The position numbers and the translations under genes were made by a program. DNA of 64,000 bases from an uncultured Desulfurococcaceae archaeon (GTDB lineage Archaea; Thermoproteota; Thermoprotei_A; Sulfolobales; NBVN01), in contig CAZZLT010000012.1 of the NCBI GenBank assembly GCA_964655125.1, positions 8,076 to 72,075 of the forward strand. The letters run 5' to 3'. Of this stretch, positions 1 through 64,000 are shown in pieces (the stretch's first letter is position 1; each line of letters opens with the position of its first letter). A model generated the notes under the pieces. The model did not search any database and had not been told where the DNA came from. It saw nothing but the letters and a program-made list of their open reading frames with translations.

Positions 1-635
1 TCCTCAGGTAATTCATTATTCACGTTAACACCAACACCTACTAAGACGTAGTTAACTCTATCAGCTTCTAACCTAGCCTCAATCAACACACCACATAACT
101 TCCTACCACTTAATAACACGTCATTAGGCCACTTAACACTAACATCTAAGTTGTAGAGTTCTTTAAGAGTCTTAACTACTGAGGTACCGGCTATGAGGGT
201 TAGTAGTTGTAGTGATTTAATCATCTTAGGCTTAAGTACTATAGTGAACCAGAGACCACCCCTACCAGCAACCCATTTCCTACCTAACCTACCCCTACCA
301 TAACTCATCTCCTCACAAATAACTACAGTACCTTCAGGAGCTCCCTGACTAGCTAACATGTCTGCAATGTCTTGAGTTGATGTACATATGTCTAAGTAGT
401 GGATATTCATGTTCTTTAAGACCTTACTAACATGTCTAACATCATCAACGACCTCAACCCTATAACCTAACTTAGGGTTTACCTCAATCACAAACCCATA
501 ACTCACTAATTCCTTAACAACCCTACTAACTGAAGCTTTAGAAATACTTAATTCTGAAGCAATCCTAGAACTACTTACGAAACCCTCACTCCTCATAAGT
601 AATTCTAAAACCTTCTTATGAACCTCCCCTAACAA
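1..635 (-). CDS. birA: Biotin--protein ligase / biotin repressor BirA (N-terminal wHTH + ligase core); C-terminal part lies beyond the window edge
   Basis: Not in the ORF track because the window edge truncates it. My minus-strand translation from TTG at 635-633 gives LLGEVHKKVLELLMRSEGFVSSSRIASELSISKASVSRVVKELVSYGF (HTH), then GRGRLGRKWVAGRGGLWFTIVL, then KWPNDVLLSGRKLCGVLIE. These carry the GRGRxGRxW and KWPND signatures of BirA. It lies immediately downstream of the biotin ECF transporter genes. Confidence 0.8.
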   Translation of the reverse strand, partial: MLGEVHKKVLELLMRSEGFVSSSRIASELSISKASVSRVVKELVSYGFVIEVNPKLGYRVEVVDDVRHVSKVLKNMNIHYLDICTSTQDIADMLASQGAPEGTVVICEEMSYGRGRLGRKWVAGRGGLWFTIVLKPKMIKSLQLLTLIAGTSVVKTLKELYNLDVSVKWPNDVLLSGRKLCGVLIEARLEADRVNYVLVGVGVNVNNELPE

Positions 636-1274
636 CTAACCACCTAACCTCTTAAGTACTGACCTATACCTACAGTATATAGCTTCCCCCATATCTAAAA
701 CCCTAACTATAAATGACTGTATAAATGCTTGAGTTACTAACTTAATAAGTATTAACTTACGTTTAAACCCCTTACTAACAATACCTAAGTTAACGTTATA
801 TATTGAGGTAATATCATTAAGTGTAGTTATACCTAAGTTAATGATCCTAAACCCTAAAATCAATATTAGTACTGGTTTAAGTCCTAAGTACTTAACCATG
901 CTTAGTAAGTCCTTAAACGTGATTAACTTAATAAGTGTTATGGAGAGTATGTAGAGTAAGAACATCTTCAAGGTAGATAGTATAATCCTACTAACATCGA
1001 GTAGGTCTAGGAATAACTGTATAGTTAGTGATGACGTTATGAATGGGAGTATAAATAATGTAAATACCTTCATAGTCAGTATGAAATCCCTTAAACACCT
1101 CATAATGTAAATTATAACTACTATAGCTAAGGCAGTCGCTATAAGTGTTAACGAGTCTAACAATGTAACCACTATAATCAGTATTAGTAGTGAGGTAATG
1201 ACTACTAACTTATACTTAATTAGGTATTCCTTAGTTAGTAACTCCTTAACATCATTGATTAACGTCATGATCAA
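636..1274 (-). CDS. ECF transporter transmembrane T component (EcfT/BioN/CbiQ-like)
   Basis: 212-aa polytopic membrane protein. It overlaps the upstream ATPase gene by 23 nt and sits in the bioY-ATPase-T order of bioYMN-type modules. Confidence 0.55.
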   Translation of the reverse strand: MIMTLINDVKELLTKEYLIKYKLVVITSLLILIIVVTLLDSLTLIATALAIVVIIYIMRCLRDFILTMKVFTLFILPFITSSLTIQLFLDLLDVSRIILSTLKMFLLYILSITLIKLITFKDLLSMVKYLGLKPVLILILGFRIINLGITTLNDITSIYNVNLGIVSKGFKRKLILIKLVTQAFIQSFIVRVLDMGEAIYCRYRSVLKRLGG

Positions 1275-2490
1275 ACCCTAAAGTTAATGAGTTATCTACT
1301 AACTCCTTAATACCCTCATTATGTGTTGCTAATACTACAGACCTACTACCTCTAAAGACATCTAAAAACCACTCTAGTACTCCTAATGAAGTACTATCTA
1401 AACCTAATGTAGGTTCATCAATTAGTAATGTTTTTGGTGATGTTATATAGGCTAGAGCTAGTGATAACCTCCTAACCTCACCAACACTTAACGTATACGG
1501 GTTCCTACTACTTAAGTAGTTAATTTTAAATACTTTAAGTACTTCATCAACATCATCATCCCGTCTAAACACCTTAATATACAGGTTTACCTCATCATAA
1601 ACTGAGTTAGTTGTAAACCAGTATATAGGTCTTTGAGGTATGTAGAATATAGGCTTACTAACACTTACATAACCTCTACGGACCTTAAGAATATTAGCTA
1701 ATATCTTAAGTAGTGTTGACTTACCACTACCGTTCCTACCTAAAACACTGAAGACCTCACCACACCTTACAAACATGTTAAGACCTCTGAAGACTTCATA
1801 ACCATCATAATCAAACCATAAGTCCTTAACTACAACACTATATCCGTCAACACTGAAGCGACCTCCCTTACTAATCCTACGTAGTCCTACTTCCTCACTA
1901 CCTAAGCTAATAACTACATCTACGTAATCTCTAATTAATTCAACCCTATGATCTACTAACAATACCGTTAACCCAACCTCACTACATAACCTCCTAATAC
2001 TAGACATCATGTTTATCAATGAGTATTTATCCATATGTGATGTAGGTTCATCAAGTAGTAATAACTTAACACCACTTAACATAGCTGTAGATATCAGTAG
2101 CTTATATAGTTGACCATCAGATAACTCACTCACATACCTATCACTTAAACCTTTAAAATCATCTAACCACCTACCTAAGACTTCAAACTCATCACAAACC
2201 CTAGAACCTAAGAAGAAGGTAGTCATGTCTTGAGGTATGTAAGCTATTAAACCCTCTTTAACAGCTTCTACGGGACTTAAGCCTAGTACCTCGATAAAAC
2301 CATCAACTCTAAACTTCCTATATACGTTAGGTATTAACCCTACTAAGACTTTAAGTAGTGTTGATTTACCGGAACCTGAAGGCCCTCTAACCAATACTAT
2401 AGAGTTAGGACTTACTAGTAAGTTGAAGTTCTTAATTACGTATTCACCGTTTACAGATACGTTTAAATCCTCAACCCTTACAACATACAT
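1252..2490 (-). CDS. ECF/ABC transporter ATPase with two fused ATP-binding cassettes (EcfA1-EcfA2 / BioM-like)
   Basis: Two Walker A motifs (GPSGSGKST, GRNGSGKST). Two signature-like motifs (LSDGQ, LSVGE). Two Walker B motifs (LLLLDEPTS, TLLIDEPTL). Confidence 0.85.
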   Translation of the reverse strand: MYVVRVEDLNVSVNGEYVIKNFNLLVSPNSIVLVRGPSGSGKSTLLKVLVGLIPNVYRKFRVDGFIEVLGLSPVEAVKEGLIAYIPQDMTTFFLGSRVCDEFEVLGRWLDDFKGLSDRYVSELSDGQLYKLLISTAMLSGVKLLLLDEPTSHMDKYSLINMMSSIRRLCSEVGLTVLLVDHRVELIRDYVDVVISLGSEEVGLRRISKGGRFSVDGYSVVVKDLWFDYDGYEVFRGLNMFVRCGEVFSVLGRNGSGKSTLLKILANILKVRRGYVSVSKPIFYIPQRPIYWFTTNSVYDEVNLYIKVFRRDDDVDEVLKVFKINYLSSRNPYTLSVGEVRRLSLALAYITSPKTLLIDEPTLGLDSTSLGVLEWFLDVFRGSRSVVLATHNEGIKELVDNSLTLGFDHDVNQ

Positions 2491-3137
2491 TAAATCTCAA
2501 CACCTTTGAAAGACATTATCTTATGTATGTACTTAGCTAATGTGATTGCTATGACGTGATCCATTAGTAAGTCTTGAGGTATGAATACAAGGACACTAAC
2601 TATGAGTAGGAGTAACATCTTATCACTTACGTGTATATTTAGGTAGTTAGTAATACCTTCAGCCCATGATAGGATTGTTTGAGAACCTAATGCATAGTAT
2701 GTAAATACTATAAACCCTAACGTATATGTAGGTATTACAGCTATGAGGGATAGTGTTAGTAGGGTTATGAAGTCTAACCTACCTATAGACTGTAGTTCCC
2801 TACGTACTATACGTAAGTAAGTCCTGGATAACATACTCATTAAAGGTGCTGAGACTGTAAATCCTAGTATATAACCTCCTGTATATCCTAGGATAACACC
2901 TAAACCACCTCTAAATCCTGAAGCTATTGGTAGTCCTAAGACTATGAGTATTAAGTATATAGTCATTGAGAGAAACGCATACTTAGGCTTAAGTATCAAC
3001 CCAGACAGTACAACACCTACGTTCTGTAGAGTATAGGGTATAGGACCTATAGACACTCTAATCTGTGCTAGTAAACCAGTTAGTACAGCCATAGCTATAG
3101 AAGTAATCACTGATAGGTAGTCTTTAAACTCCATCAT
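2490..3137 (-). CDS. bioY: Biotin transporter S component BioY
   Basis: 215 aa with about 6 TM segments. BioY-like N-terminus (LAQIRVSIGPIPYTLQNVGVVLSGLIL ... GGLGVILGYTGGYILGF). Its stop and the next gene's start share base 2490. Confidence 0.8.
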   Translation of the reverse strand: MMEFKDYLSVITSIAMAVLTGLLAQIRVSIGPIPYTLQNVGVVLSGLILKPKYAFLSMTIYLILIVLGLPIASGFRGGLGVILGYTGGYILGFTVSAPLMSMLSRTYLRIVRRELQSIGRLDFITLLTLSLIAVIPTYTLGFIVFTYYALGSQTILSWAEGITNYLNIHVSDKMLLLLIVSVLVFIPQDLLMDHVIAITLAKYIHKIMSFKGVEI

Positions 3138-3149
3138 GAAATCATTTCA
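3137..3149. promoter_or_regulatory. Perfect 6-1-6 palindrome TGAAAT-C-ATTTCA abutting the bioY start codon; candidate repressor (BirA?) operator
   Basis: Read directly from the sequence. It lies between a TATA-like TTAAATA (minus strand, about 3160-3166) and the bioY ATG (3137-3135). The related decamer CATGAAATGAT recurs at 3191-3201. Confidence 0.25.
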
Positions 3150-3262
3150 AGGTGAAGTATTTAAGTGTTAATGGTGTGGTTAAGGACTTACATGAAATGA
3201 TGTTATGGTGATTAAATTACATGTTTAATAGTTTAGTAAGTAAGGACGTTCTGGAGTAGTTA

Positions 3263-4312
3263 ATGTCTAGTCTTAAGGTAGCTAGGTTATGGACTAAGTT
3301 AGACGGTAGTGTTAGGTGTGGTGTTTGTGAGAATAGGTGTGAGGTCAGTGATGGTTCTACAGGTATTTGCGGTAATTACCTGAATATCGGGGGTACTCTA
3401 TACCACTTAGGTTATGGTAGGTTAAGTGCTGTTGAGAGTAGACCTATTGAGATTAAACCATTATTTCATTACTGGCCTAATAGTACTGCTCTAACGTTCT
3501 CTACTTGGGGATGTAACTTCTACTGTCCTTGGTGTCAGAACTACCACTTAAGTTTTAGGAAGCCTAAAGAATCTGATGAGGTAGTAAGTATTGATGAGTT
3601 GTTAAGGATGGCTAAGGTATTCGGTGATGAGGGTTTCTCAGCAAGTTTTAACGAACCTACAGTAAATTACGACTACATCCTAGACCTAACATCTAGAGCT
3701 GTTAAGGATGGTTTCTACGTGATGATGGTTACTAACGGGTACTTAACTAAGGAGGCTTTAGAAGAGTTAGTACTAGCTGGTGTTGATGGTTGGAGTATAG
3801 ATATTAAGGGCTGTCCACAGATGAGGAAGGCATTACCTAAGGTAGACCATACAGTAGTGTTTAGGAATGCTAAGACTATCCTAGACTTAGGAGGTCATGT
3901 AGAGATGGTGTATCTAGTAGTTACTAATACTAACGACTTTAACGAATGTGTTGACTGGGTAATAGATAATCATTTAAAGTTCTTAGGTCCTAAAACACCA
4001 CTACATATTAATAGGTATTACCCAGCACATATGTGGAGGGAGCCTCCAACACCTACTGATAAGTTGTTAAGGATTGCTAATGAGGCTAGGAAGGCAGGTA
4101 TTGAGTTCGTATATGTTGGTAACATACATAACCCTGATTTAGAATCTACTAAATGCCCTAAATGTGGTAAGGTGTTGATTGTGAGGGATAGTTATAGAGT
4201 TACTGAGTTCTACTTAGATAGTAGTTGTGGTAGGTGGAGATGTCCTAGATGTGGTTATGAAGTACCTATTAGAGGTCGTTACATACCTCATAAGAAGTAC
4301 TACTTCCTCTGA
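3263..4312 (+). CDS. AmmeMemoRadiSam-system-type radical SAM enzyme (PflA-like activase family)
   Basis: N-terminal Cys cluster (RCGVCENRC...GICGNY), IEIKPL motif and CxxxCxxC radical SAM motif (GCNFYCPWCQN). C-terminal zinc ribbon (CPKCG...CPRCG). Confidence 0.75.
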   Translation: MSSLKVARLWTKLDGSVRCGVCENRCEVSDGSTGICGNYLNIGGTLYHLGYGRLSAVESRPIEIKPLFHYWPNSTALTFSTWGCNFYCPWCQNYHLSFRKPKESDEVVSIDELLRMAKVFGDEGFSASFNEPTVNYDYILDLTSRAVKDGFYVMMVTNGYLTKEALEELVLAGVDGWSIDIKGCPQMRKALPKVDHTVVFRNAKTILDLGGHVEMVYLVVTNTNDFNECVDWVIDNHLKFLGPKTPLHINRYYPAHMWREPPTPTDKLLRIANEARKAGIEFVYVGNIHNPDLESTKCPKCGKVLIVRDSYRVTEFYLDSSCGRWRCPRCGYEVPIRGRYIPHKKYYFL

Positions 4313-4728
4313 GTTACTGTAGTTGAGGTCTCTACATAGTTATCCCTACCCTCAAAAACCTTCACTACTACCCCTACCTCCATGTTCAGAGACTTAAAAA
4401 CAGTTACTAACTCATCAAGTATACTCATAGCTATAGCTTCAGCAGTTGCCTGCGGATACTCCAGAATTACTAACTTAACCTTGAATGGTCCCTTAATATC
4501 CAACTCCTCTAAATCCTTCTTAGGAACTATTAATGAGTACCTATACCTCTCCACGATATTCTCAACTAACTCCTTAAGCTTCAGGAAGTCTACAACCATG
4601 AAGTCCTCACGTAACCCACCCTCAACACATACAGATACCGTGAATGTATGGCCGTGGAGTTGTGATACGTTATTAACTGGTGTGTAGTGTGCAGCTTCGA
4701 AAACTACGTTACCAACACATACCCTCAT
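4300..4728 (-). CDS. 6-pyruvoyl-tetrahydropterin synthase / QueD-family protein
   Basis: 142 aa. FEAAHY...QLHGHTFTVSV matches the PTPS/QueD His-triad region. The Cys that precedes HGH in QueD is absent (NVSQLHGH). Confidence 0.7.
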   Translation of the reverse strand: MRVCVGNVVFEAAHYTPVNNVSQLHGHTFTVSVCVEGGLREDFMVVDFLKLKELVENIVERYRYSLIVPKKDLEELDIKGPFKVKLVILEYPQATAEAIAMSILDELVTVFKSLNMEVGVVVKVFEGRDNYVETSTTVTQRK

Positions 4729-4793
4729 ATAATCACCAGTATAGACTCTTCAGTATTTAACTTAAGCTTAACTCTAGATCTTCAGGGATTGAA

Positions 4794-5921
4794 TTGAGTG
4801 TTGAGGAGTTGTTAGAATTCTTGAGGAGGTTGAGGTCTGAAGACCCGAGTTATGTTAGGGGTGAGGTATTAGGTTCTATGACTACTGAACCGCTTAAGCA
4901 TTTATTAGAAGCTTACAACATCTTCGTAAACACTAACTTAAACGATCCTACACTCTTCAGGAATACGTATAGGCTTGAGTTAGAATGTGTTGAGTGGCTT
5001 TCTAAGTTAATGTATGGTGGTGGGTACGGATTACTAACCTACGGTGGTACTGAGTCTAACTTAACAGCACTCTACATACTACGTGAGTTTAGTGGTGGTG
5101 ATACAGTCATAGCACCTAAGACTGCACATGTAAGTATTAAGAAGGCGTGTAGGGTCTTAAAACTTAACCTCGTTGAGGTAGGTGTTGATGAGGACTACAT
5201 ACCTGATATTGAGGGGTTATGCAGCACTATACGTAGGTATGAGGGTAGGGTAGCGTGTGTGGTTATGACTGCAGGAACTACAGACTTAGGTATTGTAGAA
5301 CCTGTAGATAAGTTAGTAAGTACTTGCGGTGATGTTAACTACGTAGTTCATGTAGATGCTGCTTACGGGGGCTTAATAACTCAATTCATAAATGATTTAG
5401 ACCCTAACATACCTGTATATGATTTCAGGTTAAGTAAGGTCTACACAATAACTGTAGACCTACATAAGATCTTCACACCTATCCCCTGTAGTGCTTTACT
5501 ACTACGTAGTAAGGAGTTAGAGGAATTCATAATGTTTGAAGCACCTTACATGCCTTTAGGTAAGCAGAGGAGTTTACTAGGTACTAGGACTGGAGGTATA
5601 GCTGCTACTGCATGGCTAGCTATTAAGTCTTTAGGTTATGAAGGATTTAAACAATTAGTTCATGAACTAGTTAAGAGGGCTGACTACTTAAGTAGTAGGT
5701 TAGTTGATTTAGGTGTTGAGGTCTTAAGAAGGCATAGACTACCTATAGTTACGTTCAGGGTTAGTAATGCTCGAGATGTTATGAGGAGGTTATGGGGTCT
5801 ACGTATGTATTTATACCCAACATCAATACCTAACACTTTAAGAGTTGTTGTAGGTCCTCACATAACATATGAAGTTATAGATAGGTTTGTAGGTGTTCTA
5901 GCTAAGGTTTTAAATAAGTAG
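4794..5921 (+). CDS. mfnA: PLP-dependent L-tyrosine/L-aspartate decarboxylase (MfnA-type)
   Basis: 375 aa. MfnA-like N-terminus (SEDPSYVRGEVLGSMTTEP), TYGGTESNL, HVDAAYGG, and PLP-lysine context VDLHKIF. Confidence 0.75.
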   Translation: MSVEELLEFLRRLRSEDPSYVRGEVLGSMTTEPLKHLLEAYNIFVNTNLNDPTLFRNTYRLELECVEWLSKLMYGGGYGLLTYGGTESNLTALYILREFSGGDTVIAPKTAHVSIKKACRVLKLNLVEVGVDEDYIPDIEGLCSTIRRYEGRVACVVMTAGTTDLGIVEPVDKLVSTCGDVNYVVHVDAAYGGLITQFINDLDPNIPVYDFRLSKVYTITVDLHKIFTPIPCSALLLRSKELEEFIMFEAPYMPLGKQRSLLGTRTGGIAATAWLAIKSLGYEGFKQLVHELVKRADYLSSRLVDLGVEVLRRHRLPIVTFRVSNARDVMRRLWGLRMYLYPTSIPNTLRVVVGPHITYEVIDRFVGVLAKVLNK

Positions 5922-7607
5922 TGTTGTTAATGGTGTTAAGTTCATCACGAATATAGTTATTGGTAGGTACTTAATCACTAACTTACCCAGTATATCGAGA
6001 CCTCTAACCATATCCCAGACCTTACTACCGAATAGTTTAATGTCTTTAATTACGATGTCTGCTGTACGTATTGTAGCACTACTTAAGTTATCCATAGCAC
6101 TCACTACTACGTCCTTAACAACATTAACTAAGTCCTCACTATAACCCACTATATCGTATGGTGATTCCTTAAACGATGCTGCACAACTATGATCGTCTGG
6201 AGTTACTACCTCCACGTAATCAAATCCTAACTTAGATATCTCAGAAGTTAGTAACTTCCTGAAGTTTAAGTCCATGTTATTACCGTATATGTATATCAAC
6301 ACATGTTTAGAGTTGTTGAAGTTCATGACTAACGCCTTAACCTTACCGTAACATACACCCCTACACATACTGCTTAAGTAATCCTCACCATAACCTACCT
6401 GAAACCCTACCACCTCATCACATCTATAGTTGTTTAAGACCTCACCTAAGAGTTCCTTAAACACTTTTAAGTCGTAGTCATTACTACCTTTAGAACTATG
6501 CGTATCTACCAACGCATTCACATACGTGTTATTACTGTTGAGTAGTTCCCAGACCTCGTAGGGTAGGTCATCACAACCTCTATCTAAGTTCTTAACGAAT
6601 GTTATTAGGCCTGTCTGGAACGGTATCACATATGCTTCCCAACCATTAGTCCTCACAACATATGGTCTACACGGCTTAACATCCGCCACCATATTAACTA
6701 AACCGTCTACGTAGTTATTCACATACCTAATTAACTCCTCAACATCTTCAGAACTAACTAAGTTCCTCTCATGAGATCCTGGTGTGTGGAATACTAGTAA
6801 GTGATACCTATTACCTAAAACATCCTCTAACCTATATATGAATCTAGAACTACCTATATTCCTGAAAGGTCCGAAATGAATTGTAGGGAATACAAGTAAT
6901 ATGTTATCACCGTTAAATGATTTAAACGTTACGAACCTCATTAAAACTTCCTTACTTTCTGAGTACTTCATGAATTCATACTCGATAGGTTTTGGATCGT
7001 TACTAAACCAACTACCTACGAATGCGTTTATAAGTGATAGTGGTTTAATACCTAGTGTTGACCTCCCCTTAAACTCTATAGCTGTTAAGGTCATTAAAGC
7101 TACTGTAAGTGTTAGTGCTTGTACTATAACTGCGTTAGCTATGTATGTGATTACATCAACACCTAATACGTTATTCAGTACTAAGTAAGTGATTAGTTGA
7201 GGTATTGTAGATGCTGTTAGAGCACGTATGTAGTTTAAGAAAGCTGGTAATACTATATATGAGAGTCCTGAGGATGCAAGTATTCCTAAACCCTTAACAC
7301 CTAATAACTTAGTGAATACTACCTCAGCTACTGAGAAGGTAGTTATTAACACTGTAGTAAGTCCTAAAACCCTCTTAGTATTTAACGTCTTCGACTTCAT
7401 AAGTATTAGATTAAGTATTAAGAATGTTGTAGAACCCTTCAAGTAGTTGAGGATGTTCTCAAAATACGTTACTACATCCTTAGAAGGTATTACCTCAATC
7501 ACAGCTACTGACGTAGTTATTAGTAGGTATGTAGCGAGTATTACGTATGTCTTAGGTAGTAGGAACAACCTCCTATAATACTTCCTCACTATATACTCGT
7601 TATCCAT
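5910..7607 (-). CDS. Archaeal membrane protein with large soluble C-terminal domain (DUF2070-like)
   Basis: 565 aa. About 6 N-terminal TM helices are followed by a roughly 370-aa soluble domain. The family assignment is from memory of the architecture only. Confidence 0.35.
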   Translation of the reverse strand: MDNEYIVRKYYRRLFLLPKTYVILATYLLITTSVAVIEVIPSKDVVTYFENILNYLKGSTTFLILNLILMKSKTLNTKRVLGLTTVLITTFSVAEVVFTKLLGVKGLGILASSGLSYIVLPAFLNYIRALTASTIPQLITYLVLNNVLGVDVITYIANAVIVQALTLTVALMTLTAIEFKGRSTLGIKPLSLINAFVGSWFSNDPKPIEYEFMKYSESKEVLMRFVTFKSFNGDNILLVFPTIHFGPFRNIGSSRFIYRLEDVLGNRYHLLVFHTPGSHERNLVSSEDVEELIRYVNNYVDGLVNMVADVKPCRPYVVRTNGWEAYVIPFQTGLITFVKNLDRGCDDLPYEVWELLNSNNTYVNALVDTHSSKGSNDYDLKVFKELLGEVLNNYRCDEVVGFQVGYGEDYLSSMCRGVCYGKVKALVMNFNNSKHVLIYIYGNNMDLNFRKLLTSEISKLGFDYVEVVTPDDHSCAASFKESPYDIVGYSEDLVNVVKDVVVSAMDNLSSATIRTADIVIKDIKLFGSKVWDMVRGLDILGKLVIKYLPITIFVMNLTPLTTLLI

Positions 7608-7638
7608 CTCAGTACTACCACATCATGACTACTAGGGA

Positions 7639-8484
7639 TTAATAAACTATACGTTTATATGTCTTTAAGACTTTATAACTGATTAAGTCAACCTCATCCT
7701 TAGTAAACCATGGAGTACTACCCCTAAGTCTTAAAGTTGCTGCTGTAGATGCTTTAGCAATAGCTATTACTAAGTCCTCACCCCTTACTAAGTACTCGTA
7801 AGTCAGTACTGCTGTGAAGACATCACCAGAACCTATAGTAGGTCCGTAAATATATTGTAACGGTTCTAACATACCTAACACACCCTTACTTACGAAGTAT
7901 ATAGGTCGTGAACCGTTAGTGATTATTAAGACTACATCATCGTTAGGTACACAGTTAACTACTTTAGAACCCCTACACATGGGTGGGAACTCATACTCCT
8001 CACCCCTAATCACTAACTCCCTACACTCCAGTTTAAGTAATTCCCAGAACCTTGAGTAATCATTAAATACTACACCACGTTCATCAACACTCCTCACAAA
8101 CCCTTGAACATCTATGACTACCTCTCTACCTCTAACTAACTCCTTAATAATTTTTAACGGGACCTCATCCATAGTTAATGATATTAGTAGGTAATTACTT
8201 AAGTAGTTACCTACATCAGTTAAGTCGATAAAGGACTTACTAATAAGTTTTAAAGTCCTACCATCACTTAACTCAATATTAAATACAGTCTCACCAATAC
8301 CTAAACCAACAACATCAACACCTAACCTCCTTAAGTAACAGTATGTAACACCCTTACTAGTTAAGACTCTAAACTCATCAAATCCTAAGTACTTCAGAGC
8401 TTGTGAGCAGTATAGTGCAGGACCTCCAGGGAATTCCTTACTACTTATTAAGTCCTTAGTAGATGCTAGGATAGCGGTTAACAC
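7639..8484 (-). CDS. PfkB/ribokinase-family carbohydrate or nucleoside kinase
   Basis: N-terminal GGPALYCSQALKYLG and C-terminal PfkB signature GSGDVFTAVLTYEYL. Confidence 0.6.
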   Translation of the reverse strand: MLTAILASTKDLISSKEFPGGPALYCSQALKYLGFDEFRVLTSKGVTYCYLRRLGVDVVGLGIGETVFNIELSDGRTLKLISKSFIDLTDVGNYLSNYLLISLTMDEVPLKIIKELVRGREVVIDVQGFVRSVDERGVVFNDYSRFWELLKLECRELVIRGEEYEFPPMCRGSKVVNCVPNDDVVLIITNGSRPIYFVSKGVLGMLEPLQYIYGPTIGSGDVFTAVLTYEYLVRGEDLVIAIAKASTAATLRLRGSTPWFTKDEVDLISYKVLKTYKRIVY

Positions 8485-8524
8485 TTTAATACCTCCGGAA
8501 TTAGTAATTGATAATATATAGAAG

Positions 8525-9037
8525 TTACTTACTACTTAAGTAATTGATTAAACTCTTAACTAATTTCTCGTGGTACTTCTCCTCCTCAATAACTTCTGAA
8601 AGTATCTCAGTAATTAATGTAGTACTTAACCTACCGATAGAGTCCTTAATTAATGAGTATAGGAATTTAGAGTATGTCTCCTCACCAACGAAGCCCTCAA
8701 TAAATCCAAGACTCTCTAAATACTTCATTAAATCTACACCACTATTAAGATTATTAAGTAATTCCTCAACAGTAACCCAAGCCCTACCGATTAAATCCCT
8801 ACAACTACGTTCAGGTAGTACATCAAGGTTTAAAACACTATATAGAGACTCCATAAGCTTAGCATGATTATAACTCTCTAAAGACAACCACTTAAGTACT
8901 AAGGAGGTAAAAGGATCTTCAACCCTAAGAGATAACCCCTCATAAAGCCTACCAGTAAGTTCTTCAAACTCCTTACAACACCTAAGACCAAGACCTAAAA
9001 CAGCACTTAAACTCATAAACCCACCAGATAATTTCAT
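8525..9037 (-). CDS. Hypothetical protein, possibly a ferritin-like four-helix-bundle protein
   Basis: Two ExxH motifs (LESYNHAKL, EEEKYHEKL) in predicted helices. There is no other support. Confidence 0.3.
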   Translation of the reverse strand: MKLSGGFMSLSAVLGLGLRCCKEFEELTGRLYEGLSLRVEDPFTSLVLKWLSLESYNHAKLMESLYSVLNLDVLPERSCRDLIGRAWVTVEELLNNLNSGVDLMKYLESLGFIEGFVGEETYSKFLYSLIKDSIGRLSTTLITEILSEVIEEEKYHEKLVKSLINYLSSK

Positions 9038-9108
9038 AATTAAAGAATATATACTTAACTACTAAAACATTAAAACTAATAAATCATTTAGAATAAGGAT
9101 TTAATAGA

Positions 9109-9183
9109 GCGGCGGTCGTCTAGTCTGGTTAGGACACCGGCCTCCCAAGCCGGAGATCCCGGGTTCAAATCCCGGCCGCCGCA
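9109..9183 (+). tRNA. tRNA-Gly (anticodon CCC)
   Basis: Hand-folded cloverleaf. Acceptor GCGGCGG/CCGCCGC. D arm GTCT-AGTCTGGTTA-GGAC. Anticodon arm CCGGC-CTCCCAA-GCCGG. Variable loop AGATC. T arm CCGGG-TTCAAAT-CCCGG. Discriminator A. CCA is not encoded. It is a GC-rich island in AT-rich DNA. Confidence 0.9.
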
Positions 9184-9513
9184 TCAAAACTTATTAACTC
9201 CAACGCAGTTCACACTACACATTGGTAGAGATTAAGAGACTTCTTGAAAAGGTATATGGTATTCATAGTTTAAGAAGGGGTTAACATGAGATGTAGACCT
9301 ACTTATAGCATTCACAACAGTAGTGTTTAACTACATTAGTTAAGTACGGTCTTAAGTTAGAGTTTAGAGGATGGTTATAGCTACAACATTTAATAGCTTT
9401 GACTCTAGCTATCTAATACTTATTCCTAAGGTTGAGGGATTGATCCTTAAGTTAGTTAGAAGTTAGTTATGTAGGGGTTGAATACCATATCCTTTTTATC
9501 CAGTCTACTCTAT

Positions 9514-9859
9514 CTAATTCCTTTCTTCTGATACTATAATCTTCCTCATTACTCTTAGATGGAGAGAGTTTGAGGGCTTAATACAGTATTTTCTAATGAA
9601 TTCTAGGGCTAACTCGTACTCCTCCTTTCCTAGAGGTAATATGCTTACATAGGGTCTCACTATATTCTCCATAAAGTCTATAGTTATTAAGTATGGTATA
9701 CCGTATTTCCTCTAAGATATGTCAGTAACTCATCAAGTACTAAAACATCTGTGTAAGACCTATAACTCGTTATATAGATTCTCGTAAATCACCCTATTAC
9801 CGGGGTTTGATACAGTATTTAAGTAGATTAGGAGGTTAGCATCTATGAACGCCCTTCAA
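9514..9859 (-). pseudogene. Decayed PIN-domain toxin gene (vapC) downstream of the AbrB-type antitoxin
   Basis: My minus-strand translation gives RAFIDANLLIYLNTVSNPGNRVIYENLYNEL*, then several stops or frameshifts. It continues RKYGIPYLITIDFMENIVRPYVSILPLGKEEYELALEFIRKYCIKPSNSLHLRVMRKIIVSEERN*. PIN-like N-terminal (FIDANLLIY) and C-terminal segments survive, but there is no intact ORF or start. Confidence 0.55.
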
Positions 9860-10122
9860 TTAAATTCCTCCTCAAGGTAAACCTCACTTAACTCATCGGG
9901 CTTGGGTTTCTTCCTACCTTCAACACCCTTCAGCACATTTACATGATTAGTTAACTCCCTCCTCAACTCATTCAAATCAACCTTCCTCCTAGCAGGCTTT
10001 AGCACAATACCATCTCTAACCTCAACAACTAACTCATCACCTTCCTCAATACCTAGAAGATCTCGTAAACTCTTTGGAAGAATTAAATACCGTTTCCTCC
10101 TAACCCTAAGCTTCATAGTCAA
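9856..10122 (-). CDS. AbrB/SpoVT-family antitoxin (VapB-like)
   Basis: 88 aa. YLILPKSLRDLLGIEEGDELVVEVRDGIVLKP is a typical SpoVT/AbrB swapped-hairpin motif. TATA-like TTTATAAG lies about 40 nt upstream. Confidence 0.7.
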   Translation of the reverse strand: MTMKLRVRRKRYLILPKSLRDLLGIEEGDELVVEVRDGIVLKPARRKVDLNELRRELTNHVNVLKGVEGRKKPKPDELSEVYLEEEFN

Positions 10123-10448
10123 ACCAAGCTCATCTATAGTTAAGCTTAGTTAAACCATCTTATAAATTTTTAATTAACCTCAATAACTAAGTTAGGAATT
10201 CAGACCTCATATAACCTCAGTGATTATAGACTAGATATTATCATTGTTGGGAGACTACTTTAAACTAACTATATACGGGATGCTGAATAATGACTGTAGT
10301 TACCTTCATTGAGGATGAGTTGTTTCCTACTGAGAGGACTTCATCTCTAAACCCCCTCACAAAGATGTAGTAGATGTTTTGATATTTGATATATGATTTC
10401 ATTTTAGTCATAGTTTTCAATCATGTTTAAAATAAAATATTTACTTTA

Positions 10449-11237
10449 TTAAATCTTTATACCGAATGAGTCTAGTATGAATTTTAGTGAGATGTAGAGG
10501 AAGACTACCCCGAACAACAGTTTTATCAACCATATAGGTGCTTTTAGAACTAGTCTAGCACCTATTTGAGCACCTATAGCTGTCCCAATACCAAGTGTTA
10601 TAGCTGCTAAAGCATCTACTAGTCCTTGATATATTTTAAATCCTGCTGAGACTGAAGCCATACTTATGAATGATGCTAATGATGTCCCGACAGCTATTTT
10701 CGTTGGTGCGTGGAGTAAGTATATGAATGTCGGTACGAGTGCGTACCCACCACCAAGTCCGAGAATACCTGTTAGTATACCTATTACGAGACCTACGATA
10801 CACTTCACCCATACTGAACCAGGGATCTTATTACCTGGTTTCTCTACCCTCCTCCTCCGAATACCCTCATAAATCATCCTGATAGCGACGTAGAGGAATG
10901 ACCCACCAACTATAAATTCTAGAATAACTCTCTGACCTACTAAGTAAGAGAATAGTATTGAACCGATAACAGCTCCTAAAGCTCCAGAAATAGCTACGAC
11001 CTTAACTGTCCCGAAATCAACGTTTTTAATCCTTATATGGCCGATAGCTCCTGAAGTAGCTGTTATCACTACAGCAGTTACAGTAGTTGCTATAGCTAAC
11101 GGTAATTCATAACCGTATATAAACCTTAACGTAGGTAACATAATCACACACCCACCAGTCCCTAGAAACCCTCCTAAGATACCTGCCATCAAACCAAACA
11201 CTACCATAGATATGTATGTGAGAGCATCCATGACCAC
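10449..11237 (-). CDS. TauE/SafE-family (DUF81) anion exporter
   Basis: 262 aa with about 8 TM segments. Internally duplicated Gly-rich motifs (GGFLGTGGCVIMLP and GILGLGGGYALVP). Confidence 0.75.
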   Translation of the reverse strand: MVMDALTYISMVVFGLMAGILGGFLGTGGCVIMLPTLRFIYGYELPLAIATTVTAVVITATSGAIGHIRIKNVDFGTVKVVAISGALGAVIGSILFSYLVGQRVILEFIVGGSFLYVAIRMIYEGIRRRRVEKPGNKIPGSVWVKCIVGLVIGILTGILGLGGGYALVPTFIYLLHAPTKIAVGTSLASFISMASVSAGFKIYQGLVDALAAITLGIGTAIGAQIGARLVLKAPIWLIKLLFGVVFLYISLKFILDSFGIKI

Positions 11238-11338
11238 ACCTACTACGGTATAGGGTAAACTGTAAAATACTTTAATGGAGGTATTATTTTACGTAAGTCT
11301 TGAACATATGATTAAATGTTAAGTATGTTGTAAACTGT

Positions 11339-12643
11339 TTAATAGTGTTGGGTAGTCTCACTTAAACATTTACTTAATTCCTCATAAGTAATTACCTTCG
11401 GATCTCTACCTCTAACCCAAACATATACTACCTGCTTCGTTAAGTACTCATTCTTTAGGAATCTAATTACTACATCAGCTAATGATGTATTAGCTCTGTA
11501 GTGGTCTTCATCAACGTACGAACCTACCCTAAACGTTAGTATGTTTAACTTCCTCAGGTAGAGTATTTGATTATGTATGTATTTGAAGGCAGTAGTTCCT
11601 CTATAGTAGCGATGTAGTAGGTCTATACCGAAGAATATAACTATGTCTGGTCTTACCTTAGATATTAACTCAAGCTCGGTGTTGTAGATCTCCTCAATAC
11701 TATATACTGCTGGGTTAAATCCCTTAAGTATTAAGTTATCCTTGAACAACTCTTTAAAATCTACACTGACATTTCTCTCCTTCAAGTAGGTCTCAGCAAC
11801 CTTCAATATATCGTATGGTGAGAACTTATAACTAATTAGTAATGTCTTAGAATTACTCAGTAATGCTAAGGTAATTACATAGGTTATTATATCGTAGGAC
11901 CTAGCATCAGCATCGTAAGTCACGTAAATATGCCAACCACCGTAGAGGTAATCACCTATTAAGTCCTTAAATAAACTACATACGTTACGGAATACCTTAC
12001 CGTAGTTAGGAGTCGGTACTTCCTCAAGTCTTGGAGGTACCCACACACTAATACCTGAACCACTAACTATTGAGAAGGGTATCTTAGCTAGTAGTACTTG
12101 AGAACCTCTAACCTTATCAATAACTAATTCCCTCACGATTAAGTTATTAACTACTTCAGACTTAAGACCTATAACTACATCAGCTACGTAAGCTAAGGAA
12201 CTTAATTCCTTAATATCTGTAGACTCAGCTATCAAAACTACTAAGCCGTTAATAACTTTAGGTAATTCATAGATGAAGTTATGTAGTATTACTCTGGTGT
12301 TAACGTCATTACCTAAGATATTAAGTAATGGTGTTATACTATCTATCACAACTATATCAGGTTTAAAAACTACGATATCCTTAAATACACTATCTATAAA
12401 GTCCTTCAAACCCTCCTTAGTAACTAAAGGTAGTTTAACGTATTTAAAGACCCTCCCATCAAGTTTACTTAAGTCTATGTTGAAGCCCTTCATAAACTCA
12501 TACAGTTTCTCTCTATCCTCATAAAATGAAATATAGTAACACTTCATACCATCTAAAGCATTACTATAACATATGGTACTAGCTAGTAAAGTCTTACCAA
12601 CACCTGGCTTACCATATATAAGGACTAGAGAACCCCTCCTCAA
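11339..12643 (-). CDS. KaiC/RadA-superfamily ATPase (two RecA-like halves, only the first with Walker A)
   Basis: Walker A GKPGVGKT and Walker B-like DIVVIDSITPL. The conserved pre-Walker segment FRFGVGGLEELFRGLL is encoded in frame upstream of the first canonical start (see finding at 12644-12739). Confidence 0.65.
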   Translation of the reverse strand: MRRGSLVLIYGKPGVGKTLLASTICYSNALDGMKCYYISFYEDREKLYEFMKGFNIDLSKLDGRVFKYVKLPLVTKEGLKDFIDSVFKDIVVFKPDIVVIDSITPLLNILGNDVNTRVILHNFIYELPKVINGLVVLIAESTDIKELSSLAYVADVVIGLKSEVVNNLIVRELVIDKVRGSQVLLAKIPFSIVSGSGISVWVPPRLEEVPTPNYGKVFRNVCSLFKDLIGDYLYGGWHIYVTYDADARSYDIITYVITLALLSNSKTLLISYKFSPYDILKVAETYLKERNVSVDFKELFKDNLILKGFNPAVYSIEEIYNTELELISKVRPDIVIFFGIDLLHRYYRGTTAFKYIHNQILYLRKLNILTFRVGSYVDEDHYRANTSLADVVIRFLKNEYLTKQVVYVWVRGRDPKVITYEELSKCLSETTQHY

Positions 12644-12790
12644 TAAACCCCTAAATAATTCCTCAAGACCTCCAACACCAAATCTAAATGTATTAATTAC
12701 GAAACACCGTATTAGAGAACTTAGGAAAACTAATAAATCTTATTGTGAAGACCTAATTAAATCTAAGACGTTACCCACTAATAAGAATAA

Positions 12791-12796
12791 TTATAA
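12791..12796 (+). promoter_or_regulatory. TATA-like box (AATAATTATAAGC core TTATAA) for the 12822 gene
   Basis: Centred about 29 nt upstream of GTG at 12822, consistent with a leaderless archaeal transcript. Confidence 0.35.
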
Positions 12797-12821
12797 GCTT
12801 CAGTACACTCCCATTATAGGT

Positions 12822-13589
12822 GTGGTAGTGAGTAACTCTGAGGTAGTTAAGAAGATATTTATTGAGTTGCTTGAGAAGGATGTTGAGTTTAGGTATGCTG
12901 TTGTTGGTTATTTAGGTATTTCAGAGGTTTTAAGAAGTATTGAGAAGTTATGGGAGAATCAAAACAGACTTTGGGAAGAGGTTAAGGCTTTAAGAGAAGG
13001 TCAGAGTAAGTTATGGGAGGAAGTTAGAGGTTTAAGAGAGGAGACTAGGAAGTTATGGGAGAATCAGAATAAGTTATGGGAAGAAGTTAGGAGGTTATGG
13101 GAGGAGGTTAGAGGTTTAAGAGAGGATTTTAGGAGTCTTGAAAGACGTGTTAGGAGGTTAGAGAGTGGGATGAGTTCTCTTGCTAGGGCTGTTGGTACAA
13201 CGTTAGATCATTACACAGCAACATTTATTGAGGAGTTATTGAGGAGTTTAGGTGTTCCTGAAGAGAAGATTGATGTTAGGGCTAACATAGTTTTAAGGAA
13301 TCCTGAAGGTGTTGAGAGGGAGGTGGATATACTTAATAGGGATCCGTTAGTTGTTGGTGAGGTTACTACATATATAGATAGTATTGAGAGGGTTGAGGAG
13401 GAGTTAAGTAAGGTATTAGATGATGTGAAGTTTGTTGAGTCTATGTTTGGTAGTAAGGTCTACATGGCTGTACTAGCGGTGGAGAATGTCTCTAAGGAGG
13501 TAGTTAAGTATTTAGAGGAGAGGTGTAGGAGGTATAATATTAAGTTAATATATGGTAGGGAGATCTCTAGGTTAGATAGGTTGGATTAG
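12822..13589 (+). CDS. Coiled-coil repeat protein with C-terminal PD-(D/E)xK-like domain (DUF3782-like architecture)
   Basis: The track ORF starts at 12573, but its first about 83 codons overlap the KaiC-like gene antisense. A GTG at 12822 (or 12828) follows a TATA box. The protein has LWE(E/N)V/LRE heptad-like repeats, then EVDILNRDPLVVGEVTTYI (D...E-x-T/K nuclease-like motif). Confidence 0.45.
   Translation: MVVSNSEVVKKIFIELLEKDVEFRYAVVGYLGISEVLRSIEKLWENQNRLWEEVKALREGQSKLWEEVRGLREETRKLWENQNKLWEEVRRLWEEVRGLREDFRSLERRVRRLESGMSSLARAVGTTLDHYTATFIEELLRSLGVPEEKIDVRANIVLRNPEGVEREVDILNRDPLVVGEVTTYIDSIERVEEELSKVLDDVKFVESMFGSKVYMAVLAVENVSKEVVKYLEERCRRYNIKLIYGREISRLDRLD
12948..13127 (+). repeat. In-frame degenerate tandem repeats encoding KLWEEV(R/K)xLRE units
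   Basis: TTATGGGA(G/A)(G/A)A(G/A)GTTA(G/A)(A/G)GGTTTAAGAGA-type units recur about 6 times. They are entirely inside the CDS. Confidence 0.8.
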
Positions 13590-13599
13590 GTATTCATTC

Positions 13600-14115
13600 T
13601 TGAGTAAGTCTGTAGATACTGTCTACACTATCGGTTACTCTAACTACTCAGTATATGAGTTCCTCAACACTATTAAGAGATTTAATATTGATGTAGTTGT
13701 TGATGTTAGGAGATTCCCTAGGAGTAAATTACGTGGTTTCTCGAAGGATGAGTTAGAGGTTGTGTTAGGTGGTGTAGGTATTAGTTATAAGTGGTTTGGT
13801 GTTTTAGGTTCTTTAGGACTTAAATTTAGTGGTAGTGTTAACTGTAGTACTTCCCCAACATTTAACTCATACGTTAATTACCTACTTAGTAGTGAGGAGG
13901 TATACAACACCCTGAAATACTTAAGTGAGTTAGCTAGTAAGTATTACGTCTTAATAATGTGTAGGGAGTTAAACCCTAAGTACTGTCATAGGCAGTTTAT
14001 AGCTGATGTGTTAAGTATTGTAGGTTTTAAAGTACTACATATTATTAAAGGTGATGTCGTATCTCATGAGAGAAGTAGTTGTTATAATGTCTTAAAACTT
14101 AAGTATAGTAGGTGA
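13600..14115 (+). CDS. DUF488-family protein
   Basis: VYTIGYSNYSVYEFLNTIKRFNIDVVVDVRRFPRSK matches the DUF488 N-terminal signature (TIGhs...DVR..P.S). It starts 10 nt after the preceding gene. Confidence 0.65.
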   Translation: MSKSVDTVYTIGYSNYSVYEFLNTIKRFNIDVVVDVRRFPRSKLRGFSKDELEVVLGGVGISYKWFGVLGSLGLKFSGSVNCSTSPTFNSYVNYLLSSEEVYNTLKYLSELASKYYVLIMCRELNPKYCHRQFIADVLSIVGFKVLHIIKGDVVSHERSSCYNVLKLKYSR

Positions 14116-14188
14116 TGTTAGGTTTCTAGTATTACCGAATGTGTTAAACTTTATATTACGTAGTTTTAACCTGTATTAGGTATGTTAG

Positions 14189-14491
14189 TTGAGTAGTGTT
14201 ATTAAGGAGTTAGAGGCTGAGGCATCTAAAATCATTAAGGAAGCTGAAGTTGAAGCTGAGAGGATTATTAAGGAGGCTAGGAAGAGGGCTGAGGAGATAT
14301 TAAGTGATAAGTCTTACTTAGTGGAGTTAAGTGAGGAGAGGAGGAGGATTGAGGAGAGTGTTGAGTTAGAGGTTAGGAGGATTTTAGAGGATGCTGAGAG
14401 AACTGCTAGTAAGTTACGTGAGAGTGTTAGTAGGAGGATTGATGAGTTTGTTAGGAATATATTTTCTAAGGTTGTCGGGTTTGAGGGTTAG
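14189..14491 (+). CDS. atpH: A-type ATP synthase subunit H
   Basis: 100-aa highly charged coiled coil (EAEASKIIKEAEVEAERIIKEARKRAEE). It is the first gene of the H-I-K-E-C-F-A-B-D series. Confidence 0.55.
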   Translation: MSSVIKELEAEASKIIKEAEVEAERIIKEARKRAEEILSDKSYLVELSEERRRIEESVELEVRRILEDAERTASKLRESVSRRIDEFVRNIFSKVVGFEG

Positions 14492-14494
14492 TAA

Positions 14495-16489
14495 TTGCCT
14501 CAACTCTCTAAACTACTACTTAATAGACCTGATATAGGTTTGAAGACGTATGTAGTAGTTCCTAAGGATAGGGTTGAGGAGTTAGTTGAGAGTCTCGTTA
14601 AGAGAGGTCTTTTCGAACCACTACCACCTACTGAAGCTAGTGAGGCTTTAGCAGTAATTAAGAAGAGGTTGGAGTTGTCTGAGAGAGGGTTAATGCTGTA
14701 TAAGGAGTTTAACTCATTAATTAAGAGAGGTGTTGATGTTGAGGTTAGAGGACTGCCTTGGGATACTGACGAAGCTTTAGAGAAGTTAGTTAAGGAGTTT
14801 GAGTCTGTGTATGAGGTAGTTAAGTCGTTAGTTGATGAGGTTAGGAGGTATGAAGGGGAGTTAGAGAGACTTCAGATACTTAAGTTAGTAATTAATGACT
14901 TACTAAGTAAGTTTAGAGTTTTTGATAGGTCTTTAATAGATTACGTAGGTGATTACCTAGTCTTCAAGACTTTATACGGTGGTGGTAGGGATTTTGAAGA
15001 TGTTTTGAGTAAGGCTTTGAAGGTAGTTTTGATGATTACAGTTGGTGAGGGGAGGGTAGTAGCTGTAGTAGTTTTTGAGAGGAGTGTTTATGATGTCTTA
15101 AGGAATTACTTAAGTAGGTTTGAAGTTGTAATACCTAAGTCTTTAGAGGTGGTAGTACCTGGTGAGGAGTTAGTAAGGATTGATGAAGAGATTAAGAATG
15201 TTAGGGGATGTATTGAGGAGTTAGAGAAGAGGATTTCTGAAGTCCTTGAGAGTAAGTTATATGAGTTAGCACTTCTTAAGGTGCTTTCTGAGACTATTCA
15301 GGGGGAGGTTGAGTTATTAAGGTATGCATTTAATTCTAAGTATATGACCTTAGTTGTTGGTTGGTCTTTAAGGTCTAGAAGTACTGAGTTAAGGGAGTAT
15401 GTATCAAGTTTTAACGGTTATGTAGTGTATGAGAATGACCCTAACCCACCAGTAGAGTTTAATAATTATAGGGTGTTCAGACCGTTTGAATTATTTACTG
15501 AGATTATAGGTTATCCAGCACATTATGAGTGGGATCCAACACCATTACTAACGTACTTCTACTTAATCTTCTTCTCGTTAATGTTCCCAGATGTTGGGTA
15601 TAGTATAGGGCTTATTATAGGGGCTAGACTAGTACTCCCATACTTCGTAGAGAGTAGGGAGACTTTAAAGAAGTTAGTTAATATTGCTACCTACGCAGGC
15701 GTGGTAGGTATTATAACTGGGTTACTATCACGTAACTTCTTCGGTTCTCTAGTAGGTACTTACCTAAGCTATATAATACCGCAAGTACTACCTAGCTTAC
15801 CAGCACGTCTAGCAGATCCTGAGGCGCTTGGTTCAACAATAATTACTTATATAGGTATGGCTATGATCATCGGTTACTACTCAGTACTTATAGCACATGG
15901 GTTAGGTTTAATTAAGAATATAGTCATTAGTAAGAGTACAGTCGGTGTTGTATTAGAATTACTTATAATATTGATTGCTGTCCTCGGACCAGCTGCTGTT
16001 GAGTCAGTCTTTGGATTACGTACTGATATCTTCGGACTGTTAAAGTTTATAGACCCTAAAATCCTACTCTACATAACACTTTCTACAGTTATTGGTTACG
16101 CAGTTATTAAGACTATTACTGATAGACCATTTGGTGCATTGTTATGGATCTTTGACGTGTTAGGGATATTAGCTGATATACTCTCATATGTGAGGATTGC
16201 AGGTATAGCACTCGGTAGTGCTATCTTAGCAGAATTAATAAATAACTTAATATTCAGTACTACATCAACGTTAAGTTCTGTAAGTATAGTGTTTGGTGTA
16301 GTTGTTGGTGTCTTAATATCATCACTACTTCATCTAGTGAATTTAGGGCTATCATCCTTAAGCCCATTCGTACATTCGTTAAGGTTGATAATGTATGAAG
16401 TATCATCTAAGTTTTACGAGGGTTGTGGGAGGAGGATAACACCTATCTCAACAGTACTGACTAAGGTTAGGTTAGGACCTACTACATAA
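14495..16489 (+). CDS. atpI: A-type ATP synthase subunit I (stator a-subunit)
   Basis: 664 aa. Soluble coiled N-terminal half plus about 7 TM segments. Contains the conserved LSYVRIAGIALGS arginine helix. Confidence 0.85.
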   Translation: MPQLSKLLLNRPDIGLKTYVVVPKDRVEELVESLVKRGLFEPLPPTEASEALAVIKKRLELSERGLMLYKEFNSLIKRGVDVEVRGLPWDTDEALEKLVKEFESVYEVVKSLVDEVRRYEGELERLQILKLVINDLLSKFRVFDRSLIDYVGDYLVFKTLYGGGRDFEDVLSKALKVVLMITVGEGRVVAVVVFERSVYDVLRNYLSRFEVVIPKSLEVVVPGEELVRIDEEIKNVRGCIEELEKRISEVLESKLYELALLKVLSETIQGEVELLRYAFNSKYMTLVVGWSLRSRSTELREYVSSFNGYVVYENDPNPPVEFNNYRVFRPFELFTEIIGYPAHYEWDPTPLLTYFYLIFFSLMFPDVGYSIGLIIGARLVLPYFVESRETLKKLVNIATYAGVVGIITGLLSRNFFGSLVGTYLSYIIPQVLPSLPARLADPEALGSTIITYIGMAMIIGYYSVLIAHGLGLIKNIVISKSTVGVVLELLIILIAVLGPAAVESVFGLRTDIFGLLKFIDPKILLYITLSTVIGYAVIKTITDRPFGALLWIFDVLGILADILSYVRIAGIALGSAILAELINNLIFSTTSTLSSVSIVFGVVVGVLISSLLHLVNLGLSSLSPFVHSLRLIMYEVSSKFYEGCGRRITPISTVLTKVRLGPTT

Positions 16490-16504
16490 ACTATTTAATC
16501 CTAA

Positions 16505-16526
16505 CCTCAACATACTTATCTTGAGG
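16505..16526 (+). promoter_or_regulatory. Hairpin CCTCAA-N10-TTGAGG overlapping the GAGGT Shine-Dalgarno-like element of atpK
   Basis: 6-bp stem read directly from the sequence. GAGGT lies 8 nt upstream of the ATG at 16534. Confidence 0.2.
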
Positions 16527-16533
16527 TAGTTAT

Positions 16534-17025
16534 ATGAGTGAGGTATCCACGTTAATCGGGACTTTAGGTCCTGGATTAGCTGAGGGTTTAGCAACTATAG
16601 GTACTACATTAGGTATTTCAGCAGCTACGGCCTCAGGTATCCCAACAATTGCTGAGAATCCTGGGTTGAGGGGTAAGGTTTACGTATTATCATTCCTATC
16701 AATGACTCAGACATTAGTTTACGGGCTTACATATATGTTGATTTCTTACTTTATGGTAATTCCAGGACTGCTGAGTAAGTATGGTGGTGTACTACCTCCA
16801 CATATAGCTGGTGCGATCTTAGGTGTAAGTATCTTTGTAGGTCTTGCAGAGTTATTCTCAGCGTGGAGGCAGGGAATAGTTTGTGGTCAGGCAGCTTCTC
16901 AGTTAGTTAAGACTCGTGGAGGTATCTTCGGTACGGGTATTGTGTTAGCTGCATATGAGGAACTCTTCGGAATTATTGGTATGGTATTCGGTATAGTCAT
17001 GTTATTCATAGTTTCTGCGTGGTAG
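16534..17025 (+). CDS. atpK: A-type ATP synthase proteolipid subunit K/c, duplicated (4 TM helices)
   Basis: 163 aa with two hairpins. Hairpin 1 reads MTQTLVYGL (Gln at the carboxylate position). Hairpin 2 reads AAYEELFGIIG (Glu retained). Confidence 0.8.
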   Translation: MSEVSTLIGTLGPGLAEGLATIGTTLGISAATASGIPTIAENPGLRGKVYVLSFLSMTQTLVYGLTYMLISYFMVIPGLLSKYGGVLPPHIAGAILGVSIFVGLAELFSAWRQGIVCGQAASQLVKTRGGIFGTGIVLAAYEELFGIIGMVFGIVMLFIVSAW

Positions 17026-17032
17026 GAGAGTA

Positions 17033-17608
17033 ATGAGTCTTGAAGAGTTGAAGAAAGCTGTATTCGAGAAGGCTAGAACTGAAGCTGAGTTAATTATTAA
17101 GGAAGCTAGGGAGAAGGCTGAGAAGATTATTAGGGAGGCTGAGGAGAGGAAGAAGGAGTTAATTAATGAGGAGAGGAGGAGGGTTATTAACGAGACTGAG
17201 TTTGAGGTTAAGCTTGCTGAGGCTAGGAGGGAGGCTAGGTTAATGATTGCTAGAGCTAAGTATGAAGTTGTTGAGGAGCTTAGGAGGAGGGTTTGGGAAC
17301 TTATTAAGAGTATGAGTGAGGAGGAGCAGTTAAGGTCTCTGGAAATACTTTTGAAGGATTCCTTAGAAGTTCTTAAGTCTATGGGTGTAGTAGCTAATGA
17401 GTTAGTAGTACATGTAGCTCCTAACGATAAGAAGTTGATGGAGTTACTCTTAAGTAAGTTAGGTATTAAAGGTACTGTAGTTGAGGATCAGAGGATTAGT
17501 GGTGGGGTTGTAGTAGTTAGTGGTGAGCTCACTGTAGATAACTCCTACGATACTAGACTTGATAGATGCTTACGTGAATTACTACCTCAACTCTTTGAGG
17601 TTGGATGA
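17033..17608 (+). CDS. atpE: A-type ATP synthase subunit E
   Basis: 191 aa. Long N-terminal charged helix plus a globular C-terminus ending GGVVVVSGELTVDNSYDTRL. Confidence 0.7.
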   Translation: MSLEELKKAVFEKARTEAELIIKEAREKAEKIIREAEERKKELINEERRRVINETEFEVKLAEARREARLMIARAKYEVVEELRRRVWELIKSMSEEEQLRSLEILLKDSLEVLKSMGVVANELVVHVAPNDKKLMELLLSKLGIKGTVVEDQRISGGVVVVSGELTVDNSYDTRLDRCLRELLPQLFEVG

Positions 17609-18434
17609 CTTGAATGATAATCTGTTTATAGAGTCTATACTCTATATAAGACTTTCAAAACCACCGTTAATACCTGACTTAATTAGGTCTATAGTTGAAG
17701 GTGTAGTACCTACTAGGTTAGTCGATACTGAGGAGTTTAAGCTTGAGTTAGCTAAGTTAACAGTTGTTAAGGATGTTAAAGAGTTAGATAGTACGTTATC
17801 AGAATTACTTACTAATGATTTAAATGATATACGTTACTACCTACCTAATACATACGTTGATTACCTCAACATGTTGTTAGAGTCTTCAGAGTTAGGTCTA
17901 CTCCACGCTATCTTAACATCTAAGAACCCTACATACCATAATCTAAAATTCATTAAGTTACAGGATTATGAGGTATGTAGTGGTAAGGGGTTTAGCTGTA
18001 TAGTTTCTAAGCATTTATCCAGACTTAAAGATGTTTGTGAATTTGTCAGTGAGGATTACGAACCAGCAATAGCTTTGGTAGCACTTTACGATATCTTACA
18101 GTATATTAGGTATTTAGATAATTTAGATATCCTTAGTTTGAGGAGGGATGTACAGGTTAGTGATGTAGTTATTGAAGGTATTAAATTCTTTAGAGGTGTT
18201 GGGGCACTATACTTTGAAGTTGGTTTAGAACAGATCCTTAAGATTTCTAAGAAGTTTAGAGTAGGTCCTCTAGAGAGGTTTATTGAGGAGTTATTAACAC
18301 TATACCAACTATCTAAGGATGTACTCTACTATAGGGGTGGTGTAATTAACCTACTAACCCTCTACGGTATTGATAGGTTGTTAAGGTATGAGTTACTTAG
18401 GGTTTTATTCTCGAGGTGGTTAAGGCCTTGGTGA
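17559..18434 (+). CDS. atpC: A-type ATP synthase subunit C (d-like)
   Basis: Called on position between E and F and on helical composition. The true start is probably TTG at 17595 or 17601, which would overlap the atpE stop by only 8-14 nt. Confidence 0.5.
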   Translation: MIDAYVNYYLNSLRLDDLNDNLFIESILYIRLSKPPLIPDLIRSIVEGVVPTRLVDTEEFKLELAKLTVVKDVKELDSTLSELLTNDLNDIRYYLPNTYVDYLNMLLESSELGLLHAILTSKNPTYHNLKFIKLQDYEVCSGKGFSCIVSKHLSRLKDVCEFVSEDYEPAIALVALYDILQYIRYLDNLDILSLRRDVQVSDVVIEGIKFFRGVGALYFEVGLEQILKISKKFRVGPLERFIEELLTLYQLSKDVLYYRGGVINLLTLYGIDRLLRYELLRVLFSRWLRPW

Positions 18435-18763
18435 AGGAGGTTAAGAAGGTGTTAGTAATAGCTAGTGCTGAGTCAGTTAACTTCTATAAGTTATTAGGTT
18501 TTCAGGAAGTATATACTGTAGGTAATGTTAGTGAGGTGTTTAATATTTTGAAGGAGGTTAAGAGTAGGAAGGATGTAGGTGTTGTAATGATTGAGGAATC
18601 TATAGCTCAGACTCTTAAGTTAGACCACATGATGGTTAATGAGAAGGGTCCTACACCTCTAATAACAGTCATACCTAATAGTAAGGAGTTCTTAAGTCGT
18701 AACCCAGCACTTTATTACCGAAGATTTACTTCTAGAGTAATAGGGTATGAGGTAGGTGTTTAG
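18416..18763 (+). CDS. atpF: A-type ATP synthase subunit F
   Basis: 115 aa. VLVIASAESVNFYKLLGF...VGVVMIEESIA is a typical subunit F fold signature. The operon position also fits. Confidence 0.65.
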   Translation: MVKALVKEVKKVLVIASAESVNFYKLLGFQEVYTVGNVSEVFNILKEVKSRKDVGVVMIEESIAQTLKLDHMMVNEKGPTPLITVIPNSKEFLSRNPALYYRRFTSRVIGYEVGV

Positions 18764-18764
18764 T

Positions 18765-20549
18765 ATGAGTTTAAGAACTGGTAGGATTTACAGGGTTGCA
18801 GGTCCTTTAGTAGTTGCTGAAGGTATTGAATCACCTAGGATGTATGAGATAGTCTACGTCGGTAGGGAGGGGCTTATAGGTGAGGTTATAGCTATTAGGG
18901 GTGGTTACGCATATATACAGGTTTATGAAGAGACTAGAGGACTTACAGTTGGTGAGAATGTTGAAGCTACTGGTAGACCACTCTCAGCTGAGTTAGGTCC
19001 TGGATTAATAAGTTCTATATATGACGGTCTCCAAAGACCTGAGTTAGTCATTGGTGAGTTAACAGGTAGTATATTCATTAAGAGGGGTGTTAAGGTAAAT
19101 GCCTTAAGTAGGGATAGGAAGTGGGTGTTTAGGAGGTCTAAAGAACTCCATATAGGTGATAAGGTTAGTGGTGGTGATGTCATCGGTTCTGTAGCTGAGA
19201 CACCTATAGTTGAGCATAAGATCCTGATCCCACCTAACGTTAGAGGTGTGTTAGAGTGGATTGTTAGTGATGGTGAGTACTCTATTGAGGACGTTATTGC
19301 TACAGTAACCTCAGGTAGTACTAGGTATGAGGTTAAGTTATATCAGGTCTGGCCTGTTAGGACTCCACGTCCCTATAAGGAGAAGCTACCGCCTTCAGAA
19401 CCCTTAGTAACTGGTAAGAGGGTTATAGATCTGATGTTCCCGATAGCTAAGGGTGGTAAGGCAGCAGTACCCGGTGGTTTCGGGACTGGTAAGACTGTAA
19501 TGTTACAATCACTTGCTAAGTGGAGTCATGCAGATATAGCTGTATTCGTAGGTTGTGGTGAGAGAGGTAATGAGATGTCTGATGCTTTAAAGAGTTTCAG
19601 AGAGTTATTCGATACGAGGAGGGGTAGGCCTATGATGGAGAGGTCTGTATTCATAGCTAATACTAGTAATATGCCTGTAGCAGCACGTGAGAGTAGTGTA
19701 CTCTTAGGTATAACAATAGCTGAGTACTTCAGAGATCAAGGCTATGACGTACTACTAGTTGCTGACTCAACTAGTAGGTGGGCTGAAGCTATGAGGGAGA
19801 TTAGCGGTAGGATGGAGGAGATGCCTGGTGAGGAGGGGTTCCCAGCATACCTAGCTAGTAGGTTAGCAGACTTCTACGAGAGGGCTGGTAGGGTAGTAAC
19901 TCTAGGGTCTCCTGAGAGGGTAGGTAGTGTAACTATATTCGGTGCTGTCTCACCACCCGGCGGTGATTTCAGCGAACCAGTTGTTAGGAACACCTTAAGG
20001 TATATACAGTCACTATACGCTCTAGATTATGAGTTAGCTACACGTAGGCATTTCCCAGCTGTTAGCTGGCTCATAAGTTATAGCTTATACGTAGACTTCG
20101 TTAGGGATTACATGGATGAAGTGAGTAGTAAGAGGTGGTCTGAGGGTAGGGGTTTATTCCTTAAGATACTTCAGAGGGAGTCTGAGTTATTAGATATTGT
20201 TAGGTTAGTAGGTCCTGAAGCACTTCCTGAGGAGGATAAGTTATTACTTGATGTTGCTAGGATGATTAGGGAAGCATTCCTACAACAGAATGAGTACGAC
20301 CCTAACGATGCTTACTCACCGCTTGAGAAGGGCTTCATAATAATGAACGCGATCACCGAGTTCTACGAAGTAGCTCTGAAGTTAGTTAGGAATGGTGTTC
20401 CAGTATTTAAGATTAGGGAGTTGAGGTCTCCATACATGATATATAGGTTTAAACTCTATACGTTGGATGAGGTTAGGAAACTCTATGAGGAGTTTAGGAA
20501 TTCGTTTAGGAAGGAGGTTGATGATTTATTAGGTGGTGGTAGTGGCTAA
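18765..20549 (+). CDS. atpA: A-type ATP synthase catalytic subunit A
   Basis: [15 protein letters not shown], Walker [18 protein letters not shown], and Walker [14 protein letters not shown]. The ATG at 18765 follows the atpF stop; the track start at 18756 is GTG. The length rules out an intein. Confidence 0.95.
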
Positions 20550-21933
20550 GTTATACGTTAGAGCTACTAGGCAGTTAGTAGGTACTAAAGGTTCTCTAGT
20601 CTTCATCAAGTCATTACCAGGTGTCGGTTATGGTGAGTTAGTTGAGTTAGAAGTTGATGGTGATGTTAGGTTAGGTCAGGTAATAGATATCTCAAGGGAC
20701 GTAACTGTAGTTCAGATATTCGGTACGTCTATGGGTATCTCACCAGGTAGGACTGTAGTTAGGTTGAGGGGTGAGACACTCAACATACCTGTCTCTACAG
20801 ATATGCTTGGTAGGGTGTTTAACGGTCTTGCACAACCTATTGATGACGGCCCACCTGTAATACCTGAGGATTACTTAGATATCCACGGCTACCCTCTAAA
20901 CCCAGCACTTAGGGTACCTCCTTCAGAGTTTATAGAGACTGGTATATCAGTTATTGACGGTATGCTAACACTTGTTAGGGGTCAGAAACTACCTATATTC
21001 TCAGGTTCTGGACTACCGCATAATAAGATGGCTATGCAGGTTGTTAGGCAGGCACGTGTTAGGGGTAGGGAGGAGGGGTTCGCAGTTGTTTTCGGGGCTG
21101 TAGGTGTTGCTTTTGAGGAGGCTATGTACTTCTTAAATGAGTTGAGGAGGATGGGTGCTATTGATAGGACTGTAGCTTTCTTAGCACCTGCTTCAGCACC
21201 AACTGTTGAGAAGTTAGCATTACCTAGGACAGCACTTACAGTTGCTGAGTTCTTAGCTTGGAGGAATGATATGCATGTACTTGCTATACTTACGGATATG
21301 ACTAACTACTGTGAGAGTTTGAGGGAGGTCTCAGCAGCTAGGGAGGAAGTACCTGGTAGGAGGGGTTATCCAGGCTACATGTATACTGACTTAGCAACTA
21401 TGTATGAGAGGGCTGGTAGAGTTGTTGGTAAGAAGGGTAGTATAACTATAATGCCTATACTCTCAATGCCTGACGACGACATCACACACCCGATAGCGGA
21501 TTTAACTGGTTATATTACTGAGGGTCAGATAGTCTTATCTAGGGATCTATGGCGTAAGGGTATATACCCACCAGTTGATGTGTTCTTATCGTTATCTAGG
21601 ATGATGAAGGAGGGTATAGGTCCTGGTAAGACTAGAGAAGACCACCACGCAGTGTTTTCACAGCTTATGAGGGCTTATGCTGAGGGTCAGAGACTTAGGG
21701 AGATAATAGCTATAGTCGGTACTGAATCCCTAACTGATAGGGATAAGAAGTACTTAGAGTTTGCAGATGCTTACGAAAGTAGATTCATTAATCAGGGTGA
21801 GTATGAGAGGAGGTATATTGAGAAGACTTTAGACTTAGCTTGGGACTTACTAAGCATACTTCCTGAGGAGGAGTTAGCTATTAGGGAGGAGTTCATAAAG
21901 AAGTATCATCCTAGGTATAGGGTTCAGAAATGA
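20533..21933 (+). CDS. atpB: A-type ATP synthase subunit B
   Basis: 466 aa. Typical B-subunit motifs: [16 protein letters not shown] (degenerate P-loop), [37 protein letters not shown]. Confidence 0.95.
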
Positions 21934-22559
21934 GTATGCAGATAATTAAGATTAGTAGGCCTACTAGGATTGAGTTACTTAGGCTTAGGAGGAGGTTAAG
22001 ACTTGCTAGACGTTTCTATAACTTACTTAAGGATAGGCAGACATACCTACTAGAGGTTTTCAGGGATATACTACGTGAGGTTGTTAAGACTAGGCAGGAA
22101 CTTAATGAGTTGTTAGCTAAGGCTTACAGTAGTTACTACACAACACTGTATTTAGAGGGTTTAGAAGGTCTTAACGTATATACATCAACAATACCTCAAA
22201 CATTAAATCTCTACGTAGGTTATAAGAATATAATTGGTGTTTGGACTTACTCATACGGATTTGATGGTATACCTCCACCACAACCACAACTCCCCTTAGA
22301 ACTCTCAGAACTTCAGGTTAATAGAGAGGAGATCTTAAGGTTATTGAGTAAGGTCTTCGAGTATGAGAAGACTTTAGTGAATGTAGGTGCTGAGATCGCT
22401 AGGTTGAGGAGGATAGTTAATATACTTGAGAAGAGTTATATCCCAAGACTCACGAATACTATTAAGTATCTATCGATGAAGTTTGAGGAGTTACAACGTG
22501 AGGAAACTATTAGAGCTATTAGAGTGAAGAAGAGGTTAACTGAGAGTAGAGTTCTGTAG
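21930..22559 (+). CDS. atpD: A-type ATP synthase subunit D (central stalk)
   Basis: 209 aa. [19 protein letters not shown]-terminal helix and a C-terminal coiled helix. Overlaps atpB by 4 nt. Confidence 0.8.
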
Positions 22560-22621
22560 GTCTCTATATAGTGGACGTTAGAGATTATATGTTGACGTTA
22601 AACATTAAATTATGACCTATA

Positions 22622-23848
22622 GTGTTAAATTTGGTGAGTAGGATTAGTATTTGGGGTATAGTTACTGGTTTCTTCCTACTCTCAATCTTCTACTCATCAA
22701 TATCCATATACAGTATATTTTCTAAGCTTAAGAAACGTGTATGGGTTGATGTAAATCATTATGATAACATCCTAGATAACCTACCTAGAATCTCTATAAT
22801 ACTTCCCTTCTATAAGGAAAACTTTAAAGATATTGAAATAACTTTCAAGAGTTTAACTTCTCAGGAATACCCTAGAGATTTAGTAGATGTTTACGTAGTT
22901 GTTGAGGAAGGTGATTTAAGGACTTTAGAATATGTGAATTCCCTGAAGGAGTTATTAGAGGGTAATGGGTTTAAGACCTCAGTAGTTGTTAACCACGGGG
23001 TTAGGAGGGGTAAGGCCTCAGCTATAAATACAGTGTTAAGTATAGTTCAGGGTGATGTCATCGTGATCTACGATGCTGGGGACTTAGTTAGGGATAGACA
23101 CCACATACTTAAGGTGGCTAAGTTATTTAGGTCTGGTTACGTACTCATAGGTTGTAGGGTTTTAAGAGTTGGTGATAGCTTCTTAAGTAGGTTATCACTT
23201 ATAGATACTAGTTTATGGTATGATGTAGCACTACCTGGTTTAACAGTAGTTACTAGTTACCCGTTAGTTAGTGGTGAGGGTATGGCTGTATCTAAGGAGT
23301 TCTTAGTTAGGGTTGGAGGTATACCTGATAGGTTAACTGAGGATTCGTACATGACCTTATACTTAGTAAGGTATGGGGGTAGGGCAGTACTACTTAATAC
23401 TACGATATTTGAGGGTGCTCCTGGTAGTATTAAGGGGTTAGTTAAGCAGAGGCTTAGATGGTATAGAGGGTATTTAGAGTGTTTAAGGGATTCTGTAGTG
23501 GGTAGTAAGGGGTTAAGTGTTAAGGAGGTATTTAAGTTAGTTATACTCTACGCACAACCACTAGCACTTACTTCATTCCCACTAGCTATGATAACTTTAG
23601 TGGTAGCTCCTGTAGTATACGTAGATCAGTACACATTAACATTAGCTATGATAACTTTAGTAGCTCTAATATCAGCACCTATATACATACTCTTCGAGTT
23701 AGGTGTTAAAGACAAGGTTATATTCTTAGCACCTATATACTGGATTTTCCAAGGGCTAATAATGTTTCTAGCGTTAATACCTATTAAGATAGACTGGTTA
23801 AGGACTGAGAGGACAACTATAGGTAGTATGGTGGAGAAATTAACTTGA
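22622..23848 (+). CDS. Membrane-embedded family-2 glycosyltransferase (processive-type, QxxRW)
   Basis: N-terminal TM, ILPFYKEN, YDAGD and QRLRWYRG (Q-x-x-R-W), plus C-terminal TM helices. Confidence 0.7.
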   Translation: MLNLVSRISIWGIVTGFFLLSIFYSSISIYSIFSKLKKRVWVDVNHYDNILDNLPRISIILPFYKENFKDIEITFKSLTSQEYPRDLVDVYVVVEEGDLRTLEYVNSLKELLEGNGFKTSVVVNHGVRRGKASAINTVLSIVQGDVIVIYDAGDLVRDRHHILKVAKLFRSGYVLIGCRVLRVGDSFLSRLSLIDTSLWYDVALPGLTVVTSYPLVSGEGMAVSKEFLVRVGGIPDRLTEDSYMTLYLVRYGGRAVLLNTTIFEGAPGSIKGLVKQRLRWYRGYLECLRDSVVGSKGLSVKEVFKLVILYAQPLALTSFPLAMITLVVAPVVYVDQYTLTLAMITLVALISAPIYILFELGVKDKVIFLAPIYWIFQGLIMFLALIPIKIDWLRTERTTIGSMVEKLT

Positions 23849-24005
23849 ACTAGTATCTATAGGGTGAGTTAGTACTTCAGAACACTAGAGTTGAGGTAAT
23901 GAGATATAAACTAGTTTGTAAATGCAGTTGAAATTCGTAGGCTACGGTACATGTTATTAAGGTTATAACCCCTACTACATCAAATGTTAGGGGTTGGGGT
24001 ATTAG

Positions 24006-25313
24006 TTGAGGGTTTTAATACTTGGTTGTGGTTGGGCAGGTACTTCATTAGCTTATGAGTTAGTGAGTAGGTTCCCAACTCTAGATATAGTTGTTATTGA
24101 GCCTTTAGAGAGTGTTGGTGGTTTACTTAGGAGTGAGGTAATTAACGGCTTTACAGTTGATGTTGGCGGTAGTCACGTAATATTCTCTAGGAATGAGTTA
24201 ATACTTAATAAGATACTTAACTTCCTTAAAGGTAATTACATTAGACATCATAGGTCTTCATATGTGTTAATAAGTAATTACTTAGTACCCTACCCTGTAG
24301 AGAACGGCTTATACGTACTACCACCTGAGGTTAGGGCTGAGGCATTGATAGACTTTATAGATGTTCTTAAATCCTTAAATAGTTCTTGGAGACCTAAGAA
24401 CTTCCTCGAATGGATTTACGGATTCTTCGGTAAGTGGATCGCTAATAACTACTTAATACCCTACAACTTAAAGATCTGGAAGAGGTCTTTAAATGAGTTA
24501 AGTGTTGATTGGGTATACATGCCTGGTAGGTTACCAATACCTGATTGGAGAGATGTTGTTAGAGCTGCAGTAGGTGTTAAGACTGAAGGTTATTTAGAAC
24601 AAGCTAACTTCTACTACCCATTAACTGGTGGTATTCAAGCACTCCATAACTCACTACTTAATCAATGCTTTAACCTAGGTGTTAAGGTAGTAACTAACTT
24701 TAAGTTAGTGAATGTTAGGAGGGTTGGTGATGAGTACTTAGTAAATAATGAGTTAAGATTTGATAAGGTCTTCAACACGTTACCACTACCTGAACTACTT
24801 AATTTTTTAGAACCTCCTGAAGGTATTGTTAAAGTCGTTAATGAGTTAGACTATAACTCAGTAGTTATTACTGCAGTAGCTTTAAGGAGGGAAGCACCTA
24901 ATCACCACTGGATCTACGTACCTAGAGATGATGTAGTGTTTCATAGGTATGCGTGGGTATCTAACTACAGCCCATACAACGTACCTAAGGGTTACTCACT
25001 ACTAATTACTGAAACTACTTTAAGACCTAACGATCATGTAGACTTAAATAGGTTTACTCATAGAGTTGTTGAGGATTTAATTAAACTTGATGTGATACGT
25101 AGTGATGATGTAGTATTCACTAGGTCATGGATTCATAAGTACGGATACCCGATATACCGTTTAAACCATAATGAGGTTAGGGCTGAGTTAATGAGTTACT
25201 TAAGTGAGTTAGGTATCAAGTCTGTAGGTAGGTGGGGTAGTTGGCATTACTGGAATATTGATAGAGTCTATAGTGAGGTAGTTAAATTAGTTGAAGGTCT
25301 TACTCTAACTTAA
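24006..25313 (+). CDS. FAD/NAD(P)-binding oxidoreductase (amine-oxidase / UDP-galactopyranose-mutase-like fold)
   Basis: Dinucleotide fold ILGCGWAGTSLAYEL...VIEPLESVGGLLRS. PYNLKIWK is reminiscent of the mutase family. It lies adjacent to the GT2 gene. Confidence 0.5.
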   Translation: MRVLILGCGWAGTSLAYELVSRFPTLDIVVIEPLESVGGLLRSEVINGFTVDVGGSHVIFSRNELILNKILNFLKGNYIRHHRSSYVLISNYLVPYPVENGLYVLPPEVRAEALIDFIDVLKSLNSSWRPKNFLEWIYGFFGKWIANNYLIPYNLKIWKRSLNELSVDWVYMPGRLPIPDWRDVVRAAVGVKTEGYLEQANFYYPLTGGIQALHNSLLNQCFNLGVKVVTNFKLVNVRRVGDEYLVNNELRFDKVFNTLPLPELLNFLEPPEGIVKVVNELDYNSVVITAVALRREAPNHHWIYVPRDDVVFHRYAWVSNYSPYNVPKGYSLLITETTLRPNDHVDLNRFTHRVVEDLIKLDVIRSDDVVFTRSWIHKYGYPIYRLNHNEVRAELMSYLSELGIKSVGRWGSWHYWNIDRVYSEVVKLVEGLTLT

Positions 25314-26189
25314 TAACCCAACACTTCTCAGTACTTCCTTAATCTCCCCCCTAACATCATTACTTACTGGGAGTAGTGGGATTCTCGGATAACCTGCAGG
25401 TATACCCCTAAGTTCTAATGCTGTCTTCACCCTAGCAGGCATATCATACTGACCGACAACCCTCCATATAGGTAGTAACTTATTATGTATCTTAAGTGCT
25501 TCTACATACTTACCCTCCTTAACTAACTCGTAGAGTTCTACACATAGTTCTGGTGCTACAGTACATATAGCTGCTATAGCACCCCTAGCACCTAGCATGA
25601 ATGACGGGTATAGTAAGTCATCTATAGCTGACATAATAGAAATCTTATCACCTACAGCTCTGATAATATCTGCTAAACCGCTGATATCACCTCTACTCTG
25701 CTTAATACCTACTAATAACTTAACATCATTAACTAACCTGATTATAACGTTTAGAGGTACTGGTGTTTGAGGTATTACATTATATATAGTTATAGGTATG
25801 TTTAAGACCTCAGCAATAGTTTTAAAGTACTTGTATAGTCCTTCCTCCGACGGTGTGAATATGTAGTGTGGTGGTGTTATCATTAACACATCAACTCCTG
25901 AGTCCTTAGCTAGTTTACCGTATGTTAATGCTTGATTTAGAGAGTTAACTATAACTCCAGCAACTACTAACACCTTACCACCTACGGCCTTAACAGTAAC
26001 TCCACATATTCTTGAATACTCATCAGGTAGTAATGCGTAACCCTCACCAGTACTACCGCATATAGCTATACCTTTAACACCTACACTTAAGTACCACTTA
26101 ATCAGATCCTTAAATAACTCCTCATTAAATGAACCATCAACATTGAAAGGAGTTGGTATAGGTGGGATAATACCTTCTAACTTAAGCAT
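25305..26189 (-). CDS. DapA/KDG-aldolase-family class I aldolase
   Basis: PIPTPFN, ICGSTGEGYALL, and Schiff-base lysine context VGIKQS. 294 aa. Confidence 0.75.
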   Translation of the reverse strand: MLKLEGIIPPIPTPFNVDGSFNEELFKDLIKWYLSVGVKGIAICGSTGEGYALLPDEYSRICGVTVKAVGGKVLVVAGVIVNSLNQALTYGKLAKDSGVDVLMITPPHYIFTPSEEGLYKYFKTIAEVLNIPITIYNVIPQTPVPLNVIIRLVNDVKLLVGIKQSRGDISGLADIIRAVGDKISIMSAIDDLLYPSFMLGARGAIAAICTVAPELCVELYELVKEGKYVEALKIHNKLLPIWRVVGQYDMPARVKTALELRGIPAGYPRIPLLPVSNDVRGEIKEVLRSVGLLS

Positions 26190-26321
26190 TTAAACACCGA
26201 GGATATAATCATTAGAACTATTAAATACCTTAAAGTAATTACTTCATCAATCATACTTAACTACTATCTTACATTAGGACATCTAAGAGTATCCCTACTA
26301 ATCTTAACTAGTATTACTGTA

Positions 26322-26348
26322 TTACAACTGAAAGCCTCATCCTTCAGG
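26322..26348. repeat. Left copy of a 27-nt inverted repeat (TTACAACTGAAAGCCTCATCCTTCAGG)
   Basis: 26/27 match to the reverse complement of 27901-27927. A further GGGAGG match lies just inside. Each copy is itself a hairpin. Confidence 0.85.
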
Positions 26349-26429
26349 GCGGGGGAGGAGGTTAGTTGAGGTGATGTTTGAGTTCATGATCATGCGAGTT
26401 AATACTGGGTTAAGTGTTGATTAAAGTCA

Positions 26430-26437
26430 TTTATAAA
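26430..26437 (+). promoter_or_regulatory. TATA box TTTATAAA for the TIP49-like gene
   Basis: Centred about 32 nt upstream of the ATG at 26466. Confidence 0.4.
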
Positions 26438-26465
26438 GTTTTTAGGGTTTTCTATTAGTCTGTGT

Positions 26466-27845
26466 ATGGGATGTGGGGTGAGTGCTCAGATACGTGAGGT
26501 CCGTGGTGTGAGGAGGGTTACTGAGATTAGCTTACATAGTCATATTAAGGGTTTAGGTCTTGATGAACGTGGTGAGCCTTTACCAGTAGCTGACGGTTTT
26601 GTAGGTCAGGTTGAGGCTAGGAGGAGTGCTACATTAGTTGTTGAACTTGTTAGGCAGGGTAAGATGCAGGGTAAGGGTGTCTTACTAGTAGGTCCTCCAG
26701 GGACTGGTAAGACTGCATTAGCTTACGCTATAGCTAGAGAGCTTGGTGAGGATACACCATTCGTAGCTCTACACGCATCTGAGGTATACTCACTTGAGGC
26801 TAAGAAGACTGAGGTCTTAATGAGGGCTGTTAGGAAGGCTATGGGTATTAGGATTAGGGAGGTTAGGAAGGTTTATGAAGGTGTTGTTAAGGATGTTAAG
26901 ATTGCTTACGGTAAACACCCCTTCAACCCGTATGTTAGGATGCCTAAGGAGGCTAGGATAACATTAGCTACTAAGGATGATAGTCTAACCCTAACACTTG
27001 GTGAGGAGTTAGTATCTCAACTACTTAGGTTAGGTATTAAGAGAGGTGATTTAATATGGATAGATGCTGAGACTGGGTTAATACATAAGGTTGGGAGGGT
27101 TAAAGGTGTTGAGAAGGCTAAGTACTACGACGTAGATGTTTGGGAGGTTACTGAGGAATTACCTAGCGGTCCTGTTAGGAGGGAGAAGGAGATTGTTAGG
27201 GTCCTAACATTTAACGATCTAGACTTAGCAATAGCTTCTCAGAGGGTATCACTCATAGGTTTCTTAGGTCTGGAGTTAGAGAAGGAGGTTGATGAGGAGG
27301 TTAGGAGGTCTGTTAACTCACAGGTTAAGAAGTTAGTTGATGAGGGTAAAGCTGAGTTAGTACCTGGTGTCTTATTCATAGATGATGCACATATGTTAGA
27401 CTTAGAATCATATGCATTCCTATCTAAGATTATGGAGAGTGAGTTCTCACCGCTAATAATAATGGCAACTAATAGAGGTATTACTAGGATTTACGGGACA
27501 GATATTGAGTCACCACACGGTATACCGTTAGATATACTTGATAGACTACTCATAATACCTGTAAGACCTTATACTAGGGATGAGGTGAAGGAGATTATTA
27601 AGGTAAGAGCTGAGGAGGAGGAAGTAACGTTATCTAAAGAAGCGTTAGAACTACTAGCAGATTTAGGGGTTAAGTATAGTTTAAGATATTCAATACAGTT
27701 ATTAAGACCTGCAAGTATTTTAGCCTCAAAGAAAGGTAGGACTGAAGTAAGAGTTGATGATGTAGAGGAAGTCAGTAAGTTATTCATAGATACTAAGAGA
27801 AGTATAGAGTTCATAAGAGAACATGAGGAAAAACTATTAAAGTAG
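26466..27845 (+). CDS. TIP49 / RuvB-like (Pontin/Reptin-type) AAA+ ATPase
   Basis: HSHIKGLGLDERG, FVGQVEARRSA, Walker A GPPGTGKTALA, about 170-aa OB-type insertion domain, Walker B VLFIDDAHMLD, MATNRG. 459 aa. Confidence 0.85.
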   Translation: MGCGVSAQIREVRGVRRVTEISLHSHIKGLGLDERGEPLPVADGFVGQVEARRSATLVVELVRQGKMQGKGVLLVGPPGTGKTALAYAIARELGEDTPFVALHASEVYSLEAKKTEVLMRAVRKAMGIRIREVRKVYEGVVKDVKIAYGKHPFNPYVRMPKEARITLATKDDSLTLTLGEELVSQLLRLGIKRGDLIWIDAETGLIHKVGRVKGVEKAKYYDVDVWEVTEELPSGPVRREKEIVRVLTFNDLDLAIASQRVSLIGFLGLELEKEVDEEVRRSVNSQVKKLVDEGKAELVPGVLFIDDAHMLDLESYAFLSKIMESEFSPLIIMATNRGITRIYGTDIESPHGIPLDILDRLLIIPVRPYTRDEVKEIIKVRAEEEEVTLSKEALELLADLGVKYSLRYSIQLLRPASILASKKGRTEVRVDDVEEVSKLFIDTKRSIEFIREHEEKLLK

Positions 27846-27900
27846 ATAAGTATAATACCTACATAACCCATCATCCACACATGACTCACTGACCTCCCAT

Positions 27901-27927
27901 CCTGAAGGACGAGGCTTTCAGTTGTAA
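27901..27927. repeat. Right copy of the 27-nt inverted repeat (CCTGAAGGACGAGGCTTTCAGTTGTAA)
   Basis: As plus-strand RNA it folds into a 7-bp stem (CUGAAGG/CUUUCAG) with a 6-nt loop. A T-rich tract (TTGTAAATTTAT) follows. It lies 55 nt after the TIP49 stop. Confidence 0.85.
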
Positions 27928-28090
27928 ATTTATAGAGATTATAACATTGTAGAATATTTGTTTACTGTTTATAGAGTCCTTAACTTAAGGTTTAATCTAA
28001 TATTTGATATAGGATTTCCGTGGTTATTTACTGAGTAATACTCTAGTATTTAGGGGGTTTATTACTGACTACTTAAGTTTTATCTAAGCC

Positions 28091-28498
28091 TTACGCAGGT
28101 TCTCTAACTCTATCTGGGGGATCATCAGAAAGTCTCCAAAAACCCTTCTTAAAATCTAAGAGTATGATGTTTAACAGACTTACTACATAGTCACTTAACA
28201 CTACTTCATCTACGTGAGGATTAACTATTATACTTACCTTAACTGTCTTAGACGCCCTATCCTCTAAAATTAACTCTAAATCTGCAGATGATTGGTAATA
28301 AGGACTTACGACCTCACCACCACCTGTATCAAGCATTGCGATAACGTTAGTTTTAGGGGGCCATAAGCCTAAATCTCTAGCTACATTAACAGGTATTACT
28401 ATATCAGGTGTATCAGACTCGAAACCACTGTTTAGTAATGCCCTCCCCTCAAAAACCTTATCATCTACTCTCAACCTGATCCTTACCCTACAAACCAT
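28091..28498 (-). CDS. Retropepsin-like (clan AA aspartic-protease fold) protein, catalytic motif altered
   Basis: ALLNSGFESDTPDIVIPVNVARDLGL resembles the alvDTGa...iP..la..LgL pattern of archaeal AF_0612-type proteins, but reads NSG instead of DTG. A DTG is present later (MLDTGGG). Confidence 0.35.
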   Translation of the reverse strand: MVCRVRIRLRVDDKVFEGRALLNSGFESDTPDIVIPVNVARDLGLWPPKTNVIAMLDTGGGEVVSPYYQSSADLELILEDRASKTVKVSIIVNPHVDEVVLSDYVVSLLNIILLDFKKGFWRLSDDPPDRVREPA

Positions 28499-28606
28499 CT
28501 ACGTACCCGTCACGTACTTCTTCTTCATATACCCTAACTTCCTACGAGGAATATACTTAGCTATAAATTCCTTAACTGTTCTTATATCATCACATGTATT
28601 ATTCAT
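28499..28606 (-). CDS. 35-aa basic small ORF, stop abutting the next start (TAG-ATG)
   Basis: My translation is MNNTCDDIRTVKEFIAKYIPRRKLGYMKKKYVTGT*. It is not in the ORF track. Support is positional only. Confidence 0.2.
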   Translation of the reverse strand: MNNTCDDIRTVKEFIAKYIPRRKLGYMKKKYVTGT

Positions 28607-28798
28607 AATCCCCTAACTCCTAAGACACTACAAAACTTATATATATAAATCCGACCACCTAATAATCCACTCACACATAACTTCTAGTTCTTATTAGGAG
28701 GACAGACCTCAACTACTATTAAGGTTGATAAGTCTACTATTACAGATCTGATGATGATTAATTTTTTAAACATTTTTAACGAATATAGTAGGGTTTCA

Positions 28799-30292
28799 AT
28801 GAGTGAGTCTCAGACCATTAAGTTAGGTGCTAGACCTATTGAACTTGTTGATAGGATTCCAACACCTGAGGAAGTATTTAAGTTATCTAAGATTGGTTGG
28901 AAGGAGGTAGCGTTCATATTAATGGGGCCGGCATTCATAGCTGTTGGTGATGCGTTTGGCTCCGGTGAGTGGTTGATGATCCCAGTATTTACTGTTAGGT
29001 ATGGTTGGGGTATGGCTTGGGCTATATGGTTGTTAGTCCTCTGTCAAGCTGTGTATCAGATTATGTGGACTAGACTCATAGTCATTTACGGTGAGATACC
29101 AGCTATATTCTTCTCAAGACTACCTGGAGGTCCTAGATTCTGGAGTTGGTTTATAGCTATTAACCACGCAGCTAGGGTTGCGTGGCCTGGTTGGGCTATG
29201 GGTGCAGCTACAGCAGCTGCAGCTATGATCTTAGGTAGGATTCCAGGGGCTGCTGACGCACCCTTCGTTAGGGGTATTGCAGGAGTACTATTCTTCTTAG
29301 TACTGCTAACTTTATTGTTTGGAGGTAAGGTTGAGAGGATGTTAGAGATTGTTATGAAGGTGTTAACAGCATTTATAGTTATTGCTTTACTCTTCATAGT
29401 ATTACCACTAACTATAAAGATGGATGTACTTAGGGAGTTTGCAGTAGGTTTAGTAAGTATTGGTTACATACCCCCAGGAGTTGATATACTGTTACTAGGC
29501 GGTTTCGTAGGTTATGTAGGTAGTGCTATGGCTCATAACTGGTATAACGTAGTTTACTATAGGGATAAGGGTTATGGTATGGGTTCTGTAGTTGGTTACA
29601 TACCCAGTGCTATAGGTGGTGTTAAAGTATTCGTAAGTCCTATAGGTAAGTTCCCTAAACCAACACCTGAGAACGTAGCTACTGTTAAGAAGTGGATGAA
29701 ATTAGTAACACTAGATCAGATGTTAATATACTTTACCTTCTGTACGTTCGCAGGTACTGTACCAGCGTTAATAGCTACTTCATTACTCCCTAGAGGTACT
29801 GTATTAAGTGGTTGGGGTATTGCAGCACATGTCTCAGAAGCATTTGCTAAGATTGTAGGTCCTTGGGGTTTCTACCTCATAGCATTTATAGGACTCTCAA
29901 TACTATTCACAACACAGTTAATGTTAAGTGATAACTTAAGTAGGAATATAATTGAGATTCTATGGAGTACTTCTGAAGGTGTTAGGAAGTGGGCTAAAGG
30001 TGATATTAGGAGGTTATACTACACATTACTAGTTATCTACATAGTCTTCGCAGTAACCATCATATGGTCAGGTATGGAACCCCTCCTAGTACTACTAATA
30101 TCTGCTAACGTCCCACACTTCATGGCATTCTGGGCAATACCAGCATTAATATACATTAATGAGAAACTACTGCCTAAGGAGTATCAATCACCTAGGTGGA
30201 TGTATGTATTCCCGATTATAATGTTTGTGTTCAGTGCTATAATATTTGTAGGGTTGGTACTCTACTACGGCTTCGGGATTAAGATATTCTAA
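28799..30292 (+). CDS. Divergent Nramp-family membrane transporter
   Basis: About 11-12 TM segments. GPAFIAVGDAFGSGEW sits where Nramp has GPG..DPGN. VGSAMAHNWYN sits where Nramp has MPHN. The ATG at 28799 follows the TATA-like TTTTTAAA at about 28764; the track start at 28751 is probably too far upstream. Confidence 0.5.
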   Translation: MSESQTIKLGARPIELVDRIPTPEEVFKLSKIGWKEVAFILMGPAFIAVGDAFGSGEWLMIPVFTVRYGWGMAWAIWLLVLCQAVYQIMWTRLIVIYGEIPAIFFSRLPGGPRFWSWFIAINHAARVAWPGWAMGAATAAAAMILGRIPGAADAPFVRGIAGVLFFLVLLTLLFGGKVERMLEIVMKVLTAFIVIALLFIVLPLTIKMDVLREFAVGLVSIGYIPPGVDILLLGGFVGYVGSAMAHNWYNVVYYRDKGYGMGSVVGYIPSAIGGVKVFVSPIGKFPKPTPENVATVKKWMKLVTLDQMLIYFTFCTFAGTVPALIATSLLPRGTVLSGWGIAAHVSEAFAKIVGPWGFYLIAFIGLSILFTTQLMLSDNLSRNIIEILWSTSEGVRKWAKGDIRRLYYTLLVIYIVFAVTIIWSGMEPLLVLLISANVPHFMAFWAIPALIYINEKLLPKEYQSPRWMYVFPIIMFVFSAIIFVGLVLYYGFGIKIF

Positions 30293-30371
30293 CCTAGACT
30301 TTTTAACCTAAACACTTCAAATAACTCCTACCTCAATAAGAAATATTAATTTCAATACAGATACCACCTCG

Positions 30372-31442
30372 GTGTATGTTTTGAAGCATAGGGCATGTCT
30401 ACTTAAGGAATTTAGTAAGCCGTTAGTTATCGAGGAAGTCCAGACACCTACTTTAAAACCTTATGAGGTCTTGATTAAGGTCTTAGCTGCTGGTGTCTGT
30501 CATTCAGACCTGCATTTATGGTTAGGTGATTTCGTACCTCAAGGACTCCCTAAGAAATTACCTATAGTCTTATCTCATGAGGTTGTAGGTGAGGTTGTAG
30601 ATGTTGGTGAGGGTGTCCCCAGTAATTTTAGGAGGGGTGTGAAGGTGTTAGTATATCCTTGGCAGTATGTTGAGGAGGACCAGCTAACTATTAAGGGTTT
30701 TACTCAACTAGCTAGGAAGAGGTTGAGGTTAGGTATTGATGTTGATGGAGGTCTTCAGGAGTACTTAATCAGTAATTATAAGTTCTTAGTAAGTATTGAA
30801 GGTATCGAGGATATACCTGCATTAGCACCTCTAGGATGTGCAGCACTAACTACTTATAGAGCTGTTAAGAAGGCTAGAACATTCGTAGAACCCGATGATT
30901 ATGTAGTCTTAATTGGTTTAGGTGGTTTAGGTTCTTACGCAGCTCAATGGATTAAGTTGTTAATACCTTACTCACGATTAGTAGGTGTTGATGTGAGGGA
31001 TGAAGCTATAGAATTCGTATCTAAGATAACTAATGTTGATGTAGTCGTAAATGCATCTAAGGAAGACCCTACTAAAGTATTGAATGAGTTAACAAGTGGT
31101 TTAGGTGTTAAAGCAGTTATAGACTTAGTCGGTAGTCCTGAAACAGTCTCTAAATACATAAACGTAGTAGATACGTTAGGAGTTTACGTGTTAGTAGGTC
31201 ATATGGGTAGGGTTGAAGTCCCGATACCTAGGCCTAGGATCATACGTAATGAAATCACTATAACTGGTAGTTATACTGGTTCATTAGCAGATCAGTATGA
31301 GGTGATATCGTTAGTTAGGAGAGGCCTACTTAAGTATAGAGAGGTAGTAACTAAACGTTATAGGTTTGAAGAAGTTAATGAAGCTTTTAACACTCTTAAG
31401 GAGGGTAAGGTAGTTGGTAGGCAGGTAGTCTTAATAACTTAA
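30372..31442 (+). CDS. Zinc-dependent alcohol dehydrogenase (MDR family)
   Basis: GVCHSDLHLWLG catalytic Zn motif and LIGLGGLGSYAAQ Rossmann motif. 356 aa. Confidence 0.8.
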   Translation: MYVLKHRACLLKEFSKPLVIEEVQTPTLKPYEVLIKVLAAGVCHSDLHLWLGDFVPQGLPKKLPIVLSHEVVGEVVDVGEGVPSNFRRGVKVLVYPWQYVEEDQLTIKGFTQLARKRLRLGIDVDGGLQEYLISNYKFLVSIEGIEDIPALAPLGCAALTTYRAVKKARTFVEPDDYVVLIGLGGLGSYAAQWIKLLIPYSRLVGVDVRDEAIEFVSKITNVDVVVNASKEDPTKVLNELTSGLGVKAVIDLVGSPETVSKYINVVDTLGVYVLVGHMGRVEVPIPRPRIIRNEITITGSYTGSLADQYEVISLVRRGLLKYREVVTKRYRFEEVNEAFNTLKEGKVVGRQVVLIT

Positions 31443-31451
31443 AAGTTTTAA

Positions 31452-31745
31452 TTAACCACCGTCAAAAGGTATTGTTAGTATCACTTCATCACCGTCTTTA
31501 AGTCTTTTACTGAAGTCCCACTCAACCCTCTTATTAACTATTACGAGTATATTCTCATTTAATTTTCCGTTATCAGTGATTAACCAATTACTTAATCCTT
31601 TATGAATACATGATATCTTCATTAGTAAATTAGCTAGTGTTGAGTCTTCCTCAATCACTAACTCCTCTTCCTCAGTCTTAGTTACTGATTGAAATATTTG
31701 TGGTATGTACTTCACCTTAACTCTTATATAACTCACTGACGACAT
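31452..31745 (-). CDS. MoaD/ThiS-family ubiquitin-like beta-grasp protein with C-terminal Gly-Gly
   Basis: Ends LKDGDEVILTIPFDGG*. It overlaps the aor stop by 29 nt. An alternative GTG at 31715 would abut the aor stop. Confidence 0.6.
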   Translation of the reverse strand: MSSVSYIRVKVKYIPQIFQSVTKTEEEELVIEEDSTLANLLMKISCIHKGLSNWLITDNGKLNENILVIVNKRVEWDFSKRLKDGDEVILTIPFDGG

Positions 31746-33624
31746 AGTCTAGTCCTAACTCGTAGAGTTTACCTACTTTAGGCTTACCTTCCTCATCCCA
31801 ACCAGCTATCTCGTAGAATAACTTAATCGCTTTCTCAAATAGATCACGGTCTATTCTCTGACCTTTCCTAGCACCAAACTCTAACCCTTCAAAGAATCTA
31901 TCTGGGAGTATGTCTTCCTTAACTGTAAATCCTTCACGTACGTTAAACGCTCTTATAAGGTTAAACCCTCTCTCACTAACTTTCATTAAAGACCATAAAC
32001 TCATCTGCCATCCAGTAGCTGCATTTACGATTTCAACTAAGTGGTTAGGTGTGAAGACTCCTGCTGAATGTGGTGTAAAGACAAATTTACATACTTGTAA
32101 ACAATCTTCTAAACCCCACCATAACATACCGTAGTATACGATCTTAACCTTCTCAGGACTAAGGTCTAACCTAGGTATAGGTCTTGTAATTCCTAAAGCT
32201 ACTAAATGCTCTGCAAACCTCTCAAATGATGGGTCGTGAGGTCCTTGTAGGTGGTCAGCACCTATAGGTGATAAAGCATAGTGTAGCCCGACACCTACCT
32301 TACCACGTGGTTCATGAAGTGGTATTTCCCTACCCTTAACATGCATTGCATACTTCTCAGCACCACGTCCGATAACCTCAGAAGCTCTCTTAACACCTTC
32401 AGCTAAGATATCACCGAATCCTTCACGGTTAACAACCATCTTCAATAACTTTATTAATGATTCACCATCACCGAACCTTACCTCTAACCCGTTAGTATCT
32501 TCCTTAGTTATAACCCCCCTCTCAAAGAGCTCCATAGCGAATGCGATTACGACACCAGCACTTATAGTATCGACGCCGTAGGAATTACATATCTGATTAG
32601 CGTAGGATATGATGTTTAAATCACCTACACCACAGAGTGAGCCGAAGGAGGCTATAGTCTCGTATTCAGGACCACCGTATGCTGGGTCTGTCTCATAAGG
32701 TATTTTAGCTTTAACATCTGGTTTACACCTTAGTGGGCAGGCAAAACAACCTGTCTTACCTACGAGTATAGTCTTATTTAATGTATCACCACTTAATACA
32801 TCTGCTTTATCGAATGAACCACCCCTGAAGTTCAGTGTTGGTAGTGTCCCATCATTATTAAGCGGTGTTACGATTTCAGGTGTACCGTAAGTACTCCTAG
32901 AGACTGCCCCAGGTTGTTTCCTCCAGTTCTCATTAAACCATCTAGTAAGTTCAACAAGCTTCTTCTCATCGTGGAACTTAACCTCCCTCTTACTACCCCT
33001 AACAACTACAGCCTTCAACCTCTTAGAACCCATAACAGCACCTAAACCACCCCTACCAGCTGCATACCTATGATCAAACATTATATTTGCAAACCTAACT
33101 AACTTCTCACCTGCAGGACCTATACATGCAACCCTAGCCAACGGCTCATTAAGTTCCTTCTTAATCTCCTCAACAGTATCCTTAGTTAACCTACCCCATA
33201 AATGTGTAGCATCCCTAAGCTCTACACGTCCATCCTTAACCCATAGATAAACTGGTTTCTCAGCCCTACCCTCAAATACTATTACATCAAAACCAGCATA
33301 CTTAAGCTCAGGTGCGAAGAACCCACCAGCCTCAGACTCACAGTAAGTATTAGTTAGTGGGGACTTACTAGCTACTAAAGTCCTATTAACACCTGGTACA
33401 GGTACTCCAGTAATAACACTAGTAGTGAAGACTAACTTATTCTCAGGACTTAAGGGATCTACACGTGGTTTAAGCTCTCTAAACAGTATATAAGCTGCTA
33501 AACCCCTACCACCTAAGTACTCCCTATAAAGTACCTCAGGTACTTCCTCAATACGTATACTACCAGTAGTAAGGTCTACACGGAGCCACCTACAGTTAAA
33601 TCCGTAAGACAAAAGACCACCCAT
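31717..33624 (-). CDS. aor: Tungstopterin aldehyde:ferredoxin oxidoreductase family enzyme
   Basis: 635 aa. WLRVDLTTGSIRIEEVPEVLYREYLGGRGLAAYIL N-terminus, CFACPLRC [4Fe-4S] ligands, and AOR-type C-terminal domains. Confidence 0.85.
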   Translation of the reverse strand: MGGLLSYGFNCRWLRVDLTTGSIRIEEVPEVLYREYLGGRGLAAYILFRELKPRVDPLSPENKLVFTTSVITGVPVPGVNRTLVASKSPLTNTYCESEAGGFFAPELKYAGFDVIVFEGRAEKPVYLWVKDGRVELRDATHLWGRLTKDTVEEIKKELNEPLARVACIGPAGEKLVRFANIMFDHRYAAGRGGLGAVMGSKRLKAVVVRGSKREVKFHDEKKLVELTRWFNENWRKQPGAVSRSTYGTPEIVTPLNNDGTLPTLNFRGGSFDKADVLSGDTLNKTILVGKTGCFACPLRCKPDVKAKIPYETDPAYGGPEYETIASFGSLCGVGDLNIISYANQICNSYGVDTISAGVVIAFAMELFERGVITKEDTNGLEVRFGDGESLIKLLKMVVNREGFGDILAEGVKRASEVIGRGAEKYAMHVKGREIPLHEPRGKVGVGLHYALSPIGADHLQGPHDPSFERFAEHLVALGITRPIPRLDLSPEKVKIVYYGMLWWGLEDCLQVCKFVFTPHSAGVFTPNHLVEIVNAATGWQMSLWSLMKVSERGFNLIRAFNVREGFTVKEDILPDRFFEGLEFGARKGQRIDRDLFEKAIKLFYEIAGWDEEGKPKVGKLYELGLDYVVSELYKS

Positions 33625-33665
33625 AACAACTTACTCTTAAATTTATAACTGTAACTCAAATTAAG

Positions 33666-33851
33666 TCATAACCTAAGCGAACACATTAAATTCCTCCTAC
33701 AGCATAAGTACTCAGATAATATGATTAAGATAGCGAGTAAGACCATAAGTATTGATAGTATAGTACCGGTAAGCCTCCCGAGAATAATATTCAATAACAA
33801 GTATGGAATAAAGAGTACTAACATGAGTACACCTACTAATAAACCCCTCAA
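33666..33851 (-). CDS. Possible 61-aa two-TM membrane peptide
   Basis: ORF only. Hydrophobic composition. It lies just upstream of aor. Confidence 0.15.
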   Translation of the reverse strand: MRGLLVGVLMLVLFIPYLLLNIILGRLTGTILSILMVLLAILIILSEYLCCRRNLMCSLRL

Positions 33852-34029
33852 TAAACCTCAATTAACTCTATAACCTCTTAACATAAGCTCTTCAAGACTA
33901 ATCCCTCTTAATAACCTAATCCCTAAGTGTAGATCGTAGAATATACCTTATTCAACACATAACCTAATATAGAGATGATTACGATAACCTCAAGGATAGT
34001 TAAAAGTGTTTCTAATATAGTATTTTAGG

Positions 34030-34081
34030 ATGATGATACCTGGGGTTTGATTGAGTTAGTGATAAGGAGTTACCCTACTGA
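34030..34081 (+). ncRNA. Candidate C/D box sRNA
   Basis: C box ATGATGA (34030-36). C'-like GTGATAA (34059-65) is followed by exactly 12 nt, then D box CTGA (34078-81). The D' box is degenerate (TGAT/GATT after 11-12 nt). It lies in a roughly 560-bp ORF-free gap. Confidence 0.35.
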
Positions 34082-34408
34082 CGATATCCTCTATAGATGT
34101 TATATTATTCGTCTTAGGGACTATAAACTCCTTAACAATATAAGTCACTTAATAAGTTTATACTTACTCATTCCTTATATAATCAATCTCCTTCTTAGGT
34201 AAGAGCTTTAATATAAAGCCTTTTAAGCTATTAAATCTTCACTACTCATATTACAATCGAAAATATGAAGTAAGATATTGTAAGATTATCACCTCTTAAT
34301 ACACCCTACATTTTAAAGATAATCTCATAATAGGTTAAGCAGGTTTATTTAGCTATTCCTAACTTAAGAGATTTTAAATTTAGGTATGTTTATGTAGTTG
34401 GTGAGGTA

Positions 34409-34795
34409 GTGTCTATAGATGAGGTTGAGATTTTAAGGGAGAGGGCTATCGCTTTTCTTAGGAATGCTGAGTACTTATATAGTATTAGTCAGTATGACTT
34501 AGCTATGTTTAGTCTTGAGCAATACTGTCAATTAATCCTTAAGTATAAACTCCTTATTAAGACTGGAACCTACCCTAGAACACATTCTATAACATACCTA
34601 CTTAAACTACTCTCTAAGATTAGTCAAGAGGTTAACATGTTGCTTGAGAATGAAGAAAACTTCATAATATTAACTAAGATTGAAGATGCGTATATAGGGT
34701 CTCGATACCTCCCAAGAAGATATGATGAGAAGGAAGTGAGGGTGGTGTTGAGATTTATTAAGGAGGTGTTTAACCCAGTTGTTGAAAGGATTTGA
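34409..34795 (+). CDS. HEPN-domain protein (toxin-type partner of MNT)
   Basis: 128 aa. YPRTHSITYLL and EDAYIGSRYLPRRY are typical HEPN (PF05168-like) motifs. Confidence 0.7.
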   Translation: MSIDEVEILRERAIAFLRNAEYLYSISQYDLAMFSLEQYCQLILKYKLLIKTGTYPRTHSITYLLKLLSKISQEVNMLLENEENFIILTKIEDAYIGSRYLPRRYDEKEVRVVLRFIKEVFNPVVERI

Positions 34796-35120
34796 CATAT
34801 ATGTTGAGTACTTTAGAAAACGTAGTGAATTAATGAGTAGGTTTAGTGAATTCTTAAGTAACGTTAGAGAAGATGTAGAGGGTATCATCCCTAATGCTGA
34901 GGTATACCTCTTCGGCTCATATGCTGAGGGTAGGGCAGTAGCTTCAAGTGATATTGATATATTAATCATAATTAATGAAGAGGATAGAGTTAATGCTGAG
35001 GAGGTGAAGACTGTAGTGAAGAGGAAGTATATTGAATATCCTGTAGAAGTTCATGTAGTTACTAAAGAAGAGTTTGAGAGATGGTATAGGAGATTCATAG
35101 GTAAGTTAGTTAAGATTTAG
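34779..35120 (+). CDS. Minimal nucleotidyltransferase (MNT) partner of HEPN
   Basis: LFGSYAEGRAVASSDIDILII (G-S-x10-D-x-D). Overlaps the HEPN gene by 17 nt. Confidence 0.75.
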   Translation: MLKGFDIYVEYFRKRSELMSRFSEFLSNVREDVEGIIPNAEVYLFGSYAEGRAVASSDIDILIIINEEDRVNAEEVKTVVKRKYIEYPVEVHVVTKEEFERWYRRFIGKLVKI

Positions 35121-35186
35121 TTGATGTGTTAACGAGATTAGGTCTTAACTACTTAATACTTAAAAATAATTGAGTTTAAGTAGGGT

Positions 35187-35390
35187 TTATGGGGGATTAA
35201 CATCTTTGAACTTCACATCAGCTAGTTCTCCACTAACACCCCAATTCTCCTTAGGTACTTCCTGAATTATCACTTCTACAGCATGTGGTGGTATCCCAAG
35301 ATCTTCAAATACCTTAGTTACACCCTTAACAATCCTTATCTTAGCCTCCCTAGAAACACCACTCCACATATATACATGTATGACGGGCAT
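35187..35390 (-). CDS. 4-oxalocrotonate tautomerase-family protein
   Basis: 67 aa. Starts MPVIHVYMW (Pro-1 after Met removal) with a beta-alpha-beta pattern. Confidence 0.7.
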   Translation of the reverse strand: MPVIHVYMWSGVSREAKIRIVKGVTKVFEDLGIPPHAVEVIIQEVPKENWGVSGELADVKFKDVNPP

Positions 35391-35474
35391 ATAGATCCTA
35401 TAAATACTAACTTTAAGGTAAATTATATTTGATGAGGTGTTTAAGTATTCTAAGATGGTTCTAACTTAGTTAAC

Positions 35475-36131
35475 TTACCTCTTACTCTTTAACTCCTCAA
35501 CTAATTTCTTACATATATCTACTGCTACGATAGCGTTTTCCCCATACGCATCTGCACCAATCCTTTTAGCGAATTCCTCAGTTATTGGTGCACCACCAAC
35601 AATAACCTTAACCTTATCTCTTAAACCCTCCTTCTCTAAAGCTTCTATAACCTTCTTCATATTAATCATTGTTGATGTTAGTAACGCACTCATACCAACT
35701 ATATCCGGGTTATACTGTTTAACTGCTTCAACAAATTTTTGTGGTGGGACATCAACACCTAAGTCAATGAGTTCAAAACCATTTACCCTCAACATCGTAG
35801 CTACTAAATTCTTACCTATGTCGTGGATATCTCCTTCAACAGTACCGAGAATAACCCTCCCAATAGGTTTAACAACTTCTTTCTCCTTCATAACTAGAGG
35901 TTCGAGAATCTTCATAACCTCTTTAAAAATTTCTGAAGCTACGATAAGGTCGGATATGAAGTAATCACCCCTTTCAAACATATCACCAATAACTCTCATA
36001 CCCTCAGCTAAGGAATTAATAATATCTATAGGTTTTAATCCCTGATCAATAGCTTTCCTAACTAGTTCTAAAGTCTTATCCATATCGAGATTAACTAAAG
36101 AATCTCTTATCTCACTTAACATATACCTCAC
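35475..36131 (-). CDS. Corrinoid (B12-binding) methyl-carrier protein, MtaC/MtbC/MetH-cap+Rossmann type
   Basis: N-terminal helical cap, DxHxxG (GDIHDIGKN), SxL (MSALLTS) and GG (IVGGAPI). Confidence 0.85.
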   Translation of the reverse strand: MRYMLSEIRDSLVNLDMDKTLELVRKAIDQGLKPIDIINSLAEGMRVIGDMFERGDYFISDLIVASEIFKEVMKILEPLVMKEKEVVKPIGRVILGTVEGDIHDIGKNLVATMLRVNGFELIDLGVDVPPQKFVEAVKQYNPDIVGMSALLTSTMINMKKVIEALEKEGLRDKVKVIVGGAPITEEFAKRIGADAYGENAIVAVDICKKLVEELKSKR

Positions 36132-36162
36132 CTAAAACTCCTTACCTCACATAATATAAACT

Positions 36163-37461
36163 TCATTTTATTGGGTACCTCCCGTACTCGTATGCCGTTT
36201 TAAACATCGCTACTATGTTTTCCGGAGGTATTCCTGGTTGGATATTATGAATATTTGCGAATACAAACCCACCCCTAGGTGCGAATATTCTTATTAAATT
36301 CTTAACGTGTTTATTAAGTTCTTCAGGTTTTACGAATGGTAGTATATGTTGGTTATCTGCACCACCACCCCAGAAAGTTATTTGATCTCCATATTCTTTC
36401 TTGAGTTTTTCAGGTTCCATACCCTTAGCAGAAATCTGTACAGGGTTGATAATATCTAAACCAATATCTATAAACTCCTTAATCAACGGAAATATAGAGC
36501 CGTCAGAATGTAAGAAGGTAAATACTTTCGAATGTTTCTTAACGTAACTTATTATCTCCTCATACCTATACTTATAGAATTCCCTAAATACCTCAACACT
36601 TATTTGAGGACCTGTCTCAATACCCATATCATCATACGCTATTACCTGTACTTGAATATACTCACCAATAGCATCTATAATTTTCTTAATATTGTATAAC
36701 ATGACTTCAAATATATGATCAAGTATAGCGTCTGCTAGTGGTTTTCTAGATCTTAGATCTACAAACCACTTCCCCCAACCTCTAAGGGTTTGACCTCCAG
36801 CATGTAATCCTCGAAACGCACCTAAAGCAACTGGTGAACCCATAAAGGGGTTCACTAATGCGTAGTCAGTATTCTTGAATAAGTACTCAGCCTTCTTCTT
36901 AAGTACTTCAATAACATTATCTGAGACTTTACCTACGTCCCAATTAAATTTCTCTAAATCTTCAACAGTCCTCACATCTGCTAATACATGTTTTAACCCC
37001 CAAAAATAATACCCTGTCTTAGATATCTTACCGAATGGTCTACCCTCAGCATACCCTATAAACCCGTCCTCACACTCAATAACTTCAGCATATTTAGGCA
37101 TCTCAACATCAATACCGTACGGAGCCTTCCAAACCCAAAACTCATATTCTGAAACCTCCTTTAAGAGCCCATCTACACTAGTAAATCTATATGTATGTGG
37201 GTACGGTGCCATAGGTTCTAAAACCCTACTAATATTAATAACATCAATATGGAGTAGTTCTAGTATATCCTTATCAACTTCAGCAAGTTGTTGACCTACA
37301 TCTACGATTTTAGGGGGTTTCTCAGGAAGACTTAAATACTTCCTAAGCTCGTAATAAGCTTTAGCATGAATACCTGATACCCACGTCGCACCTAAATCTA
37401 TTGGAACCCTATCAGGTTCTTCATGTTTTAAAGTTAGAATTACACGTTCTCTAGGCTTCAT
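36163..37461 (-). CDS. UroD/MtaA-superfamily methyltransferase-like protein (no Cys zinc site)
   Basis: 432 aa. MKPRERVILTLKHEEPDRVPID N-terminus is typical of the URO-D-family methyltransferases. It reads FLHSDGSIFP where MtaA-type enzymes carry H-x-C. Confidence 0.6.
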   Translation of the reverse strand: MKPRERVILTLKHEEPDRVPIDLGATWVSGIHAKAYYELRKYLSLPEKPPKIVDVGQQLAEVDKDILELLHIDVINISRVLEPMAPYPHTYRFTSVDGLLKEVSEYEFWVWKAPYGIDVEMPKYAEVIECEDGFIGYAEGRPFGKISKTGYYFWGLKHVLADVRTVEDLEKFNWDVGKVSDNVIEVLKKKAEYLFKNTDYALVNPFMGSPVALGAFRGLHAGGQTLRGWGKWFVDLRSRKPLADAILDHIFEVMLYNIKKIIDAIGEYIQVQVIAYDDMGIETGPQISVEVFREFYKYRYEEIISYVKKHSKVFTFLHSDGSIFPLIKEFIDIGLDIINPVQISAKGMEPEKLKKEYGDQITFWGGGADNQHILPFVKPEELNKHVKNLIRIFAPRGGFVFANIHNIQPGIPPENIVAMFKTAYEYGRYPIK

Positions 37462-37578
37462 ACTCTTAAAAGACCCTAGTTAATCTCCTCATCAGGTCTT
37501 ATATTTCTACATCATCTTTAAATTAAGGTAGGATGAGTAAGACACTATTTTAATTTCATGTACAGTATTAGTAGGACT

Positions 37579-38553
37579 TCATACATATGTTAATCTCCTA
37601 CATACTTTAATTACCTTCTCTAGCTTCATTAATGCTAACCTATATTCCTCCTCACTATTACTTAGAGTCCCACGTAATCCTCCAAAACCACAATCACCAG
37701 ATATTAAGTCTACCCTCCCACCAGTAATGTTGTAGATTTTCTCTAGTAATGTGTAGGCCTCCTCCTCACTCTCTAACCTAGGATTTCTAGTACTTATAAT
37801 ACCTGGTGATATGATCTTATCATATTTCTCTAGTAATGACTTATCAAGTACGTCAATATTTGTAGGATTATCGTGGAATTCTAAGCTAAGATACTTAATC
37901 CTACTAACCTCTGCTAATATCTCCAGTATCCTCTTATGTATACGTCCACATACGTGGATACCGACCTCAACATTAGCTACATACTTAGCTATATAATCTA
38001 ATACTTCAACTATATCTGTATCACTATAGTTGTAGAGATTTCTTCGAGCACCGATGATGAATCCTAATGCAGGTTCATCAAGAAATACTATGTTATAACC
38101 TAAATCAGCCATATACTCTACAAAATATGAGACATACTCTTTAAGGAACCCCTTAACAACTTCATTATGAGTTAATAAGGTGTTTGAGAGTGTTGCTGAT
38201 TCTCTAGATAGGTATATACGGGAAGCTAATGTGAAAGGCCCTGTAATCGGTGCTCTAAGCCCTTTAAACCTTAACTTAAGCCTCATAATAACTTCAACTG
38301 CATACTTAGCTTCAGGTACATCTACAACACCACTCCAAGAACTGATATCCTTAGGAGAACCGTAGAAGAACCCCTTCTCATATACTAGTAAACCAGCTCT
38401 TACAAGAGGTTCTAAATAAATATCTATAAAACTCCTTAACTGAGGATAGGGTGGTACATCTAAACCTAAAGATGCTAAGTCAACAACAATTCTCTCAACA
38501 TTACTTAAGCTGTATTCAAGCGGGAAACTACCAACATGACTACTCCTTAACAA
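37579..38553 (-). CDS. Short (core) MetE-like zinc methyltransferase, cobalamin-independent methionine synthase C-terminal-domain family
   Basis: 324 aa. HVGSFP N-terminus. His-x-Cys (GIHVCG), then Glu 25 residues later (SLEFHD), then Cys 63 residues after that (SGDCGFG). This is the order and approximate spacing of the MetE Zn ligands. Confidence 0.65.
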   Translation of the reverse strand: MLRSSHVGSFPLEYSLSNVERIVVDLASLGLDVPPYPQLRSFIDIYLEPLVRAGLLVYEKGFFYGSPKDISSWSGVVDVPEAKYAVEVIMRLKLRFKGLRAPITGPFTLASRIYLSRESATLSNTLLTHNEVVKGFLKEYVSYFVEYMADLGYNIVFLDEPALGFIIGARRNLYNYSDTDIVEVLDYIAKYVANVEVGIHVCGRIHKRILEILAEVSRIKYLSLEFHDNPTNIDVLDKSLLEKYDKIISPGIISTRNPRLESEEEAYTLLEKIYNITGGRVDLISGDCGFGGLRGTLSNSEEEYRLALMKLEKVIKVCRRLTYV

Positions 38554-38843
38554 ACCTCATCACTAATATCTAGATAGGGAACCATATTTTAAGTATTAAT
38601 CATATGTTAAAATTAAATCTATATGAAAAACTATACTACGAAACAGTTTTAGGATTTAAAGTGTTTGAAGAAGGTCTTAAGAACATATAGTGCCTCTAGT
38701 AGATTTCTAACTAATGTAGATATGTGGATGACTTAAACTCCAAGTTGAAACAATATATTAATTTAGAACTACTTTATCAATGAGATGGAGTCTAAACTTA
38801 GGTAGTAGGTTATTAGTTATATCATAGTATTTAAGGTAGTGTG

Positions 38844-39737
38844 TTAATCTAGTGGTAGGGTTAATTCCTTCCTCCTTAATAAGTATCTGTAGGTAGTATA
38901 TAGTGTGTATACTGCTGGGAAGACTTCTTTAGATGCTTCTATAGGACCGTATAACACGAAGTCACATCCCATCACAATTGTCATTAGGTTTGATGTTAGT
39001 TCACATATTTTTACTCCTTCAGTACCGAATCTTTCTTTAAAAGCTTTTCTCTGTATTGATATTGCGTTATGTGCTCCAGAACCTACTGGTAGACCATATC
39101 TTCTCTTAATCTCTATAGCTGTCCTAACAGCTACTGTAAGTGATGGTAAATCTATTACGAAGGTATCTACAAGTACTTTCTCAATCCCAAACTCCTTACC
39201 CTTCCTAAGTAAGGTCTCTAAATTATCTATACGTGCCTTCATATCTACTACTTTATCAGTGTATAGTAGGTATACAGCTGCCCCCACATTATTCTCTTGT
39301 AGAATCCTAAATTCCTCATCTTTAGACTTAACTGTTAGTGAGTTATATACTACTCTATCAACTAGTCCAACCTCCCTAACATATCTTAGAGCAGTATTAG
39401 AGACTTCTATAGCACCTAAAGTATCAACTAGTATAGGTGCTTTAGTAGTACTTACAGTAAATTCAATGAACTTAACAATAGCTTCTGATGTAGACCCAAT
39501 AACATCTAACATAAATGGGAGTTTAGTCTTATCTGATAACTCCTCTACAGTTTTTATAAGTGTCTCAGCCTCAGTTTTATTGAAGATACCTTTAGACTCA
39601 TCCTCAACAATTTTATGTTTATGATAGAATATAGAGCCTATAAGAACAGGTGGGTTTTCCCCAGGTTGACCACCAACCCTTACACCACTAATTTCATAGG
39701 TAATTTGAGGTGTAGTGTACTTAAGCATATTAATCAC
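38844..39737 (-). CDS. mtrH: MtrH-like methyl-tetrahydromethanopterin:corrinoid methyltransferase
   Basis: 297 aa. YEISGVRVGGQPGENPPVLIGSIFY matches the MtrH N-terminal signature. There are no mtrA-G neighbours. Confidence 0.7.
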   Translation of the reverse strand: MINMLKYTTPQITYEISGVRVGGQPGENPPVLIGSIFYHKHKIVEDESKGIFNKTEAETLIKTVEELSDKTKLPFMLDVIGSTSEAIVKFIEFTVSTTKAPILVDTLGAIEVSNTALRYVREVGLVDRVVYNSLTVKSKDEEFRILQENNVGAAVYLLYTDKVVDMKARIDNLETLLRKGKEFGIEKVLVDTFVIDLPSLTVAVRTAIEIKRRYGLPVGSGAHNAISIQRKAFKERFGTEGVKICELTSNLMTIVMGCDFVLYGPIEASKEVFPAVYTLYTTYRYLLRRKELTLPLD

Positions 39738-39863
39738 ATTAAGTATAGGTGTTAACGTTAATTAATATGTTTAATCAGTATTCCCTAATAATGTGGTAAG
39801 GCTTAAACATATAAAGAGATTTTATGGTAGTAGTTTTAGAGGGTTATTATTTAAGTGTAGATT

Positions 39864-40775
39864 ATGGTGTTTCACAACAGTAGTAAGCAGGTGTGTAAGG
39901 GTGGTAGACCTCGACGTATACGTATTAAGTTGTTTAAGAAGTCGTTTAAGTACTGGTTTCCGGGCTGTAATTTTGTTAGGGAGATTGTTAGTAGGTATAG
40001 GAGGTTTTTAGATGATGGGTCTATTATAGTTATTACTGAGAAAGCAGTTTCAGTCGCGTTAGGGAATATATATGATGAGAGTGTTATTAAGTTAGACTTT
40101 ACTTCTAAATACTTCACAAAGATTGTTAACTCATACCTTTGGGGCCGTATACTCTACAAGTCCTTCAGACGTGGTGATGATTTCCTAGAGCTTGTGGGGA
40201 GGGTTCCTTTAGAGTACTTAGCTATCCATAAGAAACTCTCACTTAAGTATGGAGGACCACTACATTTCATAAAACCGTATTCTGAAGGTGGTATAGATAC
40301 TACTAACCTACCATACTACTACGTCTCCCTACCCTTAAGAAATGCTGATAAGGTAGTTCAGGAAATTAGTGAGGATTTAACTAAGCTAGTAGGTAAGGAT
40401 ATCTACGTTCTACTCATAGATAGTGATAGGACATTCAAACCTAAGCATATATCATCAATAGCTATCTCTACAAGACCTTCATATGTGAAGGGTGTTATAG
40501 ACCTCGGTGGTCTAGGATATATTCTAGGACGTTTACTTACTAAGAGATTTACTGAGTACCCAACACCTGTAGCGTATGAGGGCTACTGGTTCGGCCTACC
40601 TAGAATACTTAAGATAGCTAGAATGGTTGAGAAATCTATTGGTTACGGACTCGGTAAATCAGCTATTGAGATGTTGAAGAACTTAGGTAAGAGTAGTTTT
40701 AATGATGTGAGGTGGGTGGATATGAATAAAGTTAAGCATTACCCTGTAGTTGTAGTTAGAGTTGAGAGGGTCTAG
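39864..40775 (+). CDS. Divergent CofE-superfamily (F420-0:gamma-glutamyl-ligase-like, COG1478-like) protein
   Basis: DGSIIVITEKAVSVALGN, GGIDTTNLP and VLLIDSDRTFKP parallel the CofE motifs (vv.s.KivSkaeGr, GiDaSN, DT.GR..R) but are degenerate. Confidence 0.45.
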   Translation: MVFHNSSKQVCKGGRPRRIRIKLFKKSFKYWFPGCNFVREIVSRYRRFLDDGSIIVITEKAVSVALGNIYDESVIKLDFTSKYFTKIVNSYLWGRILYKSFRRGDDFLELVGRVPLEYLAIHKKLSLKYGGPLHFIKPYSEGGIDTTNLPYYYVSLPLRNADKVVQEISEDLTKLVGKDIYVLLIDSDRTFKPKHISSIAISTRPSYVKGVIDLGGLGYILGRLLTKRFTEYPTPVAYEGYWFGLPRILKIARMVEKSIGYGLGKSAIEMLKNLGKSSFNDVRWVDMNKVKHYPVVVVRVERV

Positions 40776-41428
40776 GATGTATTCAACCCTATTATCCTGT
40801 AGTAATCATTAGTTGTAATCCAATTCCTCACTGACTTACTAGTCTTAATCTGTTCTACGAATTTATAGAACCATTTCCAATCTCTTTCATAGACATGGTA
40901 CGAATCAACTATATGTATATAATGACCTACATCAACCCCTAACTGTTGAGCTACATACCTCTGAAGTTCTGTAAATGCGTACATATTCATGAAGGCTGCT
41001 TTTAAAGCATCATTACTCCTCATATGTGCATGCATAACTAACTTACCATTAACTACTCTAAACCATAGTCTCTGAAGACATGGTGGGTGTTCTGATATTA
41101 AATCCTTCCATGGCTGCCAAGTTATTGCTTGTGCCCTCCTAGTGTAGGGAGTTTTCCTTAACTTCTCAATAACTTTCTCAATCTGGTCTACTACCCTCCC
41201 ATCAGGTAGTTTATATGAGAATAATCTCTCATGGTATGTATATTCAGACTTCTCAATTAAGTAGTCATGTGTACCCTTAATAACCTCATCAACATATTCT
41301 AGAAGACCTTTAAGAGAACCTGCTATAATACCCTTAAGATGTATTCTAGGCTCTGAGAAGGGGGATTTAACTAGGATTATTGCTGATGCATCAATAGATT
41401 TCTCACCATATTCAGTATCTATAATCAC
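40772..41428 (-). CDS. Thymidylate-synthase (ThyA)-superfamily protein, archaeal short type
   Basis: PPCLQRLWFRV, HMRSNDALKAAFMNMYAF and VDSYHVYERD correspond to the ThyA catalytic Cys, RSxD and DxHxY motifs. The conserved-looking N-terminus continues in frame to 41530 without a canonical start (see finding). Confidence 0.6.
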   Translation of the reverse strand: MIIDTEYGEKSIDASAIILVKSPFSEPRIHLKGIIAGSLKGLLEYVDEVIKGTHDYLIEKSEYTYHERLFSYKLPDGRVVDQIEKVIEKLRKTPYTRRAQAITWQPWKDLISEHPPCLQRLWFRVVNGKLVMHAHMRSNDALKAAFMNMYAFTELQRYVAQQLGVDVGHYIHIVDSYHVYERDWKWFYKFVEQIKTSKSVRNWITTNDYYRIIGLNTS

Positions 41429-41669
41429 TCCCTTCTCTAGGAGGTGGGTGAGGGAGTTTTCCCATGCACTCGGTAAGTTCTCTGCCTCAACATAAATTAC
41501 CCCAATCCCTACACCTCTAATTACATTTGATTAGCTAGGTAAAGTATTTATTTAAAAAGTTTAGGAGAGTCTAATTAAATTTAGAGTACCTCATCATCGT
41601 CAAGTAAGTTACGGTTATTAACTTATTCTAATAATTAGTATTAGTTAAGATGTTTTCAGGTGTAATGCT

Positions 41670-42572
41670 TTGATTATAGGGGTATTAACTAGGAATCCGA
41701 ATGGGTGGGCTTCTAGAGAACTTACTAGAGCTATTGAATCATTAGGTCATAAACCCTTCTGCTTTAGATTTAGAGATATTGTGTCTTTAGTAGATAGGGA
41801 TGGTTTTAAAGCATTTGTTAACGATGTTAATATCATAAGAGATTTATCAGCTATTATTGTTAGACCGTTCGGTAGGGTTAGTCTTGATCAAGCTATCTAC
41901 AGGATAGACCTACTCTACGCTCTAGAGGAGGAAGGAGTACCTATTTTTAATAAGCCATCAGCTATTGAGAAATGTGTTGATAAGTTTAGATCTCTTTATA
42001 CCTTCAAACATCATGGATTACCCGTCCCTAGAACTATAGTAACTGAACGTTCAAGTCTAGCACTTAGGAATGTTGAATCCTTACGTTCTAAGTATATAGT
42101 GTTAAAACCTATGTTTGGGTCTAGAGGTCATGGATCGACTAGGTTCGTCTTAAGTGACCGTGATGTGATGTGGGAAGTCATACGTTCACTACAATTCACT
42201 AGACATACTATCTACCTTCAAGAGTATATAGAGCATGGAGGGATGGATATACGAGTATTTGTATTAGGTTATAAGGTACTAGCAGCTATGATTAGGAGAG
42301 CTCCTAACGGTTCTTGGAAAACTAATATCTCGAGGGGTGGGGCTCCAATACCGTTAAAGAAGTTAGATCCTGAGGTTGAGGACCTAGCTATTAAGGCAGT
42401 AAGAATACTTGAGTGTGAGGTAGCTGGGGTAGATATTATTAAGACTAGGGATGGTGTATACATCCTCGAAGTTAATAGTCAACCAGGATGGCATGGTTTA
42501 CAGAGTGCTCATCCTGATATAGATATAGCTATGGAGATAGTAAAGTATGTAGTAAGTAAGGCTAGAAGGTAG
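41670..42572 (+). CDS. RimK-family ATP-grasp alpha-L-glutamate ligase (MptN/CofF/LysX-like)
   Basis: 300 aa. VLKPMFGSRGHG, LQEYIEHGGMDIRVFVLG, GVDIIKTRDGVYILEVNSQPGW. Confidence 0.7.
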   Translation: MIIGVLTRNPNGWASRELTRAIESLGHKPFCFRFRDIVSLVDRDGFKAFVNDVNIIRDLSAIIVRPFGRVSLDQAIYRIDLLYALEEEGVPIFNKPSAIEKCVDKFRSLYTFKHHGLPVPRTIVTERSSLALRNVESLRSKYIVLKPMFGSRGHGSTRFVLSDRDVMWEVIRSLQFTRHTIYLQEYIEHGGMDIRVFVLGYKVLAAMIRRAPNGSWKTNISRGGAPIPLKKLDPEVEDLAIKAVRILECEVAGVDIIKTRDGVYILEVNSQPGWHGLQSAHPDIDIAMEIVKYVVSKARR

Positions 42573-42584
42573 GGATTAAAATAT

Positions 42585-43541
42585 TTAACTAGTTAATGCC
42601 TTCTCAAGAATATCGTAATTTACTTTACCTGAGACTAACGTACGTCCACTCCTAACATTATTAACGACTACGAGTGCGGGGGCAAATATTGATGGGTCAA
42701 CCTTATATAGGAAATCCCATCCATACTGATCAACTAATTCTGTAAAGGACTTACCGTAGTCTTTAGAGGCTAGGCTAGGTACTTTACTTACATACTCACT
42801 TAACTTTACATCATCTATGTAATCTACAGTATAGTATGTTATCCCTCCATAGAGTAACATATCATTTGATCTACCAGCCATTTTTAGAGAATCCTTATGT
42901 AGTGGTGCTATTGGGCAGACTCCGTAACCATATAGTATAGTCTTCAAGTCAAATTCTAATGTGTTTAGTTTGAATATCCCTGTTTCTACTACCCTAGCAC
43001 TAACCTGTACTGAACCTGCAGTACTTGCTGGTGAGACTAGTACTAAGTACAGGTTTTCAGTTTTGACTCTCACCTCATTACTGATGTACTTAACTACCTC
43101 ATCATCTGGGTACTTCTCAGTCTCTAGAACTAATACAGCTTCATCAGATTCCTCACTATACCCTAACTTATCAAATAATTTCTTAGGCTTCCTAGCTAAT
43201 ACCCTAGCAGGACCACTACCATTAGCAAAGAAGTCCTTAACACTAACTCTCCAACCAGCTAATTGTGAAGCCATACATGCTTCTATCGGGTAATCTGTTG
43301 AGACTTCAACAGCTGGTACGTAGTAATCCTTAATCTTATAATTCGTAATACCTACATTCGCTAACCCCCCTAAACATATCTTAGATACGTAAATACCTGC
43401 TTCAAAACTTGATGGAGTCTTCACACCAGCATCAACTACTGTTGCTCCAGCAATCCTCATACTCGTTATCTTAAGCTCCTTCTCCTTAGCGAGCATCTCA
43501 CTAACTAACCTAACTGTTAATTTATTCATTGATAAAGTCAT
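42585..43541 (-). CDS. mch: Methenyl-tetrahydromethanopterin cyclohydrolase
   Basis: 318 aa. N-terminal VDAGVKTPSSFEAGIYVSKICLGGLA and overall Mch-like sequence. The ATGA start/stop overlaps fwdC. Confidence 0.85.
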   Translation of the reverse strand: MTLSMNKLTVRLVSEMLAKEKELKITSMRIAGATVVDAGVKTPSSFEAGIYVSKICLGGLANVGITNYKIKDYYVPAVEVSTDYPIEACMASQLAGWRVSVKDFFANGSGPARVLARKPKKLFDKLGYSEESDEAVLVLETEKYPDDEVVKYISNEVRVKTENLYLVLVSPASTAGSVQVSARVVETGIFKLNTLEFDLKTILYGYGVCPIAPLHKDSLKMAGRSNDMLLYGGITYYTVDYIDDVKLSEYVSKVPSLASKDYGKSFTELVDQYGWDFLYKVDPSIFAPALVVVNNVRSGRTLVSGKVNYDILEKALTS

Positions 43542-44413
43542 AACTCTATACTCACCTCCTCAATTAGAGATCTATAATGTTCTAATAATTCTTTATTATC
43601 ATTATATGATATGTAGAGGAGGCCTTTACCACCTACAACTACATCCCCGATAAACAGCATGAATGGTTTATCAAGTTTAATACCTCTAACAGAGATTGAA
43701 GGTACTGTTGAGTCAACGTAGAAACTAGGTAAGATAGTATCTACCCTACCACCTATTATCACCCTACCACCACTCATACCAGCACCAGGGTATAAACCAC
43801 AACATCCCTTCACAACTATAGTCCCTCCAAGCATATCAGAACCTACTAAGTTACCAGCACCCCCCTCTACCATTATCATACCTCTCTCCATCCCAACACC
43901 TACTTCAGAACCTGCATTACCGTGAACTACTATAGTCCCACCCTTCATACCCTTACCTAATTTCTCCCCAGGTAACTTACCACCTAATTTATGACCTACA
44001 TTACCGTAGACCTCTATATTCCCATCCTTCATCTTAGCCCCAACATAATCTCTAGCACTTCCCTCAACAACTATACTACCTCCCCTCATCTTATAACCTA
44101 CTAAGTGACCAGCATCACCTTTAACACTTATCTTACCCTTACTCATTCTATAACCGATAAAGCATAACTTATTAGATCCTGTCTTGAACGTAATAGTTAT
44201 TTGAGCTGGGTCTGAAGGTGCTTTCTCAGGTCCTTCAACATCGAATAACTCAGATAGACGTGTTTTCCTCCCTCCCTCCCATACAACTATGTTCTTTATA
44301 TCAGTTAATTCCTTACCGCTGAATTCATCAGGTGTTATATGTCTAACATCGATTAGGACTGTAGGTTTAGTCTTAAGGTGTAGAGAGTATGTTACTACGG
44401 ACATATCACCCAC
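43538..44413 (-). CDS. fwdC: Formylmethanofuran dehydrogenase subunit C
   Basis: Repeated G-x-x-G-x-x-M-x-G-G beta-helix units (VGYKMRGGSIVVEG, VGAKMKDGNIEVYG, GKGMKGGTIVVHG, and more). Confidence 0.85.
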   Translation of the reverse strand: MGDMSVVTYSLHLKTKPTVLIDVRHITPDEFSGKELTDIKNIVVWEGGRKTRLSELFDVEGPEKAPSDPAQITITFKTGSNKLCFIGYRMSKGKISVKGDAGHLVGYKMRGGSIVVEGSARDYVGAKMKDGNIEVYGNVGHKLGGKLPGEKLGKGMKGGTIVVHGNAGSEVGVGMERGMIMVEGGAGNLVGSDMLGGTIVVKGCCGLYPGAGMSGGRVIIGGRVDTILPSFYVDSTVPSISVRGIKLDKPFMLFIGDVVVGGKGLLYISYNDNKELLEHYRSLIEEVSIEL

Positions 44414-46133
44414 CTCCTAACTTAGTACTAATAGGTATTTCTACAGCTTTCCTTAACTCATACTTTTCTATAGGGAATGACTCTAAAGTTATTGAGTAGT
44501 ACTCCTTAAACTTCACCTTAAGGAATCTATCTAATTCTCTCTTTAAGTCTTCAGGTATTTCTGGTTTGACATAGTATGTACTCCCATATACAGTCTTAAC
44601 TACCTCACCCTCCTTAACAACTACTTCACCGTCCTTAATCACTAACCAAGCTCTCTTAAACGCCTTAACGAACTTATCATATTCTCTACTTAGGTCTACC
44701 TCCTTCGGGTTTAAATCGTAGATAGCTATATCAGCATCTGCACCTACACCTAAATGACCTTTAAACTTATCCAGACCGAGTAGTTTAGCTGGGGCTGCCC
44801 TCGTCATAATCGCTACATCATATAGTGAGAACTCAGTATCTACTGATGGTAGGGCTGACTTCCTTAACGCACGTTGATTAACTTTCTTCATAAGGTCTTC
44901 ACGTGCTTTCTTACTAATAAGCCATGATAACATGACCGGATAGTCTTTAAACGGTCCGGCATTAGGATGATCTGTTGTTGGGATTACCCTCCAAGGATCT
45001 TTAGTTAAGAGTGCTACTTCTAATCCTATAACCCACTGAATAGTGTTTACGTAATTACTCTTCTTATACTTATAAGGTACTATACCAGCTGCTGACTCAA
45101 CCTCAGTATCAGCGTTAGCCCACTTCCATCTTGTTAAGTGGTATAGTACGTATTCGAATGGTGCGTCTGCAGTCATAGTTGTAGCAGGTTCCCCAAGGAT
45201 AACTTGTCCTAGGTCTAAAGTTATGTAGGGGTATGTCTTCATAGCCTTAGCTATATCCTCACCACCACTTTCAAGAGTTGCCCAACTATCTCCTTTATAC
45301 CCTGTAAACTGTACGTGAGTGATGTGTAGGACTGGACCCCCACTCATCTGCGGTATATCCTTAGTTATATCCATAGTCTTTAGAGTTGTTAGGTAATTAC
45401 CTGGGTAACCAAGTCTATTACAGTGGAGATGCATTTTATGAGGTATGTTTAGTAGTTGAGCAGCCCTACCTATCTCTGTAATTATATTTCTTGGAGTGAT
45501 GTTATATGTAGGGATCTGATCATCTATATCTACACCCTTACCGGTTAAGACCCAGGCAACGTCTGAACCTGGATCAACTAGTTTTAACGCGAATGTCTTA
45601 GTAGTGTAGAGTAACCAGGCTAAGTACGTAGCAAGTAGTTCTCTTAAACCTTCAGTGATTAAGTCTAGAGCTAACCAATTAGAATCAACTAATACGAATG
45701 CTGCCTTATCTATCATAGGAATATCATTTAATTCCTCATGAGTATGTCTAGTCTTAATAGGTGGTGTTGCTGGTTCAACTACTAATGTATAACCCATCCT
45801 CGCATACCCATACCCTATCCTAAAGACGTTAGGTACTGTAAGTCCTGTCTCAGCTCTACGGTAGGGTAATTCATGTGGTTTATTAGTTAGGTAGTGGTCT
45901 TCAGGTCTCATAAGCCTACCGATATTAACTTTAGGTCCAGCGATATGGCTATGTATATCTACACCACCAGACATCACGACCTTACCTCTAGCATCAATTA
46001 CTAACGCCTTCTTCAGATCTATCTGTGATGGGTCAACTACCTTACCGTCCTTTACAGCAATATCTAATACTTCACCGTTAATCCCGTTAATCGGGTCGTA
46101 TACGAAACCGTTTCTAATGAGTATCTCACTCAT
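44406..46133 (-). CDS. fwdA: Formylmethanofuran dehydrogenase subunit A (amidohydrolase)
   Basis: MSEILIRNGFVYDP...GGVDIHSHIAGPKV metal-binding motif. About 575 aa. The track start (GTG at 46142) is 3 codons upstream. It overlaps fwdDB and fwdC. Confidence 0.85.
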   Translation of the reverse strand: MSEILIRNGFVYDPINGINGEVLDIAVKDGKVVDPSQIDLKKALVIDARGKVVMSGGVDIHSHIAGPKVNIGRLMRPEDHYLTNKPHELPYRRAETGLTVPNVFRIGYGYARMGYTLVVEPATPPIKTRHTHEELNDIPMIDKAAFVLVDSNWLALDLITEGLRELLATYLAWLLYTTKTFALKLVDPGSDVAWVLTGKGVDIDDQIPTYNITPRNIITEIGRAAQLLNIPHKMHLHCNRLGYPGNYLTTLKTMDITKDIPQMSGGPVLHITHVQFTGYKGDSWATLESGGEDIAKAMKTYPYITLDLGQVILGEPATTMTADAPFEYVLYHLTRWKWANADTEVESAAGIVPYKYKKSNYVNTIQWVIGLEVALLTKDPWRVIPTTDHPNAGPFKDYPVMLSWLISKKAREDLMKKVNQRALRKSALPSVDTEFSLYDVAIMTRAAPAKLLGLDKFKGHLGVGADADIAIYDLNPKEVDLSREYDKFVKAFKRAWLVIKDGEVVVKEGEVVKTVYGSTYYVKPEIPEDLKRELDRFLKVKFKEYYSITLESFPIEKYELRKAVEIPISTKLGGG

Positions 46134-47877
46134 ACACAACACCTAACCTGGCTTTAACCTTCTCAACTAATCTCTTCAATACCTCCGAGTCAGGTAAGAC
46201 CCCTACTGGCGGGTCAACAACCTTCTTTAACCTAATAGCTACTTCATCCATCCTATAAGCAGTCCCCTCACACTCTATCCCAACGTAAGCACCAGGTATT
46301 ATGACATCAGCGAATGCTGTAGTTAAAGACCACTTAGCATCAATAACTACGACAGGTATTTTAGATAGGTGTTCAACTGCTTTTCTAGGTAGGTGGGCTA
46401 CAGGGTCACTAGCAATAATTAATGCAGCATCTACATCACCATTAGCTAGTAAGTCAGTAGTACTAGTTACTCCAATAATCATTCTTGGAAATCCTCTAGA
46501 ATAATCAACAGCGTAGGGGTAGTCAGTAATCCATAAAGATACTTGATTTGCTCCAGCAACATTGTAGTGACCTCTCATCGGTATTATAGCAAATTTAGTC
46601 CATTCATTAAGTTCTTGAACAAGTCTTATCACAGCAACTAAGTTCTTATACTTAACACCTGACATCGTTAACCCTACACCGAAGAATATAACACCATACC
46701 TTGCAGTCTTCATCATCTCAGCTAACTCAAGGACTTTCTCCCTCGGTACACCAGCAACAGTAGGTGTTTCAATATCGAGATCTTTAATTACCATCCTAAG
46801 CGCAGTTAATAACTCGTAGTCTCTACCAGGTTCAACCTGTATAAACATATCAGCTAAGTTAGCTGTAGGAGTTCTCCTAACATCAACAACTACTACCTTC
46901 CTCTCCTTCCTCCCCTTAATAAACCTCCCTTCACGTAAGACAGTCCTAGCAATATGATTTACATGTGCTTCTAACGGGTTACAACCCCAGAATATCACTA
47001 AGTCAGCTAAGTTAATCGCTACCCCGAAGGTACATCTAACAGTACCGACTTCCTGAACTGCAAGTGCTGTAGGTCCGTGGCAGAAGACTGAAGTATTATC
47101 TACTACACCATGTGTTAATTCTGCGAGTTCGATAGCGTATCTATTAGCTTCTACATCTGTGTTAGATAATCCGAATATTAACGGGTATTTAGAACTTACT
47201 AGGATATCAGCTGCTTTATCTAATGCTTTATCTAAGCTAACTTCAACAAGCTTACCCTCCTCCCTCACGTACGGTTTTAAGATCCTATGCTTATGATAGT
47301 TTAAGAATTTTGCAGAGGATATAGCACACCCTCCTACATTCTTTACTATTCTATTACCGTCAACTTCTATGACTAGATGATCGCATAAATCACCACAGAA
47401 GGGACATACTACATTCTCTACTACTCTCTTCTCACCTGATTTAAGCGGTATATCCTCTACGTAGGTATTTAAATGTTTCACACCAAGTAATTTAAGTACA
47501 TCTACTAACGTAGTTAGGGGTTCGTCAGTAGACTCAACAAAAACTTTAACTCCTTTTAGGTGAGGCATTCCAGTAGCATCGGTATTAGGGTCTGTTAACA
47601 TGTTAGCCCAAGGACCCATAGGTATGAATACCTGTCCTTTAGGAATACCATTATTAGGTCTTACCCTTAAAACCACTACACCGTACTCGTTATAGACTTT
47701 AACACGGTCTTTTACACTAAGGTCTGAGATGTCATCAGGGTTCATCTCCGCAATCGCTACTGCATCAAAGTACTTCCTACCCCACTTACCCTCACTCTCC
47801 ATACTAATACCCTGCGTTAAAGACCTCCCAGTATTTAGTACAAATAACTTCTTACTCCTTAACTTCTCCTCACTCAA
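46126..47877 (-). CDS. fwdB: Formylmethanofuran dehydrogenase fused subunits D (N-terminal) and B (C-terminal), Cys type
   Basis: Residues about 10-125 are FwdD-like (LNTGRSLTQG, IPMGPWAN, TGMPHLKG). The rest is FwdB-like (CPFCGDLCDH Fe-S motif; FCHGPT Cys-His at the Mo/W-ligand position). There is no in-frame TGA. Confidence 0.8.
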   Translation of the reverse strand: MSEEKLRSKKLFVLNTGRSLTQGISMESEGKWGRKYFDAVAIAEMNPDDISDLSVKDRVKVYNEYGVVVLRVRPNNGIPKGQVFIPMGPWANMLTDPNTDATGMPHLKGVKVFVESTDEPLTTLVDVLKLLGVKHLNTYVEDIPLKSGEKRVVENVVCPFCGDLCDHLVIEVDGNRIVKNVGGCAISSAKFLNYHKHRILKPYVREEGKLVEVSLDKALDKAADILVSSKYPLIFGLSNTDVEANRYAIELAELTHGVVDNTSVFCHGPTALAVQEVGTVRCTFGVAINLADLVIFWGCNPLEAHVNHIARTVLREGRFIKGRKERKVVVVDVRRTPTANLADMFIQVEPGRDYELLTALRMVIKDLDIETPTVAGVPREKVLELAEMMKTARYGVIFFGVGLTMSGVKYKNLVAVIRLVQELNEWTKFAIIPMRGHYNVAGANQVSLWITDYPYAVDYSRGFPRMIIGVTSTTDLLANGDVDAALIIASDPVAHLPRKAVEHLSKIPVVVIDAKWSLTTAFADVIIPGAYVGIECEGTAYRMDEVAIRLKKVVDPPVGVLPDSEVLKRLVEKVKARLGVVYE

Positions 47878-47897
47878 GGTGTATACCCCATAACAGT

Positions 47898-48833
47898 CTA
47901 ACCTAACTTAACATCAACGTCTTTAACTACTTCTAAAGCTTCTCTTAGGTAGAAATGATAAGGTCCTAACTTACCCCCGTAATTACCTGCAGAAATCATT
48001 AACACCCCCGGTACCTGTACAGCTGCTTTAATCGCTACACCCATAGCTCTTAACACATACTCCCTCCTTAAACCATTAATTACGATCTCATAGACAGAAT
48101 TCACACCTTCAGGTATCTTACTCTCCTTCACAACCCCTCTAAGAGTTGGGCAGTATAGGTGGTTAGTCGTTGCTCTTAACTTCGGATACTTGAGAGAACC
48201 TACTTTAGACCCAGACCTAACTATACCTCCTGGGAAGGGTGTGATAACACCCTTAACATACTTCCTAATTGCCTTCACAGCCCTCTCAGCAGCTTCTAAA
48301 CCTGATTCTGAGTTCTTAGCAAGTATTAGTATATTCCCTCCAGCAACACCCTTTAAAACCCCTACAGAATCCTCAACTATGAACTCCCCCTCCATAACAG
48401 GTATCCTCCAAACCTTCCTCCCGTAAAGTGTATCTTCCTTCTCAAACCCATCCCCGAACTTCGCAAGTGCCCTACCTATACTCATCTTCCTCTTAATCTT
48501 GGGAAGACCGTCGAACAACGCTGTTGTTGGACATGTTAAAATACACTGCCCTATACGTACTAAAGTAACGAGTTTTAAACTAGCTAAATCACTATGGTAT
48601 ATCTGTATATACGTACCAGGCCTCCCATCAGGTGTTATATCTGGAGATACGAATACCTCAATATCACATTCTCCTGGGGAAGCTATTACTGATGTACCGA
48701 AGCCAGTAGCTTTTAACGCAGCGGTATAAGCCCATCTCTTAGTTAAAGCTGTTATTAATAAGCGTGTAGCGTACATAGGGAAGGCTTCTGCAAATGTATC
48801 TTCAATAATAACATCTCCAAGTTTAATTATCAT
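47898..48833 (-). CDS. ftr: Formylmethanofuran:tetrahydromethanopterin formyltransferase
   Basis: 311 aa. IEDTFAEAFPMYATRLLITA N-terminus is characteristic of Ftr. Confidence 0.85.
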   Translation of the reverse strand: MIIKLGDVIIEDTFAEAFPMYATRLLITALTKRWAYTAALKATGFGTSVIASPGECDIEVFVSPDITPDGRPGTYIQIYHSDLASLKLVTLVRIGQCILTCPTTALFDGLPKIKRKMSIGRALAKFGDGFEKEDTLYGRKVWRIPVMEGEFIVEDSVGVLKGVAGGNILILAKNSESGLEAAERAVKAIRKYVKGVITPFPGGIVRSGSKVGSLKYPKLRATTNHLYCPTLRGVVKESKIPEGVNSVYEIVINGLRREYVLRAMGVAIKAAVQVPGVLMISAGNYGGKLGPYHFYLREALEVVKDVDVKLG

Positions 48834-48929
48834 AAAGCCACCTAATATTTTATTTAGAAGTAGTATTTAAAGTTTTAACTTGAGAAAGTAATTTATCCTA
48901 ATTAGAAGGTGAGTAATACGTATTGTTGA

Positions 48930-50294
48930 TTACGTCTTAACAACTTCAGTTAAGTATTTCCTAGATAAGGGTTGAGTTGTTGATAGTGCTGATAAGTAGG
49001 TAGCTCTCTCTACAGCTTCTTCTATAGTAGTACCTCTTAATAAGTAGTATATTAGTGTTGCTGTGAAGACATCTCCAGCACCGACAGTGTTAACAGCATT
49101 TACTAGTGGTGTAGTGTAGGTATTAGGCTCCCTACCCTCTACATACAGTACCGTACCTTTAGATCCTCTAGTCACAATCACTTCTTTAACTCCTGCTCTA
49201 AATAGATCTCCTGGTACGTTAAATCCTTTAGACCTCAGTATATTCTCCTTCTCCTCATTTAAGATTAGGATTGGGGAGTATTGAAGTATAGATTTAAACT
49301 CCTCAATATAGTACTCTAAGACGATCTTATGCGGACGGAATACTACTATCTTACCATCTCTGTAAACCCTACTTAGTAATTCAAGGTATGTCTTACAGAT
49401 ACCTTCTCCTAAGTATAGGGAACGTGAGTTATTACATGCTTTAACTAACTCATCATTAATTCGTAGTATAGTCGGTAGAGACTTTAGATCTAACCCTATA
49501 CTACACTTCATCTCTACCGGTTCGAGAGGTTCTAATATAGTACATATCGGTAATATAACATCTTCTCCTAACTCAGTTAAACTAATATCTACATCCTTAC
49601 TAATTAAATCAGCTAACATGTACGACCCTATAATGTTAGTAGGTACCCTACCCACAAAACATGTCTTTAACCCTAAACTAGATGCTACTACAGCAACATT
49701 AGCTCCAGAACCTCCAGGACATACCCTCACATCAGGTTTTAAGTATATGTCTAGGGCTAGAGAACCGAATACTATTAAGTCATGTTCATGACGCCTCCTC
49801 ACATCAGCAACACTCTTAATAGCACTACTAACTACTTGATCTAGGAGTTCTAAGAAGTTTATCTTCAAGTATTCTGAAAAAGGTATTATTCTAGCCATAA
49901 ACATTACTGATAAGTTAGTTACAGCCTCCTTAACAACCCTATAATCCAACTCACTAATATCTTTAAACAATATGTTATACCACTTACCAATATCTGTTAA
50001 CCTATAATACTTTACTCTAACCTTACGATTACCTCTAACCTCTACTCTTTCCTCCTCCTCTAACAAACCAAGTGTTAAGAGCTTCCTAATCGAATGTAGT
50101 ATAGTTCTATTTGAGTGGTGTTTAAGTACTGTGATGATATCCTTCTGACGTAACTCCCTACCCCACTCAAAAAGCTTAAGTATTTCAATAGTAACAGGTG
50201 TAGAGAAAAGAGTCATGACGTACCTTACCCTCTCATTAGTATTAGCAGGTAGTGGTAGTATGTAAGGATGTAACTCCCTAACTTTAGTAGTCAT
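48930..50294 (-). CDS. Fusion of winged-helix DNA-binding domain and PfkB-family kinase domain
   Basis: N-terminal about 110 aa are wHTH-like (TPVTIEILKLF...QKDIITVLKHHSNRTILHSIRKLLTLGLLEE...YYRLT). The C-terminal part is PfkB-like (PGGSGANVAVVASSLGL; NTVGAGDVFTATLIYYLL). Confidence 0.6.
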   Translation of the reverse strand: MTTKVRELHPYILPLPANTNERVRYVMTLFSTPVTIEILKLFEWGRELRQKDIITVLKHHSNRTILHSIRKLLTLGLLEEEERVEVRGNRKVRVKYYRLTDIGKWYNILFKDISELDYRVVKEAVTNLSVMFMARIIPFSEYLKINFLELLDQVVSSAIKSVADVRRRHEHDLIVFGSLALDIYLKPDVRVCPGGSGANVAVVASSLGLKTCFVGRVPTNIIGSYMLADLISKDVDISLTELGEDVILPICTILEPLEPVEMKCSIGLDLKSLPTILRINDELVKACNNSRSLYLGEGICKTYLELLSRVYRDGKIVVFRPHKIVLEYYIEEFKSILQYSPILILNEEKENILRSKGFNVPGDLFRAGVKEVIVTRGSKGTVLYVEGREPNTYTTPLVNAVNTVGAGDVFTATLIYYLLRGTTIEEAVERATYLSALSTTQPLSRKYLTEVVKT

Positions 50295-50466
50295 CTACTT
50301 AAATCCCTGTAGTAAATACGTAAAAAACTTATATTTCCAAGTGTAACAGGTTACAGTAGAAATCTAAGGTGAAGGTGATTATGTCCATCATAACTAATAA
50401 CCTCATACTTAACCACTTTAAAGAATATTTCTTAAGATTCGTACAACATCTTACCTCTAGATAATA

Positions 50467-51366
50467 GTGTTAGGGGTGTGTAGTATTCGATACCTACCTG
50501 ATATTCAAGGAGAAATCCCTCCAATACCTCTAGATATTAATAACGTATGTGTAGAGGGTTTAGAGGTTAGATTATGTTCTTTAAGTCCTAACAATCGTTT
50601 AGAATGTAGTATTGCGTATGTATCTGTATGTGTAGATCTAAGTAGAGAGCTTCGCGGTGTTCATATCTCAAGAAGTGTTGAGAGTGTCTTAGACGGTATT
50701 AACAACATCACATACAGTAGTTTACTTGACCTACAGAATAGTTTAAGAGTTACTGCAGAACAACTACTCAATAAACATGAGTACTCCTCTAAAGCTACTG
50801 TGAGATTAAGGATGAAGTATCTCCACGTAGTTGATGTTGAGAGTACTTCCGTAACTATGTATGTTACTGTTAAATTATTTAGGGATGGACGTGTAAGGTA
50901 TGGTTTAGGCTTAGATATTAAGGGTATGAGTGTCTGTCCTTGTGCTCAGCAAGTATATGCGTTTATAGAGGATATGATTGTGTCTAACACCCCCTCACAC
51001 TCTCAGAGAGCTCTACTAGCTGTTAGGGTTAATTCTCCAGAACCTATAGACTTAAGCCTTGATGAGGTTATGAAGACTCTCCTCTCAATATTCTCCACAC
51101 CAGTAAGGTGTTTTATGAAGAAGATTGAGGAGTATAAGTTTATTAAGAAGGCTTTCGAAAACCCGAAATTTGCTGAGGATATCGCTCGTGAGGCTGTTTA
51201 TAAGATGTATAAAGTGTTTAGAGAGAGGTTAAGTGATGATGCTACAATTACTGCTAAGGTTATGAGTTACGAGAGTATACATCCCTTCAACCTCTACGTA
51301 AGGATAAACCATAGTGTGAGAGAGTTAGATAGGTTATTTAGTAAGTTTACTGGGTCTGTACAGTGA
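50467..51366 (+). CDS. mptA: GTP cyclohydrolase MptA (FolE2/type IV family)
   Basis: LPDIQ, RGVHISRS and GMSVCPCAQ correspond to the DVQ, GTHMSR and CPC motifs of the FolE2/MptA family. 299 aa. Confidence 0.7.
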   Translation: MLGVCSIRYLPDIQGEIPPIPLDINNVCVEGLEVRLCSLSPNNRLECSIAYVSVCVDLSRELRGVHISRSVESVLDGINNITYSSLLDLQNSLRVTAEQLLNKHEYSSKATVRLRMKYLHVVDVESTSVTMYVTVKLFRDGRVRYGLGLDIKGMSVCPCAQQVYAFIEDMIVSNTPSHSQRALLAVRVNSPEPIDLSLDEVMKTLLSIFSTPVRCFMKKIEEYKFIKKAFENPKFAEDIAREAVYKMYKVFRERLSDDATITAKVMSYESIHPFNLYVRINHSVRELDRLFSKFTGSVQ

Positions 51367-52361
51367 GGGTAGTTATTCAAGCCCCAGCAAGAATTCATAT
51401 GGGTTTCTACAACTTCTTAACAGATAACGTTGTTTACGGGGATCTAGGAGTAGCTATACAGAAACCAAGAGTTGTTATAAGAGTTTCTAGGAGTGGTGAG
51501 GGTAGTTTTAAAGTTGTTAATAAGTCTGGTGTTGATATCTCTGACTGTTTGGAGAAGGTAGCTAAAATTTTTGACTTACATGATGTACATGTAGAGGTTT
51601 TAGATGTTATACCGAGACATGTTGGTTTAGGTTCTACAACACAGATTACTTTAGCTATAGCTTATGCAGTATCAACACTACAAGGATTTAATTATAGTGT
51701 TAGAGACCTAGCTGTGAAGTTATGTAGGGGTAGGGACTCCGGCGTAGGTATAGCTACGTTTGAGAGGGGGGGTTTTATAGTGAATTCTGGTAGGAGGGTT
51801 TCAGAGGAAGGTAGGGTTAAGTGCCCTACATCCCTACACGACCTACCTCAAGTGATATTCCGGGCATCAGTACCTAGAGAATGGAGTTTCACGATCTTCA
51901 CCCCTAAAACTAGGAAAGGACTTGATGAGGTTAGTGAGAGGAAGGTTATGGATATACCTATATCACTCCCAAAAGATATTCAATACGAACTCTATAAACT
52001 AGTCTTCCTCTACATAATCCCCTCTATACTGAGGGATGATATAGAAACCTTCAGTAAAGCTCTAACAAAACTACAGTTAATTGTAGGAGGATACTTCTCT
52101 AAATATCAAGGTAGTACCTTCTGCTGTGAAGAGGCTGAGTTAATAGTGAATACAATGCTTCGTTACGGTGTTAAAGGTGTAGGTCAGAGTAGTTGGGGCC
52201 CAACCATCTACGGTATTGTTGAGGGGTGGAGTAAAGCTAAGGAAATCACTATGAGGGTTTTAAGAGAGGTTAGGTCTATAGGTATAGAAGCTGACTACAT
52301 GATTGTTAAAGCATGTAATAGAGGTGCTAAGTTAGTAGTAGAGGGTAGCACTCATCACTAG
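51363..52361 (+). CDS. Beta-ribofuranosylaminobenzene 5'-phosphate (RFAP) synthase, GHMP-kinase fold
   Basis: APARIHMGFYNF N-terminus and HVGLGSTTQITLAIAYA GHMP motif. Overlaps mptA by 4 nt. Confidence 0.65.
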   Translation: MRVVIQAPARIHMGFYNFLTDNVVYGDLGVAIQKPRVVIRVSRSGEGSFKVVNKSGVDISDCLEKVAKIFDLHDVHVEVLDVIPRHVGLGSTTQITLAIAYAVSTLQGFNYSVRDLAVKLCRGRDSGVGIATFERGGFIVNSGRRVSEEGRVKCPTSLHDLPQVIFRASVPREWSFTIFTPKTRKGLDEVSERKVMDIPISLPKDIQYELYKLVFLYIIPSILRDDIETFSKALTKLQLIVGGYFSKYQGSTFCCEEAELIVNTMLRYGVKGVGQSSWGPTIYGIVEGWSKAKEITMRVLREVRSIGIEADYMIVKACNRGAKLVVEGSTHH

Positions 52362-52466
52362 TTATGCTTAAGTGGATAACCCCAACGTCATAGTCTTACA
52401 TCAGTTCTCTAACGGGATAAATTAGATATTAGTAACATTGAATATGTTCTTAGAGGTAAGAGTGTA

Positions 52467-53438
52467 TTGATGGGTACCCCTATATCTAGGTTTAAGTACG
52501 TCTCCTACCTACTTACTTCTTCAATAGCTTTAGAAGTAGCTGGATATCCGAAACCAGGTAATGTTCATAGGTTAAGAGATTTTAGTGATACGTTATTTGA
52601 GGACTTCCTAATAACAGCAGTTGTAGCTGAATACTACGTACTTAGAGCTATTATGAGGGGATGTAAACTTACTAGGGGTTCTTCCTTAAAAGTTCTTGTA
52701 GGTGATCTCATTAAGTACACTGTTGTAGAGTCGAAGAAGGTTTCTGGAGGAGGTAATACGTGTTTAGGTTCAACACTACTTCTATATCCACTAGCAGTTG
52801 CTGTCGGGTACACTATATGCTTAGGTTATGATGTTTTAGAGGTTTCTAATATAGTTAAGACTGCTAAAGAACTCATACATAAGTACTCAACAGTTTTAGA
52901 CTCTATAAACTTCTACAGTGCTGTTAGACATACTTCACCAAGCTATATTAGGAAATCTGATGTAGTAGGTGATATACCGAATGTTTGGGATGATGATTAT
53001 AGGGGGAAGCTCCTATCTAAGAATTTTAGGCTTTGGGATATACTTACATATAGTTCTAAGAATGATATCGTATGTAGTGAATTAGTTGAAGGTTATATTA
53101 GGTCTCTTAGGAATTTAACATTCCTTAGAAACAGACTTAAAACGCATAGTAATTGGAACTTAGCTCTAGTTGAAACATATCTCTACCAATTAACACAGGA
53201 TTTAGATACCCTCATCATTAGGAAGTACGGGTTTAAAGTAGCTCAAGAAGTTTCGAAGAAAGCATTAGAAGTACTTAATAAGTGTTTAGAGGGTGGGGGA
53301 GATTGCCTAAATAGTATAAAGGACTTTGATAAAGAACTTATAGAGAAGAATATAAACCCCGGATCTTCAGCTGATATTATTGTTTCTACAATAGCTCTAT
53401 ACGCACTCCAGAAAGGAGACTCCATACTTAGAATTTAA
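52467..53438 (+). CDS. CitG-family (triphosphoribosyl-dephospho-CoA synthase-like) protein
   Basis: GYPKPGNVHRLRDF, GGGNTCLGSTLLL and NPGSSADIIVST match CitG-family motifs. Confidence 0.6.
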   Translation: MMGTPISRFKYVSYLLTSSIALEVAGYPKPGNVHRLRDFSDTLFEDFLITAVVAEYYVLRAIMRGCKLTRGSSLKVLVGDLIKYTVVESKKVSGGGNTCLGSTLLLYPLAVAVGYTICLGYDVLEVSNIVKTAKELIHKYSTVLDSINFYSAVRHTSPSYIRKSDVVGDIPNVWDDDYRGKLLSKNFRLWDILTYSSKNDIVCSELVEGYIRSLRNLTFLRNRLKTHSNWNLALVETYLYQLTQDLDTLIIRKYGFKVAQEVSKKALEVLNKCLEGGGDCLNSIKDFDKELIEKNINPGSSADIIVSTIALYALQKGDSILRI

Positions 53439-53516
53439 TTATAATCCTCATTAAAGTTATACCTATGATGGTGGAGATACTCATCCCTAGTGGGGGAAGG
53501 TATCTTTACAGATGAG

Positions 53517-55076
53517 TTAGAATTTAATGTACTTAGGTCTTATGAAGAGGGGTACTTCTTGAACATAGTTCTTACCTAACTGTAATGCTATCTCAGCTTT
53601 CGTAAGTTCTTTCCCGAGGTACATCGCGTGTGATAACTGTGATATGAGTTCAAGCTCGAGAATCTTACTCTGTATTGTTTCTGCATCCCTACCCCTGATT
53701 AAGACCCTACCCTTCCTACCTACATATAAGGCCTCTATACAGTTAAGTTCACGATTAACTCTAATCTTAAATATCCCTAGAGGGTCTAAAACATACGGTC
53801 TTACCTTCTCAGAAACTTCTACGATGTCGTACTCCTTCTCAAACTCTACATCATATCTTTTCTTATCCTTTAATACTAGTAGTGATATCCCGAGATTCTT
53901 AGGTGGTGATTTCTTATATTGTGCGAGTGTAGCCATCTGTGAAGCTATTTTCACTTCTAGTGTTGAGCCTTGAGCCTTCACACTCTTCTCAACAGTAAGT
54001 ACTATACTTATACCTACTTCTTGAGCAAGCATGACTAGAGATGCGTTCACACCAATACTATCAACATCTACAAGCTCTACTACATTACCAATACCTGCTA
54101 ATAGAGGTATTTGAGGATTTCGTTGTTTAAATATGTAGTATGTCAGGAGTGAGGGGAAGAGGTATCCGAAGGGTTCTAATATAGCGTCAGCAAAGACTTT
54201 CTCAAACCCCTTACTCCTGATAGTACTTACTGATTTCTCAAGAAGTTCTACTCTAGTGTTTAAGTCTTTAGGTATAGTACTGGTTGTAGGGTCTCTAGGG
54301 ATAGTAACTACAGCTACTTCCTTCTCAACAACTTTAACTTTATCGATATTAGTTAAATCAATGTTTATAACCATATCAGCACCAGCTTCTATAGCTGAGT
54401 TAATCTCACTCGGTATGAATGAATCAACAGCTACTGGTGTATTGAATTCCTTCTTTAAAGTCTTTACAGCTTTATAGACTTTATCTGGATGTGATTGTAG
54501 GGCTTCAAAACCAAGTACTATTATATCTGTACCATTCTCAACATATCTTAAGGCTTCTTTAATAAGTTTCTCATCATCTAGTAAGTGAGTTTCTGAAATC
54601 TCAGTAGCTACTCTAATTGGTGGTGGGGTTAGAGGTACTCTCAACTTACCGATGTTAATGCTGTTTTCATCAGTTAGTGAATCTTCAATATACTTCAATA
54701 TCTTCTTATCCCTCTCAATAATAATATTACCTAATACTTCATCAGCAGGTATATCCGGTGAGAGTATACTTAAATCATTAAGTCTTAGAACGTCTACTAG
54801 GTCGTAAGCATTTACAGTACCTTTAACAGTCTTAACACCTATAACTTCCTCAACAACTCTCCCAGAACCTCTCGTAAGACCTGGTAGTAGTATGTAGTCG
54901 TAGTCTTTAATAACGTGTTGTTTAAGGTATTGTGCTACGTACTCAGTTGTGAGGAGGGCTGCGACTTGAAAAGGTGTGACTAATACTTCAACATCATGTT
55001 CAGTCTTAGTCTCTGTAAGGACTTTCCTTATAATCGGTTCTGCAAGCCTCCCAGTAATAATGAGTATCTTAGCCAT
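53517..55076 (-). CDS. Dihydropteroate-synthase-like pterin-binding protein (long archaeal form, H4MPT biosynthesis type)
   Basis: 519 aa. MAKILIITGRLAEP N-terminal domain plus a pterin-binding barrel (GTDIIVLGFEA...PVAVDSFIPSEINSAIEAGADMVINID). Confidence 0.6.
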   Translation of the reverse strand: MAKILIITGRLAEPIIRKVLTETKTEHDVEVLVTPFQVAALLTTEYVAQYLKQHVIKDYDYILLPGLTRGSGRVVEEVIGVKTVKGTVNAYDLVDVLRLNDLSILSPDIPADEVLGNIIIERDKKILKYIEDSLTDENSINIGKLRVPLTPPPIRVATEISETHLLDDEKLIKEALRYVENGTDIIVLGFEALQSHPDKVYKAVKTLKKEFNTPVAVDSFIPSEINSAIEAGADMVINIDLTNIDKVKVVEKEVAVVTIPRDPTTSTIPKDLNTRVELLEKSVSTIRSKGFEKVFADAILEPFGYLFPSLLTYYIFKQRNPQIPLLAGIGNVVELVDVDSIGVNASLVMLAQEVGISIVLTVEKSVKAQGSTLEVKIASQMATLAQYKKSPPKNLGISLLVLKDKKRYDVEFEKEYDIVEVSEKVRPYVLDPLGIFKIRVNRELNCIEALYVGRKGRVLIRGRDAETIQSKILELELISQLSHAMYLGKELTKAEIALQLGKNYVQEVPLFIRPKYIKF

Positions 55077-55139
55077 AACCCGTTACACCTAGTAATAAAG
55101 TAAGACTACCTAACAAATAAATATGTAGGAGGTGAGTAT

Positions 55140-55883
55140 GTGGAGTTAAGAACTATTGCGTGGGCTATAACCGGTGGTGGTGCTTACTTAAGAGAGTGTG
55201 TAGATGTTATGGAGTATGTGAAGAAGGAGTTTAACCTTAAAGTAACGATATTCTTGAGTAGGTGGGGTTATGAAGTAGTTAGGATATTCGGTGTATTACC
55301 TAGGCTTAAGAGTATTGCTTCTGGAGGGTATTACGAGGAGTTCTTAGTTGAGGATGAGGGGATGTACTATGTTGGTAGAGTTAATATGAGGAAGTACCTT
55401 GCAGTTATTATAATGCCAGCTACAGCTAATACAGTAGCTAAGATTGTGTATGGTATTGCTGATACTGTAGTTACAGCATTATTCGCACAAGCAGAGAAGA
55501 GTTTAGTACCTATAGTAATCCTCCCTACGGATATCCCAGATAGTGATGGTTATGTAGTTACAGAACTACCTTGCCGTATAGATAGGTCTGTATGCTCAGT
55601 AACTAATTGTAGGGTGTGTGAACCTACTATTAAGTGTCCTGTAAAAGCTATTACAGTAGTAGATAGTTACCCTAGGATAGATTTAAGTAAGTGTGTAGGT
55701 TGTGAACTCTGTATGAAGTTATGTCCGTATAAAGCTATTAAGTGTTGGGAGGAGGTTAAGTTAATTCCTAGACCTATAGACTTAGAGAATATCAGTAAGT
55801 TATCTAGGTTGAGGAACGTCATCATAGTTAGAAATCCTTTAGATGTTATTGAGAAGATTAAATCATTAATAAATTCAACTTAG
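55140..55883 (+). CDS. Archaeal flavoprotein with C-terminal 2x[4Fe-4S] ferredoxin domain (DmrX/MJ0208-type dihydromethanopterin reductase candidate)
   Basis: AWAITGGGAYL and MPATANTVAKIVYGIADT (flavoprotein PATANT motif), then CxxCxxxxxCP and CVGCELCMKLCP cluster motifs. Confidence 0.6.
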   Translation: MELRTIAWAITGGGAYLRECVDVMEYVKKEFNLKVTIFLSRWGYEVVRIFGVLPRLKSIASGGYYEEFLVEDEGMYYVGRVNMRKYLAVIIMPATANTVAKIVYGIADTVVTALFAQAEKSLVPIVILPTDIPDSDGYVVTELPCRIDRSVCSVTNCRVCEPTIKCPVKAITVVDSYPRIDLSKCVGCELCMKLCPYKAIKCWEEVKLIPRPIDLENISKLSRLRNVIIVRNPLDVIEKIKSLINST

Positions 55884-55887
55884 TAAA

Positions 55888-57063
55888 TCACTCTACACAT
55901 AGTCTCGGATTTACAACAATTTCTTTATATGTGTTCTGAATCCTTTCTTTAAACCCCCTTAACTTCTCATGTGTTAAGTAATCAGCTACAGTACCACAAG
56001 CCTCCTCTATCCCCATATGCTTTACTAGGTCCTTGAAGAATCCTCCAATAACACCATCACCTATTGCTGCATAACCTTGAGCACCTTCCTTACTAATTAC
56101 AGCACCTTTAAGAGGTTGAGTATGTAGGATCTCAATATCTCTTAAGAATTCCTTTAAGAGTTTCTTAACTAACTCTACCTTACTATGCCTACCAGTTAAT
56201 AATACTACCTCTGCTTTAGGATTAGTAATTAAGACTCTAGCTACGTCCTTCGCAATAGATTCTACGAAGCCCTTAAACATTGAGGCTAGAGGTTCTTCAC
56301 CCCCCTCATAAGCTTTTGCAAGGATATTCATATCGAAAGTGTTTGTATGGTAGAATATACCTCCGTGGAAGACATCCCACCTATCCCAACGATCTACCCT
56401 AACAACAACTTCTAAGTCTAAAGACCCTGCCGTGAGTGTACCTAAAGATGCGTAAGTACCTCCAATACCATCAACTACCTTACCATTACTTACAGATATA
56501 ACTGCGTTATAACCGAATCCGAGCTCAGCTACGATTAAGTTAATATTACTGTAGTCTAGACCTTCCTCCTGACCGTAGTTATAGGTAGCTATGAACGTAG
56601 CTGCTAGTTTATCTACTGTACCCATATCTACCTTATTAAGCTTCCTATACGTAGGTACTGTCGGTAGTAGTATTATTGATGGTAGGAACAGTACTCTATC
56701 CCTATAAGTCTTAACTAAGTGTTCTACGACTTTAGCTAACGCATCATAAACCCAAATCCCTACCTCACCAGCTTCAACACCTCTCCTAATATCCTCTTCA
56801 GTACTTAGGAGTAGTATCTCTACAGCGAATTTACGTGGATTTAAAACCTCATTACCTCTAGTTATCGGTACACCATAACCTGAAGGTGCGACTATATAAT
56901 CAGCTCTAAGCTTATCTACAGTATTAACTAGTACGTTAGGGTCTTTAGCAATAGTAGCTGTATCAATACTCTCCTCAGCTACTACAACACCATCTTCAAG
57001 GACTACTACGTCGAAGGTCTTAGTTCCTGGATCTATACCTAAAACCCTCAAAACCTTCACCAC
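55888..57063 (-). CDS. ASKHA-fold (actin/sugar-kinase-like) protein, DUF1464-like
   Basis: VLGIDPGTKTFDVVVL phosphate-1 motif. 391 aa. The family name is recalled from memory only. Confidence 0.4.
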   Translation of the reverse strand: MVKVLRVLGIDPGTKTFDVVVLEDGVVVAEESIDTATIAKDPNVLVNTVDKLRADYIVAPSGYGVPITRGNEVLNPRKFAVEILLLSTEEDIRRGVEAGEVGIWVYDALAKVVEHLVKTYRDRVLFLPSIILLPTVPTYRKLNKVDMGTVDKLAATFIATYNYGQEEGLDYSNINLIVAELGFGYNAVISVSNGKVVDGIGGTYASLGTLTAGSLDLEVVVRVDRWDRWDVFHGGIFYHTNTFDMNILAKAYEGGEEPLASMFKGFVESIAKDVARVLITNPKAEVVLLTGRHSKVELVKKLLKEFLRDIEILHTQPLKGAVISKEGAQGYAAIGDGVIGGFFKDLVKHMGIEEACGTVADYLTHEKLRGFKERIQNTYKEIVVNPRLCVE

Positions 57064-57142
57064 CCTAAGTTCGAGAAGTAACTCTATAAACCCGATATAA
57101 GGTTTTCTCTAGGGCCTAATAATTAAGTATTCTAAACCATAA

Positions 57143-58000
57143 CTAACTGTATATACTTGCGTAACACGTATCTAAGCTAATACATGTTGAGTTATTGAAG
57201 TACTTCTCTAACCTACAATCCGATACTGATAGTCTTACACCTATAGGTATCTCACTATACCTCATCCTTAAACTCCTCACTAAAACCCTCCCTAAACTAC
57301 TCTCTGCAACGTATGTGTAGGGCATTACATAAGATGATACACTCTCCACAATAGTAAGTTCACCACTAAATAACTCATAACCCTCTACACATGTAGGTCT
57401 TACATCCTCCTTACATGACAGTACCCGTATACTATAGACTGTATTACCGATAACTCCCTCCAACACTCTATTCCTTAACAACATAACTCTAGTCCTTAAA
57501 TCACATCCTTCAAACTCGTCAATATCCTCTAAAGGTCTAGTAATCCCCTTCAACCTAAACTCCTTAAGCCTCTCATATACTTTAAACCCAACACCTACAT
57601 CCTTAATAATTAGGTCTACATCCCTAGGCTTAATACCCTCCAATAATGTTGATACTAAGTAACTCCCAGTTAACCCTACCTCACCTAACTCGTTAGGGTT
57701 AAGACCTTCTAAAATCAGATTTACTTCTTGAGGTAGGTCTGGCCATAAACCCCTATTGAATGGGTTTAAGACCTCCTCTACCTCATCCCTCCTTAATAAC
57801 GGTACTTCTAATTTCAAACAATCACTATACCTCATAACCTCAAGCTTCCTAGCTATACTTAAAGCTCTATCCATACTCTTAATCTTTAACTGATTAACTA
57901 TATCGTAACGTGGGTAAGCAATTACATAATCGTTAAAGTGTTCACACCCCTTAACAACCCATAAGTAATTCCTATACTTAATTAAGTACCCCTCAATCAT
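57143..58000 (-). CDS. Pol-beta-superfamily nucleotidyltransferase with C-terminal beta-rich (OB-like) domain, paralogue of the 58115 gene
   Basis: GLTGSYLVSTLLEGIKPRDVDLII (G-S-x12-D-x-D). Shares an N-terminal pattern (V.G..H..N.V.aY..Y) with the neighbour. Confidence 0.4.
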   Translation of the reverse strand: MIEGYLIKYRNYLWVVKGCEHFNDYVIAYPRYDIVNQLKIKSMDRALSIARKLEVMRYSDCLKLEVPLLRRDEVEEVLNPFNRGLWPDLPQEVNLILEGLNPNELGEVGLTGSYLVSTLLEGIKPRDVDLIIKDVGVGFKVYERLKEFRLKGITRPLEDIDEFEGCDLRTRVMLLRNRVLEGVIGNTVYSIRVLSCKEDVRPTCVEGYELFSGELTIVESVSSYVMPYTYVAESSLGRVLVRSLRMRYSEIPIGVRLSVSDCRLEKYFNNSTCISLDTCYASIYS

Positions 58001-58114
58001 ATCTAAAGACTAACCGTATATCATAACTACGTAGAGAGTTAAAAATCTGAGTATGGGGGTATAAGTACTATAAGTTAAATTATTAGTAAGTTGTTAGTAT
58101 CACTGGTATATGAG

Positions 58115-59197
58115 ATGAGAGGGTTTAGAGATAGGGATTTCTTAGAGTCTAGGGAGGGCTTAATCTTCTGTGTTATCGGTAATGTACATCCAGTTAATAA
58201 GGTATTAACGTATTTGAAGTACATACTACATCATTCCTCAAGTATTAGGACTAAGTGGGGTAGGGATGGTGTTATGTATGGTAGGATCTTACCTTACTAT
58301 AGTGCTATAGGTGTTAGGAATACTATGGACTACTTAAGAGAACGTTATCCTGAGTATATAGTATTTGATGAGTATAGGTCTGTAGAGTTAATAGAAGTAC
58401 CGAGGTATAAGATTAAAACTCATTTTAAACCTGAGGAGAGGTTACAGGAATTAATTAACTCACCACGGGATGGGTTAGAAGAACTAGCGTTAGAGTTAGT
58501 TAAGGAGTTATCAGATATAACTAATATTAACTTAAGTAATTTCGGGATTACAGGATCTCTACTCCTGAAAATACATAATCTACAGTACTCAGATATAGAT
58601 GTAATTATCTACGGTAAACGTAATAGTTGGGTTGTTAGGGATAGCTTAAGAGAATTACTACATAGTGAGAGGAAACCGTACTTCTCACTACCTAAGGGGG
58701 AGGTACTTAAGGAGTGGAGTAGGGATATAACATCACATCACCCGTTAAGTTTAGAGGAAGCAATGCTCCTATACAGTAAGTATAAGTGGAATAGAGCTAT
58801 CTACCGTGGAAGACAGTTCTCTATACACCCAGTTAAGTTAGAAGATGAAGTAAGTGAGTGTTGGGAGGATAAGGTCTACAGACCTTTAGGTCTTGTGAAG
58901 ATTAAAGCTAAGGTCATAGACAGTAGTGACTCTATATTCATGCCAGCTACATACGTAGTTAGTGATGTTAAGGTATTAGAAGGTCCTAACCCACCTAACA
59001 ATATATCAAGGGTAGTTAGTTATGAAGGTCTGTATATAGACCTTGCTGAACCTGAGGATGAGATAGTAGCTTACGGGAAATTAGAGGAAGTAGAGGATTT
59101 AAGGTGTGGAGAGACTTACTATCAAGTTACTGTAGGTACTTTTGAAGCTAACGGTAAAGACTATATTAAACCTGTAAAGTGGTTTAAACCTTATTAA
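58115..59197 (+). CDS. Pol-beta-superfamily nucleotidyltransferase with C-terminal OB-like domain
   Basis: GITGSLLLKIHNLQYSDIDVIIYG (G-S-x11-D-x-D). The ATG at 58115 lies about 32 nt after the TATA-like TTAAATTATT; the track start is TTG at 58091. Confidence 0.45.
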   Translation: MRGFRDRDFLESREGLIFCVIGNVHPVNKVLTYLKYILHHSSSIRTKWGRDGVMYGRILPYYSAIGVRNTMDYLRERYPEYIVFDEYRSVELIEVPRYKIKTHFKPEERLQELINSPRDGLEELALELVKELSDITNINLSNFGITGSLLLKIHNLQYSDIDVIIYGKRNSWVVRDSLRELLHSERKPYFSLPKGEVLKEWSRDITSHHPLSLEEAMLLYSKYKWNRAIYRGRQFSIHPVKLEDEVSECWEDKVYRPLGLVKIKAKVIDSSDSIFMPATYVVSDVKVLEGPNPPNNISRVVSYEGLYIDLAEPEDEIVAYGKLEEVEDLRCGETYYQVTVGTFEANGKDYIKPVKWFKPY

Positions 59198-59297
59198 AAA
59201 ATCTTTTACGTCTTAACCTAACTAGAGGTAGTAATCTACTTATTACATCATGACTAACCTACCATAAACTTCACTATAGTTGAAGGGGTTCGAAAGA

Positions 59298-59307
59298 TTA
59301 ATATAAA
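59298..59307 (+). promoter_or_regulatory. TATA-like box TTAATATAAA upstream of mfnB
   Basis: Centred about 25 nt upstream of the GTG at 59328. Confidence 0.35.
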
Positions 59308-59327
59308 TTTACTAAATACTTTATTAG

Positions 59328-60068
59328 GTGTATGACTTGATTAAGCTGTTAATCTCGATAAAACATCCTTTCGAATTTGAGAGTGCTTTACGTGGTGGGG
59401 CTGATATCATTGATGTGAAAGATCCTTCTAGGGGTAGTTTAGGATTACCTGATTATAGTGTCTTAAGGGAGGTAGTAGGGAGGGTTAGGAGGTTTGATAT
59501 GTCTGAGGTAGAGATTAGTTTTGCTGGAGGAGATTTTAGGAGGTTTGAACCGTTTCTAGAGTATATAGCTTATGTTGCTGGGTCATTAGGTGTTAATTAC
59601 TTTAAGATAGGTCTAGCAATTAAGTCTGTAGATGAGGCTAGAGTAGTAGGGTTGAGGGTATCAGATGTTTTAAAATCATTTAATACTAAGTTAGTTTTAG
59701 TAGGGTATGCTGATTTTAAACGTGTTGAGTCTATAGAGCCTTTAGAAGTACTTGAGGTATCTAGAGGTGTAGAAGCAGATGTTGTAATGATTGATACTTA
59801 TGTGAAGGACGGTAAGTCAACATTCGATTTCTTAAGTAAGAACTACTTAGAATGTTTTACTGAGGAAGCACGTAAGAACGGTTTAATAACTGCTTTAGCT
59901 GGGAGTTTAAGGACTTACCACGTTCTTGACGCTATTAAATTAAGGTTTGATATAGTTGGGTTTAGAGGTGCTGTTTGTATCGGGGGTAGGGATGGGGTAG
60001 TCTCAGAAGAACTTGTGAGGGAGGTGAAGAAGGTAATTTACCAAACCCCTAAATCCGTAATCACTTAA
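59328..60068 (+). CDS. mfnB: (5-formylfuran-3-yl)methyl phosphate synthase (MfnB / DUF556 / orfY family)
   Basis: LISIKHPFEFESALRGGADIIDVKDPSRGSLG matches the MfnB N-terminal motif (..GADIIDVKNP..GSLG). 246 aa. Confidence 0.7.
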   Translation: MYDLIKLLISIKHPFEFESALRGGADIIDVKDPSRGSLGLPDYSVLREVVGRVRRFDMSEVEISFAGGDFRRFEPFLEYIAYVAGSLGVNYFKIGLAIKSVDEARVVGLRVSDVLKSFNTKLVLVGYADFKRVESIEPLEVLEVSRGVEADVVMIDTYVKDGKSTFDFLSKNYLECFTEEARKNGLITALAGSLRTYHVLDAIKLRFDIVGFRGAVCIGGRDGVVSEELVREVKKVIYQTPKSVIT

Positions 60069-60150
60069 TGACCTAAGGAAAACTAATTACTTTAAACCCC
60101 TACCTAATAAGTTACACTACTGAGTAATTTAGGTTATATTACTGATGTGG

Positions 60151-60822
60151 TTAGGAAGGATTTATGAGGGTATAATCTCCGGATTCCTCATTCACTATAC
60201 TACGTAGTAGGTAGGGTTTAAACATGTTGTATATTATTAAGGGTATTTCAACCTTACGGAGGAGTTCTATAGTGTAAGGGTCGATAACATCTGTACTTAA
60301 CTGCTGTAGGTCGGCTCTAGTTATCTTCTTAATTAAATTACCTTGTTTATCTAGGATACCGTCTACAGGTTTAGCCAGTATAACCATACATGCTCTTAAG
60401 AGTTCAGCAATGTATATCGCTATTGAATCACTAGTTACATCCCAACTATGTGGGAGTTCATTAAATGCCCTTAAGATCTTATAAGGCATTAAGATCGGTA
60501 TATTACCCTTACTTACAGCATCATATACTTCTATGAGGTTATCAACTTCTACAGTAATACCTAAATCATCAAGACTTTTAATGTATGTACCGTACACCTC
60601 CATAGCCTTAATCGCGAGCCAGTGTGCTACATCATCGTTAAATCCTAACTTCTTCTGTAATTCCCTTACGAGATCTGCGAATACACTACCACCAGGTATT
60701 ACCACGAACTTAACTAACTTACTTAAAGGTCTTAACTCATGTAATGTCTTCTTAATGACCTCCTCATGATTAATTAAGTGACCGGATAGTTTAAGAACTA
60801 CTAACTTACTCATTAATAACAA
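60151..60822 (-). CDS. Amino-acid-kinase-fold protein (MfnE-like / methylotroph orf21-like)
   Basis: LVVLKLSGHLI and VVIPGGSVFAD are Asp/Glu/uridylate-kinase-type motifs. Overlaps the upstream gene by 17 nt. The MfnE link is from memory. Confidence 0.5.
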   Translation of the reverse strand: MLLMSKLVVLKLSGHLINHEEVIKKTLHELRPLSKLVKFVVIPGGSVFADLVRELQKKLGFNDDVAHWLAIKAMEVYGTYIKSLDDLGITVEVDNLIEVYDAVSKGNIPILMPYKILRAFNELPHSWDVTSDSIAIYIAELLRACMVILAKPVDGILDKQGNLIKKITRADLQQLSTDVIDPYTIELLRKVEIPLIIYNMFKPYLLRSIVNEESGDYTLINPS

Positions 60823-61885
60823 CCTTACTCAACACCATTAATGCTGAAGCATATGATGGTAGTACACTCGCTACCTTCTCACCTATAAGCTCATTAATAC
60901 TTACTATCTTCTTAAAACCAGCTCTCCTACTAGCTTCAGCTGCTAAGAACTCACCGAGACCTGCTGTTATAACTGTAAAACCTTCTAGGTTAACTCCTTG
61001 AGAGACTAACCAAGACCTAACCTGCATTAATGCCTCAAATACTGTAAGTATTTGTTTCTCATAGATGTACCTAGCAATTTCAACAGCTTCTTTAGGGCTG
61101 ATGATGTTGGAGTCAGCACATATTATACGTGCTATCCTCTGTATAGCTTCTTCTAAGCTCTTCCCCCTACCATCAGCTGTTTCAGTAGTGTATTCCTCAT
61201 TACTTATATGACCTAGTATTAAGTGTATATCACCTATTAGTGAGAATCTCTCTGAAGATACTCGAGTATAGAATCCTCTATATGGGACACTACTTACTAG
61301 AGTAGCTACATTACCTCTTAACACACCTGTATAGACTAACTCACCGTAGGTTAACTTCTCAGGGTCTGTATAACCTCTAACTCTCACATCACAATTAACT
61401 ATAGGTATTATAGTAGTAGTTGTACTACCGATATCTACGAGTACAGCGTCGTGTATACCCCACTCATAGCATTTATACTTCATTAACCACGCAGTAGCAG
61501 CCCAGTTAGCAGCAGCTACTCTTAAGTAGTTCTCTACAGCTTTAGTAGAGTGTATGAGGTCTATATCAACTGTTACGTAGTATACCCCCTTAGAATCACT
61601 GTATACATCCTCTACAATCTCCACGATGGTTTTAACCCCCTCATACTTAGTCTTAAATACATCAGAAAGTTCTGCAGTCATCGTCACTCCTACGTAATAC
61701 TCCCCTGACTTCAGAGAGAATTCCTTTTTAATCTCCTTAAGTAGTTGTTTAAGAGATTCTATACCTCTTAACCATAGTGGGTGATATCTACGTATTACAC
61801 CACTAACACTTACACCTCTATCATTAAGGGTGATACCAACAGCTTTAACATTAGCACCACCTACATCAAGTCCGAGAATATCCAC
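60806..61885 (-). CDS. Hydantoinase-A-like ASKHA protein of the 'H4MPT-linked C1 transfer pathway protein' type (MfnF-like / orf22-like)
   Basis: ILGLDVGGANVKAV and VLVDIGSTTTTIIPI ASKHA motifs. 359 aa. Confidence 0.5.
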   Translation of the reverse strand: MDILGLDVGGANVKAVGITLNDRGVSVSGVIRRYHPLWLRGIESLKQLLKEIKKEFSLKSGEYYVGVTMTAELSDVFKTKYEGVKTIVEIVEDVYSDSKGVYYVTVDIDLIHSTKAVENYLRVAAANWAATAWLMKYKCYEWGIHDAVLVDIGSTTTTIIPIVNCDVRVRGYTDPEKLTYGELVYTGVLRGNVATLVSSVPYRGFYTRVSSERFSLIGDIHLILGHISNEEYTTETADGRGKSLEEAIQRIARIICADSNIISPKEAVEIARYIYEKQILTVFEALMQVRSWLVSQGVNLEGFTVITAGLGEFLAAEASRRAGFKKIVSINELIGEKVASVLPSYASALMVLSKVVINE

Positions 61886-61969
61886 TTTAAACCCCTACAA
61901 TAGTATACCTTAGTAAATACCCCTATTAATTATTTAATAAGTATAGTAACATTATCTTGGTGTTAAGGT

Positions 61970-62647
61970 TTGATAGAGATTATCCCAGTGTTGGATATTA
62001 TGGGCGGTTTAGTTGTTCACGCAGTTGCTGGGCGTAGGGATGAGTATAAGCCGTTGAGGGGGAGTGTATTAGCGGATAAACCAGACCCTCACCTCATCTT
62101 AACCAGTCTTAAGAACTTAGGTTTTACAACTGTTTACATAGCTGATCTAGACGCTATTATGGGGAGAGGGGATAATAGTAGTGTTATCTACACTGCGGCT
62201 GTGTTAGGCTTTAAGGTGTTAGCTGATGTTGGGAGGAGAGGTTTAAGTCTAGCTGATACTGATAGAGTAGCATATGTTATTGGGACTGAGTATATGAGGT
62301 ACCCTAACGAGGTAGGACTCCTAGTTGGTAGGGTAGTAAGTCTAGATATGTATGGGGATGAGGTATTGTTCAGTAATACTCGTAGGAGGGTAAATGAGGT
62401 TATAGATGATTTTAAAAGAGTAGAGTTTAAGAAGGTTCTTGTTATTGATTTAAGTCGTGTAGGTACGGGGTCTGGGGTTAATAAGGCTGTTATTTCAGAA
62501 CTAGTTAAGTACTTCCCTGGGAAACTCATTGTTGGAGGAGGTGTTAGAGGAGAAGGTGATGTGATGTACTTAAGGGATGTAGGGGTAGTTGGGGTTTTAG
62601 TAGCTACAGCTATACATAAGGGAGTTATACGTAGACCGGTATATTAG
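61970..62647 (+). CDS. HisA/HisF-family (beta/alpha)8 barrel protein, H4MPT-cluster type
   Basis: IIPVLDIMGGLVVHAVAG and GVVGVLVATAIHKG are the terminal phosphate-binding motifs of HisA/HisF-like barrels. Confidence 0.6.
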   Translation: MIEIIPVLDIMGGLVVHAVAGRRDEYKPLRGSVLADKPDPHLILTSLKNLGFTTVYIADLDAIMGRGDNSSVIYTAAVLGFKVLADVGRRGLSLADTDRVAYVIGTEYMRYPNEVGLLVGRVVSLDMYGDEVLFSNTRRRVNEVIDDFKRVEFKKVLVIDLSRVGTGSGVNKAVISELVKYFPGKLIVGGGVRGEGDVMYLRDVGVVGVLVATAIHKGVIRRPVY

Positions 62648-62677
62648 GTATGTGTATCAATCCTTAATACCTATGTA

Positions 62678-63847
62678 GTGGTGTTGTTCTTGAAGATCCT
62701 CATATCAGAGTATGTGTTGAGTACGTATCAAGATGAATATCTCGACTTACTACCTGAAGCGTATGCTATGGTGATGACACTAACTAAGACTTTAAGTACT
62801 GCTGGTTGTACAGTATACTTAACTATTAGTAGTAAGGCTTCTAGAGTACCGTGGGGTGAGGTAGTAACTGTAGGGGGTGGGGATGATTACTACTACTTAC
62901 TTGAACGTTTGAGGGAGGACTTCGACTGGGTAGTACTTATAGCTCCTCCACTAGAACTCACTAGACTATCTAGGATAGTTGGTAGTAAGGTCTTAGGCCC
63001 ACCACATACGTTAGTAGAGGTCTTCTCAGATAAGTACGCTACCTACCTTGCTCTTAAGAGGTGTGGGATTAAGACACCTAAGACTATACTTGTAGAGGGC
63101 TTGCCTGACACTCTATGTCTAGATGATTTAAACCCACCCTACATAGTAAAACCAGTTCTCTCAGCTGGTTCTGAATGTGTTTACTTTATCAGAAGTAGGG
63201 GTGAGGTTTTAGAGTTTGTACGTAGGGTTATGAAGTGTGATCCTAGTAGTAGAGCTTTAGTACAAGAGTATGTGAGTGGGGTGCATGGGAGTATATCAGT
63301 TATTTATGGGAGGGATAACTACTTACTATACTCTCTAAACCTACAACTCATAGTCTTAAGTGAGGGTAGGCTTAAGTATATGGGTGGGGTACTACCTATT
63401 AGGAATTATGTGTTTAAGGAGAAGGCGGAGGAAGTCCTTAGTAAACTCTTTAATTGTTACCCGGAGCTTAGAGGTTATATAGGCTTAGATGTTGTGTGGG
63501 GTGGTGATGATATATACGTTATTGAAGTTAATCCTAGAACTACAACTTCAATTATCGGTATTTATGAGGTCTTCCCACAATTAGGTGAGTTCTTAGTTAG
63601 GTCTGTAAGTGATTATCAGGGTATGAGTAAACGTTACTTCTTAGGGGATCTCGTAAGTGATTACGCATACTTCCTCATACTAGGTAGGACAACCCCAACA
63701 CTTACTAGTGAGAGAAGTATTAGTGTAGAGGGTTCCCCCCATACTATCCTGGTTGGTAGGTCGAGGTTTAAGGATAGTGTTGTGGATAGGGTTATGGAGT
63801 TGTTATCTACGAATAAGTTAATGTATAGTCTTACTCAATCCCTCTAG
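62678..63847 (+). CDS. ATP-grasp ligase (MfnD-like tyramine-glutamate ligase candidate)
   Basis: YIVKPVLSAGSECVYFI, LVQEYVSG, YIGLDVVWGGDDIYVIEVNPRTTTS. The likely start is TTG at 62690 (MKILISEY). Confidence 0.5.
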   Translation: MVLFLKILISEYVLSTYQDEYLDLLPEAYAMVMTLTKTLSTAGCTVYLTISSKASRVPWGEVVTVGGGDDYYYLLERLREDFDWVVLIAPPLELTRLSRIVGSKVLGPPHTLVEVFSDKYATYLALKRCGIKTPKTILVEGLPDTLCLDDLNPPYIVKPVLSAGSECVYFIRSRGEVLEFVRRVMKCDPSSRALVQEYVSGVHGSISVIYGRDNYLLYSLNLQLIVLSEGRLKYMGGVLPIRNYVFKEKAEEVLSKLFNCYPELRGYIGLDVVWGGDDIYVIEVNPRTTTSIIGIYEVFPQLGEFLVRSVSDYQGMSKRYFLGDLVSDYAYFLILGRTTPTLTSERSISVEGSPHTILVGRSRFKDSVVDRVMELLSTNKLMYSLTQSL

Positions 63848-63892
63848 TAGTTTTAGTGTTATGAGTATAAAACTAAGGTGTTCCCTGTAGTA

Positions 63893-64000
63893 ATGGTGGT
63901 TAAACTGCCGATAATCATGTTAAGACCTGGGGATGTTAATGTAGAGTCTGAACGAGGTTCTACACTACTTCAAGTGGTTCAGAGGGTGGGGATACCTCTA
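63893..64000 (+). CDS. 5' end of an ORF running off the window; possibly a 2Fe-2S ferredoxin-type N-terminal domain
   Basis: My translation is MVVKLPIIMLRPGDVNVESERGSTLLQVVQRVGIPL. This is the beta-strand/'G.tLL....GI.l' pattern that precedes the Cys cluster in plant-type ferredoxin domains. The cluster itself is not in the window. Confidence 0.2.
   Translation, partial: MVVKLPIIMLRPGDVNVESERGSTLLQVVQRVGIPL

Follow-up and report, generated by a model that had tools for sequence, protein, structure and literature searches.

A candidate corrinoid-centred methyl-transfer cluster with a core-MetE-like enzyme in a Desulfurococcaceae-like archaeon

The gene cluster described here comes from a hot-spring archaeon, an H4MPT-using, Desulfurococcaceae-like hyperthermophile, and probably specifies a soluble hub for methyl transfer with a single corrinoid protein at its centre. 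In the proposed mechanism, the corrinoid protein would alternate between the Co(I) and CH3-Co(III) states and serve three enzymes: an MtoA-type member of the MtrH family would shuttle the methyl group to and from H4MPT, a MetE-like Zn enzyme would move it from the corrinoid protein to homocysteine, giving methionine, and a UroD-superfamily protein would load the same corrinoid protein from some methylated substrate, with an O-methyl compound as the leading guess. Methyl groups loaded by the latter enzyme could go either to methionine or to H4MPT. Together with a RACo-type activase encoded 24 kb away, the MtrH-like, corrinoid and MetE-like proteins could do the job of the four MetH modules, i.e., act as a split MetH analogue with pterin and homocysteine modules non-homologous to those of MetH. 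We infer these steps and their directions from computed family and fold assignments, catalytic-residue conservation, gene neighbourhoods shared among genomes and a similarity to MtoA and MtoC at the level of orthologues. The adjacency of a B12 carrier in about half of the related species suggests a methyl source for "core" methionine synthases.

Results

Layout of the gene cluster

The cluster comprises five co-directional genes on the minus strand of the window, which is the whole 64-kb stretch of DNA analysed (Table 1). All five ORFs of the preliminary description were recovered at the coordinates it had given, its quoted motifs were found in the translations and its family names were borne out by Pfam profile matches. 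For the MtrH-like gene (ORF 38844-39737, alternative GTG at 39737) and the corrinoid-protein gene (longer ORF 35475-36131), public gene calls and Shine-Dalgarno-like sequences favour the ATG starts listed; in the latter case, GGTGAGGT is located 3 nt 5' of the ATG. The TTG start of the MetE-like gene is immediately preceded by GTGATGAGGT.

Table 1. Features of the methyl-transfer cluster and related genes in the window.
Feature	Coordinates	Strand	Remarks
4-Oxalocrotonate-tautomerase-family protein (4-OT)	35187..35390	-	67 aa
Methyltransferase-cognate corrinoid protein (B12 cap + Rossmann domain)	35475..36122	-	215 aa, ATG at 36122
UroD-superfamily methyltransferase-like protein	36163..37461	-	432 aa
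Core (single-domain) MetE-like Zn methyltransferase (predicted)	37579..38553	-	324 aa, TTG start
Spacer between MtrH-like and MetE-like genes	38554..38843	-	290 bp; probably terminator + promoter region
MtoA-type MtrH-family methyltransferase (predicted, methyl-corrinoid <-> H4MPT)	38844..39728	-	294 aa, ATG at 39728
mch, fwdC, fwdA, fwdB(D), ftr: H4MPT/methanofuran C1 pathway	42585..48833	-	TIGRFAM + Pfam matches
RACo-type reductive activator of corrinoid enzymes, 5' end	63878..64000	+	gene runs off window

The five genes had been taken as one operon; their common direction stands, and a single transcript is doubtful because of the spacer between the MtrH-like and MetE-like genes. This sequence occurs only once in the window; about 70 nt before the start of the MetE-like gene it carries a T5 tract, and TATA-like A/T boxes come after this tract. 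The other intergenic gaps measure 117, 31-40 and 84 bp, and in the syntenic locus L013 the same MtrH-like/MetE-like pair is separated by only about 40-70 bp.

At the distal end, the 4-OT product matches Tautomerase (PF01361, E 1e-13), reaches 54.7 bits against TIGR00013 (cut-off 56.9) and carries Pro immediately after the initiator Met, in agreement with the Pro-1 tautomerase fold named previously. Its assumed membership in the system is doubtful: the gene is preceded by a TATA-like box of its own and followed by a T5 tract, and it is probably a bystander, since a homologue was found in none of 77 related loci, including L013.

The MtrH-like protein resembles MtoA

The MtrH-like protein is matched over its full length by PF02007 (E 3.6e-87). 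It passes the model NF002142 "MtrH family protein" (339 bits, cut-off 287) and fails TIGR01114, the equivalog model of bona fide mtrH (236 bits, cut-off 271). Its identity to MtoA (P0480) of Methermicoccus shengliensis, a characterised methyl-corrinoid:H4MPT methyltransferase, amounts to 55%. MtoA is encoded in the mtoC-B1-B2-A-D operon, exceeds the cut-off of the same NCBIfam model and has been shown to demethylate CH3-Co(III)-MtoC with a pterin as acceptor (PMC8630106). Judged by sequence, the window protein is of the MtoA type and not an Mtr-complex subunit, in agreement with the earlier suggestion of an orphan MtrH outside the Mtr context. That the gene is a remnant of, or a subunit detached from, the canonical Mtr complex of a methanogen or methanotroph would also agree with a full-length PF02007 match, but this explanation can practically be dismissed in view of the two model scores, the nearest named relatives (genomes labelled Ignisphaera, Nezhaarchaeota and Archaeoglobus, plus M. 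shengliensis MtoA), the failure to find mtrA-G and mcr in the 64 kb and the origin of all related loci from Desulfurococcales or other Thermoproteota.

A small family of MetE-like proteins with conserved catalytic residues

The MetE-like protein matches Meth_synt_2 (E 3.7e-9) and stays far under the cut-offs of all NCBIfam methionine-synthase models, the nearest being the MesA-like PRK00957 (62 bits vs 258). It displays the motifs GSFP (residue 8), PQLR (37), DEP (159), HVC (200), LEFHD (224) and DCG (287), and all five motifs checked were carried by 102 of 120 homologues. In 30 homologues of 44-78% identity, the Zn ligands H200/C202/E225/C288 and the homocysteine-binding residues S9/Q38/D159 are invariant (for the roles of these residues, see Price et al., PMC7857596). 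Aligned with T. maritima MetE, the family profile has HxC/E/C and DEP in register. The alignment proposed in the preliminary description as a check on the Zn ligands found all four of them, as claimed, along with the three homocysteine residues. Moreover, the AF2 model (pLDDT 96) has MetE with Zn and homocysteine as its top Foldseek match (TMq 0.70). Neither an N-terminal pterin-binding domain nor an adjoining Meth_synt_1 gene was found. The family is small and separate: a search of 1.84 billion proteins at E <= 1e-30 yielded 57 representatives, which without exception come from Desulfurococcales or other Thermoproteota. We propose that the window protein acts as a methyl-corrinoid:homocysteine methyltransferase.

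Conserved neighbourhoods of the MetE-like gene

Within a 6-kb radius of the MetE-like gene, surveyed in 71 species-level (GTDB) genomes, a corrinoid-protein (B12-binding) gene was present in 37 species; the corresponding counts are 33 for RACo, 21 for MtrH-like genes and eight for MttB homologues. The corrinoid gene is usually accompanied by the RACo activase and an MtrH-like gene, or by an MttB homologue, and it was found in 20 of the 40 loci in which the MetE-like gene is flanked by at least 4 kb on either side. This neighbourhood is kept down to about 40% MetE-like identity and spans genomes labelled Staphylothermus, Thermogladius, Pyrodictiaceae and Zestosphaera. In locus L086, the MetE-like gene is convergent and directly follows the corrinoid gene, so that the association outlasts rearrangement. 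About half of the MetE-like loci, mostly from Ignisphaera-labelled or deep-branching Thermoproteales-like lineages, have no corrinoid gene nearby. In some lineages only MtrH-like, RACo and corrinoid-protein genes stand beside the MetE-like gene, with no UroD-like or MttB gene in the vicinity, and this trio has no evident purpose except feeding the MetE-like enzyme. These neighbourhoods support a MetE-like enzyme fed by a corrinoid protein and lend weight to the "split MetH analogue" put forward earlier.

The corrinoid protein and its partners

The corrinoid protein combines B12-binding_2 (PF02607, E 1e-17) and B12-binding (PF02310, E 5e-32), i.e., cap and Rossmann domains, with the DxHxxG, SxL and GG motifs noted before (DIHDIG at 98, SAL at 145, GG at 176). 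It scores 213.6 bits against TIGR02370 (cut-off 215.3) and is 43% identical to MtoC. Identities reach 79-88% to UroD-linked corrinoid proteins and only about 40-55% to those adjoining MetE-like genes elsewhere; therefore, the UroD-like enzyme, encoded 31-40 bp upstream, may be its primary partner.

This pattern, together with the resemblance to MtoC and MtoA, would also fit an Mto-like catabolic system, in which a UroD-type MT I, the corrinoid protein and an MtoA-type MT II deliver methyl groups to H4MPT, and the MetE-like enzyme is a housekeeping methionine synthase, adjacent by chance and fed elsewhere, e.g., by methyl-pterin directly or by the Wood-Ljungdahl CoFeS protein. Ignisphaera-labelled genomes indeed have the MetE-like gene alone, beside pterin-biosynthesis genes; Ignisphaera was reported to carry Cdh (PMC6421429), and CoFeSP is the predicted donor for MesB and MesC (Price et al., PMC7857596). 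We nevertheless consider such a division unlikely, as the MetE-like protein has no pterin-binding domain and its gene has a corrinoid gene inside the 6-kb radius in 37 of the 71 species, including lineages without UroD-like or MttB genes nearby.

The UroD-type protein as a candidate methyl loader

The URO-D match (E 1.1e-17) is limited to residues 163-426 of the UroD-type protein. Its AF2 model (pLDDT 93) is a high-confidence TIM barrel with a beta-rich inserted subdomain at about residues 90-147 and fits best to MtaA (4ay7, Foldseek E 3.7e-13). A putative metal site consists of H318-x-D320...H405. The protein had been called Cys-less and distinguished by HSDG in place of H-x-C. The motif is there (at 318), whereas a single Cys (residue 130) makes the protein nearly, not strictly, Cys-less, and the diagnostic value is lost, as its relatives mostly have H-x-C: the family consensus is LHSCGS...HNIQ, and HSDG is a Cys-to-Asp variant of the usual H-S/T-C-G (Cys in 79, Asp in 22 of 101 homologues). 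A metal site remains feasible with Asp and the conserved His405. Orthology to MtoB was considered and rejected (BLASTP E 2e-4, termini only; hhalign probability 92%), and by sequence the protein is not an MtoB/MtvB-type O-demethylase.

Most likely, the UroD-type protein is a substrate:corrinoid methyltransferase (MT I) that loads the corrinoid protein. Members of the UroD superfamily that span about 420-430 aa and carry N-terminal insertions include the established MT I enzymes MtoB, MtvB, OdmB and CdmB (PMC13222342). The gene pair with the corrinoid protein is kept in L013 (83% and 88% identity), L086 (84% and 87%) and L087 (65% and 79%), and more distant family members in L092 and L153 also adjoin a corrinoid gene. 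A less likely alternative is that the protein loads no methyl group, being either an MtaA-like MT II that passes it from the corrinoid protein to a further nucleophile or a corrinoid-independent enzyme of sugar metabolism whose link to the corrinoid gene arose only in this lineage. Its closest structure is indeed the MT II enzyme MtaA, and its family keeps the MtaA-type H-x-C ligand positions, which are absent from MtoB. Moreover, a corrinoid gene was found within 8 kb in only nine of 80 loci of the wider family, leaving 71 without one, and the neighbours are mostly sugar genes (xylose-isomerase-like TIM barrels, GH38, sugar ABC permeases and sugar kinases); L087 adjoins a GH78 rhamnosidase, a sulfatase and a PfkB kinase. 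Against this stand the tight adjacency in the window and the five loci named, the presence of an MttB homologue, i.e., of an MT I family, in the same slot in a sister clade, and the existence of some Zn-containing O-demethylase MT I enzymes (PMC13222342). In addition, with two acceptors at the locus (H4MPT and homocysteine), there would otherwise be no donor-side enzyme except a reversed MtrH.

Activase and C1 genes in the window

The RACo gene maps to the end of the window; in the near-identical public contig L085 it encodes a 625-aa product with Fer2, RACo_linker, Raco_middle and RACo_C_ter domains. The C1 genes were recognized by TIGR03120 (mch, 376 bits), TIGR03122 (fwdC, 229 bits) and precomputed Pfam matches (MCH, GXGXG, Amidohydro_3, Molybdopterin, FTR), and together with MptN and methanopterin and methanofuran biosynthesis genes they occupy the stretch from 41 to 63 kb. 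The scanned and precomputed ORFs of the 64 kb include no mtrA-G, mcr, mer, mtd or cdh, in line with the preliminary description as far as mtrA-G and mcr are concerned. Both mer and mtd are needed to link methyl-H4MPT to mch/ftr/fwd, the route by which methyl groups loaded by the UroD-type protein had been suggested to be oxidized.

With mch, ftr and fwd only 3 kb from the cluster, the system could in principle run in reverse, the MetE-like enzyme stripping the S-methyl group of methionine or other methylthio compounds for transfer via the corrinoid protein and the MtrH-like enzyme to H4MPT and oxidation by mch/ftr/fwd. Peptide fermentation is the main way of life of the Desulfurococcales, and MtsA provides an example of thioether demethylation that depends on a corrinoid. 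Nonetheless, such a demethylase in a peptide-fermenting archaeon seems very improbable to us. Methyl transfer from thioethers to H4MPT is endergonic by about 30 kJ/mol, for which methanogens use a Na+-coupled membrane complex, and the cluster encodes nothing membrane-bound. Moreover, mer and mtd are absent from the window, and the homocysteine-binding triad fits synthesis equally well.

Comparison with known systems

The backbone of MtrH-like, UroD-type and corrinoid proteins is not new, as it corresponds to the known Mto architecture (PMC8630106). MtoABCD, the methoxydotrophy system of Methermicoccus shengliensis and Archaeoglobus fulgidus (PMC8630106, PMC8359953), likewise features an MtrH-family MT II acting on H4MPT (window protein 55% identical to MtoA), a cap-plus-Rossmann corrinoid protein (43% to MtoC), a UroD-superfamily enzyme of about 420-430 aa adjoining the corrinoid gene and a RACo-type activase in the genome. 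However, the window UroD-type protein is similar to MtoB at the termini only, and MtoB does not have the H...D/C...H positions. Further differences are the core-MetE gene within the cluster, the RACo gene 24 kb off and the MFS/MatE transporter genes of the M. shengliensis operon, which have no counterpart beside the window cluster.

The methylcobamide:CoM methyltransferases MtaA/MtbA and the MtaA-like proteins (Mlp; PMC10418091) are reminiscent of the UroD-type protein, the model of which superposes best on MtaA 4ay7 and the family motif LHSCG of which aligns with LHICG of MtaA. Yet the identity is only about 17%, the MtaA/CmuA NCBIfam models give 18-22 bits at cut-offs of about 240, about 90 extra residues form the beta-rich insertion, Asp replaces the first and His the distal Cys, and no CoM pathway is evident in the window.

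With the core, folate-independent methionine synthases MesA-MesD (Price et al., 2021; PMC7857596) and core-MetE of Dehalococcoides (PMC7005905), the MetE-like protein shares a single MetE C-terminal-type domain of about 320 aa, the Zn ligands, the Ser/Gln/Asp homocysteine triad (with Gln as in MesA and MesC) and the expected dependence on a methyl-corrinoid donor. It differs in scoring far under all NCBIfam methionine-synthase cut-offs, and, while MtrA or CoFeSP are the predicted donors of MesA, MesB and MesC, the conserved neighbour of the window family is a dedicated corrinoid protein of the MtbC/MtoC type, accompanied by a RACo and an MtrH-like protein of its own.

As in MetH and split MetH systems, a pterin methyltransferase, a B12 carrier, a Zn homocysteine methyltransferase and a reactivation function come together here, and the B12 domain shares homology with its MetH counterpart, matching region 655-859 of TIGR02082 with 150 bits. 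In Ruegeria pomeroyi, MtgBCD uses one corrinoid protein for both glycine betaine demethylation and methionine synthesis (PMC12478193), which parallels the loci of MetE-like, MttB, corrinoid-protein and RACo genes in Zestosphaera-labelled genomes. In contrast to MetH and MtgBCD, the pterin module of the window is MtrH-type and not Pterin_bind, the homocysteine module is MetE-type and not S-methyl_trans, reactivation would be achieved by an ATP-dependent RACo instead of a SAM-binding domain, the pterin is H4MPT-like and the hosts are anaerobic hyperthermophilic archaea.

Gene layout and transcription units

All five open reading frames of the cluster occupy the minus strand in tandem, with coordinates that match the preliminary description precisely (see table), and Pfam and NCBIfam scans confirmed the family label of each: an MtrH-like protein, a MetE-like protein, a UroD-like protein, a corrinoid protein and a 4-oxalocrotonate tautomerase (4-OT). 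Every motif quoted in that description was found in the sequences, including HSDG in the UroD-like protein, which is however not Cys-less as had been claimed, with one Cys present at residue 130. For the MtrH-like and corrinoid genes, ATG starts at 39728 and 36122, respectively, are preferred on the basis of public gene calls and Shine-Dalgarno-like sequences.

The genes had also been taken for one operon. They are co-directional, with gaps in cluster order of 290, 117, 31–40 (between the UroD-like and corrinoid genes) and 84 bp, but a single unit is doubtful: from a T5 tract with TATA-like boxes after it in the 290-bp spacer, we infer that there are probably two transcription units or more. 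In the closest syntenic relative (locus L013) the MtrH-like and MetE-like genes are separated by about 40–70 bp, compared with the 290 bp seen here. This spacer is unique in the window and the related loci, and we rejected it as a repeat or mobile element. An Rfam scan of the window returned one tRNA as its sole match and no riboswitch. The Ser/Thr/Leu-rich open reading frame antisense within the MtrH-like gene most probably just reflects, as a mechanical artefact, the composition of the coding strand.

The 4-OT can be assigned to the 4-oxalocrotonate tautomerase family by its Tautomerase match (PF01361, E 1e-13) and its N-terminal Pro-1 (MPVIHV); it scores 54.7 bits against TIGR00013 (cut-off 56.9). 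Apparently transcribed from its own promoter, judging by the sequence, it has no homologue in 77 related loci, L013 included, and so shows no conserved link to the cluster. We thus rejected it as a component of the system, and treat the gene as a bystander. In L013, the place after the corrinoid gene is taken by a convergent DUF1847 gene (L013:9043-9669, minus strand) instead of a 4-OT gene.

Genomic surroundings

The window is a C1-cofactor island, in which methanopterin and methanofuran biosynthesis genes span 50–63 kb and MptN, a methanogen-type thymidylate synthase and a CofE-like gene adjoin the cluster. Family searches of the window found no mer, mtd or cdh and bore out the earlier statement that mtrA-G and mcr are missing from it. 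The CofE-like gene encodes a weak homologue (E 8e-11) of "F420-0:gamma-glutamyl ligase", whose target might be a pterin cofactor rather than F420; it adjoins the thymidylate synthase gene, and this synteny is kept in L013:2999-4798. The window ends within a gene for a RACo-type reductive corrinoid activase, which in a public homologue has an N-terminal 2Fe-2S ferredoxin domain.

Coordinates of the cluster and of further features in the window
Feature	Coordinates	Strand	Remark
A/V-type ATPase operon	14495-22559	+	complete; subunits I, c, E, C-like, F, A, B, D
Tungsten-type aldehyde:ferredoxin oxidoreductase (AOR)	31717-33624	-	AFOR_N/AFOR_C; near cluster
HEPN / minimal nucleotidyltransferase pair	34409-35120	+	toxin-antitoxin-like; directly downstream of cluster
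4-OT	35187-35390	-	
Corrinoid protein	35475-36122	-	
UroD-like protein	36163-37461	-	432 aa
MetE-like protein	37579-38553	-	324 aa
MtrH-like protein	38844-39728	-	
Antisense open reading frame	38905-39624	+	239 aa
CofE-like protein and adjacent thymidylate synthase	39864-41428		CofE-like gene divergent from MtrH-like gene
MptN	41670-42572		
mch-fwdC-fwdA-fwdB-ftr	42585-48833		
PfkB-like kinase, GHMP kinase, CitG	within 41670-63847		H4MPT/methanofuran island
MptA/GCHY-1	50467-51366		
DUF6513 pterin-binding protein	53517-55076		
Flavoprotein with Fer4; DUF1464	within 41670-63847		H4MPT/methanofuran island
4HFCP synthase (MfnB-like), AA kinase, hydantoinase-A-like protein, His_biosynth, ATP-grasp protein	within 41670-63847		H4MPT/methanofuran island
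RACo-type corrinoid reductive activase, 5' end	63878-64000	+	runs off window

AOR genes recur in L011 and L167, close to a UroD-like gene in the locus from Bathyarchaeota and to an MtrH gene in the one labelled Ignisphaera, a proximity that may be coincidence. Among GTDB genomes, Desulfurococcaceae MAGs are the nearest, and the window differs from a public contig by one residue in the ATP-grasp protein. Exact copies of the cluster proteins are carried on metagenome contigs, one of them JGI record GBSCSSed85C, which presumably stems from an enrichment at 85 °C from Great Boiling Spring.

The MetE-like protein as a predicted core methionine synthase

A single-sequence search of PDB sequences gave no meaningful match for the MetE-like or the UroD-like protein, and the folds of both were assigned by family profiles and AF2 models. 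The MetE-like protein matches Meth_synt_2 (E 3.7e-9), no Meth_synt_1 protein being encoded among the neighbouring genes. Its model (pLDDT 96) fits best to MetE with Zn and homocysteine, and the top Foldseek matches are MetE C-terminal halves and MesD (3rpd). The MetE order of His-x-Cys, Glu and Cys noted at the outset is indeed kept: all 30 aligned homologues (44–78% identity) share H200, C202, E225 and C288, and in the family profile these Zn-ligand residues align with those of T. maritima MetE. Also invariant in the same homologues are S9, Q38 and D159, whose homocysteine-binding counterparts in E. coli MetE are Ser433, Glu484 and Asp599 (Price et al., PMC7857596); Q38 is Gln as in MesA and MesC, in contrast to the Glu of E. 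coli MetE. Barrel, Zn ligands and homocysteine triad together characterize the protein as a probable core methionine synthase, i.e., a single-domain MetE, predicted to methylate homocysteine.

Among NCBIfam methionine-synthase models, the MesA-like PRK00957 scored best, with 62.5 bits against a cut-off of 258, followed by PRK06052 (61.6 bits, cut-off 387) and PRK04326 (44.3 bits, cut-off 406). Conversely, a true PRK00957 member (P0322) reached 80 bits against the MetE-like family profile. At E <= 1e-30 this profile recovered 57 representatives from 1.84 billion proteins, and the family is restricted to Desulfurococcales and other Thermoproteota. The small number of representatives, the scores far below cut-off and the approximately 80 bits for PRK00957 members therefore argue for a small family apart from MesA–D, as judged by family-model scores. 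Two of the supplementary files of Price et al. contain no match to Ignisphaera, Staphylothermus, Thermogladius or Desulfurococcus.

Gene neighbourhoods of the MetE-like family

In 71 species-level loci with a member of the MetE-like family, we searched the flanks over 6 kb. A corrinoid protein gene was found in 37 of these loci, a RACo gene in 33, an MtrH-like gene in 21 (products 28–35% identical to the MtrH-like protein of the window), a non-pyrrolysine MttB homologue in eight and a UroD-like gene in one, the closest relative; where at least 4 kb were available on both sides, half of the loci (20/40) had the corrinoid gene. The common module, carried by genomes labelled Staphylothermus, Thermogladius, Pyrodictiaceae and Desulfurococcaceae, comprises an MtrH-like gene followed by RACo and corrinoid protein genes on the opposite strand, divergent from the MetE-like gene. 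Zestosphaera-labelled genomes combine MetE-like, MttB, corrinoid protein and RACo genes, and in a neighbour-joining tree the clade of the window is sister to this MttB-type clade. In locus L086, the MetE-like gene lies convergent and directly after a UroD/corrinoid gene pair, so that the linkage of MetE-like and corrinoid genes survives rearrangement. Ignisphaera-labelled genomes, for which Cdh has been reported (PMC6421429), carry the MetE-like gene mostly alone; in I. aggregans it adjoins pterin-biosynthesis genes.

These neighbourhoods support the earlier idea of a split MetH analogue in the functional sense, with a MetE-like enzyme that would be fed by a dedicated corrinoid protein, itself loaded by MtrH-like or other methyltransferases and maintained by RACo.

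In the Zestosphaera-type loci (L009, L015-L022, L027; Zestosphaera-labelled genomes and relatives), the MetE-like gene stands directly beside genes for an MttB-superfamily protein (302 bits versus a trimethylamine-enzyme cut-off of 525), a corrinoid protein and RACo. This looks like an archaeal counterpart of MtgBCD, by which bacteria link the demethylation of betaine to methionine synthesis.

The MtrH-like and corrinoid proteins resemble MtoA and MtoC

The MtrH-like protein matches PF02007 over its full length (E 3.6e-87) and passes the "MtrH family protein" model NF002142 (339 bits, cut-off 287), yet fails the Mtr-complex equivalog TIGR01114 (236 bits, cut-off 271). It shares 55% identity over 96% of its length with protein P0480 of Methermicoccus shengliensis, the gene of which lies between mtoB2 and mtoD in an operon of the order MtoC-MtoB1-MtoB2-MtoA-MtoD. 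P0480 is thus MtoA of the methoxydotrophy system Mto, an enzyme shown experimentally to hand the methyl group of CH3-Co(III)-MtoC to a pterin (PMC8630106). Further named relatives come from genomes labelled Ignisphaera, Nezhaarchaeota, Jordarchaeales and Archaeoglobi. Within 3.5 kb on the same strand lie the corrinoid and UroD-type genes, and the window holds the start of RACo. The protein is hence of the known MtoA type, a predicted methyl-corrinoid:H4MPT methyltransferase, and the label "orphan MtrH" can be dropped. Whether it nests within bona fide Mtr was answered negatively by its similarity to MtoA, and the canonical Mtr context was rejected on the NCBIfam scores and these MtoA-type relatives.

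The corrinoid protein, with a B12-binding_2 cap, a B12-binding Rossmann domain and the DxHxxG, SxL and GG motifs, is 43% identical to MtoC and scores slightly under the cut-off of TIGR02370 (213.6 versus 215.3 bits). These features identify it as a putative methyltransferase-cognate carrier of the MtbC/MtoC type.

The MtrH-like genes beside RACo in the common module (L008, L036-L081) represent a second, more divergent MtrH clade, with 28–35% identity to the protein studied here and 227 bits against the NF002142 cut-off of 287. The role of orphan MtrH genes in non-methanogenic Thermoproteota was called unclear in 2019 (PMC6421429), and the cluster suggests a role for some of them.

The UroD-type protein as candidate methyl loader

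In the UroD-like protein, the URO-D match (E 1.1e-17) covers residues 163–426 only, and its model (pLDDT 93) displays a UroD/MtaA barrel with a beta-rich insertion comprising seven extra beta-strands at residues 90–147. UroD and MtaA are the top folds in Foldseek, with MtaA as best match. The family (3607 matches) has the consensus LHSCGS...HNIQ, placing His-x-Cys at the Zn-ligand positions of MtaA; among 101 homologues the second ligand is Cys in 79 and Asp in 22, and the distal His occurs in 91. H318-S-D320...H405 of the protein of the window is still a plausible metal site.

An assignment as MtaA/MtbA CoM methyltransferase was rejected, as this H-S-D...H pattern replaces His-x-Cys...Cys and the scores (NF004889, 22 bits, cut-off 244; TIGR01463, 18.5 bits, cut-off 235) are far below the cut-offs. 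A home among clusters of MtaA-like proteins (Mlp) was dismissed because approximately 17% identity to MtaA falls under the 25% criterion (PMC10418091). The relationship to MtoB appears remote: hhalign aligned 218 columns (probability 92%, E 6.6e-7), but BLASTP against MtoB1 and MtoB2 found similarity at the termini only (E 2e-4) and the three metal-ligand positions are missing from MtoB, which led us to reject orthology. The family HMM matched CdmB (9rui) weakly (E 0.039), and this structure was not among the top 50 Foldseek matches of the model.

In size and early insertion, the protein matches substrate:corrinoid methyltransferases (MT I) of the UroD superfamily (MtoB, MtvB, OdmB, CdmB), the CdmB-type architecture being a barrel of about 420–430 aa with insertions early in the barrel (PMC13222342). 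Proteins of the UroD superfamily in this size range are known to serve as MT I enzymes for chloromethane and aryl methyl ethers, with Zn in some cases and not in others (PMC13222342). Methyl loading of the adjacent corrinoid protein is therefore the most likely role, which we predict with moderate confidence. The UroD/corrinoid gene pair is kept in the related loci L013, L086 and L087, with corrinoid proteins 79–88% identical to that of the window.

The wider UroD-like family has a corrinoid gene within 8 kb in only 9 of 80 loci, and its neighbours are enriched in GH38, xylose-isomerase-like TIM barrels, ABC sugar permeases and sugar kinases. Since these neighbourhoods are rich in sugar genes, the UroD-type protein might be a candidate anaerobic O-methyl-sugar demethylase. 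Members of 400–430 aa were seen among carbohydrate genes, often in tandem paralogue arrays (L087:1-7813; L011; L088-L165), with GH78 rhamnosidase (L087), sulfatase, PfkB, GH38 mannosidase, galactokinase and sugar ABC permeases. With thousands of members and no characterised one found among them, the family is a target in its own right.

Proposed pathway and comparison with known systems

In the proposed pathway, RACo would reduce Co(II) of the corrinoid protein to Co(I), which would be methylated by the UroD-type and/or the MtrH-like enzyme, and the MetE-like enzyme would then transfer the methyl group to Zn-activated homocysteine. As an alternative outlet, the MtoA-type enzyme could pass it to H4MPT, although further oxidation through mch/ftr/fwd would also require mer and mtd, neither of which was found in the window. 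Run in reverse, the same set would demethylate methionine, a thermodynamically unattractive direction for a soluble system. Returning to methionine synthesis, we tentatively suggest, as a possible though somewhat doubtful generalization, that the MetE-like proteins of Desulfurococcales constitute a fifth core methionine synthase family, whose natural donor would be a dedicated MtbC/MtoC-type corrinoid protein maintained by its own RACo. This carrier would be fed interchangeably by an MtrH-like enzyme (from CH3-H4MPT), a non-pyrrolysine MttB homologue (from a quaternary amine) or a new His/Asp/His enzyme of the UroD superfamily, as in this lineage. If true, hyperthermophilic Thermoproteota would make methionine straight from methyl groups in their environment.

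What donates methyl groups to core methionine synthases in the cell has been inferred, not demonstrated (Schröder and Thauer, for Methanothermobacter; Deobald, 2020; Price, 2021, PMC7857596). With a distinct core-MetE family encoded, in roughly half of 71 species, next to a dedicated corrinoid protein, its activase and a pterin methyltransferase, this question turns into one of a defined four-protein set open to in vitro reconstitution. In the searchable literature, most subscription-journal papers lying outside it, we found no description of the Desulfurococcales cluster of MetE-like, corrinoid, RACo and MtrH-like genes, of the separate family or of the interchangeable donor slot. Core methionine synthases as such (PMC7857596) and split or shared-corrinoid methionine synthases (PMC12478193) are already known.

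Compared with known systems, the cluster may work like MetH, but it is not a member of that family: homology is limited to the B12 module (TIGR02082 region 655-859), and MetE-type, MtrH-type and RACo-type modules stand in place of S-methyl_trans, Pterin_bind and SAM-reactivation. The backbone of MtrH-like, corrinoid and UroD-type proteins, on the other hand, is the known architecture of Mto. Finally, the shared-corrinoid methionine and betaine system of marine bacteria parallels the variable archaeal donor slot, occupied by MtrH-like, MttB or UroD-type enzymes, and this analogy hints that methyl scavenging and methionine synthesis may be coupled in hot-spring archaea, too.
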